Source: Mobula birostris (lineage: Eukaryota). From it: a stretch of DNA of 64,000 nt. Positions 1-64,000 of the stretch are shown piece by piece; within the stretch, counting starts at the first letter, position 1; every line of letters starts with the position of its first letter. A model generated the notes under the pieces. The model saw only the letters and a program-made list of their open reading frames with translations. It searched no databases and had not been told where the DNA came from. The stretch is taken from contig NC_092371.1 of NCBI RefSeq assembly GCF_030028105.1, positions 96,065,064 through 96,129,063 of the forward strand, given 5' to 3'. The position numbers and the translations under genes were made by a program.

Positions 1-119
1 AACGTTTCAGGTCGGAGATGCGACATCAGAACAGAAACCTTACCTCTGTTTGAATACCCACAGTTGCGACCCGATTTGCTGAGATTTCCCAGCATTTTCT
101 GTTTTTATTTTTGGTTTTG

Positions 120-290
120 TGTTTTTGTAAATTTAGCAAAACAGCACCCCAACAGGCACTTGCCGCCCAAGAAGTCCATGCCGCCCAATTATGTCAATTG
201 ACCAATTAACCTACTAATCCGTATATTGTTGGACTGTGGGAGGAAATCGGTGCACCCGGAGGAAACCTGAGCAATTACGCGTGAAAAATG
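120..290 (-). mobile_element. V-SINE (HE1-like) fragment
   Basis: GGACTGTGGGAGGAAATCGGTGCACCCGGAGGAAACC is the reverse complement of the V-domain core also seen at about 29.5, 37.5, 40.7 and 46.4 kb. Confidence 0.75.
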
Positions 291-654
291 CAGACTCCTT
301 ATCGTGCCATCCCAAACATCTGCAGTTCTTTTTAAAATAAATTTCGGACGGGATTATATTCCAGGAGGAATTATGAATTTAAATAAAAGTGAGAAAAAAT
401 TGAGAACGATGACATTAACCTTCTAAAATTGTGAAATACCAGATATGCTACAGCAGACGGCCAAAGATAGATATTCTTTTAAGGAAAACAACAGGAAGAG
501 TGAATCGGGTCACAACATAAGCAAGGAGTGTACTATTCACTGTAATCCTTATTAACGAACACATTGAATACAAGTTCGAGGAACTTTTGGACAGCAATAA
601 AGATACAAAGTTAGACTTCTCAGTGCTGCAGACGGAGGCTCCTGCCTACTGAGT

Positions 655-1535
655 GTTCAAAGGTTCATTTTATTGCCATGTACAATACAACTCTGATATT
701 CGTCTTCAGATAGTCATAAAATACAGAGAAACCATTGGAATTGTTGAAAGAAAGGACACCACTCCTCCCCGCTCCCACCACACCCCTCCCCCGGCACGAA
801 AAAGAAATAGAAACAAAACTGGAAAACCCCGAGCTTCCCTCCCTCACAGAGAAAATTCAGCGACAATAGCACCAAACCCCCGACCCCCTCTCTTTCCCAC
901 ACAAACTAACAGATCGTCCACACAGAAGAACGCCAACAAGAAAATCGGACTCCAAATTCCCAGCTACCCCCCTCACAAAAACTAACATATCACCCACCCG
1001 CCAATCTGCCACAAGAAAGAAAACACCGAAAATTTGAAGCAGACCAATATAGAGTTCAACAATCACATAAATCTCAGAATATAGAAAACATCTTCCCTCA
1101 GCATTCGAGGAGGGCGGCCGCATGAACTCAGTCCTTCCGTGAAGAGCGACCGCTACGGCGGTATCAGTTGAGTGGGATCGCTGACGCCCTTCACCTTCGC
1201 CTCGATGATTCAATCTTCCCCGACGCTTCGAAATGGAGTCATTCATGCCCCGCGCCTCATCTCTGGCCTTTTCCACGAATCAGCTCGTGTTCTCGGTCCT
1301 TTTCGCGTCTCTGTCTCTGGTCCTGCCCACGAGGCAGCTCACCAGATACAGCAGAGCGCAAGATCATTCGATCGAATTCCAAACTGCGTGTCACGGGCTC
1401 CGACAGTTTCCGTAACAGAATCAAGACAAATGAACAAGCAGAAGACGTAGAGGACGTGAAATAATTAAAGTCATTGGCTATCAGAAGGATGTCGCCGGAG
1501 GAATCTTTGTTCGCTGGCGCCATCTTGACCGGAAG
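655..1535 (-). mobile_element. Non-autonomous non-LTR retroelement with CpG-rich head and Rex/L2-like tail
   Basis: The minus strand begins CTTCCGGTCAAGATGGCGCC and ends GCAATAAAATGAACCTTTGAAC. No credible ORF. Confidence 0.55.
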
Positions 1536-3648
1536 AGTCAAGATGTTTCAAGTTTACTGCAATTCCATATTATTTATTGCTAAGAAATCGTGCTTTTTGC
1601 TTAAAATCTTCTCCAATCCTTCGGTAGTGTTGTTTATGTTTCATTTACAAAATTTGGCCTCGATACTGTGACATTGGAGAAAAACGTTAACCGCACAGTA
1701 CTGGTTCCTCAGTGATTTCGGAATGTGGTTTCTAAGATATCAAATATAACATTAGAATTAATGCTATCATTCCCAGTTCGTGCCCTGACAACAATATGTG
1801 AACAACGCGGTGTCGCATTTTCTTGGTTCAGTCTCTCGCGTATCCTGCGTTGGAAGAGATTTGTAGCGAAATGTTTCGTGCTTTTAGTCGACATCTGCTG
1901 TGCATAAGTATTCTGACCACACGAAGCTCTGTCCTAGAAGTGATCATTCTGTAAAGAGTTTCAGGTAGAATTTCATTTTTATTTTTCATTAACAATGATG
2001 TCACGACACAGTTTATTTTAAGAAATATTAGAAGACTGAAATGGCAAAGAAAACAAACAAAGCCTTGGAAAAGGCTTAAATAATTGAATATTGCATTAAA
2101 TAATTTTTATTCGTTCTTTTAAGAACGAAAGTTCATAAGGAGGGCAGATATAGGAGCCATTCTACCTACATATCACATCCATGATCGAATTCTAGTCATA
2201 CAAGATCATTTTGTTAGTGGGCTTGTCATCGTGCGCAGTTTGGGAGAACATTTGTTTTATTACCTGCTTAAGACTTTGCAATTAAGAAACAAACCAAAAC
2301 CAAAACAAAAACAAAAAAGAACTCTGGAGTCGATGTTCCGGGTCGAGACATTCCATCTGGAATGTTTTTCCCTTAACAGGTGTTGCCGGAGCCACAAGTT
2401 TCCGCCAGCAGTTTGTTCATTTTTGTTGCAATAAAAAAGACACGCGCTGCGAAATGTCTCACCACCTATTATTAGAAACACAGAAACATAGAAAACCTAC
2501 AGCACAATACAGGCCCTTCGGCCCACAAAGCTCTGCCGAACATATCCTTACCTTAGAAATTATCTGGGGTTACGCATAGCCCCCTATTTTTCTAAGCTCC
2601 ATGTACCTGTCCAGGAGTCTCTTAAAAGATCCTACCGTATCCGCCTCCACCACCGTCGCCTACAGCCCATTCCACGCACTTACCACTCTCTACGTAAAGA
2701 AACTTTTCCCTGATATCTCCTCTGTACCTACTTCCAAACACCTTAAAACTGTGACCCCTCGTGCTAGCCATTTCAGCCCTGGGAAAAAGCCTCTGACTAT
2801 CCACACGATCAATGCCTCTCATCATCGTATACAAATCTATCAGGTCACCTCTCATCCTCCGTCGCTCCAAGGAAAAAAGACCGAATTCCCTCAACCTATT
2901 CTCATAAGGCACGCTCCCCAATCCAGGCAACATCATTGTAAATCGCTTTTGCACCCTTTATATGGTTTCCACATGTTTCCTGTAGTGAAGTGACCAGAAC
3001 TGAGCACAGTACCACAAGTGGGGTCCGATCAGGGTCTTATATAGCTGCAACATTGCCTCTCGGCTCTTAAACTCAACCCCACGATGGATGAAGGCCAAGG
3101 CACCGTATGCCTTCTTAACCACAGAGTCAACCTGCGCAGCAGCTTTGAGTGTCCTATGGATTCGGACCCCAAGATCCCTCTGATCCTCCACACTGCCAGG
3201 AGTCCTACCATTAATACTATATTCTGTCATCATATTTGACCTATCAGAATGAACCTCCTCACACTTATCTGGGTTGAACTCCATCTGCCACTTCTCAGCC
3301 CAGGTTTGCATCCTTTCAATGACCCGTTGTAACCTCCGACAGCCGTCCACACTATCCAAAACAACTCCAACATTTGTGTTATCAGCAAATTGACTAACCC
3401 ATCCCTCCACCCATCCAGGTCATTTATAAAAATCACGAGGAGTAGCGATCCCAGAACAAATGCCTGAGGCACACCACTGGTCACCGACCTCCATGCAGAA
3501 TATGACCCGTCTACAACCACTCTTTGCCTTCTGTGGGAAAGCCAGTTCTTGATCCACAAAGCTAGGTCCTCTTAGATCCCATGCCTCCTTACCTTCTCAA
3601 TAAGCCTTGTATGGGTTCCTTATCAAATGCTTTGCTGAAATCCATATA

Positions 3649-6601
3649 CAAGGGTATGCAAAAGTTTGGGCACCCCTGGTCAAAATTTCTGTTACTGTGA
3701 ATAGTTAAGTGAGTAGAAGATGAACTGATCTCCAAAAGTCATAAAGTTAAAATTGAAATATTCTTTTCAGTATTTTAAGCAAGGTTAGTGTATTATTTTC
3801 GTTTTGTACAATTTTAGAGTGAAAAGAAGGAAAGGAGTGCCATGCAAAAGTTTGGGCACCACAAGAGGTTTGAGCTCTCAGACAATTTTTACCAAGGTCT
3901 CAAACATTAATTACCTTGTTAGGGCTATGGCCTGTTCACAATCATCGTTAGGAAAGACCAGGTTACGCAAATTTCAAAGCTTTATAAATACCCTGACTCC
4001 TCAAACCTTGTCCCAACAAACAGCCGCCATGGGTTCCTCTAAGCAGCAGCCTAGCACTCTGAAAATTAAAAGAATTGATGTCCACAAAGCAGAAGAAGGC
4101 TATAAGAAGATAGCAAAGCGTTTTCAGGTAGCTGTTTCCTCAGTTTGTAATGTAATTAAGAAATGGCAGTTAACAGCAACGGTGGAGGTCAAGTTGAGGT
4201 CTGGAAGACCAAGAAAACTTTACAAGAGAAATGCTCATAGGATTGCTAGAAAGGCAAATCAAAACCCTCTTTTGACTGCAAAAGACCTTCAGGAAAATTT
4301 AGCAGACTCTGGAGTGGTGGTGCACTGTTCTACTGTGCAGCAACATCTGCACAAATATGTCCTTCATGGAAGAGTCATCAGAAGAAAATCTTTCCTGCTT
4401 CCTCACCAAAAAATTCAGCGTCAGAAGTTTGCAAAGAAACATCTAAACAAGCCTGATGCATTTTGGAAACATGCGGATTGATGAAGTTAAAATAGAACTT
4501 TTTCGCTGCAATGAGCAAAGGTATGTTTGGAGATAAAAGGGTGCAGAATTTCATGAAAAGAACACTTCTCCAACTGTTAAGCACGGGTGTGATCGATCAT
4601 GCTTTGGGATTGTGTTGCAGCCAGTGGTACGGGGAACATTTCACTGGTAGAGGGAAGAATGAATTCAATTAAGAACCAGCAAATTGTGGAAGCAAACATC
4701 ACACCGTCTGTAAAAAAGCTGAAGAGGAAAACAGGATGGCTTCTACAACAGGATAATGATCCTAAAGACACCTCAAAGGCCACAATGAACTACATTAAGA
4801 GGCACAAGCTGAAGGTTTTGCCACGGTCCTCACAGTCCCCCGACCTAAACATAATCGAAAATAGAAACATAAAAAAACATAGAAAATAGATGCAGGAGTA
4901 GGCCTTTCAGCCCTTTGAGCCTGCACCGCTATTCATTATTATCATGGCTGATCATCCAACTCAGAACCCTGTACCAGCCTTCCCTCCATACCCACTGATT
5001 CCTTTAGCCACAAGGGCCTTATCTAACTCCCTCTTAAATATAGCCAATGAACTGGCCTCAGCTGTATCCTGTGGCAGAGAATTCCACAGATTCACCACTC
5101 TCTGTGTGAAGAAGTTTTTCCTCACCTCGGTCCCAAAAGGGTTCACCTTTATCCTGAAACTGTGACCCCTCGTTCTGGACTTCCCCAACATCGGGAACAA
5201 TCTTCCTGCATCTAGCCTGTCCAATCCCTTTAGAATTTTATACGTTTTAATCAGATCCCCCCTCAGTCTTCTAGATTCCAGAGAGTATAAGCCTAGTCGA
5301 TCCAGTCTTTCAACATATGAAAGTCCTGCCATCCCAGGAATCAATCTGGTGAACCTTCTTTGTACCCCCTCTATGGCAAGAATGTCTTTCCTCAGATTAG
5401 GGAACCAAAACTGCACACAATACTCCAGGTGTGGTCTCACCAAGGCCTTGCACAACTGCAGTAGAACCTCCCTGCTCCTGTACTCGAATCCTCTTGCTAT
5501 GAATGCCAGCATACCATTCGCCTTTTTCACCACCTGCTGTACCTGCATGCCAACTTTCAATGACTGGTGTACAATGACACCCAGGTCTCGTTGCACCTCC
5601 CCTTTTCCTAATTGGCCACCATTCAGATAATAATCTGTTTTCCTGTTCTTGCCACCAAAGTGGATAACCCCACATTTATCCACATTAAATTGCATCTGCC
5701 ATGAACCTGCTCACCCACCTAACCTATCCAAGTCACCCTGCATCCTCTTAGCATTCTCCTCACAGCTAACACTGCTGCCCAGCTTCGTGTCATCCGCAAA
5801 CTTGGAGATGCTGCATTTAATTCCCTCTTCTAAATCATTAATATATATTGTGAACAACTGGGGTCCCAGCACTGAGCCTTGCGGTACCCCACTAGTCACT
5901 GCCTGCCATTCTGAAAAGGTCCCGTTTATTCCCACTCTTTGCTTCCTGTCTGTCAACGAATTCTCTATCCACATCACTACCATACCCCCAATACCGTGTG
6001 CTTTAAGTTTGCACACTAATCTCCTGTGTGGGACCTTGTCAAAAGCCTTTTGAAAATCCAAATATACCACATCCACTGGTTCTCCCCTATCCACTCTACT
6101 AGTTACATCCTCAAAAAATTGTATGATATTCGTCAGACATGATTTTCCTTTCACAAATCCATGCTGACTTTGTCCGTGGATAGACCTCGAAGAGCCGTGC
6201 ATGCAAGACGGCCCAAGAATCTCACAGAACTAGAAGCTTTTTGCAAGGAAGAATGAGTGAAAATCCCTCAAACAAGAATTGAAAGACTCTTAGCTAGTTA
6301 CAGAAAGCGTTTACAAGCTGTGATACTTGCCAAAGGGGGTGTTAGTGAGTACTGATCATTGGTGTTACTAAGTACTGACCATGCAGGGTGCCCAAACTTT
6401 TGCTTCGGGCTCTTTTCCTTTTTTTTCTTATTTTGAAACTGTAAAAGATGGAAATAAAAAAAAGTAACCTTGCTTAAAATATTAAAGAAATGTGTCATCT
6501 TTAACTTTATGCCTTTTGGAAATCAGGTCATTTTTACTCGCTTAGCTATTCACAGTAACAGAAATTTTGACCAGGGGTGCCCATACTTTTGCATGCCACT
6601 G
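3649..6601 (+). mobile_element. Tc1/mariner DD34E transposon (IR/DR type), defective
   Basis: TA duplication at 3647-3648 and 6602-6603. About 200-bp TIRs with inner repeats (AAAAGTTTGGGCACC about 3847; GGTGCCCAAACTTTT about 6388). Transposase from ATG 4029 with GRPRK, QQDND and SPDLNIIEN, 34 residues between D and E; frameshifted. Confidence 0.95.
4862..6177 (-). mobile_element. CR1 LINE 3-prime fragment nested in the Tc1 transposase
   Basis: 244-aa RT C-terminal ORF 4961-5695, plus YLDFQKAFD and FADD in 5711-6202. The Tc1 sequence resumes GTGGATAGACCTC at about 6177. Confidence 0.93.
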
Positions 6602-8153
6602 TACACTACATCTACTGCTCTGCCATCATCAATGTGTTTAGTCACATCCTCAAAAACATCAGTCTGGCTCGTAAGGCACGACTTGCCTTTGACAAAGCCA
6701 TGCTGGCTATTCCTAATCATATTATGCCTCTCCAAATGTTCATAAATCCTGCCCCTCAGGATATTCTCCATCAACTTACCAACCATTGAAGTAAGACTCA
6801 CTGGTCTATAATTTCCTGGGCTATCTCTACTCCCTTTCTTGAATAATGGAAAAACATCAGCACCCTCCAATGCTCCCGAACTCTCCCGTCCTCATTGATG
6901 ATGCAAAGATCATCGCCAGAGGCTCAGCAATCTCCCCCCTTGGCTCCCACAGTAGCCTTGGGTCCATCCCGTCCGGTCCCGGTGACTTATCCAACCTGTT
7001 GCTTTCCAAGAGCTCCAGCACATCCTCTTCCTTAATGTCTACATGCTCAAGCTTTTCAATCTGCTGCAAGTCATCCCTACAATTGCCATGATCCTCTTCC
7101 GTAGTGAATACTGAAGCAAAGTACTGATTAAGTACCTTTGCTATCTCATCCACTTCCATACACACTTTTCCAATGTCACACTTACGAATTATTTTCCTAA
7201 GTCTATTACCAGTGCCGCAATTCCATAATTAACTCCAATGGTAATAAAGAAATAACGATAGATTTCCAAACCACAGCGAGATGTGAATGTTATTTTCCAC
7301 TTGAAGCGCATGTCCTCTTGGGCCTTTAGATTCTGCTGGTATCATATTCCTGGGAATATTTTCTATGTTCTAGACTATATTTTCCCTGACTGTATTGGAA
7401 TATGTTTTGAGTGCATCTCTTTATAAGGTGGGTTAATGCCTGTAGGATCCCAGACGAATTTCTCCTAAGCAGAAGAATGCAACTTTTACATACATAAGGT
7501 TAACAACTAGGCAATTTGTGTTTAGTGGTTTGGTTTAAAGCAGAAATTTCCCAAAGCACAAAATAATTCACTGATGACCGTACAACACCCTACTCGCTTG
7601 TGGCGACAGCACATCTCACCAAGAGTCAGTTTAAAAAATAAATAATCTTTATAGCATCCTGGAATAGATCCAGAAGACTGGAAAATTGCAAATGTCACTC
7701 CTGTATTCAAGAAGGGAGAGAGGCAGAAGAAAGGAAATTGTAGGCCAGTTAGTCTGACCTCAGTGCTTGGAAGATGTTGGAGTCGATTGTTAAGGATGAG
7801 GTCTCAGGGTCACCCAAGGGAATGGTTTCCTCAAGGGAAAATCTTGCCTGACAGATCTGTTGGAATCCTTTGAAGAATTAGTAGGCAGGTTATACAAAAG
7901 AGAATCAGTTGATGCTGGGTTCTGGATTTTCAGAAGGCCTTTGACAAGGTGCCACACACGAGGCTGCGTAACAGTATTGACGGTATTGATGGCTTCGTTG
8001 CAAATTTTTTAAATGATACGAAGATAGATGGAGCAACGGGTAGTTTAGTGGAAGTAGAGAGGCTACAGAAGGATTTAGACAGATTAGGTGAACAGACAAT
8101 GAAGTGGCAGATGGAATACTGTGTCGGGAAGTGTATCGTCAATGCACTTTGGT

Positions 8154-8495
8154 CATCGTGGCTATCCCTCGAGGTCGAGGATGATGGTCTCCATTCTGAA
8201 GTGGCCCACAGAGTGAAGACGCCTGTGCGTGTATTTGTTTAACGTGTACTTGATGTTGCACTCCAAGAAACACACGATACTTCACAAATCTACCAACTGA
8301 TTCCAATGGCATGGAAACCACGACGATTGAAGCTGATGGATTTCGTGCAGCCTTCATCCGCCTTCACAGCCGTTGAGTTCGAAGTAACTTCATCCGCCTG
8401 TTCAACCGTTGAGGTCTTGGTTGGATTGTTCTTTGTCAGGGACCTTACCCTCGACCTTAGCGCCATGGGTGAACCTACTAGGAGCATAGCTAAAT
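8154..8495 (-). mobile_element. Short RTE-derived retroelement
   Basis: 9-bp TSD CACTTTGGT at 8145-8153 and 8496-8504. RTE assignment is from recalled similarity of the terminus only. Confidence 0.65.
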
Positions 8496-8682
8496 CACTT
8501 TGGTAGTGATTTTCTAATTGGAGAAAAATCTTTAAAAATCTGTAGTGCAAAGGCACTTGGGAGTCCTTGTGAAGGATTCCCTAAAGGTTAATTTGCAGAC
8601 CGAGTCAGTGACGAGGAGAGCAAATGCGATGTTGGCTTTCATTTCAAGAAGACTAGACTATAAAATGAAAGATTTATTTAAT

Positions 8683-9392
8683 GGAGGGGAGGAGAAGATG
8701 GCGGCGTGACGCAGCGCGCGCGGCCCTCCGTATTGACATGGTATTTGTTAAATAGGGGCCGTGCACAATCCTGATTTGATGGAGACAGACGTGAGAAGCA
8801 CGGAGGAACATCTGGAGAAATTTCTGAAATGCCTGCTTCGCTGCCGCTGCTACCGTGCAATCGAGAATCTCTGGAGGGAAGGCCTCAAATCCTTGGCTTT
8901 GCCTATTGCCTGTTGCCGGGGCCGGGGTCGAAGCGCTCGGCAGAGATGGTGCTCGGTGCTCGGTGTCGGAGGGCTGGTCGGAAGCACGAAGTTTTTGGAT
9001 GGACTCAGAGCCGGACTGTGGTCAGGTGCTTCCAGGATGCTGCATTGGCAAATTTGCGGTGCTGGAAGCTCATGGCAGGGAGAGCTTCTCCCTTAAACCA
9101 TCTGTGTGAGATGATGGGACTTTCGAGAGACTTTGAGACTTTTTTTTTACCGTGTCCATGGTCTGTTCTTCATCTAATTACAGTATTGCTTTGTACTGTT
9201 GTAACTATATGTTATAATTATGTGGTTTCTGTCAGTTTTTTTTTTAGTGTTGGTTTGTCTTGTGTTTCTGTGGTATCATTCTGGAGGAACAAATTGTATC
9301 ATTTCTTAATGCATGCATTACTAAATGACAATAAATGAGGACTGCGTGTCCTCATAATTTTACCTAATCTAATCTAATCTAATCTAATCTAA
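8683..9392 (+). mobile_element. Non-autonomous non-LTR retroelement with (AATCT)n tail
   Basis: Interrupts CR1. CpG-rich head with AAGATGGCG 8695-8703; ends ACAATAAA...(TAATC)x5. Confidence 0.75.
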
Positions 9393-9562
9393 TGATGAAG
9401 CTTGGCCTCACTTGCAGTATTGTGAGTAGTTTTGGGTTCCTTATCTTAGAAAGGATGTGCTCACACTGGAGAGGGTTCAAAGGAGGATCACGAAAATGGG
9501 TCCAGGATTGAATGGCTTGACGTATGAAGAAGGTTTGATGCCGCTTGGCCTGTAGTCACTAG

Positions 9563-9792
9563 GGAGGGGGAACATTGACTCAGACCATGAGAGGCCTGCG
9601 TCGGGCATTTTCATGCCTTACAAGGCACAGATTCGAAGTCTGCGTGGGGCACCACTCCTCGCAGAGACACTAGAGCAATGTGTGCTTAAGTGCCTTGCTC
9701 AAGGACACAAACATGCTGCCACAGCTGAGGCTCGAACTAGAGACCTTCAGATCACTAGAGAACGCCTTAACCACTTGGCCACGTGCCCAACA
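9563..9792 (-). mobile_element. tRNA-derived CORE-like SINE
   Basis: TSD CACTAG at 9557-9562 and 9793-9798. The minus strand has A box TGGCCAAGTGG, B box GTTCGAGCC and GTGTCCTTGAGCAAGGCACTTAA. The same head occurs on + at about 49140-49205. Confidence 0.82.
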
Positions 9793-10559
9793 CACTAGAG
9801 TAAGAAGAATGATGGGGAAATCTAATTGGAACCTATAGAAAGTTGAAAGGCTTCGATAAAGTGGATGTGGAGAGGATATTTCCTATGGTGGGAGAGTCTA
9901 AAACCAGAGGACACAGCCTCAGAATAGAGAGGCATGATTTTAGAACAGAGATGAGGAGGAATTACTTTCGCTAGAGAGTGGTGAATCAGTGGAATTCTTT
10001 GCTACTGGCGGCTGTGGAAGACAATAATTTACGTATATTTAAGGCCGAGGTTGATAGATTCTTGATTGTTCAGGGCATGAAAGGATACAGGGAGAAGGCA
10101 GGAGATTGAGGCTGAGAGGATAAATGGATCAGCAATGATGAAATTGTAGAGCAGACTCAATGGGCCAAATGGCCTAATTCTGCTCCTATATCTTTATGGT
10201 CTTATGGTCAAGACCAATAGGAGTGTGGAAGAAAGTGTTCCAGTCTGATAACGGCATGGCTCCCAGGTGTGAAGATTCAGCCACGGGATTCTTTTCTCGG
10301 AGGTGTGAAAGCAAAATCAGCAAGACTTCAGCAGAGTTGAAAGGCGAGGACAAATTCAGACTCTCCAGGTCTTCTGACTATTCCCAGTGTTTCATTTTGG
10401 GCTTATCTTCCATTGTCGAAAGGCTCACCACTAATATCAACTCTTTGCCACCCGTTCATTCAGTGGAACTGAAGGAGAAAAGTGAGAATAAACTGATAGA
10501 GAAGGGGAGTGCTGGAAAAAGACAAAAAGTTTAGAAAGGGATAAGAATTTAACTTCGGG

Positions 10560-11700
10560 TAACATGGAATCACAATCGAAAAGGCCGCTCAATACGAGAT
10601 TGCAGATGTTATACTTGAATGCAGGCATTATACTGAACAAGTTAGATGATCTTGTAACACAGTTAGAAATGGGCAGGTATGACATTTTGGGCATAACTGA
10701 GCAGAGACTGAAAGAGGATCATAGTTGGGACCCAAGGATGCATCGAAAGGACAAGCGGGTAAGCAGAGGGGGTTGGGTGGCTCTGTTGATAAAAAATAAA
10801 TCAAATCGTTAGTAAGAGGTGACATAGGGTCGGCAAATGTCAAATCCTTGTGACTAGAGTTAAGAGAATTCAAGAGTAAAAAGATCCTGATCGGAGTTAT
10901 ATATGGGCCTCCGAACAGTAGCCAGGATGTGGACTACAAATTACAACGGGAGACAGAAAAGGCATGTGAAAAGGCACTCTAACGACAGCCGTTGGGGATG
11001 TCAGTATGCAGGCAGATTGAGAACATCAGGTCGGTGCTGGATCCCAAGAGAAGGAATTTATAGAATGCACACCAGATGGCGATTTAGAGCTAAGAGTGGT
11101 TGAAGCACAAGGGAAAAGGCAATTCTGGATTGGATTAGAGAGCTTAAGGTTTATGGACCCTTAGGAAGCAGTGATCATAATATGAATAGAGTGCTGAGGC
11201 TTTATAAGGCACTGGTCAGACCGCACTAGGATTATTGTTAGTATTTTTGTGCCCTTTATTTCAGGAGGGATGTACTGGCATTGCAGAGGGTCCTGATGAA
11301 GTTCATGAGAATGAACCCTGGAATGAAAACGTTAACATATGAGGAGCGTTTCACGGCTCTGGGCCTATACATGCTAGAGTTTAGAAGAACGAGGCGGAGA
11401 TGACATTGAAATTTATAGAATATTGAAAGGCCTAGATAGAGTGGATGTGCAGAGGATATCTCCTATAATGGGGAGTCTGGGACCAGAGGGTCTGCACCCT
11501 CAGAATAGAAAGACTTCTCTTCAGAACAGAGATGAGGAACAGTTTTTTTTTAGCCAGCAGGTAGTAAATCTGTGGAATTCATTTCCGCAGACGGCTGTGT
11601 AGGCCAATTCATTGGGTATATTTAAAGCGGATGTTGATGGTTTCTTAATTAGTAAGGGAGTCCGGCTTACGGCGAGAAGACAGGAGAATGGGGTTGAGAG
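10560..11700 (+). mobile_element. Internally deleted CR1 (endonuclease joined to the RT C-terminus)
   Basis: LYLNAG...YDILGITE endonuclease start, followed after about 11190 by RT C-terminal and 3-prime UTR sequence. Confidence 0.82.
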
Positions 11701-12629
11701 TACCTTTCACTGAATGCAAGGAAATCGCTTATTGTATCAGATGGTCCCTGAATTACCTGAATTACACAATTATACATTATCTTCCTGAATCGTTTCATTC
11801 TCATACCTTTACAATAATAGACTCAGAACGTTTTGGATTTCCTTTTATTCTGCAGATGTATCCATTTGAAACAATTTCTGTCTGGATTGCCCTTTCTGTT
11901 CCCCTTTCCAATTCTTTCTACCCGTTCCACTTAAAATTCTAATGTAGTTTGAATTGATAAAACCATTAGCAGACGTCGATTTTCAACGTTTAATCGATGT
12001 TAGCTTTGCATGAAGTAAAAGATATATTTAAACTCCCTGACGCAAAACATAACACACCGTTCGTCTCAGTGCATTAATAATCCTAAACTGATCGAAGTTG
12101 TTTTTCTGGATTTATCATTATGATATTTCTTCCATTGATATTGGTGCTTGTAAGAACTTTACTCGGGAGAATGTCTGCGTCCGGTTTGAAATGCCCACGC
12201 TCGTGCAGCCACGTCAAGCCCCTAAAACCGTAGAAGCAATTTCTCAGGTTGCAGTCTCCAGATCGTTCGCATGTTTGTTCGCTTTTCCAGTACTCCTGCT
12301 GTAAGTGCTATATAAATGTCTCAAATTGCTATTAATATCTGGAGTTACATTAATACTTCTTATGTAATCTCGGCTTTTATGCTCTTTAAAAAGGACGCGC
12401 CGTTTTCCTCTGTGATCCTCACTTGTTCTCCCTTTAACAAAAAGAATTCCAAAAAGTTTTCTAGTATGACTTTTTGAACCTTTATATTTTGTCAGAGGGA
12501 AGGAGAGGATCCGCAATCAGTAAGACATTACATCTTTTCTGTCACGGACCTGAAGGCGATTTTGCAGACATTGTTCTTTATTCCTAGTGCAGCGACGGAT
12601 TTTGCTATTCAAAATTCACAATAAGACCA

Positions 12630-13160
12630 TAATTACATAAGACATAGGAGCAGAATTAAGGCATTTGGCCCATAGGGTTTTCTCCGCCATTCCGTCATGG
12701 CTGATTTATTATCCCTCTCAAACCCATTCTCCTGACTTCTACCCGAACCTTTGACGCCCTGACTAACCAAGAACTATCAATATACTCAATGACTTGGCCT
12801 TCACAATCCTCTGTGGCAATGAATTCCACAGATTCACCACCCTCTGGCTAAAGAAATTCCTCTGTTCTAAAGGGACGCCCATATATCCTGAGGCTGCGCC
12901 CTCCGGTCCGAGACTCCTTTACTCTCGGAAGCACTCTCTCTGCATCCACTCTATCTAAACCTTTCAATATTCAACAAGTTTCAATGGACACCCCTCCTCT
13001 AAATTCCAGCGAGTACAGGCCCAGAGCCATTAGACACTCTTCATACGTTAACTCTTTCATTCTCGGTGTCATTATTGTAAATTTGCTCCCAATGCCAGCA
13101 CATCCTTTCTTAGATAAAGGGTCTAAATGTGCTCGCAATAGTCCATGTGCAGTCTGAAAG
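12630..13160 (-). mobile_element. CR1 3-prime fragment
   Basis: ACATAAGACATAGGAGCAGAATTA tail and similarity to the 3-prime ends of other CR1 copies in the window. Confidence 0.8.
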
Positions 13161-13773
13161 TAATTATATCAAATAAAAATAAAATTACTTATCAATATAT
13201 CTACCATTTAGGTCATCGTGTCGATTAAATATATATCCACACACACACACAGCAGGTCAGACATCATTTTGTGTGTGTTGCTCAGATTTCAGCAACTGCA
13301 GATTTCCTCTTGTTTGTGAGTAAAACGTATAGCCCCATTTTGACTGCTTTGAAGTGAATTGCAACACCATTTTGCTCTATGCAGTTGTTACTGCTGCTGT
13401 TCTTTGGGGAAAAAATCTTCTGTGCGTTCGTGTGGTTCACAGACAGCAGGGTCCTCCCGCAAGCAGCACAGACTGTACACAGAGATTCTCAGAACTGACA
13501 ATTAATTGACAATCCTAAACAATTCAAATGCAGCTTGGAGTAGTATATTAATCCTTCTCGTGCCCTCCATGCTTGGGCTTGGAAGGTTATGGAATTTGTG
13601 GTTTCTAAAATTACGAAAATTTACAAATTTCAATTGATAACGAAGAGGACGGTTAATATTGTTCAATTTCTATTTATACTTAATAAAACATTAACGCATG
13701 TGACGATACAAAATTCATAAGCAAGTCTGTATCTGCCGAATATACGAGGAATAGTTTAACTCAGCATGCATCT

Positions 13774-13863
13774 GGCAACTTCTGATTGGAGTCAAGGAAC
13801 ATTCCGATTTGGCTGATTTGCATAAATAGACCGACACATGACGCCTCGTCACCCGATTTATAA
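13774..13863 (+). promoter_or_regulatory. Ig light-chain V promoter, cluster 1 (reverse CCAAT, octamer/decamer, CRE-like half sites, TATA-like)
   Basis: ATTGG 13785-13789; TGATTTGCAT 13814-13823 (octamer ATTTGCAT 13816-13823); TGACG 13839-13843 and CGTCA 13847-13851; TTTATAA 13857-13863. The motifs (except the TGACG half site) recur in the same order upstream of the cluster 2 leader. Confidence 0.88.
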
Positions 13864-13923
13864 GTGGGCTGGGGAAACATCTGAGAAGCGGTCGCCTGTC
13901 GGAGCTCCAGTCATCTAACAGCA

Positions 13924-13972
13924 ATGTCTTACTGGATGCGTGTTTTCAGTGCGCTGGTGCTTTGCGCAGTTC
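13924..13972 (+). CDS. Ig light-chain leader exon, cluster 1
   Basis: ATG 13924 encodes MSYWMRVFSALVLCAV plus 1 nt, then donor GTGAGT at 13973. The phase-1 splice to 14108 gives His and keeps the V frame. Confidence 0.93.
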
Positions 13973-14107
13973 GTGAGTATTTTACTTTCATCAGCGGCAG
14001 ATATCTTGTCAGCACTATTCCATGGGTAGTCGTTACCACAGTTTACTACGTATCAGTACTGTAAGTGGACTTTATTGTTTTCTCTGATCTTCGTCTTTTT
14101 TTTTCAG

Positions 14108-14452
14108 ATTCAAACGCGGAAATCACAGTAAACCAGCCACCTTCAAAGTCCACCTCTCTGGGTCAGAACGTTCAAATCACCTGTACCATGTCTGGCGCCA
14201 GTTTAGGTAGCGACAATGTGTACTGGTACCGGCAGATTCCTGGAAAGATTCCCCAGCTTCTGATATACTATTGGTCCGGTAGTAGTATTTACAAAGGCCC
14301 GGGAATTCCAGACCGTTTCTCCGGCTCTGTGTCGGGCAACACTGCGACATTCACAATACCTAACGTTCAACCGGAGGACGCTGCGGATTATTACTGTGCC
14401 ATGTGGAAAAACGGCTTATTCTTCGGCAAAGGAACGAGGCTGAGTATTGGAA
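14108..14452 (+). CDS. Germline-joined VJ exon of Ig light chain, cluster 1 (probably sigma-cart/type I NS5-like)
   Basis: Acceptor TTTTCAG ends 14107. Open frame HSNA-EITVNQPP...ITC...WYRQ...DYYC-AMWKNGLF-FGKGTRLSIG, with canonical Cys, Trp, YYC and FGxG. Donor GTAAGT at 14453. No RSS or spacer between V and J. CDR2 of 11 aa is sigma-type length. Confidence 0.95.
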
Positions 14453-14539
14453 GTAAGTAAAATACTGTTTCTTCATGCAAGATTGCTCCTAGTTCTTGTT
14501 TACAAAGATAAATAATAAACATGATTATTGACTAACACT

Positions 14540-14750
14540 CAAACAAGAGAACATTTGCAGATGCTGGAAATCCAAGCAACACATACAAAATGCTGGAGGA
14601 ACTCAATATTAGGCAATATTTATGGAAAAAAGTACTGTCGACGTTTCGGGCTGAGATCCTGCCGAAGGGTCTCGGCCCGAAACGTCGACTGTACTTTTTC
14701 CAATTGATGCTGTCTGACTTGCTGAGTTCCTCCAGCATTTTGTTTGTATC
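14540..14750. mobile_element. Penelope-derived inverted-repeat short element in the J-C intron
   Basis: Arms AAAATGCTGGAGGAACTC / GAGTTCCTCCAGCATTTT around the centre GTCGACGTTTCGGGC...GCCCGAAACGTCGAC. The hammerhead core is mutated (CTGCCGA). Confidence 0.8.
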
Positions 14751-15440
14751 TATTGACTGAAAATGATTTTTCATACAATTTAGTTTTTCAAAAACCCAAC
14801 TCTTCAGATGTCTCCCTCATCCCAAGGGCCATTTATGTTTATATCCTAGAAATTAGTATTTCGGAATCGAAACTTGGATAAGAATTTGGTTAGGCAGGTA
14901 GAACGCTTCAAGGTTTATCCATTTTAATTGAGTTCGGGTGCTGTTCTAGAAGTTGAGTGCTTCGAATTTAGGTCGATGTCTGAGCATGAAAAACTGCAGC
15001 AAACAGGTTCTAAAAATGTTGAACACTCGCGAAACACAATAATATGTTAAGTATCTAAATAATCCGATTCGAGCTAATTATTGATCGTCGTTATCGACTG
15101 TTCTTATGGTAAATTAATCAGCTCGGCATGAATCGTGACGAACCACTGGATTCTTAAAAACATATTATGTGGTTTAATTTTATGCCTCTGAAATGGCGTT
15201 CACGGCGCAGGTGAAGTGGGCATGAAAAAATGCAAATTTTGGAAATCTAAAAAGCAATGGGCCAGAAGGCAGGATGGATTGGTGAAAAGAGTAACTACGT
15301 TAATATTTCAGGTCGAACTCCCTTCGGCTGTGTGTATATGGATACACGGTATTAGTTGTCAGCCCCTATTTTCTCGTAATATGCTTGCTGCACTATACCG
15401 AATTCATTTCCGTGTTGATAACTTGTTGATACCTTGTTGC

Positions 15441-18272
15441 ACAGCTACAGATTGGCAGGTATGATATTGTGGCCATCACTGAGACCTGGCTAAAGGATGC
15501 ATGTCTCTGGGAGCTGAACGTCCAAGGATACACTGTGTATCGGAAGGATAGGAAGGTAGGCAGAGGGGGAGGCGTGGCTTTATTGGTAAGAAATGATATT
15601 AAATCATTAGAAAGAGGTGATATAGGATCGGAAGGTGCAGAATATTTATGGGTTGAGCTAAGGAATAGCAGAGGTAAAAGGACACTGATGGCAGTTATTT
15701 ATAGGCCTCCAAACAGCTGCAGGGATGTGGACTACAAATTACAACTGGAAATAGAAAAGGCTTGTCAGAAGGGCAGTGTTATGATAATTGTGGGGGATTT
15801 TAACATGCGAGTAGATTGGAAAAATCAGGTCGGCACTGGATCTCAAGAGAGAGAATTTCTAGAATGTCTGCGAGATGGCTTTTTAGAACAGCTTGTTGTT
15901 GAGCCCACTAGGGGATCGGCTATACTGGATTGGGTATTGTGTAATGAACCGGAGGTGATTGGAGAGATTGAGGTGAAGAGAACCCTTAGGAGGCAGTGAT
16001 CATAACATGATTGAGTTCACTGTGAAATTAGAAAAAGAGAAGCCGAAATCTGATGTGTCGGTGTTTCAGTGGAGTAAAGGAAACTACAGTGGCATGAGAG
16101 AGGAACTGGCCAAAGTTGACTGGAAAGAGACACTGGCGGGAAAGACGGCAGAGCAGCAGTGGCTGGAGTTTATGCGAGAAATGAGGAATGTGCAAGACAG
16201 GTATATTCCAAAAAAGAAGAAATTTTCGAGTGGAAAAAGGATGCAACCATGGTTGACAAGAGAAGTCAAAGCCAAAGTTAAAGCTAAGGAGAGGGCATAC
16301 GAGGAAGCAAAAAATAGTGGGAAGACAGAGGATTGGGAAGTCTTTAAAACCTTACAAAAGGAAACCAAGAAGGTCATTAAGAGAGAAAAGATTAACTATG
16401 AAAGGAAACTAGCAAATAATATCGAAGAGGATACTAAAAGCTTTTTCAGGTATATAAGGAGTAAAAGACAGGTGAGAGTAGATATAGGACCGATAGAAAA
16501 TGATACTGGAGAAAATTGTAATGGGAAATGAGGAGATGGCAGAGGAACTGAACAAGTATTTTGCATCAGTCTTCACTAAGGAAGACAGCAGGATACCGGA
16601 CACTCAAGGGTGGCAGGGAAGAGAAGCGTGCGCAGTCACAATTACGACAGAGAAAGTACTCAGGAAGCTGAATAGGCTAAAGGTCGATAGATCTCCTGGA
16701 CCAGATGGAATGCACCCTCGTGTTCTGAAGGAAGTAGCTGTGGAGATTGCGGAGGCATTAGTGATGATCTTTCAAAAGTCGATAGATTCTGGCATGGTTC
16801 CGGATGACTGGAAGATTGCAAATGTCACCCCGCTATTTAAGAAGGGGGCAAGGAAGCAAAAAGAAAATTATAGACCTGTTAGCTTGACGTCAGTAGTTGG
16901 GAAGTTGTTGGAGTCAATTGTCAAGGATGAGGTTACAGAGTACCTGGAGGCATATGACAAGATAGGCAGAACTCAGCATGGATTCCTTAAAGAAAAATCC
17001 TGCCTGACAAACCTATTACAATTTTTTGAGGAAATTACCAGTAGGCTAGACAAGGGAGATGCAGTGGATGTTGTATATTTGGATTTTCAGAAGGCCTTTG
17101 ACAAGGTGCCACACATGAGGCTGCTTAACAAGATAAGAGCCCATGGAATTACAGGAAAGTTACATACATGGATAGAGCGTTGGCTGATTGGCAGGAAACA
17201 GAGAGTGGGAATAAAGGGATCCTATTCTGGTTGGCTGCCGGTTACCAGTGGTGTTCCACAGGGATCAGAGTTGGGGCCGCTTCTTTTTACATTGTACATC
17301 AACGATTTGGATTATGGAATAGAGGGCTTTGTGGCTAAGTTTGCTGACGATACGAAGATAGGTGGAGGGGCCAGTAGTGCTGAGGAAACGGAGAGTCTGC
17401 AGAGAGACTTGGATAGATTGGAAGAATGGGCAGAGAAGTGGCAAATGAAGTAAAATGTTGGAAAGTGTATGGTTATGCACTTTGGCTGAAAAAATAAACG
17501 GGCAGACTATTATTTAAATGGGGAAAGAATTCAAAGTTCTGAGATGCAACGGGACTTGGGAGTCCTCGTACAGGATTCCCTTAAAGTTAACCTCCAGGTT
17601 GAGTCGGTAGTGAAGAAGGCGAATGCAATGTTGGCATTCATTTCTAGAGGAATAGAGTATAGGAGCAGGGATGTGATGTTGAGGCTCTATAAGGCGCTGG
17701 TGAGACCTCACTTGGAGTACTGCGGGCAGTTTTGGTCTCCTTATTTAAGAAAGGATGTGCTGACGTTGGAGAGGGTACAGAGAAGATTCACTAGAATGAT
17801 TCCGGGAATGAGAGGGCTAACATATTAGGAACGTTTGTCCGCTCTTGGACGGTATTCCTTGGAGTTTAGAAGAATGAGGGGAGACCTCATAGAAACATTT
17901 CGAATGTTAAAAGGCATGGACAGAGTGGATGTGGCAAAGTTGTTTCCCATGATGGGGGAGTCTAGTACGAGAAGGCATGACTTCAGGATTGAAGGGCGCC
18001 CTTTCAGAACAGAAATGTAAAGAAATTTTTTTAGTCAGAGGGTGGTGAATCTATGGAATTTGTTGCCACGGGCAGCAGTGGAGGCCAAGTCATTGGGTGT
18101 ATTTAAGGCAGAGATTGATAGGTATCTGAGTAGCCAGGGCATCAAAGGTTATTGTGAGAAGGTGGGGCAGTGGGACTAAATAGGATAAAATGGATCAGCT
18201 CATGATAAAATGGCGGAGCAGACTCGATGGGCCGAATAGCCTACTTTTGCTCCTTTGTCTTATGGTCTTATG
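15441..18272 (+). mobile_element. CR1 LINE, near-complete ORF2 (APE endonuclease + RT), several frameshifts, inside the cluster 1 J-C intron
   Basis: ORFs 15469-15999 (AITETW, VGDFN), 16500-17453 ([22 protein letters not shown]) and 17544-18020; TCTTATGG tail. Confidence 0.95.
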
Positions 18273-18306
18273 GATATATATTTCCGGGAAGAGCCGTCTT
18301 CGCAAA

Positions 18307-18364
18307 ATTCGTTATTACATGTACGTCGTGGTGATTCGTTATTACATGTACGTCCTGGTGATTC
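18307..18364. repeat. 27-bp tandem duplication
   Basis: ATTCGTTATTACATGTACGTC(G/C)TGGTG x2 plus ATTC. Confidence 0.9.
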
Positions 18365-19002
18365 TCGGGTTTGTAGTTAGTTTTAATCCACTCATCCAGA
18401 CGGAACAATCCAAATGGAAAGTTCTTGTGCTGCAAGACTTATAGAAGGGTGCCTTAAACCCAGCCGCATTTGACATTCTGATTCTGAAGTACAGGGTGCA
18501 CCTGCAGCGCACAAGCCAGCTGACTTTATAAAATCTCATGATTTAATTGGAATTGAAAAATAATTATTTTCTAGTGAGATATTGAAGAAAAGCGACCAAT
18601 TTCTAACAAGAAGAAAGACAGCGAAGACTCGAACACATCAATTATGGCCGCATTATCAGAGTACTCCGTTTCACGGGCTGTTATTACGGTGGGATTCCCT
18701 GAGATGTCGCCTGCTCTGTCCATCCCGTTGCTTCGTCTGTTTAATGGAACTGAGTTAAAACTTCGGTTGAAGGCATTTAGCGGCTTCATTAAATTGTCAA
18801 ATTCCATGGAAATGCTTTCTCACTTTGACGTGTCAGAACCGAATCTTATTCTCATTGCTCTCTGATAAAGACAGACTTGCCGGCAATAAAACCCTAAGTC
18901 GACCGGACTTTAAAGTTACTAAAGTTATGGCTCCCATAATGAAACCCCTTGTTTCTTATCTTTTCAACCAATTCACTAATTCCGTCTGTTTGTCTCTCTG
19001 TC

Positions 19003-19037
19003 GTCTGTCTGTCTATCTATCTATCTATCTATCTATC
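19003..19037. repeat. (TCTG)n(TCTA)n microsatellite
   Basis: Seen directly. Confidence 0.85.
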
Positions 19038-19244
19038 ATTTTCGAACATGAATTCCGTGACGGGGTCATTTTCCGTGCTTACCTTCAATCCTTAATCTCC
19101 TGGTGATCGCTGTCTGCTTAATCCGAATATAGAAATAAACTTGTAACGGTTAAATGACTATTGAGTTAGGATAGTCTGTTGAATTAGTCAATAACTACAC
19201 TCTAAGTTTTTTTGTGAATTATGGAGTGAAATATCCATAGTTGG

Positions 19245-20100
19245 TAGACTCTCAGCTGGTGACGAGTGAGATACAGAAACTAGTGGAATAGTGCCACAGC
19301 AAAAACCTGGCACTCAACGTCAGGAAGACGAAAGAGCTAACTGTGGACTTCAGGAAGGGTAAGACGAAGGAATGCTTACCAATCCTCATAGAGGGATTAG
19401 AAGTGGAGAGAGTGAGCAGCTTCAAGTTCCTAGGTGTCAAGATCTCTCATGATCCAACCTGGTCCCAGCATATTGATGTAGTCATAAAGAATGCAACACA
19501 GCGGCTATACTTTATTGGGAGTTTGAAGCGATTTGGTATGTCAACAAATAGACTCAATAACTTCTTTAGTTGTACCGTGGAGAGCATTCTGACGGGCTGC
19601 ATCAATGTCTGGTGTGGCGGGGCTACCGCACAGGACTAAAAGAAGCTGCAGAAGGTTGTAAATCCAGTCAGCTACATCTTGAGCACTAGCCTATAAAGTA
19701 CCCAGGATATCTTTAGGGAGCGGTGTCTCAGAAAGGCAGCGTACATTATTAAAGACCTCCAGCACCCATCAGGTAGGAGATACAGAAACCTGAAGGCACA
19801 CACTCAGCGATTCAGGAACAACTTCTTCCCCTCTGCCAAATGGACTTTGAAGCTTTGGACACTACCTCACTTTTTAAAAAAATATATAGTATTTCTGTTT
19901 TTGCACATTTTTAAATAATCTATTCTATACTGTATACGTAATTGATTTACTTGCTTATTTATTATAATGTTTTATTTTATTTATTATTATTGTTTTTTCT
20001 CTCTCTGCCAGATTATGTATTGCATTGAACTGCTGCTGCTAAGTTGATAAATTTCACGTCACATGCTGGTGATAATAAACCTGATTCTGATTCTGATTCC
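19245..20100 (+). mobile_element. Rex1/Babar-like LINE 3-prime fragment
   Basis: VERVSSFKFLGV...QRLYFIGSLKRFG...CTVESILTGCI; ends AATAAACC(TGATTC)x3. Confidence 0.85.
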
Positions 20101-20423
20101 GAAATGAAATCAGTTCCGGAAGAGCAAATAACAGAAACAACATGTAAAAAATGCTCAGCAGGAGTTCTAAACCAGTTTGCACTGTCACCTTTTGAAAAAC
20201 AATCGCAGAATCGCAGACTCCGTTTCTTCTCATTCCACCACAACCCCGCCATACAATAGCTACATCGGTTCTGACGAAGATTCTTGTTCAAAGCAGTTAT
20301 ACCCCTTTCTGGTTATCGAATTGAACATATCAGTACGAAACGAAATGTATTTTGAATTGAGATGATGCTTTGGCTGAAGAAGTTTACTATTTTTACTAAT
20401 TCTTGATGTTTTATTATAAACAG

Positions 20424-20746
20424 ATCCCTGTCTCCCCACTGTCTCTTTACTTCCACCTTCAGCGGTGGAGGTCACGGCTAAGGGTACAGCGACCCTGGTG
20501 TGTTTAGTGAGCGGGTTTAATCCCGGCAGAGTGGACATTGAGTGGACTGTCGACGGCAGTAAGAGAAAGAATGGAATTCAGACCAGTCCGATCCAGCAAG
20601 AGACAGACAACACGTTCAGTGCGAGCAGCTACCTGACTCTGCCAACCTCAGACTGGAACTCACACGAGCTTTTCTCCTGCGTGGTTAAACACGAGGCTCA
20701 GGCAAAGCCTGTCACGGCAAACATTGCGAGATCCAGCTGTATTTGA
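20424..20746 (+). CDS. Ig light-chain constant exon, cluster 1 (intact)
   Basis: Acceptor AAACAG ends 20423. Phase 1 gives NPCLPTVSLLPPS...ATLVCLV...IEWTVDG...SSYLTL...FSCVVKHE...IARSSCI-stop (TGA 20744-20746): a C1-set domain with the penultimate Cys for the H-L bond. Confidence 0.96.
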
Positions 20747-20843
20747 TACCTGAAACTTGTAAGCTGTGCCGACGAAGTTTGGTTATCACTTTTTGTTCCT
20801 TTCACGTGGCAAAGAGGTAGAAATGTGTTAGATTCCGAATTTT

Positions 20844-20849
20844 AATAAA
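20844..20849 (+). terminator. Polyadenylation signal of cluster 1 light chain
   Basis: AATAAA about 100 nt after the stop codon, with T/GT-rich sequence nearby. Confidence 0.7.
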
Positions 20850-21194
20850 GAAGTTAAAACCTTGATTTTTATGACTTGCTCACCATAAATTCAGTTGACA
20901 GGTTGTTGAATTTGATCAACGCCTCAAGTTGGAACAATCTATCTTTTGTGCATTCAGTAACGGTAACCATAGACAAGGAAATTGACATTATACCCTATAT
21001 AGTCTTTGTAGCCGTTGAATAAAATTATTGAATTAATGCATTTCAATTGCTTTATTCCTGATCCATATGATGCTGACCCGAGATGTCTTGTGTTTCCTCA
21101 TAGATTTTCGCTATACACGTTTTCGTTTGCTTTTGATCATGCATCAGAATTGTACAATAGGTTCGAGGTAACACGAAGAATAGGTTAGAGTCCT

Positions 21195-22015
21195 TACACT
21201 TCCTCCTTCACCACCATTCAGGGCCCCAGACAATCCTCCTAGCTGAGGCGACACTTCACCTGTGAGTCAGCTGGAGTGATATACTGTGTCCGGTGCTCCC
21301 AATGAGGCCTTCTATATATTGGCGAGACACGACGAAGACTGGGAGAACGTTTCGCTGAACACCTACGCTCTGTCCGCCAGAGAAAGCAGGATCTCCCAGT
21401 GGCCACAGATTTTAATTCCTCGACCCATTCCATTCTGATATGTCTATCCACGGCCTCCTCTACTGTAAAGATGAAGCCACACTCAGGTTGGAGGAACAAC
21501 ACCTTATATTCCGTCTGGGTAGCCTCCAACCTGAAGGCATGAACATTGACTTTTCAAACTTCCGCTAATGCCCCACCTCCCCCTCGTACCCCATCCGTTA
21601 TTCATTTATTTATATACACACATTCTTTTTCTTTCTCTGTCCTTTTTCTCCCTCTGTCCTTCTCACTATACCCCTTGCCCATACTCCCCATACTCTGGGC
21701 TCCCCGCCCCTTTTTCTTTTTCTCAAGGCCTCCTGTCCCATGATCCTCTCATATCTCTTTTGCCAATCAACTGTCCAGCTCTTGACTCCATCCCTCCCAC
21801 TCCTGTCTTCTCTTATCATTTCGGATCTCACCCTCCCCCACCAACTTGCAAATCTCTTACTAGCTCTTCGTTTAGTTAGTCCTGACGAAGGGTCTCGGCC
21901 CGAAACGTCGACTGTACCTCTTCCTAGAGATGCTGCCTGGCCTGCTGCGTTCACCAGCAACTTTTATGCGTGTTGCTTGAAATTCCAGCATCTGCAGATT
22001 TCTTCGTGTTATCGG
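21195..22015 (+). mobile_element. Penelope-like element 3-prime fragment: GIY-YIG endonuclease plus pLTR
   Basis: Translates GVIYCVRC..*GLLYIGETRRRLGERFAEH...GMNIDFSNFR-stop (TAA 21566-21568), followed by a pyrimidine tract and a hammerhead-bearing terminal repeat. Confidence 0.9.
21878..21913 (+). ncRNA. Minimal type I hammerhead ribozyme motif
   Basis: AGUC-CUGACGA-A-GGGU(CUCG)GCCC-GAAAC-GUC-GACU. Stem I is AGUC/GACU, stem II is 4 bp, stem III is the palindrome ACGU; predicted cleavage after C21909. Confidence 0.72.
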
Positions 22016-22059
22016 GTTGTCAGGTAGACCAGCACGCTCTGCGGGAACTGGGAGAGTGA

Positions 22060-23400
22060 AGTAAATGCAGTTGTTAAAACTTAGAAAGGAGGGTTTCCAT
22101 TAGACGGACACAGCATGGATTCAGAAAGGGCAGGTCCTGTTTGACAAGCTTACTGGAGTTCTTTGAGGACATAATGAGTGCAGTGGACAGAGGGGAACAG
22201 GTGGCTGTCGTACACTTGGAATTCCAGAAAGCGTTTGATAAGGTGATGCTCAAGAGAGTTTTAAATAAGATTCGGATACGTGGAGTTGGAGGAAGTATAT
22301 TGGCATGGATAGTGGATTGGATAACCAACAGAAGGCAGAGTTGGTATAAATGGATGTTTCATCGGTTGGCAGTCGGTGGCGAGTGGGGTACCGCAGGGGT
22401 CAGTGCTGGGCCTGCAGCTATTTACCATTTACATTGTTGATTTGGAAGAGGGGACTGAGAGTAGCGTAGCAAAATTTGCTGATGACACCAAACTAAGTGG
22501 AAAAGCAAATTGTACAGAGTATGTGGAGAGCCTGTAGAGGGATATTGATAGGTTAAGTGAGTCGGTCAAGGTCTGGCAGATGGAATACAACGTTGGTAAA
22601 TGCGAGATCATCATTTTGGAAGGAACAATAGAAGAGCGGATTATTATTTAAATTGTGAAAGATTGCAGCATGCTGTTGTGCAGAGGTACTTGGGAGTGCT
22701 TGTTCATGAATCACAAAAAGTTGGCTTCAGGTACGACAGGTTATTAAGAAGACAAACGGAATGTTGGCCTTTATTGCTAGAGGGATTGTATTAAAGAGCA
22801 GGGAGGGCATGCTGCAACTATACAGGGTACTGGTGAAGCCGCACCTGGAGTACTGTGAGCAGTTTTGGTCTCCATACTTGACTAAAGATATACTGGCTTT
22901 GGAGGCAGTGCAGAGGCAGTGCAGAGGAGGTTCACCAGGATGAAGGAGTTAACATATGAGGAGAGACTGAGTCGCCTCTGGAGTTCAGAAGAATGAGAGG
23001 GGATCTTAGAGAAACATACAAAATTTTGAAAGGGATAGATAAGATAGAAGTAGAAAAGTTGTTTCCATATGGCAAGTGAGACTAGAACTAGGGGATATTG
23101 CCTCAAAATTCAGGGGAGAAGATTTAGGATGGAAGTGAGGAGAAACTGTTTTTCCAAGAGAGTGTTGAATCTGTGGAATTCTCTGCCCAGGGAAGCAGTT
23201 GAGGCTTCTTCACTAAATACATTTAAGATACAATTAGATAGATTTTTACATAGTAGAGGAATTAAGGGTTATGGGGAAAAGGCAGGTAGATAGAGCTGAG
23301 TTTACGGACGGATCAGCCATGATCTTATTGAATGGCGGTGCATGCTCGATGGGCCGAATGGCCTACTCCTGCTCCTACTTCTTATGTTCCTATGTTTCTT
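22060..23400 (+). mobile_element. CR1 RT 3-prime fragment
   Basis: HGFRKGRSCLT, EFQKAFD, FADD; CTTATGTT tail. Confidence 0.88.
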
Positions 23401-24304
23401 ATTTAAATTCAATTCATGCTCTGATATTGGCCCTGCGAAAGTGTTTTGCGTCAGCCCGACAAAGTAAGGTGTGAATCCCAAATATAAATACAAAAATGAC
23501 GGAAAGATTTTGAGGGCCAGGTGACATGAGTGGAGAGCAAAATAGAATCGGTAACCTGTCACGCCATCATCCCTATTGCCACTGACACCTGCACAAGTTT
23601 AAGGAGTCCAGAAATCCCCATATGCTGTTTATTAAGTAGGAGGTGAGGAAAGTTGCTCTGTTGAGCTTTATATGAAAGTTAAGAATGAGCGCACTTGCAT
23701 TTTTTCCAGGAGCCCCCATTCATTTAGAAAAGAATACCAGGAATCTGCAGAATGATAATCTGCTTCCGATCACTTCTTCGCACACCTCGCACCAATCCAC
23801 CCATCGTCAAACTTTATTCCACAGAGGCGTCACATTCACCCTCAATGTTGCACTTTGTCCCAACCAACCGTCTGCTCTTGGCATTAACACTCATCCACAA
23901 GGCTGGGGAGGAGAGAGAATTGGTTCGTTGCGATATTATGCCACAGCACGGCAACAACGATGCTCTGAATGAAACAGGAGCAATTTATCCTGCAAAACTC
24001 CGTCAGTGCGGAACAACGGCATATACATAACATGCATTAAATCTCCCCCAATCTCTGACAATCGTGGGCCGCCTGCATTGATTGACGGAGAATCAATGTA
24101 ATTATCCCCATTCTGTCTTACTATAGCGTGAAAAGAAATCTGAAAGGAGGAAAAGGAAACGAAAAGGAAGCAGAGAGGGGACTTCATACAGAGTATGCGC
24201 ATGGAAATTGATAGACAGCTACTTAGGTAGACACTGGAGATACAGAGACACATAGATAGATATATACATACATACACAGACACACACACATTCATAATAG
24301 ATTA

Positions 24305-27300
24305 GCTTTGAGTGTCCTATGGACTCGGACTCCAAGATCCATCGGATCCTCCACTCTGCCAAGATTCTTACCATTAGTACTATATTCCTCCGTCATATTT
24401 GACCCACCAAAATGAATCACCTCAGACTCATTTGGGTTGAACTCCATCTTCCACTTCTCAGCCCAGTTTTGCATCCTATTAGTGTCCCACTGTAACCTCT
24501 GACAGACCTCCACACTATCCACAACACTCCTAACCTTTGTGGCATCAACATATTTACTAACCTCTACTTCCTCATCCATGTCATTTATAAAAATCACGAA
24601 GAGTAAGGGTCTCAGAACAGATCCCTGAGGCACACCACTGGTGATCGACCTCCATGCAGAATAGGATCCATCTACAACCACACTTTGCCTTCTGTGGGCA
24701 AGCCCCTTGCCTCCCTACTTCTCAATAAGCCTTATCAAATGCATTGCTGAAATCCATATACACTACATCTATGGCTCTACCTTCATCAATTTGTTTAGTC
24801 ACATCCTCCAAAAATTCTATCAGGCTCATAAAGCATATCCTGTCTTTGACAAAGCCATGCTGATATTCCTAATCATATTATGCCTCTGCAAATGTTCATA
24901 AATCCTGCCTCTCAGAATCTTCTCCATCAACTTACCAACCACCAAAGTAGGACTCACTAGTCTTTAATTTCCTGGGATAACTCTGCTCTCTTTCTTGAAT
25001 AAGGGAACAACATCCTCAACCCTCTAATCCTCTGGAGCATCTCCCGTCCTCATTGATGATGCAAAGAACATCGCCAGAGGCTCTGCAATCTCCTCCCTCG
25101 CTTACCACAGCAGTCTGCGGTACATCTCATCCGGTCTCGGTGACCTATCCAACTTGATGCTTTCCAAAAGCTTCAGCACATCCTCTCCCTTAATATCTAC
25201 ATGCTCAAGCTTTTCAATCCATTGCAAGTCATCCCTACAATCGCCAAGATCCTTTTCCCTAGTGAATACTGAAGCAAAATATTCATTAAGTACCTCTGCT
25301 GTCTCCTCCGTTTCCATACATATTTTTCCACTGTCTCACTTGATGGTTTCCATTCTCTCATCTTTTCTTCTTGTTCTTCACATACTCGTAGAATGCCTTG
25401 GGGTTTTCCTTAATCCTGTCGGCCAAGGCCTTCTCATGGCCCCTTCTGGCTGTCCTAATTTCTTTCTTAAGCTCTTTCTGCTAACTTTCTAGATCTCTAT
25501 CATCACCTAGTTTTTTTGAACCTTTCGTGAGCTTTTCTTTTCTTCTTGACTAGATTTGCAACAGCCTTTGTACATCACGGTTCCTGTACCCTACCATCCT
25601 TTCCCTGTCTCATTGAAACGTACCTGTGCAGAAACCCACGCAAATAGCCCCTGAACATTTGCCATATTTCTTCCATACGTTTCTCTGAGAACATCTGTTT
25701 CCAATTTCCTGCCTGATTGGCTCATGTTTACCCTTACTCCAATTAACCGTTTCCCAAACTTGTCTGTTCCTATCCCTCTCCAATGCTATGGTAAAAGAGA
25801 TACAAACGTTTGTAGAATTGTGATCACTATCTCCAAAATGCTCTCCCACTGAGAGACCTGACACCTGACCAGGTTCATTTCCCAATGCCAGATCAAGTAC
25901 AACCTCTCCTCTTGTAGGATTATCTACATATTGTGTCAAGAAACCTTCCTGAACACACCTAACAAACTCCACCCCATCTAAACCCCTCGCTCTAGGGGTT
26001 TATTTATCTAATTAAAATCTCCCACCACAACAACCCTGTTATTATTACTCCTTTCCAGAATCTCCCTATCTGCTCCTCGATGTCCTTGTTACTATTGGGT
26101 GCTCTATAAAAAACACCCAGTAGAGTTATTGATCCCTTCCTATTCCTAACCTCCACAGAGACTCCGTAGACAACCCCTCTATGACTTCCTGCTTTTCTGC
26201 AGCCGTGACACTATCGCTGAACAACCACCTTTTTTGCCTCCCTCCCTGTACTTTCTGAAACATCCAATGCCGAGCACTTGAAGTAGCCACTCCTGACGCT
26301 GCACCATCCAAGTCTCTGTAAAGGCTACAATATCTGTAATGGCTGATTCACCCTCTAAGCTCACCCGCTTTGTTCATAATTCTCCTCGCATTAAAATAGA
26401 CACATCTCAAAACATCGGTCTGAGCGCGTCCCTTCTCTATCACTTGCCTATCCTCCCTCTCGCACTGTCTCCAAGCTTTCTCTACTTGTGAGCCAACCGC
26501 CCCTTCTTCTGTCACTTCAGTTCGGCTCCCACCCCTCAGCAATTCGAGTTTAAACTCTCCCCAATAGCTTGAGCAATCCTCCCTCCCAGGATATTGGTTC
26601 CCCCTGGGATTCAAGTGCAAACTATCCTTTTTGTACAGGTACCACCTGCCCCAAATGAGGTCCCAATGATCCAGATATCTGAATCCCTGCCCCCGCTCCA
26701 ATCCCTCAGCCACGCATTTATCCTCCGCCTCATTCTATTCCTATACTCATTGTCACATGGCACAGGCAGTAATCCTGAGATTGCTACCTTTGAGGTCCTG
26801 CTTCTCAACTTCCCTCTTAACACTCTGTAGTCTATTTTCAGGACCTCCTCCTTTTTCCTACCAATGTGGTTGGTACTAATATGTTCCAGGACCACTGGCT
26901 GTTCTCCTTCCCACCTCAGGATATCGTGGACTGTCACAATGGCGGGGCATTGGGAGCACGGGTGGACCCAAATGCAAGACACATCTTGTGAGGTTACTTC
27001 GGTTAATTTATTGTACGATACCAGGAGAGCAAGACAGAAGCAGAAATAGTGAACAGGATAAGGACTCAGGACTACGACTAGGCTGGGACCTAGAGTCTGG
27101 GCTAGGACTCGGAATCGGCTCCCAGAACTAGAGGAGACATGAAGAGGCTAGGGTTTGGACTCCGAGCCCGAGACTGGGCAAGGATCCAGTACCTGGGTCT
27201 TGCCTCGGGCACAGACCACAGAACCAGGCATGGACATGACATGGGTTAGGGAGAGGAGGAACATAGAAAACAGAGCCTCAGTCTCGGGAGAGCAGGTACG

Positions 27301-28595
27301 TGGAACTATGGATACATACACAGAACACAGAGTCAGGACCCCTCCTTGGGTACAGACATAGGGCCGGGATTCACACACAGAACAGAGAGCCGGGACACCT
27401 CCTTGGGTACAGGACATAGGGCCGGGACTCATGTCCCTCCGCGGGGCAACAGCAAGACGGCCTGACTTACCCCACGGAGGCCAGGTCAAGACACGACAAG
27501 ACATGACCCCCCCCCCCCTCCTCCGCGAGGCAACGGCAAGACGGCCTGACTTATCCCACGGAGGCAAGGGCAGGACAAGACATGACTCCCCCCGGGGCAA
27601 CGGCAAGACGGCCTGACTTACCCCATGAAGGCGAGGGCAGGGCAAGACAAGACCAACACGAATGAACACCAGACAGTACCTATCTAGCTCCAGTGATGGA
27701 ACTAGACCGAACTGCAGGCAGGGGCTGCAGACGAGGGCCAGAGGCGAGAGGGGCGGAGAAGGGATTCAGACAGGGGAATAGGACAGGAATCACAGACCGC
27801 CAGGGCCAGGACATGGACGTGGCACTTGGATGCCGCCGGAGCCAGGACGTGGACGTGGCACTTGGATGCCGCCGGAGCCAGGACGTGGTGCTTGGGACCT
27901 CCGGGTAGTGCCGAGCTCTGGACTCGGCCCGGGAACAGTAGACAGCGGCTCTTGATTCTCACCGGCGGGTTAACTGACGGACCCACCTTGAAGAGGAAAC
28001 TTTGCAGGCTCGCTTCGGCGAGGTAACTGGGCACGGTTGCTCCGGTGAGGAAAGGCGAATTACTGGCACTCGATTCGGGCGGAGATAAGGCTTGCACCGG
28101 CCAGATGACATTGGCACGCCATGACTTAGCAGATACTCCTGCACTGAACGGCTGAAAGCCGGAGACTATAAACTACCGGTTCAGCCGAGCGTTAATTGCC
28201 TCTAATCACCAAAGTCGAAGGACACGGGAAAACAGGGAATCAACGGTCCGGATCGTAATATAAACAAGGTAAATTTAAAGGGATCCCGATCCGGACCATG
28301 ACATGGACGTGATCAGAAACATCCCCGACCCTGGCAACTGGAAGGCAAACTGCCCTCCCCGTTTCTTTCCTGCGTCCACAGAACCGTCTGTCTGACCCCC
28401 TAACTATAGAGTCCCCTATCACTGCTGCCATCCTCTTCCTCTCACTACCTTTCTGACCATCGGGTCAGACTCTGTGTTAGAGGCGCGAGCACTGTTGCTT
28501 CGCCCAGGTAGGCCGTCTCCCCTAACAGTACTCAAACAAAAGTACTTATTGTTAAGGGCGACAGCCACTGGGGTACTCTCTAGCATCTGCTCCGG
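24305..28595 (-). mobile_element. Internally deleted CR1 with SGNH esterase ORF1, split by a solo LTR
   Basis: ORF1 blocks AVIGDSIVRG (about 28400), HISTNHIG and DSLHLN; then endonuclease (AFTETW, GDSDHN) and RT fragments. Confidence 0.9.
26932..28303 (-). mobile_element. Solo LTR (Gypsy- or BEL-like), 1372 bp
   Basis: TGTCA...TGACA termini; perfect 5-bp TSD TGGAC at 26927-26931 and 28304-28308; internal GC-rich tandem repeats. CR1 ORF1 reads through (VSDHVH/DILRWEGEQP) when it is removed. Orientation is inferred only from a minus-strand AATAAA near 27005. Confidence 0.9.
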
Positions 28596-29949
28596 GAATA
28601 ACCTCCTGGAGGCTGGGAGTCTTCAGGACCTGCCACATCTGACACCGAGCTCAGAAAGCCAACCTCACAAACATAATTCCTGTCTGTATTCTACACGTAC
28701 CTCTCCTCGTCCCCATTCGGCCCATCGAGTCTCCTCCACCATTCGATCTTGGGCTGATCCACATCATCCAGTCATCCCTATTCTCCTGCTTTCATTTCAT
28801 ACCCTTTGATGCCCTGGTTAATCAAGAACCTATCTATTTCTGCCTTAAATACACCCAGTGACTTGACCTCCACAGCCGCTAGTGGCAACAGATTCCATAG
28901 ATTTACCGCCCTCTGACTAAAGTAATTTCTCCGCATCTCAGTTCTAAAAGGATGTCCTTCAATCCTGAAGTCATGTAATCTTGCGTTGCACCTTCACTAG
29001 CTTCACACGTCATAATCGTACGACAATGAACGTCAAATGCTCGAAGTCTAAAGCAAAAACAGAATATGCTGGAGACGCAGCCGTTCAAGCAGCATCTGTG
29101 AAAGAAGAAACAGAGTTTGCATTTCAGATCCCACACCTCCCATCAGAATATTCTGATGAATTGAATTGCTAGCAATGCCTCCTCATACACATGGGCTCCC
29201 TCCCCGCTGACTGTTTCCAGCATTTTCTGTGTTTAAGTTTGGCCGCACCTTTACTGTTCCGAGCATACTGTTCGGCATTTCGTAATGAACCGCGGTTGAT
29301 CCTCTGTCTTGACAATATTTGTACAATGCTCATCCTGAGGAAGATCCGCGAAGGTGTTCCCATTTATACACGTGACCTTGCATAATCTAAGCTCTTCTAT
29401 TCACTTACACCTCTCCTAGCCGTGTCTCCTGGGCATCAGGGTAGCGTGGCGGTCAGCGCAACACTGCAACAAATCGGGGCGTGCCATAGTTCGAGCTTCA
29501 CTTCTGGGGCTGTGTGTTGGCGGTTGCTCGTTCTTCCCGTGAACTGCGTGTGTTTCTTTCGGGTGGTCTGCTTTCCTCCCACAGTTTAAAGACTCCCCGT
29601 TACTAGGTTAATTGGTCATCGTGAATTTCCTGGGATTAGGCTCGTTTGAAATAGGTAGGCTGATCGACGGTGTGGCTTGTTGGACCGGAAGGGCCTGTTG
29701 TGTGCTGTATCTCTAAACAAGTGAAAACCTGTGATTGACCACCTTTCTCTTGATGGAGTGGGCCATTCGTTTTCCCTTCATCTTATGCCGGACATGGTTT
29801 TGTTTTCTCTGCCCTACCTATCCTCTATACTTCAGCCATTTACACTTTGTAATGCAAGGGAGTTGAACTGAAATGTTAAGGATATACGGAAAGCTGTCTG
29901 ACTTGTTCCGCATTTCTAGCTTTGATTAAATCTTTTTCGATGGCATGCA

Positions 29950-32900
29950 GTTGTCAAGAAAACAATCTCTGCCTCAATGTCGCAAAAAGAAAGGAGCTGT
30001 CTGTGGACTACAGAAGTAATGGATACAGGCTAACCCGTATTGACAGCAATGGATCTGGGGTTGAGAGGTTTACGTACCTCGGCATTCCTATCACCGAGGA
30101 CCTCACGTGGTATGTACACACCAGCTGTATGATGAAAAAGGCATAAAACAGCACCTCTTTCACCTCAGACTGTTGAGGAAGTTTGGTGTGGGCCCCCAAA
30201 TTCTAAGAACTTTATACAGGGGCACAATTTACATCTGAACTGGAGGGGGACAAATATTCTTGCAGGTAGATTTGCTAGAGAGGCTCCAGTGGATGTAAAC
30301 TAGATACTAGGGGGTAGGGGAAACACAATGTAGGAACAGATGCAGGGGAGAAGGAAGAAAAGGAAAATATTAAAGTTATTTCCACCGTTATTGATAAACA
30401 GAGAATAGGAGGTGGACAATTTCTTACATGCATTTATCTTAATGCTAGGAGCGTTATAAGAAATGTGGATGAGCTTAAAGTATAGATCGATACCTGAAAG
30501 TATGATGTGGTAGCTATTAGTGATACCTGGTTACCGGAGGGGTGTGATTGGCAACTAAATATTCCTGAATTTAATTGTTTCAGGTGTGATAGAATCGGAG
30601 GGACAGGAGGGGGAGGTGTTGCATTTCTTGTCAGAGAAAATATGATCGTGGTGCTCTGGCAGGATAGATTAGCGGGCTCGTGTAGGCAGGCTATTTGGAT
30701 GGAATTGAGGAATAGGAAAGGTGTAGTAACACTTACAGGGGTGTATTATAGACGACCAAATAGGGAGCGAGAATTGGAGGAGCAAATTTGTAAGGAGATA
30801 GCAGATATTTATAGCAAGCACAAGGTTGTGATTGTGGGAGATTTTAATTTTCCACACATAGACTGGGAAGCCCATACTGTAAAATGGCTGGATGTTTTGG
30901 AGTTTGTAAAATATGTGCAGGATAATTTTTTGCAGCAATACATAGAGGTACCAACTAGATAAGGGGCAGTATTGGATCTCCTGTTAGAGAATGAGATAGG
31001 TCAGGTGACGGAGCTTTGTGTTGGGGAGCACTTCGGGTCCAGTGATCATAAGGCCATTAGTTTCAATATAATTATGGAGAAGGATAGGTCCGGACCCAGG
31101 GTTGAGATTTTTGATTGGAGAAAGGCTAACTTTGAGGAGAGAAGTGCGAAAGGATTTAGGAGTGGATTGGGACAATTTGTTTTACGGGAAGGATATAATA
31201 GAGAAATGGAGGTCATTTAAAGGTGAAATTTTGAGGGTACAGAATCCTTATCTTCCTGTTAGATTGAAAGGAAAGGTTAAAAGTCTGAGAGAGCCATGGT
31301 TTTTAAGGGATATTGGAAACTTGGTTCGGAAAAAGAGAGATATCTACAATAAATATAGGCAGCATGGAGTAAACGAGGTGCTAGAGGAATGTAAAGAATG
31401 TAAAAAGAATCTTAAGAAAGAAATTAGAAAGGCTAAAAGAATATATGAGGTTGCTTTGACAAGTAAGGTGAAAATAAATCCCAAGCAGTTCTGCAGTTAT
31501 ATTAATAGCAAAAGGATAGTGAAGGGTAAAATTGGTCCCTTAGAGAATCAGAGTGGACAGCTATGTGTGGAGCTAAAAGAGATAGTGAGATTCTGAACAA
31601 TTTCTTTACTTCGGTTTTCGCTAGGGAGAAGGATATTGAATTATGTAAGATAAGGGAAACAGGTAGGGAAGCTATGGAAACTATGACGATTAAACAAGAG
31701 GCAGTACTGGAGCTTTTAAGGAAAATAAAAGTGTGTAAGTCTCCGGGTACAGACAAAATATTTCCTAGGACCTGGAGGGAAGTTAGTGTGTTAATAGCAG
31801 GGACTCTGACATAAATATTTCAAATGTCATTAGAAATGGGGATGGTGCCGGAGGATTGGCATATTGCTCATGTTGTTCCATTGTTTAAAAAATGGTTCTA
31901 AAAGTAAACCTAGCAATTATCGGCCTGTGAGTTTGACGTCAGTGGTGGGTAAATTGATGGAAAGTATTCTTAGAGATAGTATATATAATTATCTGGATAG
32001 ACAGGGTCTGACTAGGAATAGTCAACATGGGTTTGTGCGTGGAAGGTCATGTTTGACAAATCTTATTCAATTTTTTGAAGAGGTTACTTGGAAAGTTGAC
32101 GAGGATAAAGCGGTGGATGTTGTCTATATGGACTTCAGTAAAGCCTTTGACAAGGTTCCACACGGAAGGTAGGTATTAATATTGAAGTAGTAAAATGGAT
32201 TCAGCAGTGACTGGATGGGAGACGCCAGAGAGTAGTGGTGGGTAACTGTTTGTCATATTGGAGGCCAGTGACTAGTTGTGTGTCTCAGGGATCTGTACTG
32301 GGTCCAATGTTGTTTGTCAGATACATTAATGATCTGGATGATGGGGTGGTAAATTGGATTAGTAAGTATGCAGATGATACTAAGATAGGTGGTGTTGTGG
32401 ATAATGAAGTAGGTTTTCAAAGCTTGCAGAGACATTTAGGCCAGTTAGAAGAGTGGGCAGAAAGATGGCAGATGGAGTGTAATGCTGATAAATGTGAGGT
32501 GCTACATTTTGGTAGGACTAATCAAAATAGGACATACATGGTAATTGGTAAGGCATTGCAGAATGCAGTAGAACAGAGGGATCTAGGAATAATGGTGCAT
32601 AGTTCCCTGAAGGTAGAATCTCATGTGGATAGGGTGGTGAAGAAAGCTTTTGGTAAGTTGGCCTTTATAAATCAGAGTATTGTGTATAGGAGTTGGGATG
32701 TAATGTTGAAATTGTACAACGTATTGGTAAGGCCAAATTTGGAGTATTATGTACAGTTCTGGTCGCCGAATTATAGGAAAGATGTCAACAAAATAGAGAA
32801 AGTACAGAGAAGATTTACCAAAATTTTCCCTGGGTTTCATCACCTAAGCTACAGAGAAAGGTTGAACAAGTTGGGTCTTTATTCTTTGGAGCGTAGAAGG

Positions 32901-33720
32901 TTGAGGGGGGACTAGATAGAGGTATTTAAAATTATGAGGGGGATAGATAGAGTTGACGTGGATAGGCTTTTTCCATTAAGAGTGAGGGAGATTCAAACAA
33001 GAGGACATGAGTTGGGAGTTATAGGGCAAAAGTTTAGGGGTAACATGAGGGGGAACTTCTTTACTCAGAGAGTAGTAGCTGTGTGGAACGAACTTCCAGC
33101 AGAAGTGGTTGAGGCAGGTTCGATGTTGTCATTTAAAGTTAAATTGGACAGCTATGTGGAGAGGAAAGGAATGGAGGGTTATGGGCTGAGTGCAGGTCGG
33201 TGAGACTAGGTGAAAGTAATGGTTCGGCACGGACTAGAAAGGCTGAGATGGACTGTTTCCACGCTGTAGTTGTTATATGTTTATATGGTTATATTAATTA
33301 AGAGCATCGTGACTTGCTGCATCACTGTCTGGTATGGGAACTGTAACTGCCTTGATCGCAGGATTCTGCGGAGTGGTGCAGACAGCGCAGCACATCTGTA
33401 GTTGTGAACTTCCCATATTTCAGGACATTTAGCCTTAGGGTTTGGGTTAGGATGTGAAAAGAGGGTCCGAAGGATGACTAGGGACCCGCAGCACCAGAAC
33501 CAAAATCTATTCCAGCTGCAACCATCCGGGAAACTTTTCCGCAGCATAGAAGCCAGGACCCGGTACAGCTTCTTCCACCAGGCCATCAGATTGATCAACT
33601 CACGCTGATTTGAGTGTATTTCTATGTTCTATTGACTGTTTTATTCATTATAAATTATTAGGATTGCACATTGCACATTTAGACGAGGCGGAACGCAAAG
33701 GTTTTTACTCCTCATGTACG
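29950..33720 (+). mobile_element. Rex1/Babar-like fragment (29950-30229 and 33300-33720) split by CR1
   Basis: The uninterrupted copy at 46840-47510 reads GGCACAATTGAGAGCATC across the site. Confidence 0.85.
30230..33299 (+). mobile_element. CR1 LINE, near-complete ORF2, AT-rich subfamily
   Basis: VAISDTWL, VGDFN, NYRPVSLTS, YMDFSKAFD, YADD. AATT at both junctions (30226-30229 and 33296-33299); absent from unit U3. Confidence 0.94.
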
Positions 33721-36319
33721 TGAAAGTCAATTCCATTCCAATTGGTAATTCGATGTAAAGTGCACATTTTCAAACTTTGAGAAAAAAAATTGAAAACTAT
33801 CCGTATGCCAGACAGTTTTCTTTGCAACAACAAATGCAACGCTGCAAGAACCTGTAGCAGAACCGAAAGGACATCACCCAGCATCACACTGTAGATTGCG
33901 CCTTGTATCCTGCGCCAGATTCACCCCTTGAAAACATTGGAGACACCATTGTTTGCGGGGTATGGGGAAAAGATTAGTTGTATAATATGATTTATTTTAA
34001 TTCATTGTTTTAACTATAAATTTGTTTATTTGTTTCAGGAACTAATGTTAAATAAAACGTCAGTTTAATTGTTTAATAATTTGCTCCAATTTTAATATAT
34101 TTTAAACCACGTCAATGATTTTAATGGCTGGATATTTGGTGATGTTCCTGAAAGCCGAAGTTCCATAACAACAGACCACAAGGAAGACAAACGTTGTTTT
34201 AGCCTTTGTCACGAGAGAATTTGGGTAAACGAATGGTGACGTCATTGTATGGTTTCGCTATCGCTGCTTAAAATATGGAAGGATTTCAGCAGACGTTCCA
34301 GATTCACCGTCTGAGAAGAAATTGCGTCATCTGACCCTGTTTTCTCTAGAATTTACGAGAATGAGGGGAGATCTCGATGAAATGTAAAATTCCAACAGAT
34401 CTTAACATGCTGCATAATGATAAAATACGTTTCTAGATGAGGAGTCCACAACCATCGCACCAGTCTCAGACTGAACAGTTGCTACTAGGAAAAGAAGTGA
34501 GAAGGGATTTTCCTCCAACAGTTTGGGTTTGGCCGAAAAGAATCACCTTAAGTGCATCAATAGCCAGAAGGAAATGGCAGTAAATCATAAACATGAAAAA
34601 TTCTGCAGATGGTTGAAATCCAAAACAGCACACAGAGAAAATGCTGAAGGAAAACGGCAGTTCAGGCATCTTTTATGCAAATATATAGTTAGTCCACGTT
34701 TCGGGCTGAGACCCTTCTTCAGGAAGGACAGCACTTGCACATACATTTAGAAATGTTTAACCTGGCCAATTTTTAAACATTTCGCTAAAACGTCACCAAG
34801 GCTACGGCTTCAGAGGAGGCTCAACAGACCTAAAGAGAAATTAGCACACATTCAATCTCAAAAATGAAAGACTTAGCCTATGAGAGGCGATTGTTGTCTC
34901 TCTGCCTGTACTCAATGAGGGGAAATCTCAATGCAACTTATGGTAGAGTGAAAGACCTAGATATAATGGACGTGCTGATACTTGCGTTACTAGAGAGTCT
35001 CGGATACAAGAACATAGCCTTAGAATGAAGGAAGGTTCCCTTGAAACTGAGATGAGGAGGAATTTATTCAGACAGAGTGTGGTAATTCAGTAGCTCTCCC
35101 ATAGGCGGCTGTTGAGGCCACGTTAATGGGAGTATTTCGGGCTAATTTAGTAGTCTCTTGAATGGTAAGGCTTTCGGGGATAAGATGGGAGAATTGGGTT
35201 GAGAACAATAGCACGTTTGAATTTACAGAACAGAGTCGATCGACCAAATGACTTTATTTTGTACCTATGTATTATGGTCCTATGGCTTAATCCATCGTGA
35301 CTGTGTTTGTCGAGAAAGTACTACCCAGCTTCATCACATTGGCACCATTTTGTCTGCGGCCCTGCAAATCGCGGCCAGTGGAGTAAACATCCAGAGATTT
35401 CTAACTATGATACGTTTCACGGTTCCACGAGATATTTATGTATAACTCACGAGTGTCGTATGTCTCATTTGGTTGTATTAATTTTTTTGTGTTTTTTTTC
35501 AATATTCAATTTCATTTTGCCGGACATAGTTACATATAGAAATGGTGGCAAGCAATTTAACAAATCTTACTAATTCCCACACATTGTGCGCGTACTCTTT
35601 AACTGTTAAATTTGTATGTTTGCTGCTGATGTTATGGCCAATACATTACATATTATGGGTTAGGATGAGAACATTCTTGGTCAGACATTGGCACTGAAGA
35701 TGTCAACTGTAGTGAGTAATAAGAGGATATTTGGCCAAGGAATTACAGACAAAGGATTTGATTCCAGAACGCACAGCCCGGTGCGAATTGTTCATGATAT
35801 TCGGAGTATATTGACAGCTCCAGGCATTTGCAGAGACATTTCAACGCGTGTATGTGGAGCTAGATGAATCATTTTGTGATGAATTACTGTTCGGCCTGAG
35901 ATTATTGGTGATAATCGATGTGCAGTAAACAAAAACATTCATAACTGAGTCCTAGATGCGACAAAAACAGAGATGAGCATTTATCAAACTTAAGAGGAAG
36001 GTGGAAGTTGAGCATAATAAATGTATAAGTCGTGCTCGCTGTGATGTAGAAATACCTCTCTGCTCCAGGTCAGAGAGCTGAGTGGCATTGCAGGTTGTCA
36101 GGTCAATTTGAAAACAGGGAGAGGTGGAGTCAGTTTCCGGTGTACAGATTTTGAAATGCACCATGTGGTCTTCCTATTGTTTTACGAGAAATTTTTGGCT
36201 CATCTCTTCCTTGATTAGAATTGGCGTAAAACAATGCAGAGATTAAATGAACTGTTTTTAGGTCATAACGTGAGGTGCAGCACTTGGGTAAAGGAACTGC
36301 CGGGTTCAGACAGTCCTAA

Positions 36320-36885
36320 AGTTCAAAAGTACAAACTTCAAAGTAAAATGTATTATTAGAGTACATTCATGTCATCACATACAACCCTAAGATTCTTCTT
36401 CTGTGTCCATATTTAGCAAATCTTTAGAATAGCAGCAGTAAGCAGGATCTGTAAACTGTGAAGCATCGAGAACTACAAACTGCTAACAAACTGTAAATAA
36501 ACTGTGCAAATGCAGATAATAAATAAATAGCAGGAAATAACGAGAAAGAGTCCTTAAATGAATGTAATTATCCACTACAGTTCAGGAGCCTGATTATTGA
36601 GGGGTAGTGACCGTTCTTGAACCCGGTGTACCGAGTCCTGAAGCACCTGTACCTTCTCCCTGATGACAGCAGCGTGCAAACAGCTTGGCCGGAGAGGTGA
36701 GGATCTTTGATGATCGATGCTGCTTTTCTGCGGCAACATTTCATATAGATGTGCACTGGGAGCGTATCACCCGTTGACGTACTGGGCCGAATCCACTAAC
36801 TCTTGTAGGAATTTCCGGGCAAAGACATTGCTGTTCCCATACAAGGCCGTAATACAGCCAGTCAGCGCACTTTCCTTCAATACAT
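36320..36885 (-). mobile_element. Rex1/Babar-like 3-prime fragment
   Basis: Minus strand RKAASIIKDPH...LLSSGRRYR; TTCAAAG-type tail. Confidence 0.78.
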
Positions 36886-37359
36886 CTAAGCAACACACAC
36901 AAAACGCTGGAAGATCCTAGATGATCAGGTAGCATCTCTGGAAATGAACGAACAGTTGACGTTCAGAGCCGAGACCCTTCTTTCGGACTAAGAACGAAGG
37001 AAGTTGCCAGAAGAAGAAGATAGGGGGAGGGGAAGGAGGACGACATGGAATCTGATAGATGAAGACATGTGCTGGAATTTTTTATATAAATTTAAAGCAC
37101 AAAGGACTAACAGGGGAACTGGCCCAGTTAAGGGTAGTCAGAAAGCCACAGAATTATAGCACACAGAAGAAGGCCCTTCGGTTTCCTATGTCCTTTCTGA
37201 ACATGAAGTAACCATCTGTACGAATTGTATCAGAAGACAATTGAGGATCTGCAAATGAATCACCGAGAGTCAATGTGAATGAAAACCACTAGCGGGAAGG
37301 GCAACAGAACATGATTATAATGGTAAATTAAGCATAGTCACACCTCAGCAGTACGGCAT

Positions 37360-37640
37360 CTGAAGACTCATTTATTTATTTACAGACATTGCGTGGAAAA
37401 GGCCCTTCCGACCCAGTGAGCCTCACAGCCCAGCAACCCACCTAGTAATCTTAACCTAATCACAGGACAATTTACAATATAGATCTTCGGAATTTGGAAG
37501 AAACCGGAGCACCTGGAGGAAACCCGCGTGTTCACGGAGAGGAACATACAAACTCCTTACGAAAGACGTCGGGCTTGAACTCTGCACTCCGATACCCCGA
37601 GCTGTAATATTTTCGCGGTAACCGCTGCGCTCTCGTGGTG
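37360..37640 (-). mobile_element. V-SINE (HE1-like)
   Basis: GGAAGAAACCGGAGCACCTGGAGGAAACCCGCGTG core plus a tRNA-like head on the minus strand. Confidence 0.78.
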
Positions 37641-39553
37641 TCCGATTTGAACACCTAGTAATTCTCTCTCCAAGGATAGATAGGAATGCGATTAAATGAA
37701 GAGGGTTCGTTCGTTTAGCATCTGGGAGTAGATGTTGATTTTATGTCGAGAGGTAAGAGGCTATACCTGAATTCTCCAGGGTTTAGAAAAGTGGTCACTT
37801 CCCCGAAATACTGAAAACACTTGCCACACTTGACAATGTGGAAGTGGGAAAGTAATATTGAAGTCGTTTCCTAGGAGATTTAATAAACCAAACGGAAATG
37901 GGGAAACCTGGAGTGGTGATATTCCATATAATATATTGCGCCATACGTTACGGTTTTGCAGAGCAATAGATTAAAAGTGATGTCTTGACAGTTATAATTA
38001 ATTAACAGTAAATGATATTTTGATGCATTTGCTGATCTTTTTGTTTCCAATTTTTTAATTTTGATTTGCCAAATGTAATGGAAAATGTTTACAATAATAC
38101 TTTCACGCATTATTATTTGGCTTCAAATTGAGGTGGTAAGTCGTATATTTAAATAAATTGCTCAAATTGTGCAGGGAGTTCCAGAGATCGCTATTTTTTC
38201 TACCCAGTGCTTATTTTCTGTGTATAAGACACGATATATTTGCTTGGTGTCAGTGCAGCATAGTAGTCTGAATTAATTCCCAAGGTGAAAACAATATTAA
38301 TTAAACTGGAGTAAAGTTACTGTAGATTAATAGAATGTCCGACGATCTCTGTGCAAAATTCTCAGTTCGTTTGAAAAGCCAGATATTGGGAAGCGCTTTC
38401 TGTAGCTGTTAAAGCTGCATCTGAAGTCGACCGTCTTTAGCTGAAGATTTGGAAAATCTGAGGACTAAAACGCTTCTTTTTATATGAAGCATTCCCAACT
38501 TTCTCCTCAGAGATCAGTGATATACGGTATTCATCGGTAACACTGACAGATTCTAGAACACCTTGGGAAGCACCGAGTACGAGGAAGAGCAGGGCAATGG
38601 GCAAGATAAGTGGTCTTGCTGGAGCAGGGATAGGCAGTGGGTGGAGCTAGGTGATCCTGTGTTGGTACTGCTGCATCTTTCTTCTGTCCTTGACTTGTTA
38701 AGTGCGACCAAAGTTACTAATTTACAACAAATAGCCTATAATATAATCAGATATTTAATATAATCAAAGATTGCATGCTTACGGAAATGCTGAACTGTGT
38801 CAGCTTACTTTTATTTCAAAGATGACTGCAAATCCCTGCAGAAATATTAAAGCAGAGAACAGACAGAGGTAGTGATTAGAGATTTGACTGGATTCACTTC
38901 AGGGTGTTCTTAATGATTTGGTTTTCCAGTAGAATGTTTAAGCTTTCTAAGCAGAGCCAAGTTTAAGAGAAACGTAACATGCGAGCATAAAATGGAAATT
39001 TATATAAGGATTGCATCGGCAATGAGGTGGAGATGGACAAGATGGATTCTGTATGCCTGGGCCACGGAATCCATTCAGGTTATTCAAAGTATCAGTCTCA
39101 CACTATGGATAATAATGTCAATGACAGGGAGGAAACATCCGCAACTTAAATATACTGTTGAAAAATATTTACTGGCCTCAACCTCACACGCATGCTCAGG
39201 ATCAATAAACACCTAAACAAATCTTAACCCTAAATAATCACAAAATTAGTATCATTGCCGCCTTCTTGTTACGCACATATATCACTGCTCTAATAAGAAT
39301 CCTTACCAACTTCTACCTAATATTATTACACCCCAATATTCGTACCACTACTGCGACAGGCATCAGAACATCTGGCATCTTATACGTTCGTCCATCTAAA
39401 CTAACATAGCAATCGTTCATTCAACGCACAATGTTCTTATATTCAGTAAAAAAAAGGTCGAACATTGGTTGAAAAGATGGTTACTTTTTAGCGAATTTCA
39501 ATATATGTAATCTTCTGTTGCACTTTCACGAGGCTAATTCGTCATAGTCGTAC

Positions 39554-40421
39554 TGTTACGTAACCGGCAACAATGAATATCAATCGAGACAGGTTACATA
39601 AAAACAACCAAACATTTATTAAACACGGATAAACAATAAAAAACAAACGAAAACCTTAACCGGAAGTTAACTGCTATGCGGCCGTTCAACAAATCGTCAC
39701 CCGGCACCGGTTCTTAAAGCGTTAAAGGCGAAAATAGTTCTTAAAGCAGTAAAGTCAGATACAGTTCTTAAAATGGTAAATTCGAAAGTCCAACAGATTT
39801 ATACATTCAATTGGGAGAGACTTCTCTGGCGAAGGATTTCTTCATAAACGCGATTTTCCTGTTAGTTCTGTCCAAAGGATTCACGATACAGGAAATAAAC
39901 GGCTTAAAACAACTGACCTTAATTTCTAGAGAGCAAACCTTGCATGAACTTCCTTGCTCTTTTGGCAGGAGTTATCACGATGCAGGTCGCTACTTCTTCA
40001 AAGAAGGCTCAATAAGGTCGATCCTTTGTTAAACTGCCGAACGATACCAACTTCTCTTAATCCTTCGGGTCCTGTACTTCGATAAATTCTTCACTACTGG
40101 AAAAAGGTACTTCAACGCATCTAGCAAAAATTGCCAGTCCAGCAATATTATACCTTGCAACAGAACGTAACACTCCGTTTTAAAAATGAAACTGCGTCAT
40201 AAAATAAATACGCAGCAGAAACGGAGACACACTAACGTTCCAGATGGAAAACTAAAAACTACATACTAACTGCGTCACCTGAGGTCTTCCATTTGCACCC
40301 GTGGTGAACATGCCCTCACGTGACCTCACATCGGCGGGATAATTACATCGGGTGACCTCCAAAAGACCATTACATCATTCTCACAAAATAAAATCACAAG
40401 ATCTCTTTGAGGTATGTAACA
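39554..40421. mobile_element. Solo LTR, 868 bp
   Basis: TGTTAC...GTAACA termini; flanks GTAC / GCAC (4-bp TSD with one mismatch). The empty paralogous sites near 29025 and 45858 show a single GTAC. Confidence 0.85.
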
Positions 40422-41196
40422 GCACGGTAATCAAAACTTCGGCATTTCGCAATGACCCACGGCTCATCCTCTGTCTTAACAGCATTTGCACAACGAGGGG
40501 GATATGCTCATCTTGAGGAAGAGCCACGACGGATTTCCTATTTACATACTTTATCTTACGTAAGCTAAGTTTTGTATGCACTTCCACCTTCTGGGCGCCA
40601 GGGTAGCGTAGCGGCTCGCTACATCTCCGGGGTTCCTTAGTTCGGAGGTCAGTTCTGGCGCCGTCGGTAAGGAGTTTGTTTGTTCTCCCCGAGAACGGCG
40701 TGGATTTCCTCCGGCTTCTTTGGTTTCCTCCCACAATCAACAGACATTCTCTTTGGTGGGTTATTTGGTAATTGTAAATTGTCCTGTGAATAGGCTAGTG
40801 TTAAAAAGGCTGGCTGCTGGGCGGTGCAGCTCACCCGTTGTACCGGAAGGGCCTGCTTTACGCTGTATCTCTAAATAAATGTGATTCACTACTTTTCTCT
40901 TGATGTGATATACCATTGATTCTTTCTTGGTCGCCATCACTTTGCAGACATATATTTTCTTCGCCCTACCCTCTCTGTTCTCTTTAGTTAAACTATTGAC
41001 ACATTCTGATGAAAAGGCATTCAACTAAAATGTTAACAGTTATACGGAAAACTGTCTGAATTGTTCAGCATTTCCTGTTTTGATGAAACCTGTTTCGAAG
41101 ACATTGAATTGGTAATACTTTGTTATGGAAACAATCGTGGGACGTTGCTGTGCCCGACCGTAAATAATAGCGCGCACACAGCCGGCCGGCTCCCCC

Positions 41197-41510
41197 TTAC
41201 GCGCAGCCTGAACTCGGAATGCTTCGCTTAAGCGGAGACTGGAGAAAACTGCTTTAACGCAACATGTGTACTCTTCGTGTGAGCTCCACTAGGAGGCGGC
41301 CAGGGTGAGGTAACTCCGGCTGTCGGTCTGGTCGCTGTCGGAATGTCTCGATACCTGTGGCCCCAACATTACCGTCGGTTCTCCAGCACATTTCCACCCC
41401 TCCAGGGTAATAACAATCGACTGGACACACCAGAGTCGTCTTATGTATTTCAGTGATCTGTTTAGACGCGGGTGGAAGAAAAGTAATCGAAGAGCTCGAC
41501 AAATTTCCAC
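41197..41510 (-). pseudogene. Orphan Ig light-chain constant pseudo-exon A (different class from C1/C2)
   Basis: Minus-strand acceptor TTTGCAG, then GNLSSSSITFLPPASKQITEIHKTTLVCPV..YYPGGVEMCWRTDG, a frameshift, SRSYLTLAAS*WSSHEEYTCCVK (TAG 41289-41291), another frameshift, and SPLKRSIPSSGCA-stop. Confidence 0.88.
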
Positions 41511-41851
41511 CTGCAAAGAAAAAGAAATATCCATTGTTAAAGAACGAAAAGAAAGCGTGTGTCAGTCATTTAAAACTTAGTGGCTAGACCTGTGGCCTCT
41601 CAGGTTCAAGTCCCATACCGAAGACGAGTGATAAACGTGGAGTGACATTGTACTACGGTGCCGAATACGCGTTAAACTAACGGAATGACTTAGTTGCGGT
41701 GACTGAAAAAGACCCGTGGGCGTTATTTTCAAGAGAAGCAGGAGAGATTATTCTTCTGGGCAATATTTATAATTCAAAAATATTACAAAACAATTAGCTA
41801 TCTACACTGCAATCACCGAGACATTCCGGTGCCAGTTACAATTCTAATCTT

Positions 41852-42030
41852 TATAGGAAGAGGTACAGTCGACGTATCGGGCCGGGACCCTGTAGTCCTG
41901 ACGAAGGGTCACGGCCCGATACGTCGACTGTACCTCTTCCTATAGATGTTGTCTGGCCTGCTGCGTTCACCAGCATTTTGTGTGTGTCTTCCTTGAATTT
42001 CCAGCATCTGCAGATTTCCTTGTGTCTTCA
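41852..42030 (+). mobile_element. Penelope pLTR fragment with a 40-bp inverted arm
   Basis: Arms 41852-41891 and 41905-41944 are complementary at 39/40 positions; the terminus CCAGCATCTGCAGATTTCC follows. Confidence 0.85.
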
Positions 42031-43679
42031 ATTCTAATATTTGTTTGCGAACACGAAAGCCCATATATCTGAGGGTGATTTATTTTAACCTGGATTACCC
42101 TTTGCAGAGCGGCTACTTCGGGGTTTTCACAGAGAGATGTCGAGATCTAAATGCATGAATATAGAAGAAGACCGGAGATCGCTCTGCTGCATGGGTTTTA
42201 GCAAAACGACCCAGGATACCTGAGCAAACACAGAGCGCTACTCGCACACTTCCGAATTCGCACGGGATCACATACAAGAGCATTCGCTCTTGCTCAGCCT
42301 TCCACCTTCAGCTCCCTTCCTATCCCATGACTCTCGAACAATCGCCTTCTGCTGTGCATCGTTGATTGAAGGGCATCAACCTCCGGAGAGTTATTTACGG
42401 TTATACTCCTCAGACCTCAGACGCACGATCAGCAATTTTGTATACTATCATTAACTTTCAGGGCAGCACTGGGCTCGTCCTTGATTTTGCTAGTTTCCAT
42501 GACTTTTTCCACTTTAAAGTAGAGTAAACGTATTCATTTTAAGTCCTACTTTCTCTCCTAAGGCTCAACAACTCGACCAACAAATTCAACTTAAGTGGAC
42601 CATTCCTCTATCCAACTACCTCTCCGTTCTGTATATATTTAAAGAATCTCTTAGGATCAACTTATCTGCCAAGGAATCTCATGTCCTCTTTTCCCTCCCG
42701 GTGTCTTCCTTAACTGGACTCTAACTGTCCTTGTTTTCCTAACAGTGTTGGTTAAATCAGTTCCATCAGCCAGCACTCCTGAATCCTATCTACCCCGCCG
42801 TTCACTCTGACAGGAATATATTTGCCCTGAATTCTCTGTGTCTCATTTTAAAAAGCTTCCGACTTGCCAGACTTTCCCATAACTGCCAACACCTTCTCAG
42901 AATTACTCTTTGAGAGTTCTGGTCCAATCCCATGAAACTTTGCTTTGCTCCAATTTAGGCCTTTAACTTGTGAACTACTCCCATGTCTTTTAAAATCCTT
43001 TAAAATCCAATCCAATTATGCTAATTGGTCCCAAAGCTCTCCTTTAATTACTTGGCAATCCTCATTTCCAAAGAGGAAATTAATTCTGATGCTGTTAAAG
43101 AATCAATGGAGCACTTTATTAAATTCTTTAACTAAATTGAACACTTGCACTAAATTCTGTATTTAGGACACGGTGCAACTACAGAATTATCCATCATCTG
43201 CTGAGGACAGATATTCACTGACGGGCAGTGTAGGAGCTTCTCTTTCAATCTAACTCCTGATGTCCTGGCCCTGACAGTATTTATCGTGATACTGTAAATG
43301 AAATTAAATTGTTTTTAATTTATCATTCTCGTATCCGTGGAGTGTTTGAAAGGGGAACGTGCAGGAATGCATTTTACTCTTGCAAACCCGGAGAGATAAT
43401 AATGGGAGAAAGTAAAGGAGCTTTACTTTGTATCTAATTCGTGCACTAACTTCCGTATCGCATGAAACATTCACAAAAAGGTACTTCAAGACTCAGATAG
43501 AAACTAATTGTCCCTCCACACAACTCTGCCAAATACTCCCAGATCTGAAACAGCGCGGTTTAGATACTGCGACAATACCCTGAAACCTGCGGTATCGATT
43601 ACTTTAGAAACGTATCGTGATCATATAAAGCAAAGGGGGAAGGTGCTAACCATATAACGCCTATTCAGCATTTAATATG

Positions 43680-44580
43680 TGTCATAGTGGGGGACGTTGG
43701 GAACGGACCTGAATACAAGACACAGACACTGAAGTACTAGGAACAGGGGTAGACCAGACAATTAGAGTTAGGGACGGGAATGGAAGCAGAGAAGGAGCTG
43801 GGACAGGAACACAGACAAGGCTAGGGAAGCAGGACCAGGACGAGGGACTGGGAACGAGGAGCCTGGGCGTGGACTCCGAGCCAGAGACTGGACAAGGACC
43901 CAGAACCTGTATCTTGACTCGGGCTCGGACCCCAAAACCAGGCGAAGACGTGGCGAGGCTTGGGTTCCTGGAGAACAGGCGAAGACGTGGCGAGGCTTGG
44001 GTTCTTGGAGGCTCGACGAGGACATGACGGGGCAAGTGTATTTCGAGGCAACTCCTGGGCAGGACGCGGGACTCATCCCCACGGATGCAAGGGCAGGAAG
44101 AGACAGATCCAGCCGCAGGGCAACAGCAAACGTCCTGGCTTACCCGACGGAGACAAGGGACAGGAAGGGGCAGAACCAATCGCAGGGTTATGGCAATCGG
44201 CCTGGCTTACCCGACAGGGGCAAGTTACAGGAAGGGACAGAACGAACCGCAGTGTAACGGCAAACGGCCTGGCTTACCCGACGCAGGCAAGGGACAGGAA
44301 GGGAGCTAGGACCGGGTTGGCTCCCAGACTCGAGGCGGCCGGTAACGTCGGCGGGCTACGGAACAGCCAAATCCATATCGCGATGACAGCACTAGCCTTC
44401 TACCAGTGGGTTGCTCCAAGGGGAGACTGACGAGACGACCCAGCAAACACACTCGATCCCAGGGCGACTTATATTCCCAGCCCCAAGATGAGCATCAGGT
44501 GCGTTTGGTTAAGTCCAACCGAAACCAGGGACAGCTGGAAGACCTGCAGTCCGGCATCCGCGGACCAGACCGTGAACCGG
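43680..44580 (-). mobile_element. LTR-like insertion related to the 26932-28303 solo LTR
   Basis: Starts TGTCATAG; similar GC-rich internal repeats (GGCCTGGCTTACCCGAC x4); absent from U3. The right CA terminus and TSD are not clear. Confidence 0.65.
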
Positions 44581-47500
44581 AATGTCCAAATAATAGACCA
44601 AATCCAGTAATGTGCCCTTTCAAGATAACTGCAGAATGATTGCTGCAAATTTAAATTAGTTTAATGCAACTTCTTAAATATTCTTGGGGGCTATTTTGAT
44701 TAATCTTATTTAATAACAAATGGAATTCGAATCATGTATGTCTGCAGGATTCACGATAACTGTACTGCTGCAATCTCTAGTGAGGTGATAGAAAGCGCCA
44801 TGGAAACAGTCGTTTCTGTGTTCATCATCCTAATACATTAAAGAAGACTTCTAATCATTCGCTTCAAATCATTTTGTAACAACAATGCAGTTATTCCCAT
44901 CAGCCCTGAAGGTTTAAATGCAGCTGTTACTTTCAAACTAGCCTCATTCGGTGTTATGTTAATGTGAATATAGAACGATTGAAGTTACAAGCAATAAATC
45001 TCAGTAGTCTTATGTTTAGAAATAACGAACACTTGCCGTACAGTAACAAATACAGTAACGCACAGGCAAAATGCTGGAGGAACTCAGCAGGCCAGGCTAA
45101 CTATCCCTTTCAATTTCTTTCTGTCAAACATGCTCTCAATGTACGCTCCCGAAAATGACTCAAATCTATAGATTTTCGTCTGATATTCTTTGAGGAATAA
45201 AAGAACCCCGTAAAATAGGGTAACACCCATGGATTAAATATTTGTTCATAATTCCTATTCCTGCTAATAGCTCCTCAAGTAACTAACATATATTTTGTAA
45301 TTTTCCCATCTACTATGCTTTGACATTCAATAAGACCTACGGAATCTTCTCGCTGTTCACCTCCTCTGCTTGAATGAAGAGTCGAATTTACAAAACAGCT
45401 TTTACTTCGAAAATGCCTGCTTAATTTATCTAAGAACATCATCAGCATTATGTGAAGTTTTGTATGACGTGAGCGATCTAAGACCATGATTATTCTTGCA
45501 ATTTTTTCTGCAGAAGTCGTATGCCATTGCCTTCTTGTGAGCAGTGACTTTACAAGAGGAGAGACCCCAGCTATTATCATCACTCTTCAGAAAATGTCTG
45601 TCAGGCGTCTGTGGACGCATAACCAGGACTTGTGATATGCACCGGCTGCTCATACGACCATCGAGCACCTACTCCGTGGCTTCACGTGACGCTTAACGGT
45701 GGAGGGAGGGGCGTGGCTGAGCAGGCAGTACACCTGTAGGTTTGCTATGTTTCTATGTTTACACTCAGCACCTTATCTTGAAAAGATGTTTTCCTTTTTG
45801 CTCTTTTGCGTACATGTGACCTTCTGTTGCACCTCACTACCTTCCGACGTCATATTCGTACGACAATCAAAATGAAAGTCAGATGCTGGAAATCTAAAGC
45901 AAAAACTGAACATGCTGGTGACCCGGCAGGTCAAACAGCGTCTGTGGAAGAAGAAACAGAATTTGCGTTTCAGATACCACACCTGCCATCAGGAATTCTG
46001 ATGAATTGAATTGTCGGCAATGCCTCTTCTTACACCAAGACTCCCTGCCTTGCTGACTGTTCCCAGCATTTTCTATATTCAAATTTAGCTGCACGGTTAC
46101 TGTTCCGAGCATGCCTTTCGGCGTTTCGCAATTAACAGCGGTTGATCCTCTGTCTTGACAATATTTGTACAATGCGGGGACATGCTTATCTTGAGGAAGA
46201 TCCGCAAAAGATTTCCCTTTTGTACATGTTACCTGACTTAATCTAAGCTCTTGTATTCACTTACACCTATCCTTGCCCGTGTTCCTGGGCATCTGGGTAG
46301 CGCAGCTGTCAGCGCAACGCTACAAAAACTTAAAACTGTTTTAAATAAAATTAGTTGCTGAAACAAATCGGGGAGTACCATAGTTCGGACTTCACTAACG
46401 GCGCTGTGTGTTGGAGTTTGTTCGTTCTTCCCGTGAACGCGTGGGTTTCTTCCGGGTGCTCCGGTTTCCTCCCACAGTTCAAAGACGTTCCCGTTACTAA
46501 GTTAATTGGTCATCGTAAATTCTCCTGGGCTTAGGCTCGTTTGAAATAGGTAGGTTGATCGACAGTGTGGCTCGTTGGACCGGAAGGGCCTGTTGTGTGC
46601 TGTATCTCTAAACAAGTAAAACCCTGTGATTGACCACCTTTCTCATGATGGGGTGGGCCATTCGTTTCCCCTTCATCTTATGCCGGACATGGTTTTGTTT
46701 TCTCTGCCCTACCTATCCTCTATACTTCAGCCATTTACACTTTGTAATGCAAGGGAGTTGAACTAAAATGTTAAGGATTATACGGGAAGCTGTCTGACTT
46801 GTTCCGCATTTCCAGATTTGATTAAATCTTTTTTGACGACATACAATTGTCAAAATAATCTCTGCCTCAATGTCGCAAAAAGAAAGGATCTGGCTGTGGA
46901 CTACAGAAGGAATGGATACAGGCTAACCCGTATTGACATCAATGGATCTGGGGTTGAGAGGTTTAGGCACCGCAGCATTCACATCTCCGAGGACTCACGT
47001 GGTCTGTACACACCAGCTGTGTGGTGAAAAAGGCAAAACAGACGGTTGAGGAAGTTTGGTATGGGCCCTCAAATTCTAAGAACTTTCTACAGGGGCACAA
47101 TTGAGAGCATCGAGACTTGCTGCATCACTGCCTGGTATGAGAACTGTAACTCCCTTAATTGCAGGATTCTGGAGAGAGTGGTGCTGACAGTCCAGTGCAT
47201 CTGTAGATGTGCACTTCCAATTTTTCAGAACATTTAGGGTTAGGGTGTGAAAAAAGTGTCCGAAGGATGATTAGGGATCCTAGGCACCAGAACCACAATC
47301 TATTCCAGCTGCAACTATCAGGGAAACGTTTCTGCAGCACAGAAGCCAGGACCAACAGGCTCCAGGACAGCTTCTTCCACCAGAGCATCAGACTGATTAA
47401 CTCCTGCTGATGGGAGTGTATTTCTATGTTACATTGACTGTTTTATTCATTATCAATTATTATGAATTACTATGATTGCACATTGCACATTTAGACGGAG

Positions 47501-48639
47501 ACGTAACGTAAAGATTTTTACACCTCATGTACGTGAAAGTCAATTCCATTCCAATTGGTAATTCGATTTAAAGTGCACATTTTCAAACTTTGAGAAAGAA
47601 ATTTGAAAATTATCTGTATGCCAGACAGTTTTCTTTGCAACAACAAATGTAACGCTGCAAGAACCTGTAGCAGAACCGAAAGGACATCACCCAGCATTAC
47701 ACACAGTAGATTATGCCTGGTATCCTGCGCCAGATTCACCACTTCAAAACATTAGAGACACCATTGTTTGTGGGGTGTAGGGAATGGTACAGAAATGGTG
47801 ACGTCATTGTGCGGTTTAGCTATGGCTGCTAAAAAGATGGAGGGATTTCAACAGGCGAGTTCCAGATTCGCTATCTGAGAAGAAATTGCGGCGTCTGACC
47901 CCGTTTTCTCTAGAATTTACGAGAATGAGGGGAGATCTCGATGAAAATGTAAAATTCCAACAGATCTTAACATGCTGCATGATGACAAGATACCTTCCGA
48001 GACGTCGAGTCCACAACCATCGCACCAGTATCAGACTGATCGGTTGCTACTAGGAAAGGAAGTGAGAAGGGATCGCGGCCTTTTGCCGGAATTCCGACTT
48101 ATGGGCGTTCCATCAAATACCCAGATATGACACGTCGGCACAGCCTACTCCTTACTCAACCACACCTATTTAATGTGCTGTCGATGGTGTAATTCTCCAT
48201 CGTTTGGAGGCATCGTCGTTAAATTCGTTCATAAAACCGCGGATTTCTCAATATTAACGGTAAGGGCATGAACCTGACGCTGAGATCGAATATCAACCAG
48301 AACCTAATGAGGGTTTGAACATGTTAATTGACAAAATGCCATATTCCTCTTCCCAATTTTATGGTTAATAACCAATACAACCAGAACACGGCATCAGCTG
48401 CTCGTCCTCTGGTTATACTCAATCGTTGGCACACTGGATATATATGTTGCCAGAAGAATAAGATTTTATTTTCTGTAAAAATAAATTCTACATCACATTT
48501 TCAAAGTGGAAGTTTTTTTCATACATTAACTTAAAGCACAACTGTAGGAAAGCCGCTTGCAAACAGAAAGGAAACAATCGTGGAATGTTGCTGTGCCCGA
48601 CCGTAAATAACAGCGCGCACCCAGCCGACTGGCTCCCCC

Positions 48640-48958
48640 TTACACGCAGCCTGTCCTCTGGATGCTTCGCTTCCCTGGAGACTTGAGTATAACCCCACAA
48701 GTTAACTTTTCTTGTGAGTTCCACTCGGAGGCGGTCAGCGTGAGCTAACGGCTGACGGTGTGGGTCTGATCGCTATCCCGGACGGCTCGGTCTGACTGGA
48801 CACCAGTCCATGACACCGTAATCCATTTCTCAAGACACCACTACCGGTCCAGAGAAAAAAAATATAGACTAGTCATAGCAGAGTCACCATCTGCCCTTCT
48901 TTGTTCTGTTTAGTCACGGGTGGAAGAAGAGCAATCGAAGAGCTGGGCAATTTTTCAT
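48640..48958 (-). pseudogene. Orphan Ig light-chain constant pseudo-exon B (paralog of A)
   Basis: Minus-strand acceptor TTCCAG, then EKLPSSSIALLPPVTKQ...VTLL*LV...VRDSDQTHTVSR*LTLTASEWNSQEKLTCGV...SPGKRSIQRTGCV-stop. The downstream 3-prime UTR (48570-48639) matches 41129-41196; candidate AATAAA on the minus strand at 48465-48470. Confidence 0.85.
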
Positions 48959-49344
48959 CTGGAATGAGAAAGTAATGTCCATATTAAAGACTGATAACAA
49001 ATCATGCGTCAGACATTTAATACTTGGTGGCTTGACCTGTGGCCAATCCTTTGGCAAGTTGGGGGTTCAAGTCTCACACTGAAGACAAGTGACAAATATG
49101 GACTGACATTGTACAATGGTACTGATTGCGTACCGGTCGTGTTGGCGCGTGGCCAAGTGGTCAAGGCGTCGGTCTAGTGATCTGAAGGTCGCTAGTTCGA
49201 GCCTCTTCGTAAACAAATACAGAGCTCTACTCGAGCACTTCTCAATTCGCGAGCGATAACATACACAAACATTCTCTCTTCCTCAGCCTTGCAACTTCAA
49301 CTCACTTCCTATGCCATGCTATGAAGCCAGGAAGGCCGAGGTAT

Positions 49345-49800
49345 CAACAATCACTCTCTCGCGTGCATTCCTGAGATAGGAGCCGCCTATGTACTGAGAT
49401 GAGGCGAGGCCATCCGTCAGTCATAGTCGACCATGTGTATGGCGTCACAGTTGTCCAAATATGCAAGTCTGTGCAGTACGATATCAACGGCAATCTGTTG
49501 CACATGTAGCTAGTCCTCCCCCACCCCCACCCCCACGCATGTGGTGAACCCAAAGGAACGGCAGAGACCGATACAGTTTGGTACCAGCAGCGTCGCAGTG
49601 GTTAACAGTCAATGTGAGACTGCCGCAGGGACTGCGGCTCCAGATTGTTCCCTCGGGATTTACTCCGAAGCCTTCCCCATGAGTGGGTATTGCCACAAGG
49701 CAACAGAGGTTAGAGAACAGAGTTTTCCTTCTCCTAGATGAGATGCCAACCACGGCTAACGAGCCCCATCTGCTCCAAACAACCAATGCAGCAGCTGATC
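49345..49800. mobile_element. RTE-associated short element
   Basis: Absent from U2. The motif TTTTCCTTCTCCTAGATGAGATGCCAACC resembles RTE non-coding ends (recalled, not searched). Confidence 0.5.
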
Positions 49801-50202
49801 GATAAACGCATTTATCACTGCATTGCGACCAACACCCCAATGCTTCGACCCGCTTCGTCTATGCCGACTAAGGAGTCTTCTTGAGCTGGACCCATTCACC
49901 TGCATTTTCCACGTATCTCTTTGAACACTTCCTATCCGTGCACATCTCCAAACGGCTTTTAAACCTGTAATTGCTGCAGCGCCTGTCGCTTCTTCTGGCA
50001 GGTACGTTTGTATATCTACATAATCACCAGTTTTGTGATGAAAAGTTATTCATAATCCCCTTTGATATTTCTCACTCACATTAAGCCTATCCACTCCGGT
50101 TTTAGGCACCGCGTCAATGGGAAATGGACTTGGAGCATTCACCCTGCAAACCTCGATAACATCACACCAGCCTACTTGCGTCTAAGGAAAGCAATCCCAG
50201 AT

Positions 50203-50238
50203 TATCCTGACGAAGGGTATCGGCCCGAAACGTCGACT
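50203..50238 (+). ncRNA. Second hammerhead core in a truncated Penelope pLTR
   Basis: CUGACGA-A-GGGU(AUCG)GCCC-GAAAC-GUC-GACU is intact, but truncation leaves only 2 bp of stem I. Confidence 0.45.
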
Positions 50239-51087
50239 GTACCTCTTCCTAGAGATGCTGCCTGGTCACATCTTCAAATCAGCATTGTAAATTCGGGAGC
50301 CGTGATTACTCACGCACAAAACCACGTTAACTACACCTGATTATTCCTTGCGCTTCTATATGCATATAGATCCTGTCTCACAGAATCACCTGCAGTAACT
50401 TTCCCACCACTAATTTTAGGCTTGCCAGCCTGTAATTCCGCAGCTTATCTTTAACGTTTCTCTTAAATAAAGATGCAACATCAGCCAACCTTGTGCATCT
50501 AAGCTTGCTACACGTTTTCGGATATAGATGGCAAAGATACCGGTAGCTATTCACCATTATACTACTCAAAAACACAACAACAGTGATTTTGCGTACTATC
50601 ATTACCTTCCAGGGCATCACTGTGTTCGTCCCTCAGTTTTCTAGCTTCCATGACTTTTCCTATTCTACGAAGAGTAGAAGTCTTCATTTAGATCCTCCTT
50701 CGTCTCGACGATCAAATTAATTCTTAAGTGGACCTTTACTCTCCCCAGGTGCCTTTTATATTTAAAGAGTCTCTTAGGATCAACCTATCTACCAAGTATG
50801 TCTTATGTCCCTTTAAGTTCCTGATTTCTTTATTAACTAGAATCCATCAGTCCTTATTTCCCTGACAGGTTTTTCAACATCCCATCTGGCTATTCCTTTC
50901 ACTTCGGCAGACCTCAATCTTCTTCCATCAGTCAGCTGTCCTGAATCCTACCTACCTTGCCGTTCACTGCTATATTGGCCCTGAATTCTCTGTGTCTCAT
51001 TTTCAAAAGCTTCCGACTTGCCAAACTTCACTATGCCTGCTAACAGCTTCTGTGAATTGATCTTTGAGAGATCCGGTCTAATAGAAC

Positions 51088-54000
51088 ATAGAACATACAA
51101 TAGTACAGCACAGCACAGGCCCTTCGGCCCACAATGTTGTGCCGACTCTCAAACCCTGCCTCCCATATGAGACCCCACCTTCAATTCCTCCATATACCTG
51201 TCTAGTAGTCTCTTAAACTTCACTAGTGCCTCTGCCTCCACCACTGACTCAGGCAGTACATTCCACGCACCAACCACTCTCCGAATAAAACACTTCCTCT
51301 AATATCCCCCTTGAGCTTCCCACCCCTTACCTTAAAGCCGTTCTCCTCTTGTATTGAGCAGTGGTGCCCTGGGGAAGAGGCGCTGGCTATCCACTCTATC
51401 TATTCCTGTTATTATCTTGTACACCTCTATCATGTCTCCTCTCATCCTCCTTCTCTCCAAAGAGTAAAGCCCTAGCTCCCTTAATCTCTGATCATAATCC
51501 ATACTCTCTAAACCATTCAGCATCCTGGTAAATCTCCTCTCTACCCTTTCCAATGCGTCTACATGCTTCCTATAGTGAGGCGACCGGAACTGGACACAAT
51601 ACTCCAAGTGTGGCCTAACCAGTTTTATAGAGCTGCATCATTACATCGCAACTCTTAAACTCTATCCCTCGACTTATGAAAGCTAACACACCATAAGCTT
51701 TCCTAACTACCCTATCCACCTGTGAGGTAACTTTCAGGGATCTGTGGACATGTACCCCCAGATCCCTCTGCTCCTCTACACTACCAAGTATCCTGCCATT
51801 TACTTTGTACTCTACCTCGGAGTTTGTCCTTCCAAAGAGCACCACCTCACACTTCTCCGGGTTGAACTGCATCCGCCATTTCTCAGCCCACTTCTGCATC
51901 CTATCAATGTCTCTCTGAAATCTTTGACAATCCTCTACACTATCTACAACACCACCAACCTTTGTGGCGTCTGTAAACTTGCCAATCCGCACCCCTTGTA
52001 CCCCAACATCCAGGTCATTAATAAAAATCACGAAAAGTAGAGGTCCCAGAACAGATCCTTGTGGGACACCACTAGTTACAATCCTCCAATCTGAATGTAC
52101 TCCCTCCACAACGACCCTGCAGGCAAGCCAATTCTGAATCCACCTGGCCAAACTTCCCTGGATCCCATGCCTTCTGACTTTCTGAATAAGCCTACCGTGT
52201 GGAACCTTGTCAAATGCCTTACTAAAATCCATATAGATCACATACACTGCTCTACCCTCATCTATATGCCTGGTCACCTCCTCAAAGAACTCGATCAGGC
52301 TTGTTAGACACGATCTTCCCTTCACAAAGCCATGCTGACTGTCCCTGATCAGACCATGATTCTCTAAATGCCCATAGATCCTATCTCTAAGAATCTTTTC
52401 CAACAGCTTTCCCACCACAGACGTAAGGCTCACTGGTCTATAATTACCCGGACTATCCCTACTACCTTTTTTGAACAAGGGGACAACATTTGCCTCCCTT
52501 CAATCTTCCGGTACCATTCCCGTGGACAACGAGGACATAAAGATCCTAGCCAGAAGCTCAGCAATCTCTTCCCTCGACTCGTGGAGCAGCCTGGGGAATA
52601 TTCCGTCAGGCCCCGGGGACTTATCTGTCCTAATGTATTTTAACAACTCCAACACCTCCTCTCCCTTAATATCAACATGCTCCAGAACATCAACCTCACT
52701 CATATTGTCCTCACCATCATCAAGTTCTCTCTCATTGGTGAATACCGTACAGAAGTATTTAAGGAGGACCTCGCTCACTTCCACAGCCTCCAGGCACAAC
52801 TTCCCACCTTTATCTCTAATCGATCCTACCTTCACTCCTGTCATCCTTTTTTTTTTCTTCACATAATTGAAGAATGCTTTGGGGTTTTCCTTTACCCTAC
52901 TCGCCAAGGCCTTCTCATGCTCCCTTCTTGCTCTTCTCAGCTCTTTCTTAAGCTCCTTTCTTGCTGCCCTATATTCCTCAATAGACCCATCTGATCACTG
53001 TTTCCTAAACCTCATGTATGCTGCCTTCTTCCACCTGACTAGATTTTCTACCTCACTTGTCACCCATGGTTCCTTCACCCTACCATTCTTTATCTTCCTC
53101 ACCGAGATAAATTTATCCCTAACATCCTGCAAGAGATCTCTAAACATCGACCACATGTCTATAGTACATTTCCCTGCAAATACATCATCCCAATTCACAC
53201 CCGCAAGTTGTAGCCTTATAGCCTCATAATTTGCCCTTCCCCAATTAAAAAAATTCCTGTCCTCTCTGATTCTATCCTTTGCCATGATAATGCTAAAGGC
53301 CAGGGAGCGGTGGTCACTGTCCCCCAGATGCTCACCAACTGAGAGATCTGTGACCTGACCCGGTTCATTACCTAGTACTAGATCTAGTATGGCATTCCCC
53401 CTAGTCGGCCTGTCCACATACTGTGACAGGAATCCGTCCTGGACACACTTAACAAACTCTGCCCCGTCTAAACCCTTGGAACTAATCAGGTGCCAATCAA
53501 TATTAGGGAAGTTAAAGTCACCCATGATAACAACCCTGTTATTTTTGCACCTTTCCAATATCTGCCTCCCAATCTGCTCCTCTGTATCTCTGCTGCTACC
53601 AGGGAGCCTATAGAATACCCCCAACAGAGTAACTGCTCCCTTCCTGTTCCTGACTTCCACCCATACTGACTCAAAAGAGGATCCTGCTACATTACCCACT
53701 CTTACTGTAGCTGTAATAGTATCCCTGACAAGTAATGCCACCCCTCCTCCCCTTTTTCCGCCCTCTCTATCCATTTTAAAGCACTGAATCCAGGAATATT
53801 GAGAGTCCATTCCTGCCCTGGTGCCAGCCAAGTCTCTGCTATGGCCACTACATCATAATTCCATGTATGTATCCAAGCTCTCAGTTCATCACCTTTGTTC
53901 CTGATGCTTCCTGCATTGAGGTACACACATTTCAGCCCTTCTACCTTACTGTCTCTACACCGTTTATTCTGCTTCTCTTTCCTCAAAGCCTCTCTATATG

Positions 54001-54397
54001 TCAGATCTGGCTTTCCTCCATGTACTTCTTTCACTGCTCTATCGTTCTGGGTCCCATCCCCCTTGCAAATCACTTTAAACCCTCCTGAACCATGCCAGCA
54101 AAATTACCTGCAAGGATGTTGCTCTCCCTCGAGTTCAGGTGCGACGCATCCAATCTGTACAGGTCCCACCTTCCCCAGAAGAGATCCCAATGATCCAAAA
54201 ATCCAAATCCCTGCTCCCTGCACCAACTCCTCAGCCACGCATTCAACTGCCATCTCCTTCGATTCTTACCGTCACAGTCACGTAGCACTGGCAGCAATCC
54301 TGAGAACACCACCCTTGAGGTCCTGTTCTTCCGCCTTCTGCCTAGTTCCCGAAACTCACACTTCAGGACCTCATCCCTCTTCCTGCCTCTGTCGTTG
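51088..54397 (-). mobile_element. Young CR1 LINE: ORF1 esterase C-terminus, endonuclease and RT
   Basis: Long ORFs 52995-53831 (endonuclease) and 51615-52478 (RT, FTDA/FADD region); esterase DASHLN in 54070-54312; (AGAACAT)n tail at 51088; absent from U2. Confidence 0.95.
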
Positions 54398-55699
54398 GTC
54401 CTATCATATTTTGCTTTGCCTCGTTTTAGGCCTTTAACTTGAGAACTAACCCTGCCTCCTTTTAAACACTCCTTTAAAATCTAATGGAATTATGATGACT
54501 GGCTCCAAACCGCCCCGACCGGTCGCTTGCAAAGTCTCAATTCCCTAGAGGAAGTCGATTCTGATGCTGGGATGGAAATAATGGAGCTCCTAACTAAATT
54601 CCATATTTAGTTTCAGGATACGGTGCTACTGCAGAATTCTCATCGGCTGTTGAAGATTGTTACTCACTGACGGGCAGTGTCGCAGCTTTTCTTTCCATCT
54701 ACCTCGTGTTGTCCTGGCCCTTCCAATATTTATCCCGATATTGTAAGTGAAATGAATTTGTTTTTAACTCAGCATACTCGTATCCTTGGAATCTTTGAAA
54801 AGAAATCGTACAGTAATAAATTATACTATTGCAAACTCGGGGAGATAATAATTTGGGAAAGTAAAGGAGATTTACTCTGTACCTAATACGTGCAGTAACT
54901 TATTCTGTGCCGCATGAAACAGTCACAAAAAAGTACCTCAAGAATCAGATGTAATCTAAATTTCCCTCCGCACAACTTAACTCAGATACGCCCAGGTCAG
55001 AAACGGCGCGATTTAGCTATTGGGAAAATAACCTGAAACGTGGTGCATCGATTACTGCGGAAACATATCGATAAGATAAAGGTCAGGAGGGATGTGTCAG
55101 CCATGAAACCCTATGCAGCAGTTAATGCCTCCAAACAATAGCCCGAATCCTGTAACTTGTCCTTGCAAGATAACTGTAGGATGTTTGCTGCAAATGTAAA
55201 TTTAGCATAATTCAAATCATTAAATGTTCCTTCAGGCTATTTTGATCAATGTTACTGTTACAGTTATCATGTATGTTTTTTCAATGTTCGTAGGGTTTAT
55301 GTCACCTGTACCACAGCAATCTATGGTGAGGCGATACAAAACTCCGCGGAAGCGGGCGTTTCTGTTGTTCATTATCCCAATACATGATAGAAGACTTGCA
55401 ATTTTTCGCTCCATTTGGTAACAACGATGTCCTTATTTCCATTCGAGTTGTGTGCTCAAGGTTTAAATGCAGTTGTTGCTTTCAAATCAATCTCATCCGG
55501 TGTTTCGTTAATGTGCATATAGATGGATTTAAGTTGTAAGCAACCAATCTCAGTGGTCTTTTGTTTGGAAATAATAGACACGTGATGACAGTAGATTACC
55601 CGGAAAGAGTTCTGCCACTTATCTATTGATAGAATAAGTTCACTTACTCGCTTTCTTATGAAAAAACCTGTTGCAATGAGGACTTGAATTTACACAGAA

Positions 55700-56100
55700 A
55701 AACATAGAAACATAGAAAACCTACAGAGTTGTGCCGAACATGTCGCTACCTTAGAATTTACTAGGCTTACCTATAGCCCTCTATGTTACTAAGCTGCATG
55801 TACCTGTTTAAAAGTCTCTTGAAAGACCTTATCGTATCCGCCTCCACCACAGTTGCCGGCAGCCCATTCCACGCACTCACCACTCTTTGAGTAAAAAACT
55901 TACCCCTGGCATCTCCTCTGTACCTGCTTCCCAGCACCTTAAACCTGTGTCCTCTTGTGGCAACCATTTCAGCCCTGGGAAAAAGCCTCTGACTATCCAT
56001 ATAATCAATGCCTCTCATCATCTTGTACACTTCTATCTGGTCACCTCTCATCCTCAGTCGCTCCAATGAGAAAAGCCCGAATTCACTCAACCTATTCTCT
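55700..56100 (-). mobile_element. CR1 3-prime fragment (same subfamily as 2478 and 62150)
   Basis: Tail CATAGAAACATAGAAAACCTAC and the RT C-terminus. Confidence 0.88.
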
Positions 56101-57295
56101 AATTTATAGGATTTGGAACTCGTCCTTCAAATTCTGTGTTGTTTTGTGATATTTAGGTACCTGCTGGTTGTCAGATTCTAATTCTCCTGCCCGACAGGAA
56201 ATATCCCATATCCCAGGTTCGCTCCCCTGGTCTACATACAGCAACACACAAACAAAATTCTGGAAAAGAGGAGCTCAGCATGCCAGGCGTAATCTATTCC
56301 AACTACTCCTTTCAATTTCATTCTGTTAAACTGCGTCTTTTTTATGCTTTGAAAATGACTTTAAAATGTAGAGTTTGTTCTCATATTCTTTAAGGAGTAA
56401 AGAGACCCCTAAAATAGAATAACATCACTCATGGCTTAAATACTTGCTCTAAAACTCATTATCCTGCTAATAGCTCCTGATGTCGCAAACATATATTTTG
56501 TAAGTTTGTTATGTTCGATGGTTTGACTGTTATTAAGAACTCAGAATTATTTCGCTGTTGCCAACTTCTGCCTGAACGATGAGACTTATAGAAATATAGT
56601 ATTCACTTCCAGATTGTCTGCTTGATTCATATAAACACATCATTAGCATTATGTGCAGTGTTATATGACGTGGGCGATCATGGTATTATCCATGACATGA
56701 TGGTTCTTCGCAATTTTTCCCTACAGAAGTGGCTTGACATTAACAACTCCTTGTCAGTATCTTTTCAAGTCGAGTAAACACAGCCATTGTCAAGTCAGAG
56801 ATTGTCTGACTGTCGTCAGTGGTCGCATAACCAGGACTTGTGATATGCACCAGCTGCTCATACGACCATCCACCGCCTGCTCCCCTGCTTCACGTGACAT
56901 TGATCGTAGCACTAAGCAGGTGCGACGCATTACCTTAAGGTTACCTGCGCTTTAGCGGTGGGATGGAGCGCCTCACGTCTCCTTTGGTAGAGACGAATCT
57001 TAACCCCACAGTGCGTTTTCTAAAAATATACAGACAAGTGGCTTGGACTTCATTATCAACCCTACAGATCTGTTAATAATTGCCAATATTGTTTTCTCTT
57101 TATTTGTTGCTTTCGAAAATCTCGGACCAACCATCTTTAATAATGGTGCAAGCATCGCGTATTTTAAATATATTGTTCAACTGAATGGAGAAGAGGACAA
57201 GTTGTTCATCTAAAATACATCGACGAAATACAGAACTCGAAACCAAATACTTACCTGTCTAAAAACTTGAAATTACTTTGACACAGGAAAAAGTT

Positions 57296-57388
57296 GGCAA
57301 CTTGTGATTGGTGTCAATGTGCCATTCTGTTTGCACTGATTTGCATAAATAGGGAACACGCAGTGCCACCTCGTCACAGGATTCATAA
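57296..57388 (+). promoter_or_regulatory. Ig light-chain V promoter, cluster 2
   Basis: GGCAACTTGTGATTGG (ATTGG 57307-57311), octamer ATTTGCAT 57339-57346, CCTCGTCAC (CGTCA 57372-57376), TTCATAA 57382-57388. Collinear with the cluster 1 promoter. Confidence 0.85.
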
Positions 57389-57455
57389 GCGAGCTGAAAA
57401 GTTGAGACGCCACTTAACCGCAGCACCTTCCGTGAGCTTCACTCTATTAACTACA

Positions 57456-57504
57456 ATGTCTTGGTGGGTTCGTGTGGTCAGTACGCTGGTGGTTACTGCA
57501 ATTT
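57456..57504 (+). pseudogene. Ig light-chain leader exon, cluster 2
   Basis: MSWWVRVVSTLVVTAI plus 1 nt, donor GTGAAT at 57505. Homologous to leader 1. Confidence 0.88.
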
Positions 57505-57628
57505 GTGAATATTTTCTATGGACATTATATTGAATCTCTAATACCATTCAATGATATTCTTCTCGCACTTCTGGTATTACCGGAATATTAATCTCGGTAC
57601 ATTGTTTCTTCCCTCTGAACTTTTCCAG

Positions 57629-57975
57629 ATATCAACGCGGAAGTTGCATTGAATCAGCCACCTTCGAAATCCACATCCCCGGGGCAGACGTGCAAATACC
57701 CTGCACCTTGTCTGGAACCTCTTTAGGAAGTAGCAATATTTACTGGTACCAGCAGGTTCCCGGAAAAGTTCCTCGGTTTCTGTTCTACTATTGGTCGGGG
57801 AGCAGCATTTACCGAGGCTCCGGAGTTCCGAACCGTTTCGGCGGCTCAGTATCAGGCAACACGGCAATATTGACAATATCGAGCGTCCAGTCGAAGGATG
57901 CGGTAGACTATTACTGTAATGCGTGGAAATCAAATGTTTACATCTTCGGCAAAGGAACGAGGCTGGCAATTGGTA
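57629..57975 (+). pseudogene. Germline-joined VJ exon, cluster 2, with 1-nt deletion in FR1
   Basis: Acceptor TTCCAG ends 57628; frame YINA-EVALNQPPSKSTSPGQ. At 57688-57689 only AC remains where V1 has AAC, so the leader frame stops at TAG 57724-57726. The shifted frame gives VQIPC...WYQQ...DYYC-NAWKSNVYI-FGKGTRLAIG; donor GTAAGT at 57976. Confidence 0.9.
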
Positions 57976-58116
57976 GTAAGTAAAATATCAATTCAATGCG
58001 CATGGCTTCCTGGTACTTAAGTGAACAATATTTAATTTTTTTGTCGTCTAATTGTGGCTTCGAAGCAAACGCTTTTAAAGGCGGTATTTTTCAGATATCC
58101 AACCACGATTAACGGT

Positions 58117-58381
58117 GTGCGTGTATGTGCGCGCGCCATTAACTCCTGCTGGAGTCGTCGGAGCACCGTAATGACAAGCTTTTTGCACAGATCTTTTTGG
58201 TATGCTCATCGTACGGCGTGTCATGGGCAGCTGAAACCTGGCGGAACCCATCCCTCTCCAATTTTTGTTTTTACGAGGTCGATTTGTTCGCTCGACACTC
58301 AACCCAGGCACGGATGGAGAGAACGCAAGGGAGGTGACCGCATTCGAACTCGTGACTTCTCGCCCCGAAGTCCAGCGCTGA
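58117..58381 (-). mobile_element. Short retroposon with B-box-like head, flanked by an approximately 60-bp direct repeat
   Basis: GAGTTCGAATGC on the minus strand near 58345; direct repeats at 58053-58116 and 58382-58441. Confidence 0.65.
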
Positions 58382-60423
58382 TGTGGCTTCGAAACAAATG
58401 CTTTTAAAGGCGGTTAAAGATATCCAACCACGATTAACGGTCCTTTGGCAATTTAGTTGAACTCGCGCGCCCGGATATTTCTTTTCATATTCATGTTGAC
58501 TTAGTACAAGATGAAATAATATTTGCCAAGCCAGGTTAAGAATATTCCGATCGTTTTTAAATGAGTATAATCCTGAAATCCCGAATTTAAATTGCATCTA
58601 TGATTTTATCGGTGGAAGCATCTTTGCTGATGCACCACTTTGTGTTGATGCCCGTCAGACCCATAAGATAATGGCTAGACACTGATCACTGGACCCTAGA
58701 GCATTCTTAAAAATAATGAACTTGCATAGTTAATGAGAGATAGATGGCCAAAGCGAATGGTTCCAATAAAATAACCCATAATATTGCGAAAATCTCGATG
58801 GTGTCTAGCTGTTGTCCGTCGCGCTATAAACATTTTAACCAATCATTTAGACAGCCTTTATTAATGACGAGCAAAGGATTGAAACTTCTGCAACAATTCA
58901 TATAACTTGATGATGTTTTCCCTGATGTGGTCCTTGGTGTCGCGATGGAAGGCGCAAATGAAAAAGACTAACAAAATTTGAATCCTGTTTGCAGAGGGTT
59001 CGACACCCTCGCATGGTATTTTTGGGTTCCTTATGTTTTCCTAAAAATAACAGAACTAGTGCTATATTTTCCACCTGACACGTTGGTGATGATATACACG
59101 GCAGTGAATGGGAACTCTTTAAATGCCCGGAAAAAAAAAACAGAATGCAAACAACAGCGGATTAATTAGTCCATCAGTTCTAGGGAGAGTTTTCAGATGT
59201 TTTCAGCACAGCCAAGAAGGGCCAAAAGGCCTGTTTCTGTGCTGTAGTTTTTCTATGGTTTCTATGGTTCTATGTCACTGAGAAGCCTAACTGTTAGGCT
59301 AATCATTGTCCAATTTTATACTTAAAAGCTTTTTAACGGCAGTTTGAACAGTTAAATATTTGTATTAATCTGCAAAGGGATGTTAAAATATTCCTCGACT
59401 CTTTTGCTGTATAGAATACAAATTGAACTTGAATGAATTCTGAAACACTCGCGCCATATAAGACCATAATGGGCTTCGAAGAGAGGCACGTAGATATTAC
59501 AATGAAAATTCTCAATTTTCATTAGCCGACGCCCTTTAGTATTTTATGCTTTCAACTGTTGGTATTATTTCTCTCTTACTTTGGAACGCCAATGTATCCA
59601 AACATTTTTTTTTACCAATTTTAATATTGAAAATCTTTTGTAGTTTAAAATCGTGATGCATTTGGGTCACCGTATGGAAATAAACCTCCAATAACCTTAT
59701 CGCAGGATTTCGAGACATGCGTGGCTCAATGACCGCAGACCTATATTGCCTAGATTCAAGGCCTTGTGCTTTGGTGCTTGATAAGGTCAACCATGCCCAA
59801 CAGGTCAAAGGGTAGAGGCCAGGCTATGAGTGGTTCAGCGGACATCCGAAATCGGGGGTTACGTTCAGAGCCCTCAACCCTGACTGGTCAAAGTTTGTTA
59901 CGGAAACAGCAATAAAGAATCCTTCTCTATCTGTGGGCGACGGTTTTTACAGGCAGATTGAGGACTTCCATTGTTGTGCTAAACGATACAGGCATAACGG
60001 GTAGTAAGTTAGTGATGCCATCATTACATCTTTCATTGCACCAAAAATTGAATCACGGAACAGCGAGTGTTTCAAATTTACACGATAAATACGAAAGTGA
60101 ACCGCGGTGAGCAGTAGCTCTGAACCATATCAGATGAATTGGGGGTTATTCTCTCTTCTTGCCACCTCGGCCGTGAACATCGTAAGAAACTGGTTTTCTC
60201 AGCGGTGAGTGCAAGGTGGAAAATCCGCTGCACTCTACAATCTAGATTTGAATTATTTACTTCAAGTGGAAAAAAATAATATTTTGGAAACAAAGCATGC
60301 AATTTTCAACATTAATGTTAAACTTTCCTGAAGTGATTTTAAATACAAGCAGTCTGTAAATCTAATGTTGCCGCAAATCGAACTCTGTATTCCGATAGTT
60401 TACATACTTAAAATATACTAATC

Positions 60424-60506
60424 CCGGTGTTCCCACTCTAGGGTCTGTAGTCCCCTCTGCAAGTGGTAAGGGTCCGTGGCATTAAAAAAAAGGTTGAGAA
60501 TCATTG
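60424..60506. mobile_element. Degenerate hAT-type MITE
   Basis: Imperfect terminal inverted repeats CCGGTGTTCCCAC...GGTTGAGAATCATTG, resembling CAGGGGTTCCCAACC ends. Confidence 0.5.
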
Positions 60507-60974
60507 TACTAATCCCTGATTATAAGCAAAACATGAATAGACTTCTGTATCTTGACTTGATGAATGAACAGTTGAATCAAGTGAAGATGTCTAAGGTAGA
60601 AGTAGGGACGGTGGAGGTTTAGGTGCCAATGGAAGTCACAATTATCAGTCAGGTATAACCTCGGATTTTTATTCAACCTGAATCCAATGGATGTAATTCT
60701 TGGAAGACCGCTTAAAACCCGTGCGAAATCATGGATTTTTCGCCACTGCACACATTATGCCCCAGTCTCAGAAAGAACAATTATTCATGGAAGATTTCAC
60801 CTGGCAATTTTTTCACGTCCAATTTAACCGATTGCAACGGGTAAACGGAAAAAGGAATATTCATTCATTAAGATGAATGGATACGTGCAATGCCAAACGC
60901 ACTTTCAACAAACGTGATGTTTTAACTGAAACAGTTTCTCAACCTGTTCTAAACTGGGACCTTATTTTACACAG

Positions 60975-61280
60975 ATCCTCGGGCTCCCGCCATCTCCGTT
61001 CTCCGACCTTCCCCGGAAGAAATCACGGGAAAAGGCACAGCGACGCTGGTGTGTTTGGTGAGCCGTTTTAATCCGGGCGCAGTGGATATTGAATGGACCA
61101 TGGATGGTCGTCCGAGGAGGAATGGCGTGGAGACGAGCCCTGTCCAGCAGGAAACGGACAACACGTTCAGTGTGAGCAGTTACCTGACTCTGCCAGCCTC
61201 AGAATGGAACATAAACACGAGCTTTACTCCTGTGTGGTTAAACACGAGAGTCAAGGAAACCCATTTGAAGAAACGATCGC
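60975..61280 (+). pseudogene. Ig light-chain constant exon, cluster 2, frameshifted and 3-prime disrupted
   Basis: Acceptor ACACAG ends 60974; NPRAPAISVLRPSPEEITGKGTATLVCLV...SSYLTLPASEWN. Two extra nt at about 61211-61212 shift the frame before the second Cys. The normal RSSCI-stop terminus is replaced by GCAGATTTCCTCGTGTTTGCG and CR1 sequence. Confidence 0.9.
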
Positions 61281-61299
61281 AGATTTCCTCGTGTTTGCG

Positions 61300-64000
61300 C
61301 CGCCATGTTCTCCATCTTCCATCGTTCGGATCATTGATATAGATGACAAACAACAACGGACATAACAAACATCCTTGAGGTACACTACAGGTCACAGGCC
61401 TCCATTCAGAGAGGCGAAAATCTACTATCACCCTCTGGCTGTTACAACGAAGCGAATGTCTAATCCAGATTATCACATTATAGTGAATGCCAAACTACTT
61501 AACTTTCATGACAACCTCCCATAAGGAGCCCAGTCGTCGGCTTTGCTGTAGTGTACGTTGGCAATATCCACTGCCTTTCCTTCATCAACCTTCTTGATAA
61601 CATTCTGAAAATAAAACTCTATAAGATTAGTTAGACATGATCAACCACGCAAAAATCCATGTTGACTATTCCTAATTAGTCTCTGGTTTTCTCCAAACGC
61701 CTTTATATCTGATCTCTTAGAATTGCTGACGATAACCTACCCTTTCTATCGTCAGGCTCATCGGCCTAAAACTGCTAATCCTATTCTTGGAGCGTTTCTT
61801 GAACAACGGAACAATATTATTTACCCTCCCATCCTCCGGCCCCTCATCTGAGGCCAAGGACCTTTTAAATATATGTTTGCTAAGTCCCCTGCAATTTTTA
61901 CACTAGCCTCCGATATCACTTTTTCAGCCCCTGGGGAAATGGCCATCCTAAGCTGCCTCAAAACAGTAAGCACTTCCTCCTCTTACGTCCATGAACACAC
62001 TGCTGTTCTGCCTTGCTCTGTGTCCGTCTACCGAGTAAATACAGATACTAAAAAATCCTTTTGTGATCTCCCCAAGCTCTTTCGGCTTCATGGCCACTCT
62101 GATCGGAAACAGCACCAATTAGTCATTTGTTATCCTTTTACTCGTAATATACATAGAAACCCTACAACACAATACTGGCCCTTGGGTTCACAGAGTTGTG
62201 CCGAACAAGCCCCTACCTTGGAAATTACAGGGCTTACCTATAAGCTCCATTTACCTCTCTAAAAGTCTCTTAAAAGCCCCTATCATACCCGCCTCCACCA
62301 CCATTGCCGGCAGCCCATTCCACGCACTCAGCACTCTCTGAGTAAAAAACTTACCCCAGACATCTCCTCTACCCAGCACCTACTCCCCAGCACCTGAAAC
62401 CTGTGTCCTCTTGTGGCAACCATTTCAGCTCTGGGAAAATGCCTCTGAGTATCCACACGATCAATGCCACTCATTATCTTATACACCTCCATCAGATCGT
62501 CTCTCATCCTCCGTCGCTCCAAGGAGAAAGGGCCGAGTTCACTCAACCTATTCTGATAAGGTGAGCTCCTCAATCCAGGCAACTACCTTGTAAATCTCCT
62601 CTGTGCCTTTTCTATGGCTTTCACATCCTTCCTGTAGTGAGGAGACCAGAAGTGAGCACAGTCCTCCAAGTGGGGTCTGACCAGGGTCTATATAGCTGCA
62701 ACATTACCTCACGGCTCCTAAATTCAATTCCACGATTGATGAATGTCAATATACCGTACGCCTTCTTAACAACAGAGTCAACCTGCGCAGCTGCTTTGAG
62801 CGTCCTATGGACTCGGACCCCAAGATCCCTCTGATTCTCCACACTGCCAAGCGTCTTACCATTAATACTATATTCTGCCATCATATTTGACCTGCCAAAA
62901 TGAACCATTTCACATTTATCAGGGTTGAACTCCATCTGCCACTTCTCAGCCCAGTTTTGCATCCTATCAATGTCCCGCTGCAACTTCTGACAGCGCTCCA
63001 CACTATCCACAACACCTCCAACCTTGTGTCATCAGCAGTCTTACTAACCCATCCCTCCACTTTCTCATCCAGGTCATTTATAAAAATCACGAACAGTCAG
63101 GGTCCCAGAACAGATCCCCGAGGCACTCCACTGGTGACCGACGTCCATGCAGAATATGACCGGTCTAACAGCACTCTTTGCCTTTTGTGTGCAAGTTAGT
63201 TCTGGATCCACAAATCAATGTCTCCTTGGATCCCATGCCTCCTTACTTTCTCAATAAGCCTGGCATGGCGTACCTTATCAAATGCCTTTCTGAAATCCAT
63301 ATATACTACATCTACTACTCTTCCTTCATCAATGTGTTTAGTCACATCCTCAAAAAATTCAATCAGGCTCGTAAGGCACGACCTGCCCTTGACAAAGCCA
63401 TGCTGTCTACTTCTAATCATATTATACCTGTCCAAATGTTCATAAATCCTGCCTCTCAGGATCTACTCCATCAACTTATCAACCACTGTGGTGAAGCTCA
63501 CCGGTCTATAATTTCCTGGGCTATCTCTACTCCCTTTCTTGAATAACGGAACAACATCTGCAACCCTCCAATCCGGCAGAACCTCCCCCGTCCCCATTGC
63601 TGAAGCAAAGACCATCGCCAGAGGCTCAGCAATCTCCTCCCTCGCTCCCACAGTAGCCTGGAATACATCTCATCCGGTCCCGGCTACCTATCCAACTTGA
63701 TGCGTTCCAAAGCTCCAACACATCTTCTTGATGCTTTCCAAAAGCTCCAGCACATCCTTTTTCTTAATGTCTACATGTTGAAGCTTTTCGGTCTGCTGCA
63801 AATCATCACTACAATCACCAAGATCCTTTCTCATAGATAATACTGAAGTAAAGTACCTCTGCTATTTTCTCCAGTTCCATACACACTTTACCACTGTCAC
63901 ACTTGATTGGTCCTATTCTTTCACATCTTATCCTCTTGCTCTTCACATACTTGTAGAATGCCTTGGAGTTTTCCTTAATCCTGCCTGCCAAGGCCTTCTC
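61300..64000 (-). mobile_element. Stacked CR1 fragments (older 61300-62130; younger 62150 to window end)
   Basis: RT motifs LFVIYIND, YMDFRKAFD and NYRPVS; CATAGAAACCCTAC tail at about 62150. Confidence 0.9.

Follow-up and report, generated by a model that had tools for sequence, protein, structure and literature searches.

Two dead light-chain C exons in a manta genome as probable remnants of a truncated and duplicated lambda clade II-b cluster

Introduction

The light-chain clusters of cartilaginous fish include those of the sigma-2/sigma-cart class (type I), which are germline-joined in skates; sigma-2 is also reported from turtle, gar and coelacanth. Closest to the locus described here are batoid lambda genes of a lineage that we call clade II-b. 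These are intact, germline-joined L-VJ-C genes, and our comparators come from Mobula hypostoma (XP_062929544.1, P0106), Hypanus sabinus (XP_059839177.1, P0107), Hemitrygon akajei (XP_072911503.1, P0260) and the sawfish Pristis pectinata (XP_051888544.1, P0103). The type II, or classical lambda, clusters form the sister clade I, for which we used sandbar shark AAC59643.1 (P0148), Hydrolagus colliei AAA59371.1 (P0137) and the C exons C1 and C2 of the present locus. An isolated C exon has a precedent in the orphan C-lambda pseudogene on chromosome 20 of the spotted gar (Guselnikov et al. 2018, PMC5985310). In sharks the V region of one cluster is reported to be expressed with the C region of another (reviewed in PMC4279169).

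We have analyzed a stretch of 64,000 nucleotides of the Mobula birostris genome (contig NC_092371.1, positions 96,065,064 to 96,129,063), hereafter the window, in which two minus-strand C exons, A and B, lie between two plus-strand clusters. They resemble the batoid II-b genes in C-exon lineage, in the N-terminal motif GGxL..PSI..LPP, in the tail SPLKRSI..SGCA-stop and in splice phase, and they show collinearity with the sawfish gene in the J-C intron and the 3′ flank. Unlike these genes, A and B have no leader or VJ exon, and carry four and six disabling or deleting lesions, respectively. The A/B lineage shares with the type II clusters membership of the lambda family, germline-joined clusters, the chromosome and an ending of the form ..SI.RS.C. 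The C domains of the two clades are however only ~40–45% identical; clade I is shorter by two residues ahead of LPP, and its motifs FNPG..DIEW and QQETDNTFS replace the FSP/FFPG..EVSW and RDSDQTYS of clade II. As in the gar pseudogene (PMC5985310), a defective C exon is the sole local trace of a light-chain lineage, but the gar has lost the entire lambda isotype, whereas the A/B lineage is still intact in related rays.

Results

The Host Clusters Group with Classical Lambda

The features of the window are collected in Table 1. The J-C intron of cluster 1 is 6 kb long and contains LINE reverse-transcriptase ORFs; the product of this cluster is the M. birostris RefSeq lambda model XP_072101501.1 (P0257), the split codon excepted. 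Cluster 2 is frameshifted in its VJ exon near 57685 and in C2 near 61210. C1 is ~70% identical to the C domain of sandbar shark lambda (P0148), and in our tree C1 and C2 fall into a starred clade with that chain and Hydrolagus type II. By these similarities the host clusters are assigned to classical type II lambda (clade I). The initial annotation had described them as sigma-cart-like, which is contradicted by the shark identity, the grouping with Hydrolagus and the match of cluster 1 to P0257. That label may have come from the likeness of C1 to the C domain of ropefish sigma-2, which shares CLVSGF.PG..DI.WT.DG by eye only; C1 and C2 nevertheless group with named lambda/type II chains, in a compared set without chondrichthyan sigma-2.

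Table 1. Coordinates of clusters, relic units, pseudo-exons and lesions in the window
Feature	Position	Strand	Description
Lambda clade I cluster 1	13816..20746	plus	apparently intact; octamer 13816, leader ATG 13924, germline-joined VJ exon end ~14454, C1 ~20420-20746
Partial third copy Z	28972..34508	minus	3′ flank of unit; 83-88% identity to 45813-48073
Relic unit A	40437..45690	minus	3′ flank, exon A and entire J-C intron of II-b cluster; collinear with L003 19463 back to 10635
Pseudo-exon A	41510->41197	minus	C exon of lambda clade II-b cluster; phase-1 acceptor AG 41512-41511; stop TAA 41199-41197
Exon A lesion 1	41340/41339	minus	11-nt deletion
Exon A lesion 2	41318/41317	minus	3-nt deletion
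Exon A lesion 3	41291-41289	minus	GAG>TAG
Exon A lesion 4	41255/41254	minus	1-nt deletion
Relic unit B	45813..56898	minus	arranged like unit A; collinear with L003 19751 back to 10633
Pseudo-exon B	48958->48640	minus	second copy of exon A; acceptor AG 48960-48959; stop TAA 48642-48640
Exon B lesion 1	48875-48873	minus	TGT>TGA, first Cys
Exon B lesion 2	48862	minus	+1 nt
Exon B lesion 3	48832-48830	minus	TGG>TGA, Trp
Exon B lesion 4	48808/48807	minus	-2 nt
Exon B lesion 5	48747-48745	minus	TAC>TAG, Tyr
Exon B lesion 6	48674/48673	minus	-9 nt
Lambda clade I cluster 2	57339..61290	plus	pseudogene; octamer 57339, leader ATG 57456, C2 ~60971-61290

Exons A and B Are Disabled Light-Chain C Exons

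The acceptor sequence ...ttctttttctttgcag precedes exon A, and ...ctttctcattccag precedes exon B. Both exons have the layout of a single C exon, with a phase-1 acceptor and an interchain cysteine followed by the stop within one or two codons, and their ends (..SGCA-TAA in A, ..TGCV-TAA in B) are in register with the sawfish exons. With x marking a break, exon A translates as LSSSSITFLPPASKQITEIHKTTLVCPVDCYYPGGVEMCWRTDGNVGATGIETF-x-DSDQTDSRSYLTLAAS-stop-WSSHEEYTCCV-x-LQSPLKRSIPSSGCA-stop and exon B as LPSSSIALLPPVTKQ...AVRDSDQTHTVSR-stop-LTLTASEWNSQEKLTCGV..KRSIQRTGCV-stop. The Cys...Trp...Cys core is retained in A; in B the positions align, the first cysteine and the tryptophan being TGA codons.

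By themselves, residues 1–57 of A match the Pfam C1-set family PF07654 with 22.9 bits (cutoff 21; E = 1.1e-4). In tblastn the sawfish protein P0092 matched exon A with E = 2.7e-16 and exon B with E = 1.7e-15, while Narcine P0099 matched exon B with E = 2.3e-20. Similarity so far above chance identifies both as C1-set exons. The best PDB matches to the N-terminal half of A were lambda light chains, at a resolution that is only "lambda-like". When the whole protein library was scanned by HMMER with the intact half of A, no close intact relative was found, and the top single-domain matches were chondrichthyan light chains (P0035, P0039, P0051 and P0075) at 40–48% identity, with 47–48% for the best of them. 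The two are light-chain C exons and not TCR, MHC or IgH exons. The initial annotation, which had noticed the two exons, was accurate about their acceptors, light-chain skeleton and terminal Cys-stop, about the motifs YYPG, (R)DSDQT and SGC-stop, and about a spacing of 14 residues from splice site to LPP (inclusive) as against 12 in C1 and C2. Its report that J, V and leader are absent upstream on the minus strand also stands, as the searches below indicate.

Both exons are dead. Exon A has one stop and three deletions, two of which shift the frame, and exon B has three stops and three indels, again with two frameshifts; none of these lesions is common to the two. With their frames broken and no leader or V(J) exon detected on the minus strand, neither qualifies as a functional light-chain gene. 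In a related species the orthologous exon A is ~96% identical, and there is no difference at the position of the TAG stop. The divergence between A and B (K2P) is 0.39 in the exon, compared with 0.24–0.32 in the introns and flanks. As the exon is no less diverged than its surroundings, both copies have been free of constraint ever since they were duplicated.

The Minus Strand Has No Detectable V, J or Leader

In a six-frame search, a clade-II V profile matched only the two plus-strand VJ exons, leaving the minus strand empty, and a sensitive tblastn search for a minus-strand V, J or leader gave no E value better than 0.1. Weak V-like tblastn matches at 45635-45519 and 56988-56797 (E = 0.4–1) are at chance level and inconsistent between A and B. 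A search by nhmmer with the sawfish leader-VJ region matched the start of the intron, with homology beginning 127–141 bp after the sawfish VJ exon, and left the VJ exon itself unmatched. In the absence of a V exon and a promoter, the C exons would have been without function. Upstream of the intron homology, ~250 bp are common to A and B and otherwise matchless; this stretch may be a VJ remnant decayed past recognition. Rfam and tRNA scans of the region 28–58 kb found nothing.

The Relic Units Are Collinear with a Sawfish Clade II-b Gene

Blastn against the Pristis clade II-b locus (L003, in which the VJ exon ends at 10492) aligned unit A from 45433 back to 40437 and unit B from 56636 back to 45848, at 66–76% identity. 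The match begins 140 bp 3′ of the VJ exon and spans the 4.4-kb J-C intron, the C exon and 4.5 kb downstream, and both units terminate at the equivalent point of L003, ~10620–10635. The clade-I locus L004 matched them through dispersed repeats only. The non-coding context of A and B, intron and 3′ flank alike, is in this comparison that of clade II-b. Because collinearity sets in just 3′ of the VJ exon, a remnant without VJ would have been what was duplicated.

Compared with unit B and the sawfish gene, unit A lacks ~1.7–3.7 kb directly 3′ of the exon. Unit B has been lengthened by repeat insertions (e.g., 51088-53787), and its upstream end lies ~430 bp from the octamer of the plus-strand cluster 2, head to head. 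Copy Z ends ~0.5 kb before the expected start of a C exon, and a search beyond that point found no exon relic. The 4-kb intron, still collinear between manta and sawfish, exemplifies slow neutral DNA change in batoids.

Placement of A and B within Lambda

Exons A and B are 54–56% identical to batoid clade-II C domains, compared with 34–40% for batoid clade I and 33–38% for C1 and C2. In the C-domain tree they fall together inside the starred batoid clade-II group (100/98), within clade II (94/95), where their neighbors are M. hypostoma P0106 and Hypanus P0107/P0158. Their terminal branches are long (0.62 and 0.45). C1 and C2 do not nest with them, and lie in the other starred clade. Forcing A and B into clade I gave a delta lnL of 25 and p = 0.054 in the AU test, a rejection that is borderline because the exons are short and damaged. 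Exon A shares GGxL...PSI..LPPASKQITE and SPLKRSI..SGCA-stop with myliobatiform II-b proteins.

Full-length trees were built with TCR-beta and with tetrapod and teleost kappa as outgroups, on which the exclusion of chondrichthyan sigma, sigma-2 and kappa rests. Clades I and II emerged as sisters (100/97) inside an all-lambda clade (100/99), and Callorhinchus occurs in both. The trees thereby place clade II inside lambda, as the sister of classical chondrichthyan lambda, and its split from clade I before that between chimaeras and elasmobranchs. The intact relatives in clade II are compact germline-joined L-VJ-C genes of sharks, rays and chimaeras. At least II-a is still present in M. birostris (P0097).

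Other assignments were rejected. Teleost lambda-2 had been suggested by an alike C-terminal tail, but its nine ostariophysan chains form a separate long branch (100/100), while clade II stays with clade I. Kappa chains of tetrapods and teleosts fall outside the all-lambda clade to which clade II belongs. For classical type II lambda, the C-domain tree, the identities and the intron collinearity all point to clade II instead. The initial suggestion of "another isotype" is thus upheld by tree and identity insofar as the exons belong to a lineage separate from C1 and C2; it fails as to type, since clade II lies inside lambda and is not of the kappa or lambda-2 type nor, on indirect evidence, probably of the sigma or sigma-2 type.

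Discussion

We consider it probable (about 0.87) that a truncated lambda clade II-b cluster, present in two tandem copies, left A and B as its dead C exons, having lost its VJ before it was duplicated and having decayed neutrally afterwards. The data establish what the exons are, which lineage they come from, which lesions they carry, how far the units reach and that constraint has been absent. In an ancestor of this manta-type ray, a II-b cluster would have lain inverted, with classical lambda clusters (clade I, type II) around it, and would have lost its leader and VJ exon. The leftover block, comprising the J-C intron, the C exon and a 3′ flank of ~4.5 kb, would then have been tandemly duplicated, generating units A and B and the partial flank copy Z; the C exons, by then functionless, would have acquired stops and indels independently, at the rate of neutral sequence. 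We infer the age of the relics and this order, VJ loss followed by duplication.

Could the VJ have been lost separately in each copy? Complete L-VJ-C II-b clusters would then have been duplicated and temporarily functional, in keeping with the lack of a common disabling C-exon lesion and with an A–B split almost as deep as the manta–sawfish divergence. We regard this as improbable, given that the units end at an identical point of the sawfish gene and share ~250 bp of non-VJ sequence beyond it, and that an exon not less diverged than its flank indicates no phase of purifying selection after duplication. Less probable again, and largely refuted, is that A and B descend from another isotype (kappa, sigma, sigma-2/sigma-cart or lambda-2) and lie as its relics among sigma-cart-like clusters. 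Their low identity to C1 and C2, a lineage older than the chimaera/elasmobranch split, and a tail (..SL.S.LKRSI...C) that by eye is like lambda-2 sequences in the PMC5985310 supplement would suit such an origin. The placement of C1 and C2 in type II lambda speaks against it, as does that of clade II beside clade I within lambda, with kappa outside and teleost lambda-2 separate. In addition, when cartilaginous fish are set aside, P0075 and P0085 match best, for the most part, lambda chains from tetrapods, lungfish and sterlet (P0085 has weaker kappa-named matches too), and proteins of turtle, gar and coelacanth, groups from which sigma-2 is reported, are absent from the matches of either. For sawfish sigma-2 and sigma, PMC12227049 used XP_051901911 and XP_051894291, which are distant from the clade-II accessions XP_051888543/544.

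That A and B might instead be heavily decayed clade I copies, differing from C1 and C2 through drift alone, draws on the borderline AU value and the long terminal branches. We think this very unlikely, in view of the higher identity to batoid clade II than to clade I, the clade-II-specific motifs in both exons, and the collinearity of ~5–9 kb of their introns and flanks with the II-b gene of the sawfish, where the clade-I locus offers dispersed repeats only. The chance that the exons are in use, either as an alternative C through cluster switching or trans-splicing or within a non-coding regulatory transcript, is close to negligible. Both acceptor sites are kept, sharks are reported to express V with the C of another cluster (PMC4279169), and RNA-like read runs (X9-X11) cover 41091-41484 at low depth. 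These runs are however indistinguishable from DNA, their RNA labels being guessed and one run being flagged as probably DNA; exon B has lost its first cysteine and tryptophan besides its frame, exon A is interrupted by its stop and deletions, and both exons have evolved at the neutral rate. On the preferred reading, a truncated and duplicated II-b cluster, A and B do not constitute a new light-chain class but are the usual debris of birth and death in an antibody gene family, and no new mechanism is necessary. The idea that the window holds lambda/sigma-cart linkage or a hidden isotype is corrected accordingly.

In Cetorhinus, Heterodontus, Hemitrygon, Hypanus and M. hypostoma, intact clade I and clade II genes lie on a single chromosome under neighboring accession numbers; for all of these except Hemitrygon, orientation and spacing are read from accession order alone. 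In Pristis the two are 0.38 Mb apart. The linkage that the initial annotation had offered as new evidence was already visible between such intact neighbors in other annotated genomes. The analysis also yields a clearer picture of the lambda locus, with shark and ray lambda as two old paralogous lineages linked on one chromosome, from which individual copies disappear lineage by lineage. It is possible, though we hold it doubtful, that germline-joined lambda clusters of cartilaginous fish form two families that separated long ago and are linked on the chromosome, a split to which the four-isotype nomenclature is blind, and that the manta relics are the trace of an inverted II-b cluster inside a clade I array, neutral since about the manta–sawfish divergence. 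Clade I would then be the classical type II, and clade II would fall into three subclades, with both sharks and rays in each of a and b and, in the present sample, sharks and a chimaera in c. The C exons of the two lineages appear to be homogenized between neighboring genes. For annotation, clade II can be told by a stretch before LPP that is two residues longer and by the motifs RDSDQTYS and KRSI..SGC.

Two Inverted Light-Chain Constant Exons Are Pseudogenes

The initial annotation described two constant (C) exons on the minus strand, here termed A and B, each with a splice acceptor and the skeleton of a C1-set domain. This description is confirmed by the acceptors, by read-through translation, by Pfam and by tblastn. 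With X placed at the breaks, both exons give a complete light-chain C1-set skeleton (LPP..TLVC..W..DG..YLTL.AS.W.SHE.YTC..KRSI..SGC-stop), and the first 57 residues of exon A, which are intact, alone exceed the Pfam C1-set threshold. The sawfish (Pristis) protein P0092 matched exon A with E = 2.7e-16 and exon B with E = 1.7e-15, and the Narcine protein P0099 matched exon B with E = 2.3e-20. The residue counts and motifs originally noted for the two exons were also right.

Both exons are dead. Alignment to two intact sawfish exons was used to call the lesions, none of which is common to A and B. The K2P distance between A and B is 0.39 in the exon compared with 0.24-0.32 in six intron and flank blocks, indicating that purifying selection has been absent on either exon since duplication. 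An orthologue of exon A in a related species is ~96% identical, with the TAG codon unchanged. Exon A shows slight read depth only, in runs whose RNA label is a guess. The exons are light-chain pseudogene relics, of a known kind.

Positions of the features in the window
Feature	Position	Strand	Remarks
Exon A	41510 to 41197	minus	polypyrimidine-AG acceptor; Cys-x-TAA end
Exon A, 11-nt deletion	41340/41339	minus	
Exon A, 3-nt deletion	41318/41317	minus	
Exon A, GAG>TAG	41291-41289	minus	
Exon A, 1-nt deletion	41255/41254	minus	
Exon B	48958 to 48640	minus	polypyrimidine-AG acceptor; Cys-x-TAA end
Exon B, TGA at first Cys	48875-48873	minus	
Exon B, 1-nt insertion	48862	minus	
Exon B, TGA at Trp	48832-48830	minus	
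Exon B, 2-nt deletion	48808/48807	minus	
Exon B, TAG at Tyr of YLTL	48747-48745	minus	
Exon B, 9-nt deletion	48674/48673	minus	
Unit A, aligned block	45433 back to 40437	minus	collinear with sawfish locus L003
Unit B, aligned block	56636 back to 45848	minus	collinear with sawfish locus L003
Third partial copy of unit 3′ flank	28972-34508		without exon
Cluster 1	octamer 13816; leader ATG 13924; VJ end ~14454; C1 ~20420-20746	plus	open throughout
Cluster 2	octamer 57339; leader 57456; VJ; C2 ~60971-61290	plus	pseudogene

The Relics and Their Hosts Belong to Different Chondrichthyan Clades

With the intact half of exon A as query, HMMER revealed no close intact relative of the exon among 1.8 billion representatives. 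The scan indicated a chondrichthyan light-chain group (P0035 of elephant shark, P0075 of basking shark and P0051 of catshark) whose tails fit the motifs of A and B. Searching with P0075 gave orthologues of 54-74% identity from numerous sharks and, among batoids, from Pristis, Narcine, Mobula, Hemitrygon and Hypanus. Two chondrichthyan clades, I (99/94) and II (94/95), are well supported in a tree of 80 C domains. Clade I includes the sandbar shark lambda, Hydrolagus type II, many elephant-shark cDNAs, and C1 and C2, the constant exons of the plus-strand clusters; clade II is the P0075 group, with one elephant-shark member. Exons A and B are not nested with C1 and C2, but are sisters (89/80) within a batoid subgroup of clade II (100/98), alongside P0106 of Mobula hypostoma and P0107/P0158 of Hypanus. 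Their identity to batoid C domains is 54-56% for clade II compared with 34-40% for clade I. Constraining A and B to clade I cost 25 log-likelihood units with a borderline AU p of 0.054, which is unsurprising given ~100 damaged columns.

The plus strand of the window carries two germline-joined clusters. The 6 kb J-C intron of cluster 1 contains LINE reverse-transcriptase ORFs (15469-17828), and the product is identical to the Mobula birostris RefSeq model XP_072101501.1 (P0257) save for the split codon. Cluster 2 has frameshifts in FR1 of the VJ exon (~57685) and in C2 (~61210); only ~430 bp separate its promoter octamer from inverted unit B, at the upstream end of the latter. These clusters had been called sigma-cart-like. 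C1 is 70% identical to the sandbar shark lambda C domain and 71% to a basking shark relative, and the clusters are therefore classical type II/lambda.

The Relic Units Are Collinear with a Sawfish Locus

Each exon lies within a larger unit that is collinear, at 66-76% identity, with the sawfish locus L003, which encodes P0103 of subclade II-b (VJ exon 10136-10492, C exon 14915-15247). The match runs from ~10633 of L003 through the whole J-C intron and C exon to ~19751 in the 3′ flank. This non-coding collinearity is the decisive evidence on the lineage of A and B. In nhmmer alignments the homology of both units begins 127-141 bp past the end of the sawfish VJ exon, and the sawfish leader and VJ exon find no match in either unit. 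A clade-II V profile applied to all six frames of the window matched the two plus-strand VJ exons only, and permissive tblastn for a minus-strand V region gave only chance-level matches. As noted earlier, no J, V or leader is recognizable upstream on the minus strand, and each unit therefore amounts to a II-b cluster that lacks the L-VJ part.

Units A and B are tandem copies. Their non-coding identity to each other (74-80%) is barely above that between manta and sawfish for the same blocks, so that the duplication must be very old; survival of the relics is attributed to the slow change of batoid DNA. Since both units have the same endpoint on the ancestral gene, and ~250 bp in common beyond it, the L-VJ part would have been lost first and the remainder duplicated afterward.

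Several other elements were seen within the units. Within the 3′ flank of unit B, a stretch of 80 bp (46407-46486) matches sequence near clade-II genes of other species at 80-84% identity; in sawfish this sequence lies between the divergent II-b and II-a genes (L003 2693-2771, equivalent to 4594-4672 of locus L001), and in bamboo shark 1 kb 3′ of the C exon (locus L002, 14378-14432). The stretch could be a small repeat or a regulatory element that has been conserved. A perfect-looking hairpin at 41852-41944 (40-nt arms, 98% complementary) and a second short site at 45061-45097 have enormous depth in every read set. Many read joints connect ~41987-42025 to ~45067, so the sites resemble the termini of a mobile element present in very high copy number. 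A GC-rich stretch at 43682-44430, high-copy in the reads, has long ORFs on both strands (165 and 156 aa) and includes a 67-nt tandem repeat (44094-44303); it is probably a minisatellite or repeat and not a gene.

Clade II Is Probably a Second Lambda Lineage

Are A and B relics of another isotype, as had been proposed, or of a second kind of lambda? Intact clade-II genes span 2.2-5.6 kb and have the layout of germline-joined L-VJ-C clusters; reviews describe all cartilaginous-fish lambda genes likewise (PMC4279169, PMC5192425). In a full-length tree with teleost lambda-2 as outgroup, clades I and II form one group (99/98). On adding tetrapod and teleost kappa and a TCR-beta chain they remain together (100/97) inside an all-lambda clade (100/99) that also includes lungfish, tetrapod and sterlet lambda, with lambda-2 on a long branch; with these outgroups the exclusion of chondrichthyan sigma, sigma-2 and kappa is indirect. 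Matches to P0075 and P0085 beyond cartilaginous fish are mostly lambda, and include no protein of turtle, gar or coelacanth, groups with reported sigma-2. The sawfish sigma-2/sigma accessions used by Ohta and Flajnik's group (XP_051901911, XP_051894291; PMC12227049) are far from those of clade II. We read A and B as remnants of a second paralogue within lambda rather than of another isotype; the original observation is confirmed and its interpretation partly supported. A by-product that specialists may wish to look at is that chondrichthyan lambda falls cleanly into two lineages.

Holocephalans occur in both clades, placing the split before the chimaera/elasmobranch divergence. Three subclades make up clade II: sharks and batoids occur in both II-a and II-b, and II-c, as sampled, contains sharks and Callorhinchus.

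The interleaving had been put forward as evidence of linkage. The clades are indeed physically linked, but this is already present as intact genes in other species. Both have adjoining accession numbers on one chromosome in Cetorhinus (clade I ..979; clade II ..980), Heterodontus (..708; ..706, ..707), Hemitrygon (..483; ..503, ..504, ..506) and Hypanus (..315; ..312). The sawfish II-b gene is on the minus strand at 10.221-10.226 Mb, head to head with II-a on the plus strand at 10.238-10.241 Mb; a clade-I gene at 9.84 Mb is 0.38 Mb from the pair. The II-b and II-a accessions of Mobula hypostoma are also close (..544 and ..520); the 90% cluster of its II-b protein contains no annotated protein of Mobula birostris.

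In the C-domain tree the II-a and II-b domains group by species or order (Heterodontus P0090/P0096, three Pristiophorus proteins, all batoids together), whereas in full-length trees II-a and II-b separate, in sharks and rays alike. This conflict suggests gene conversion of C exons between adjoining clade-II genes. The P0075 and P0085 searches returned no clade-II protein of skates (Rajiformes), the Leucoraja and Rhinoraja matches being clade I; this may reflect loss of clade II in skates, or members overlooked by the word-based search. A shark lambda J-C fragment of 125 residues, on a 652-bp contig deposited under Aeromonas veronii (NJI29836.1, P0049), is almost certainly host contamination of the bacterial assembly.
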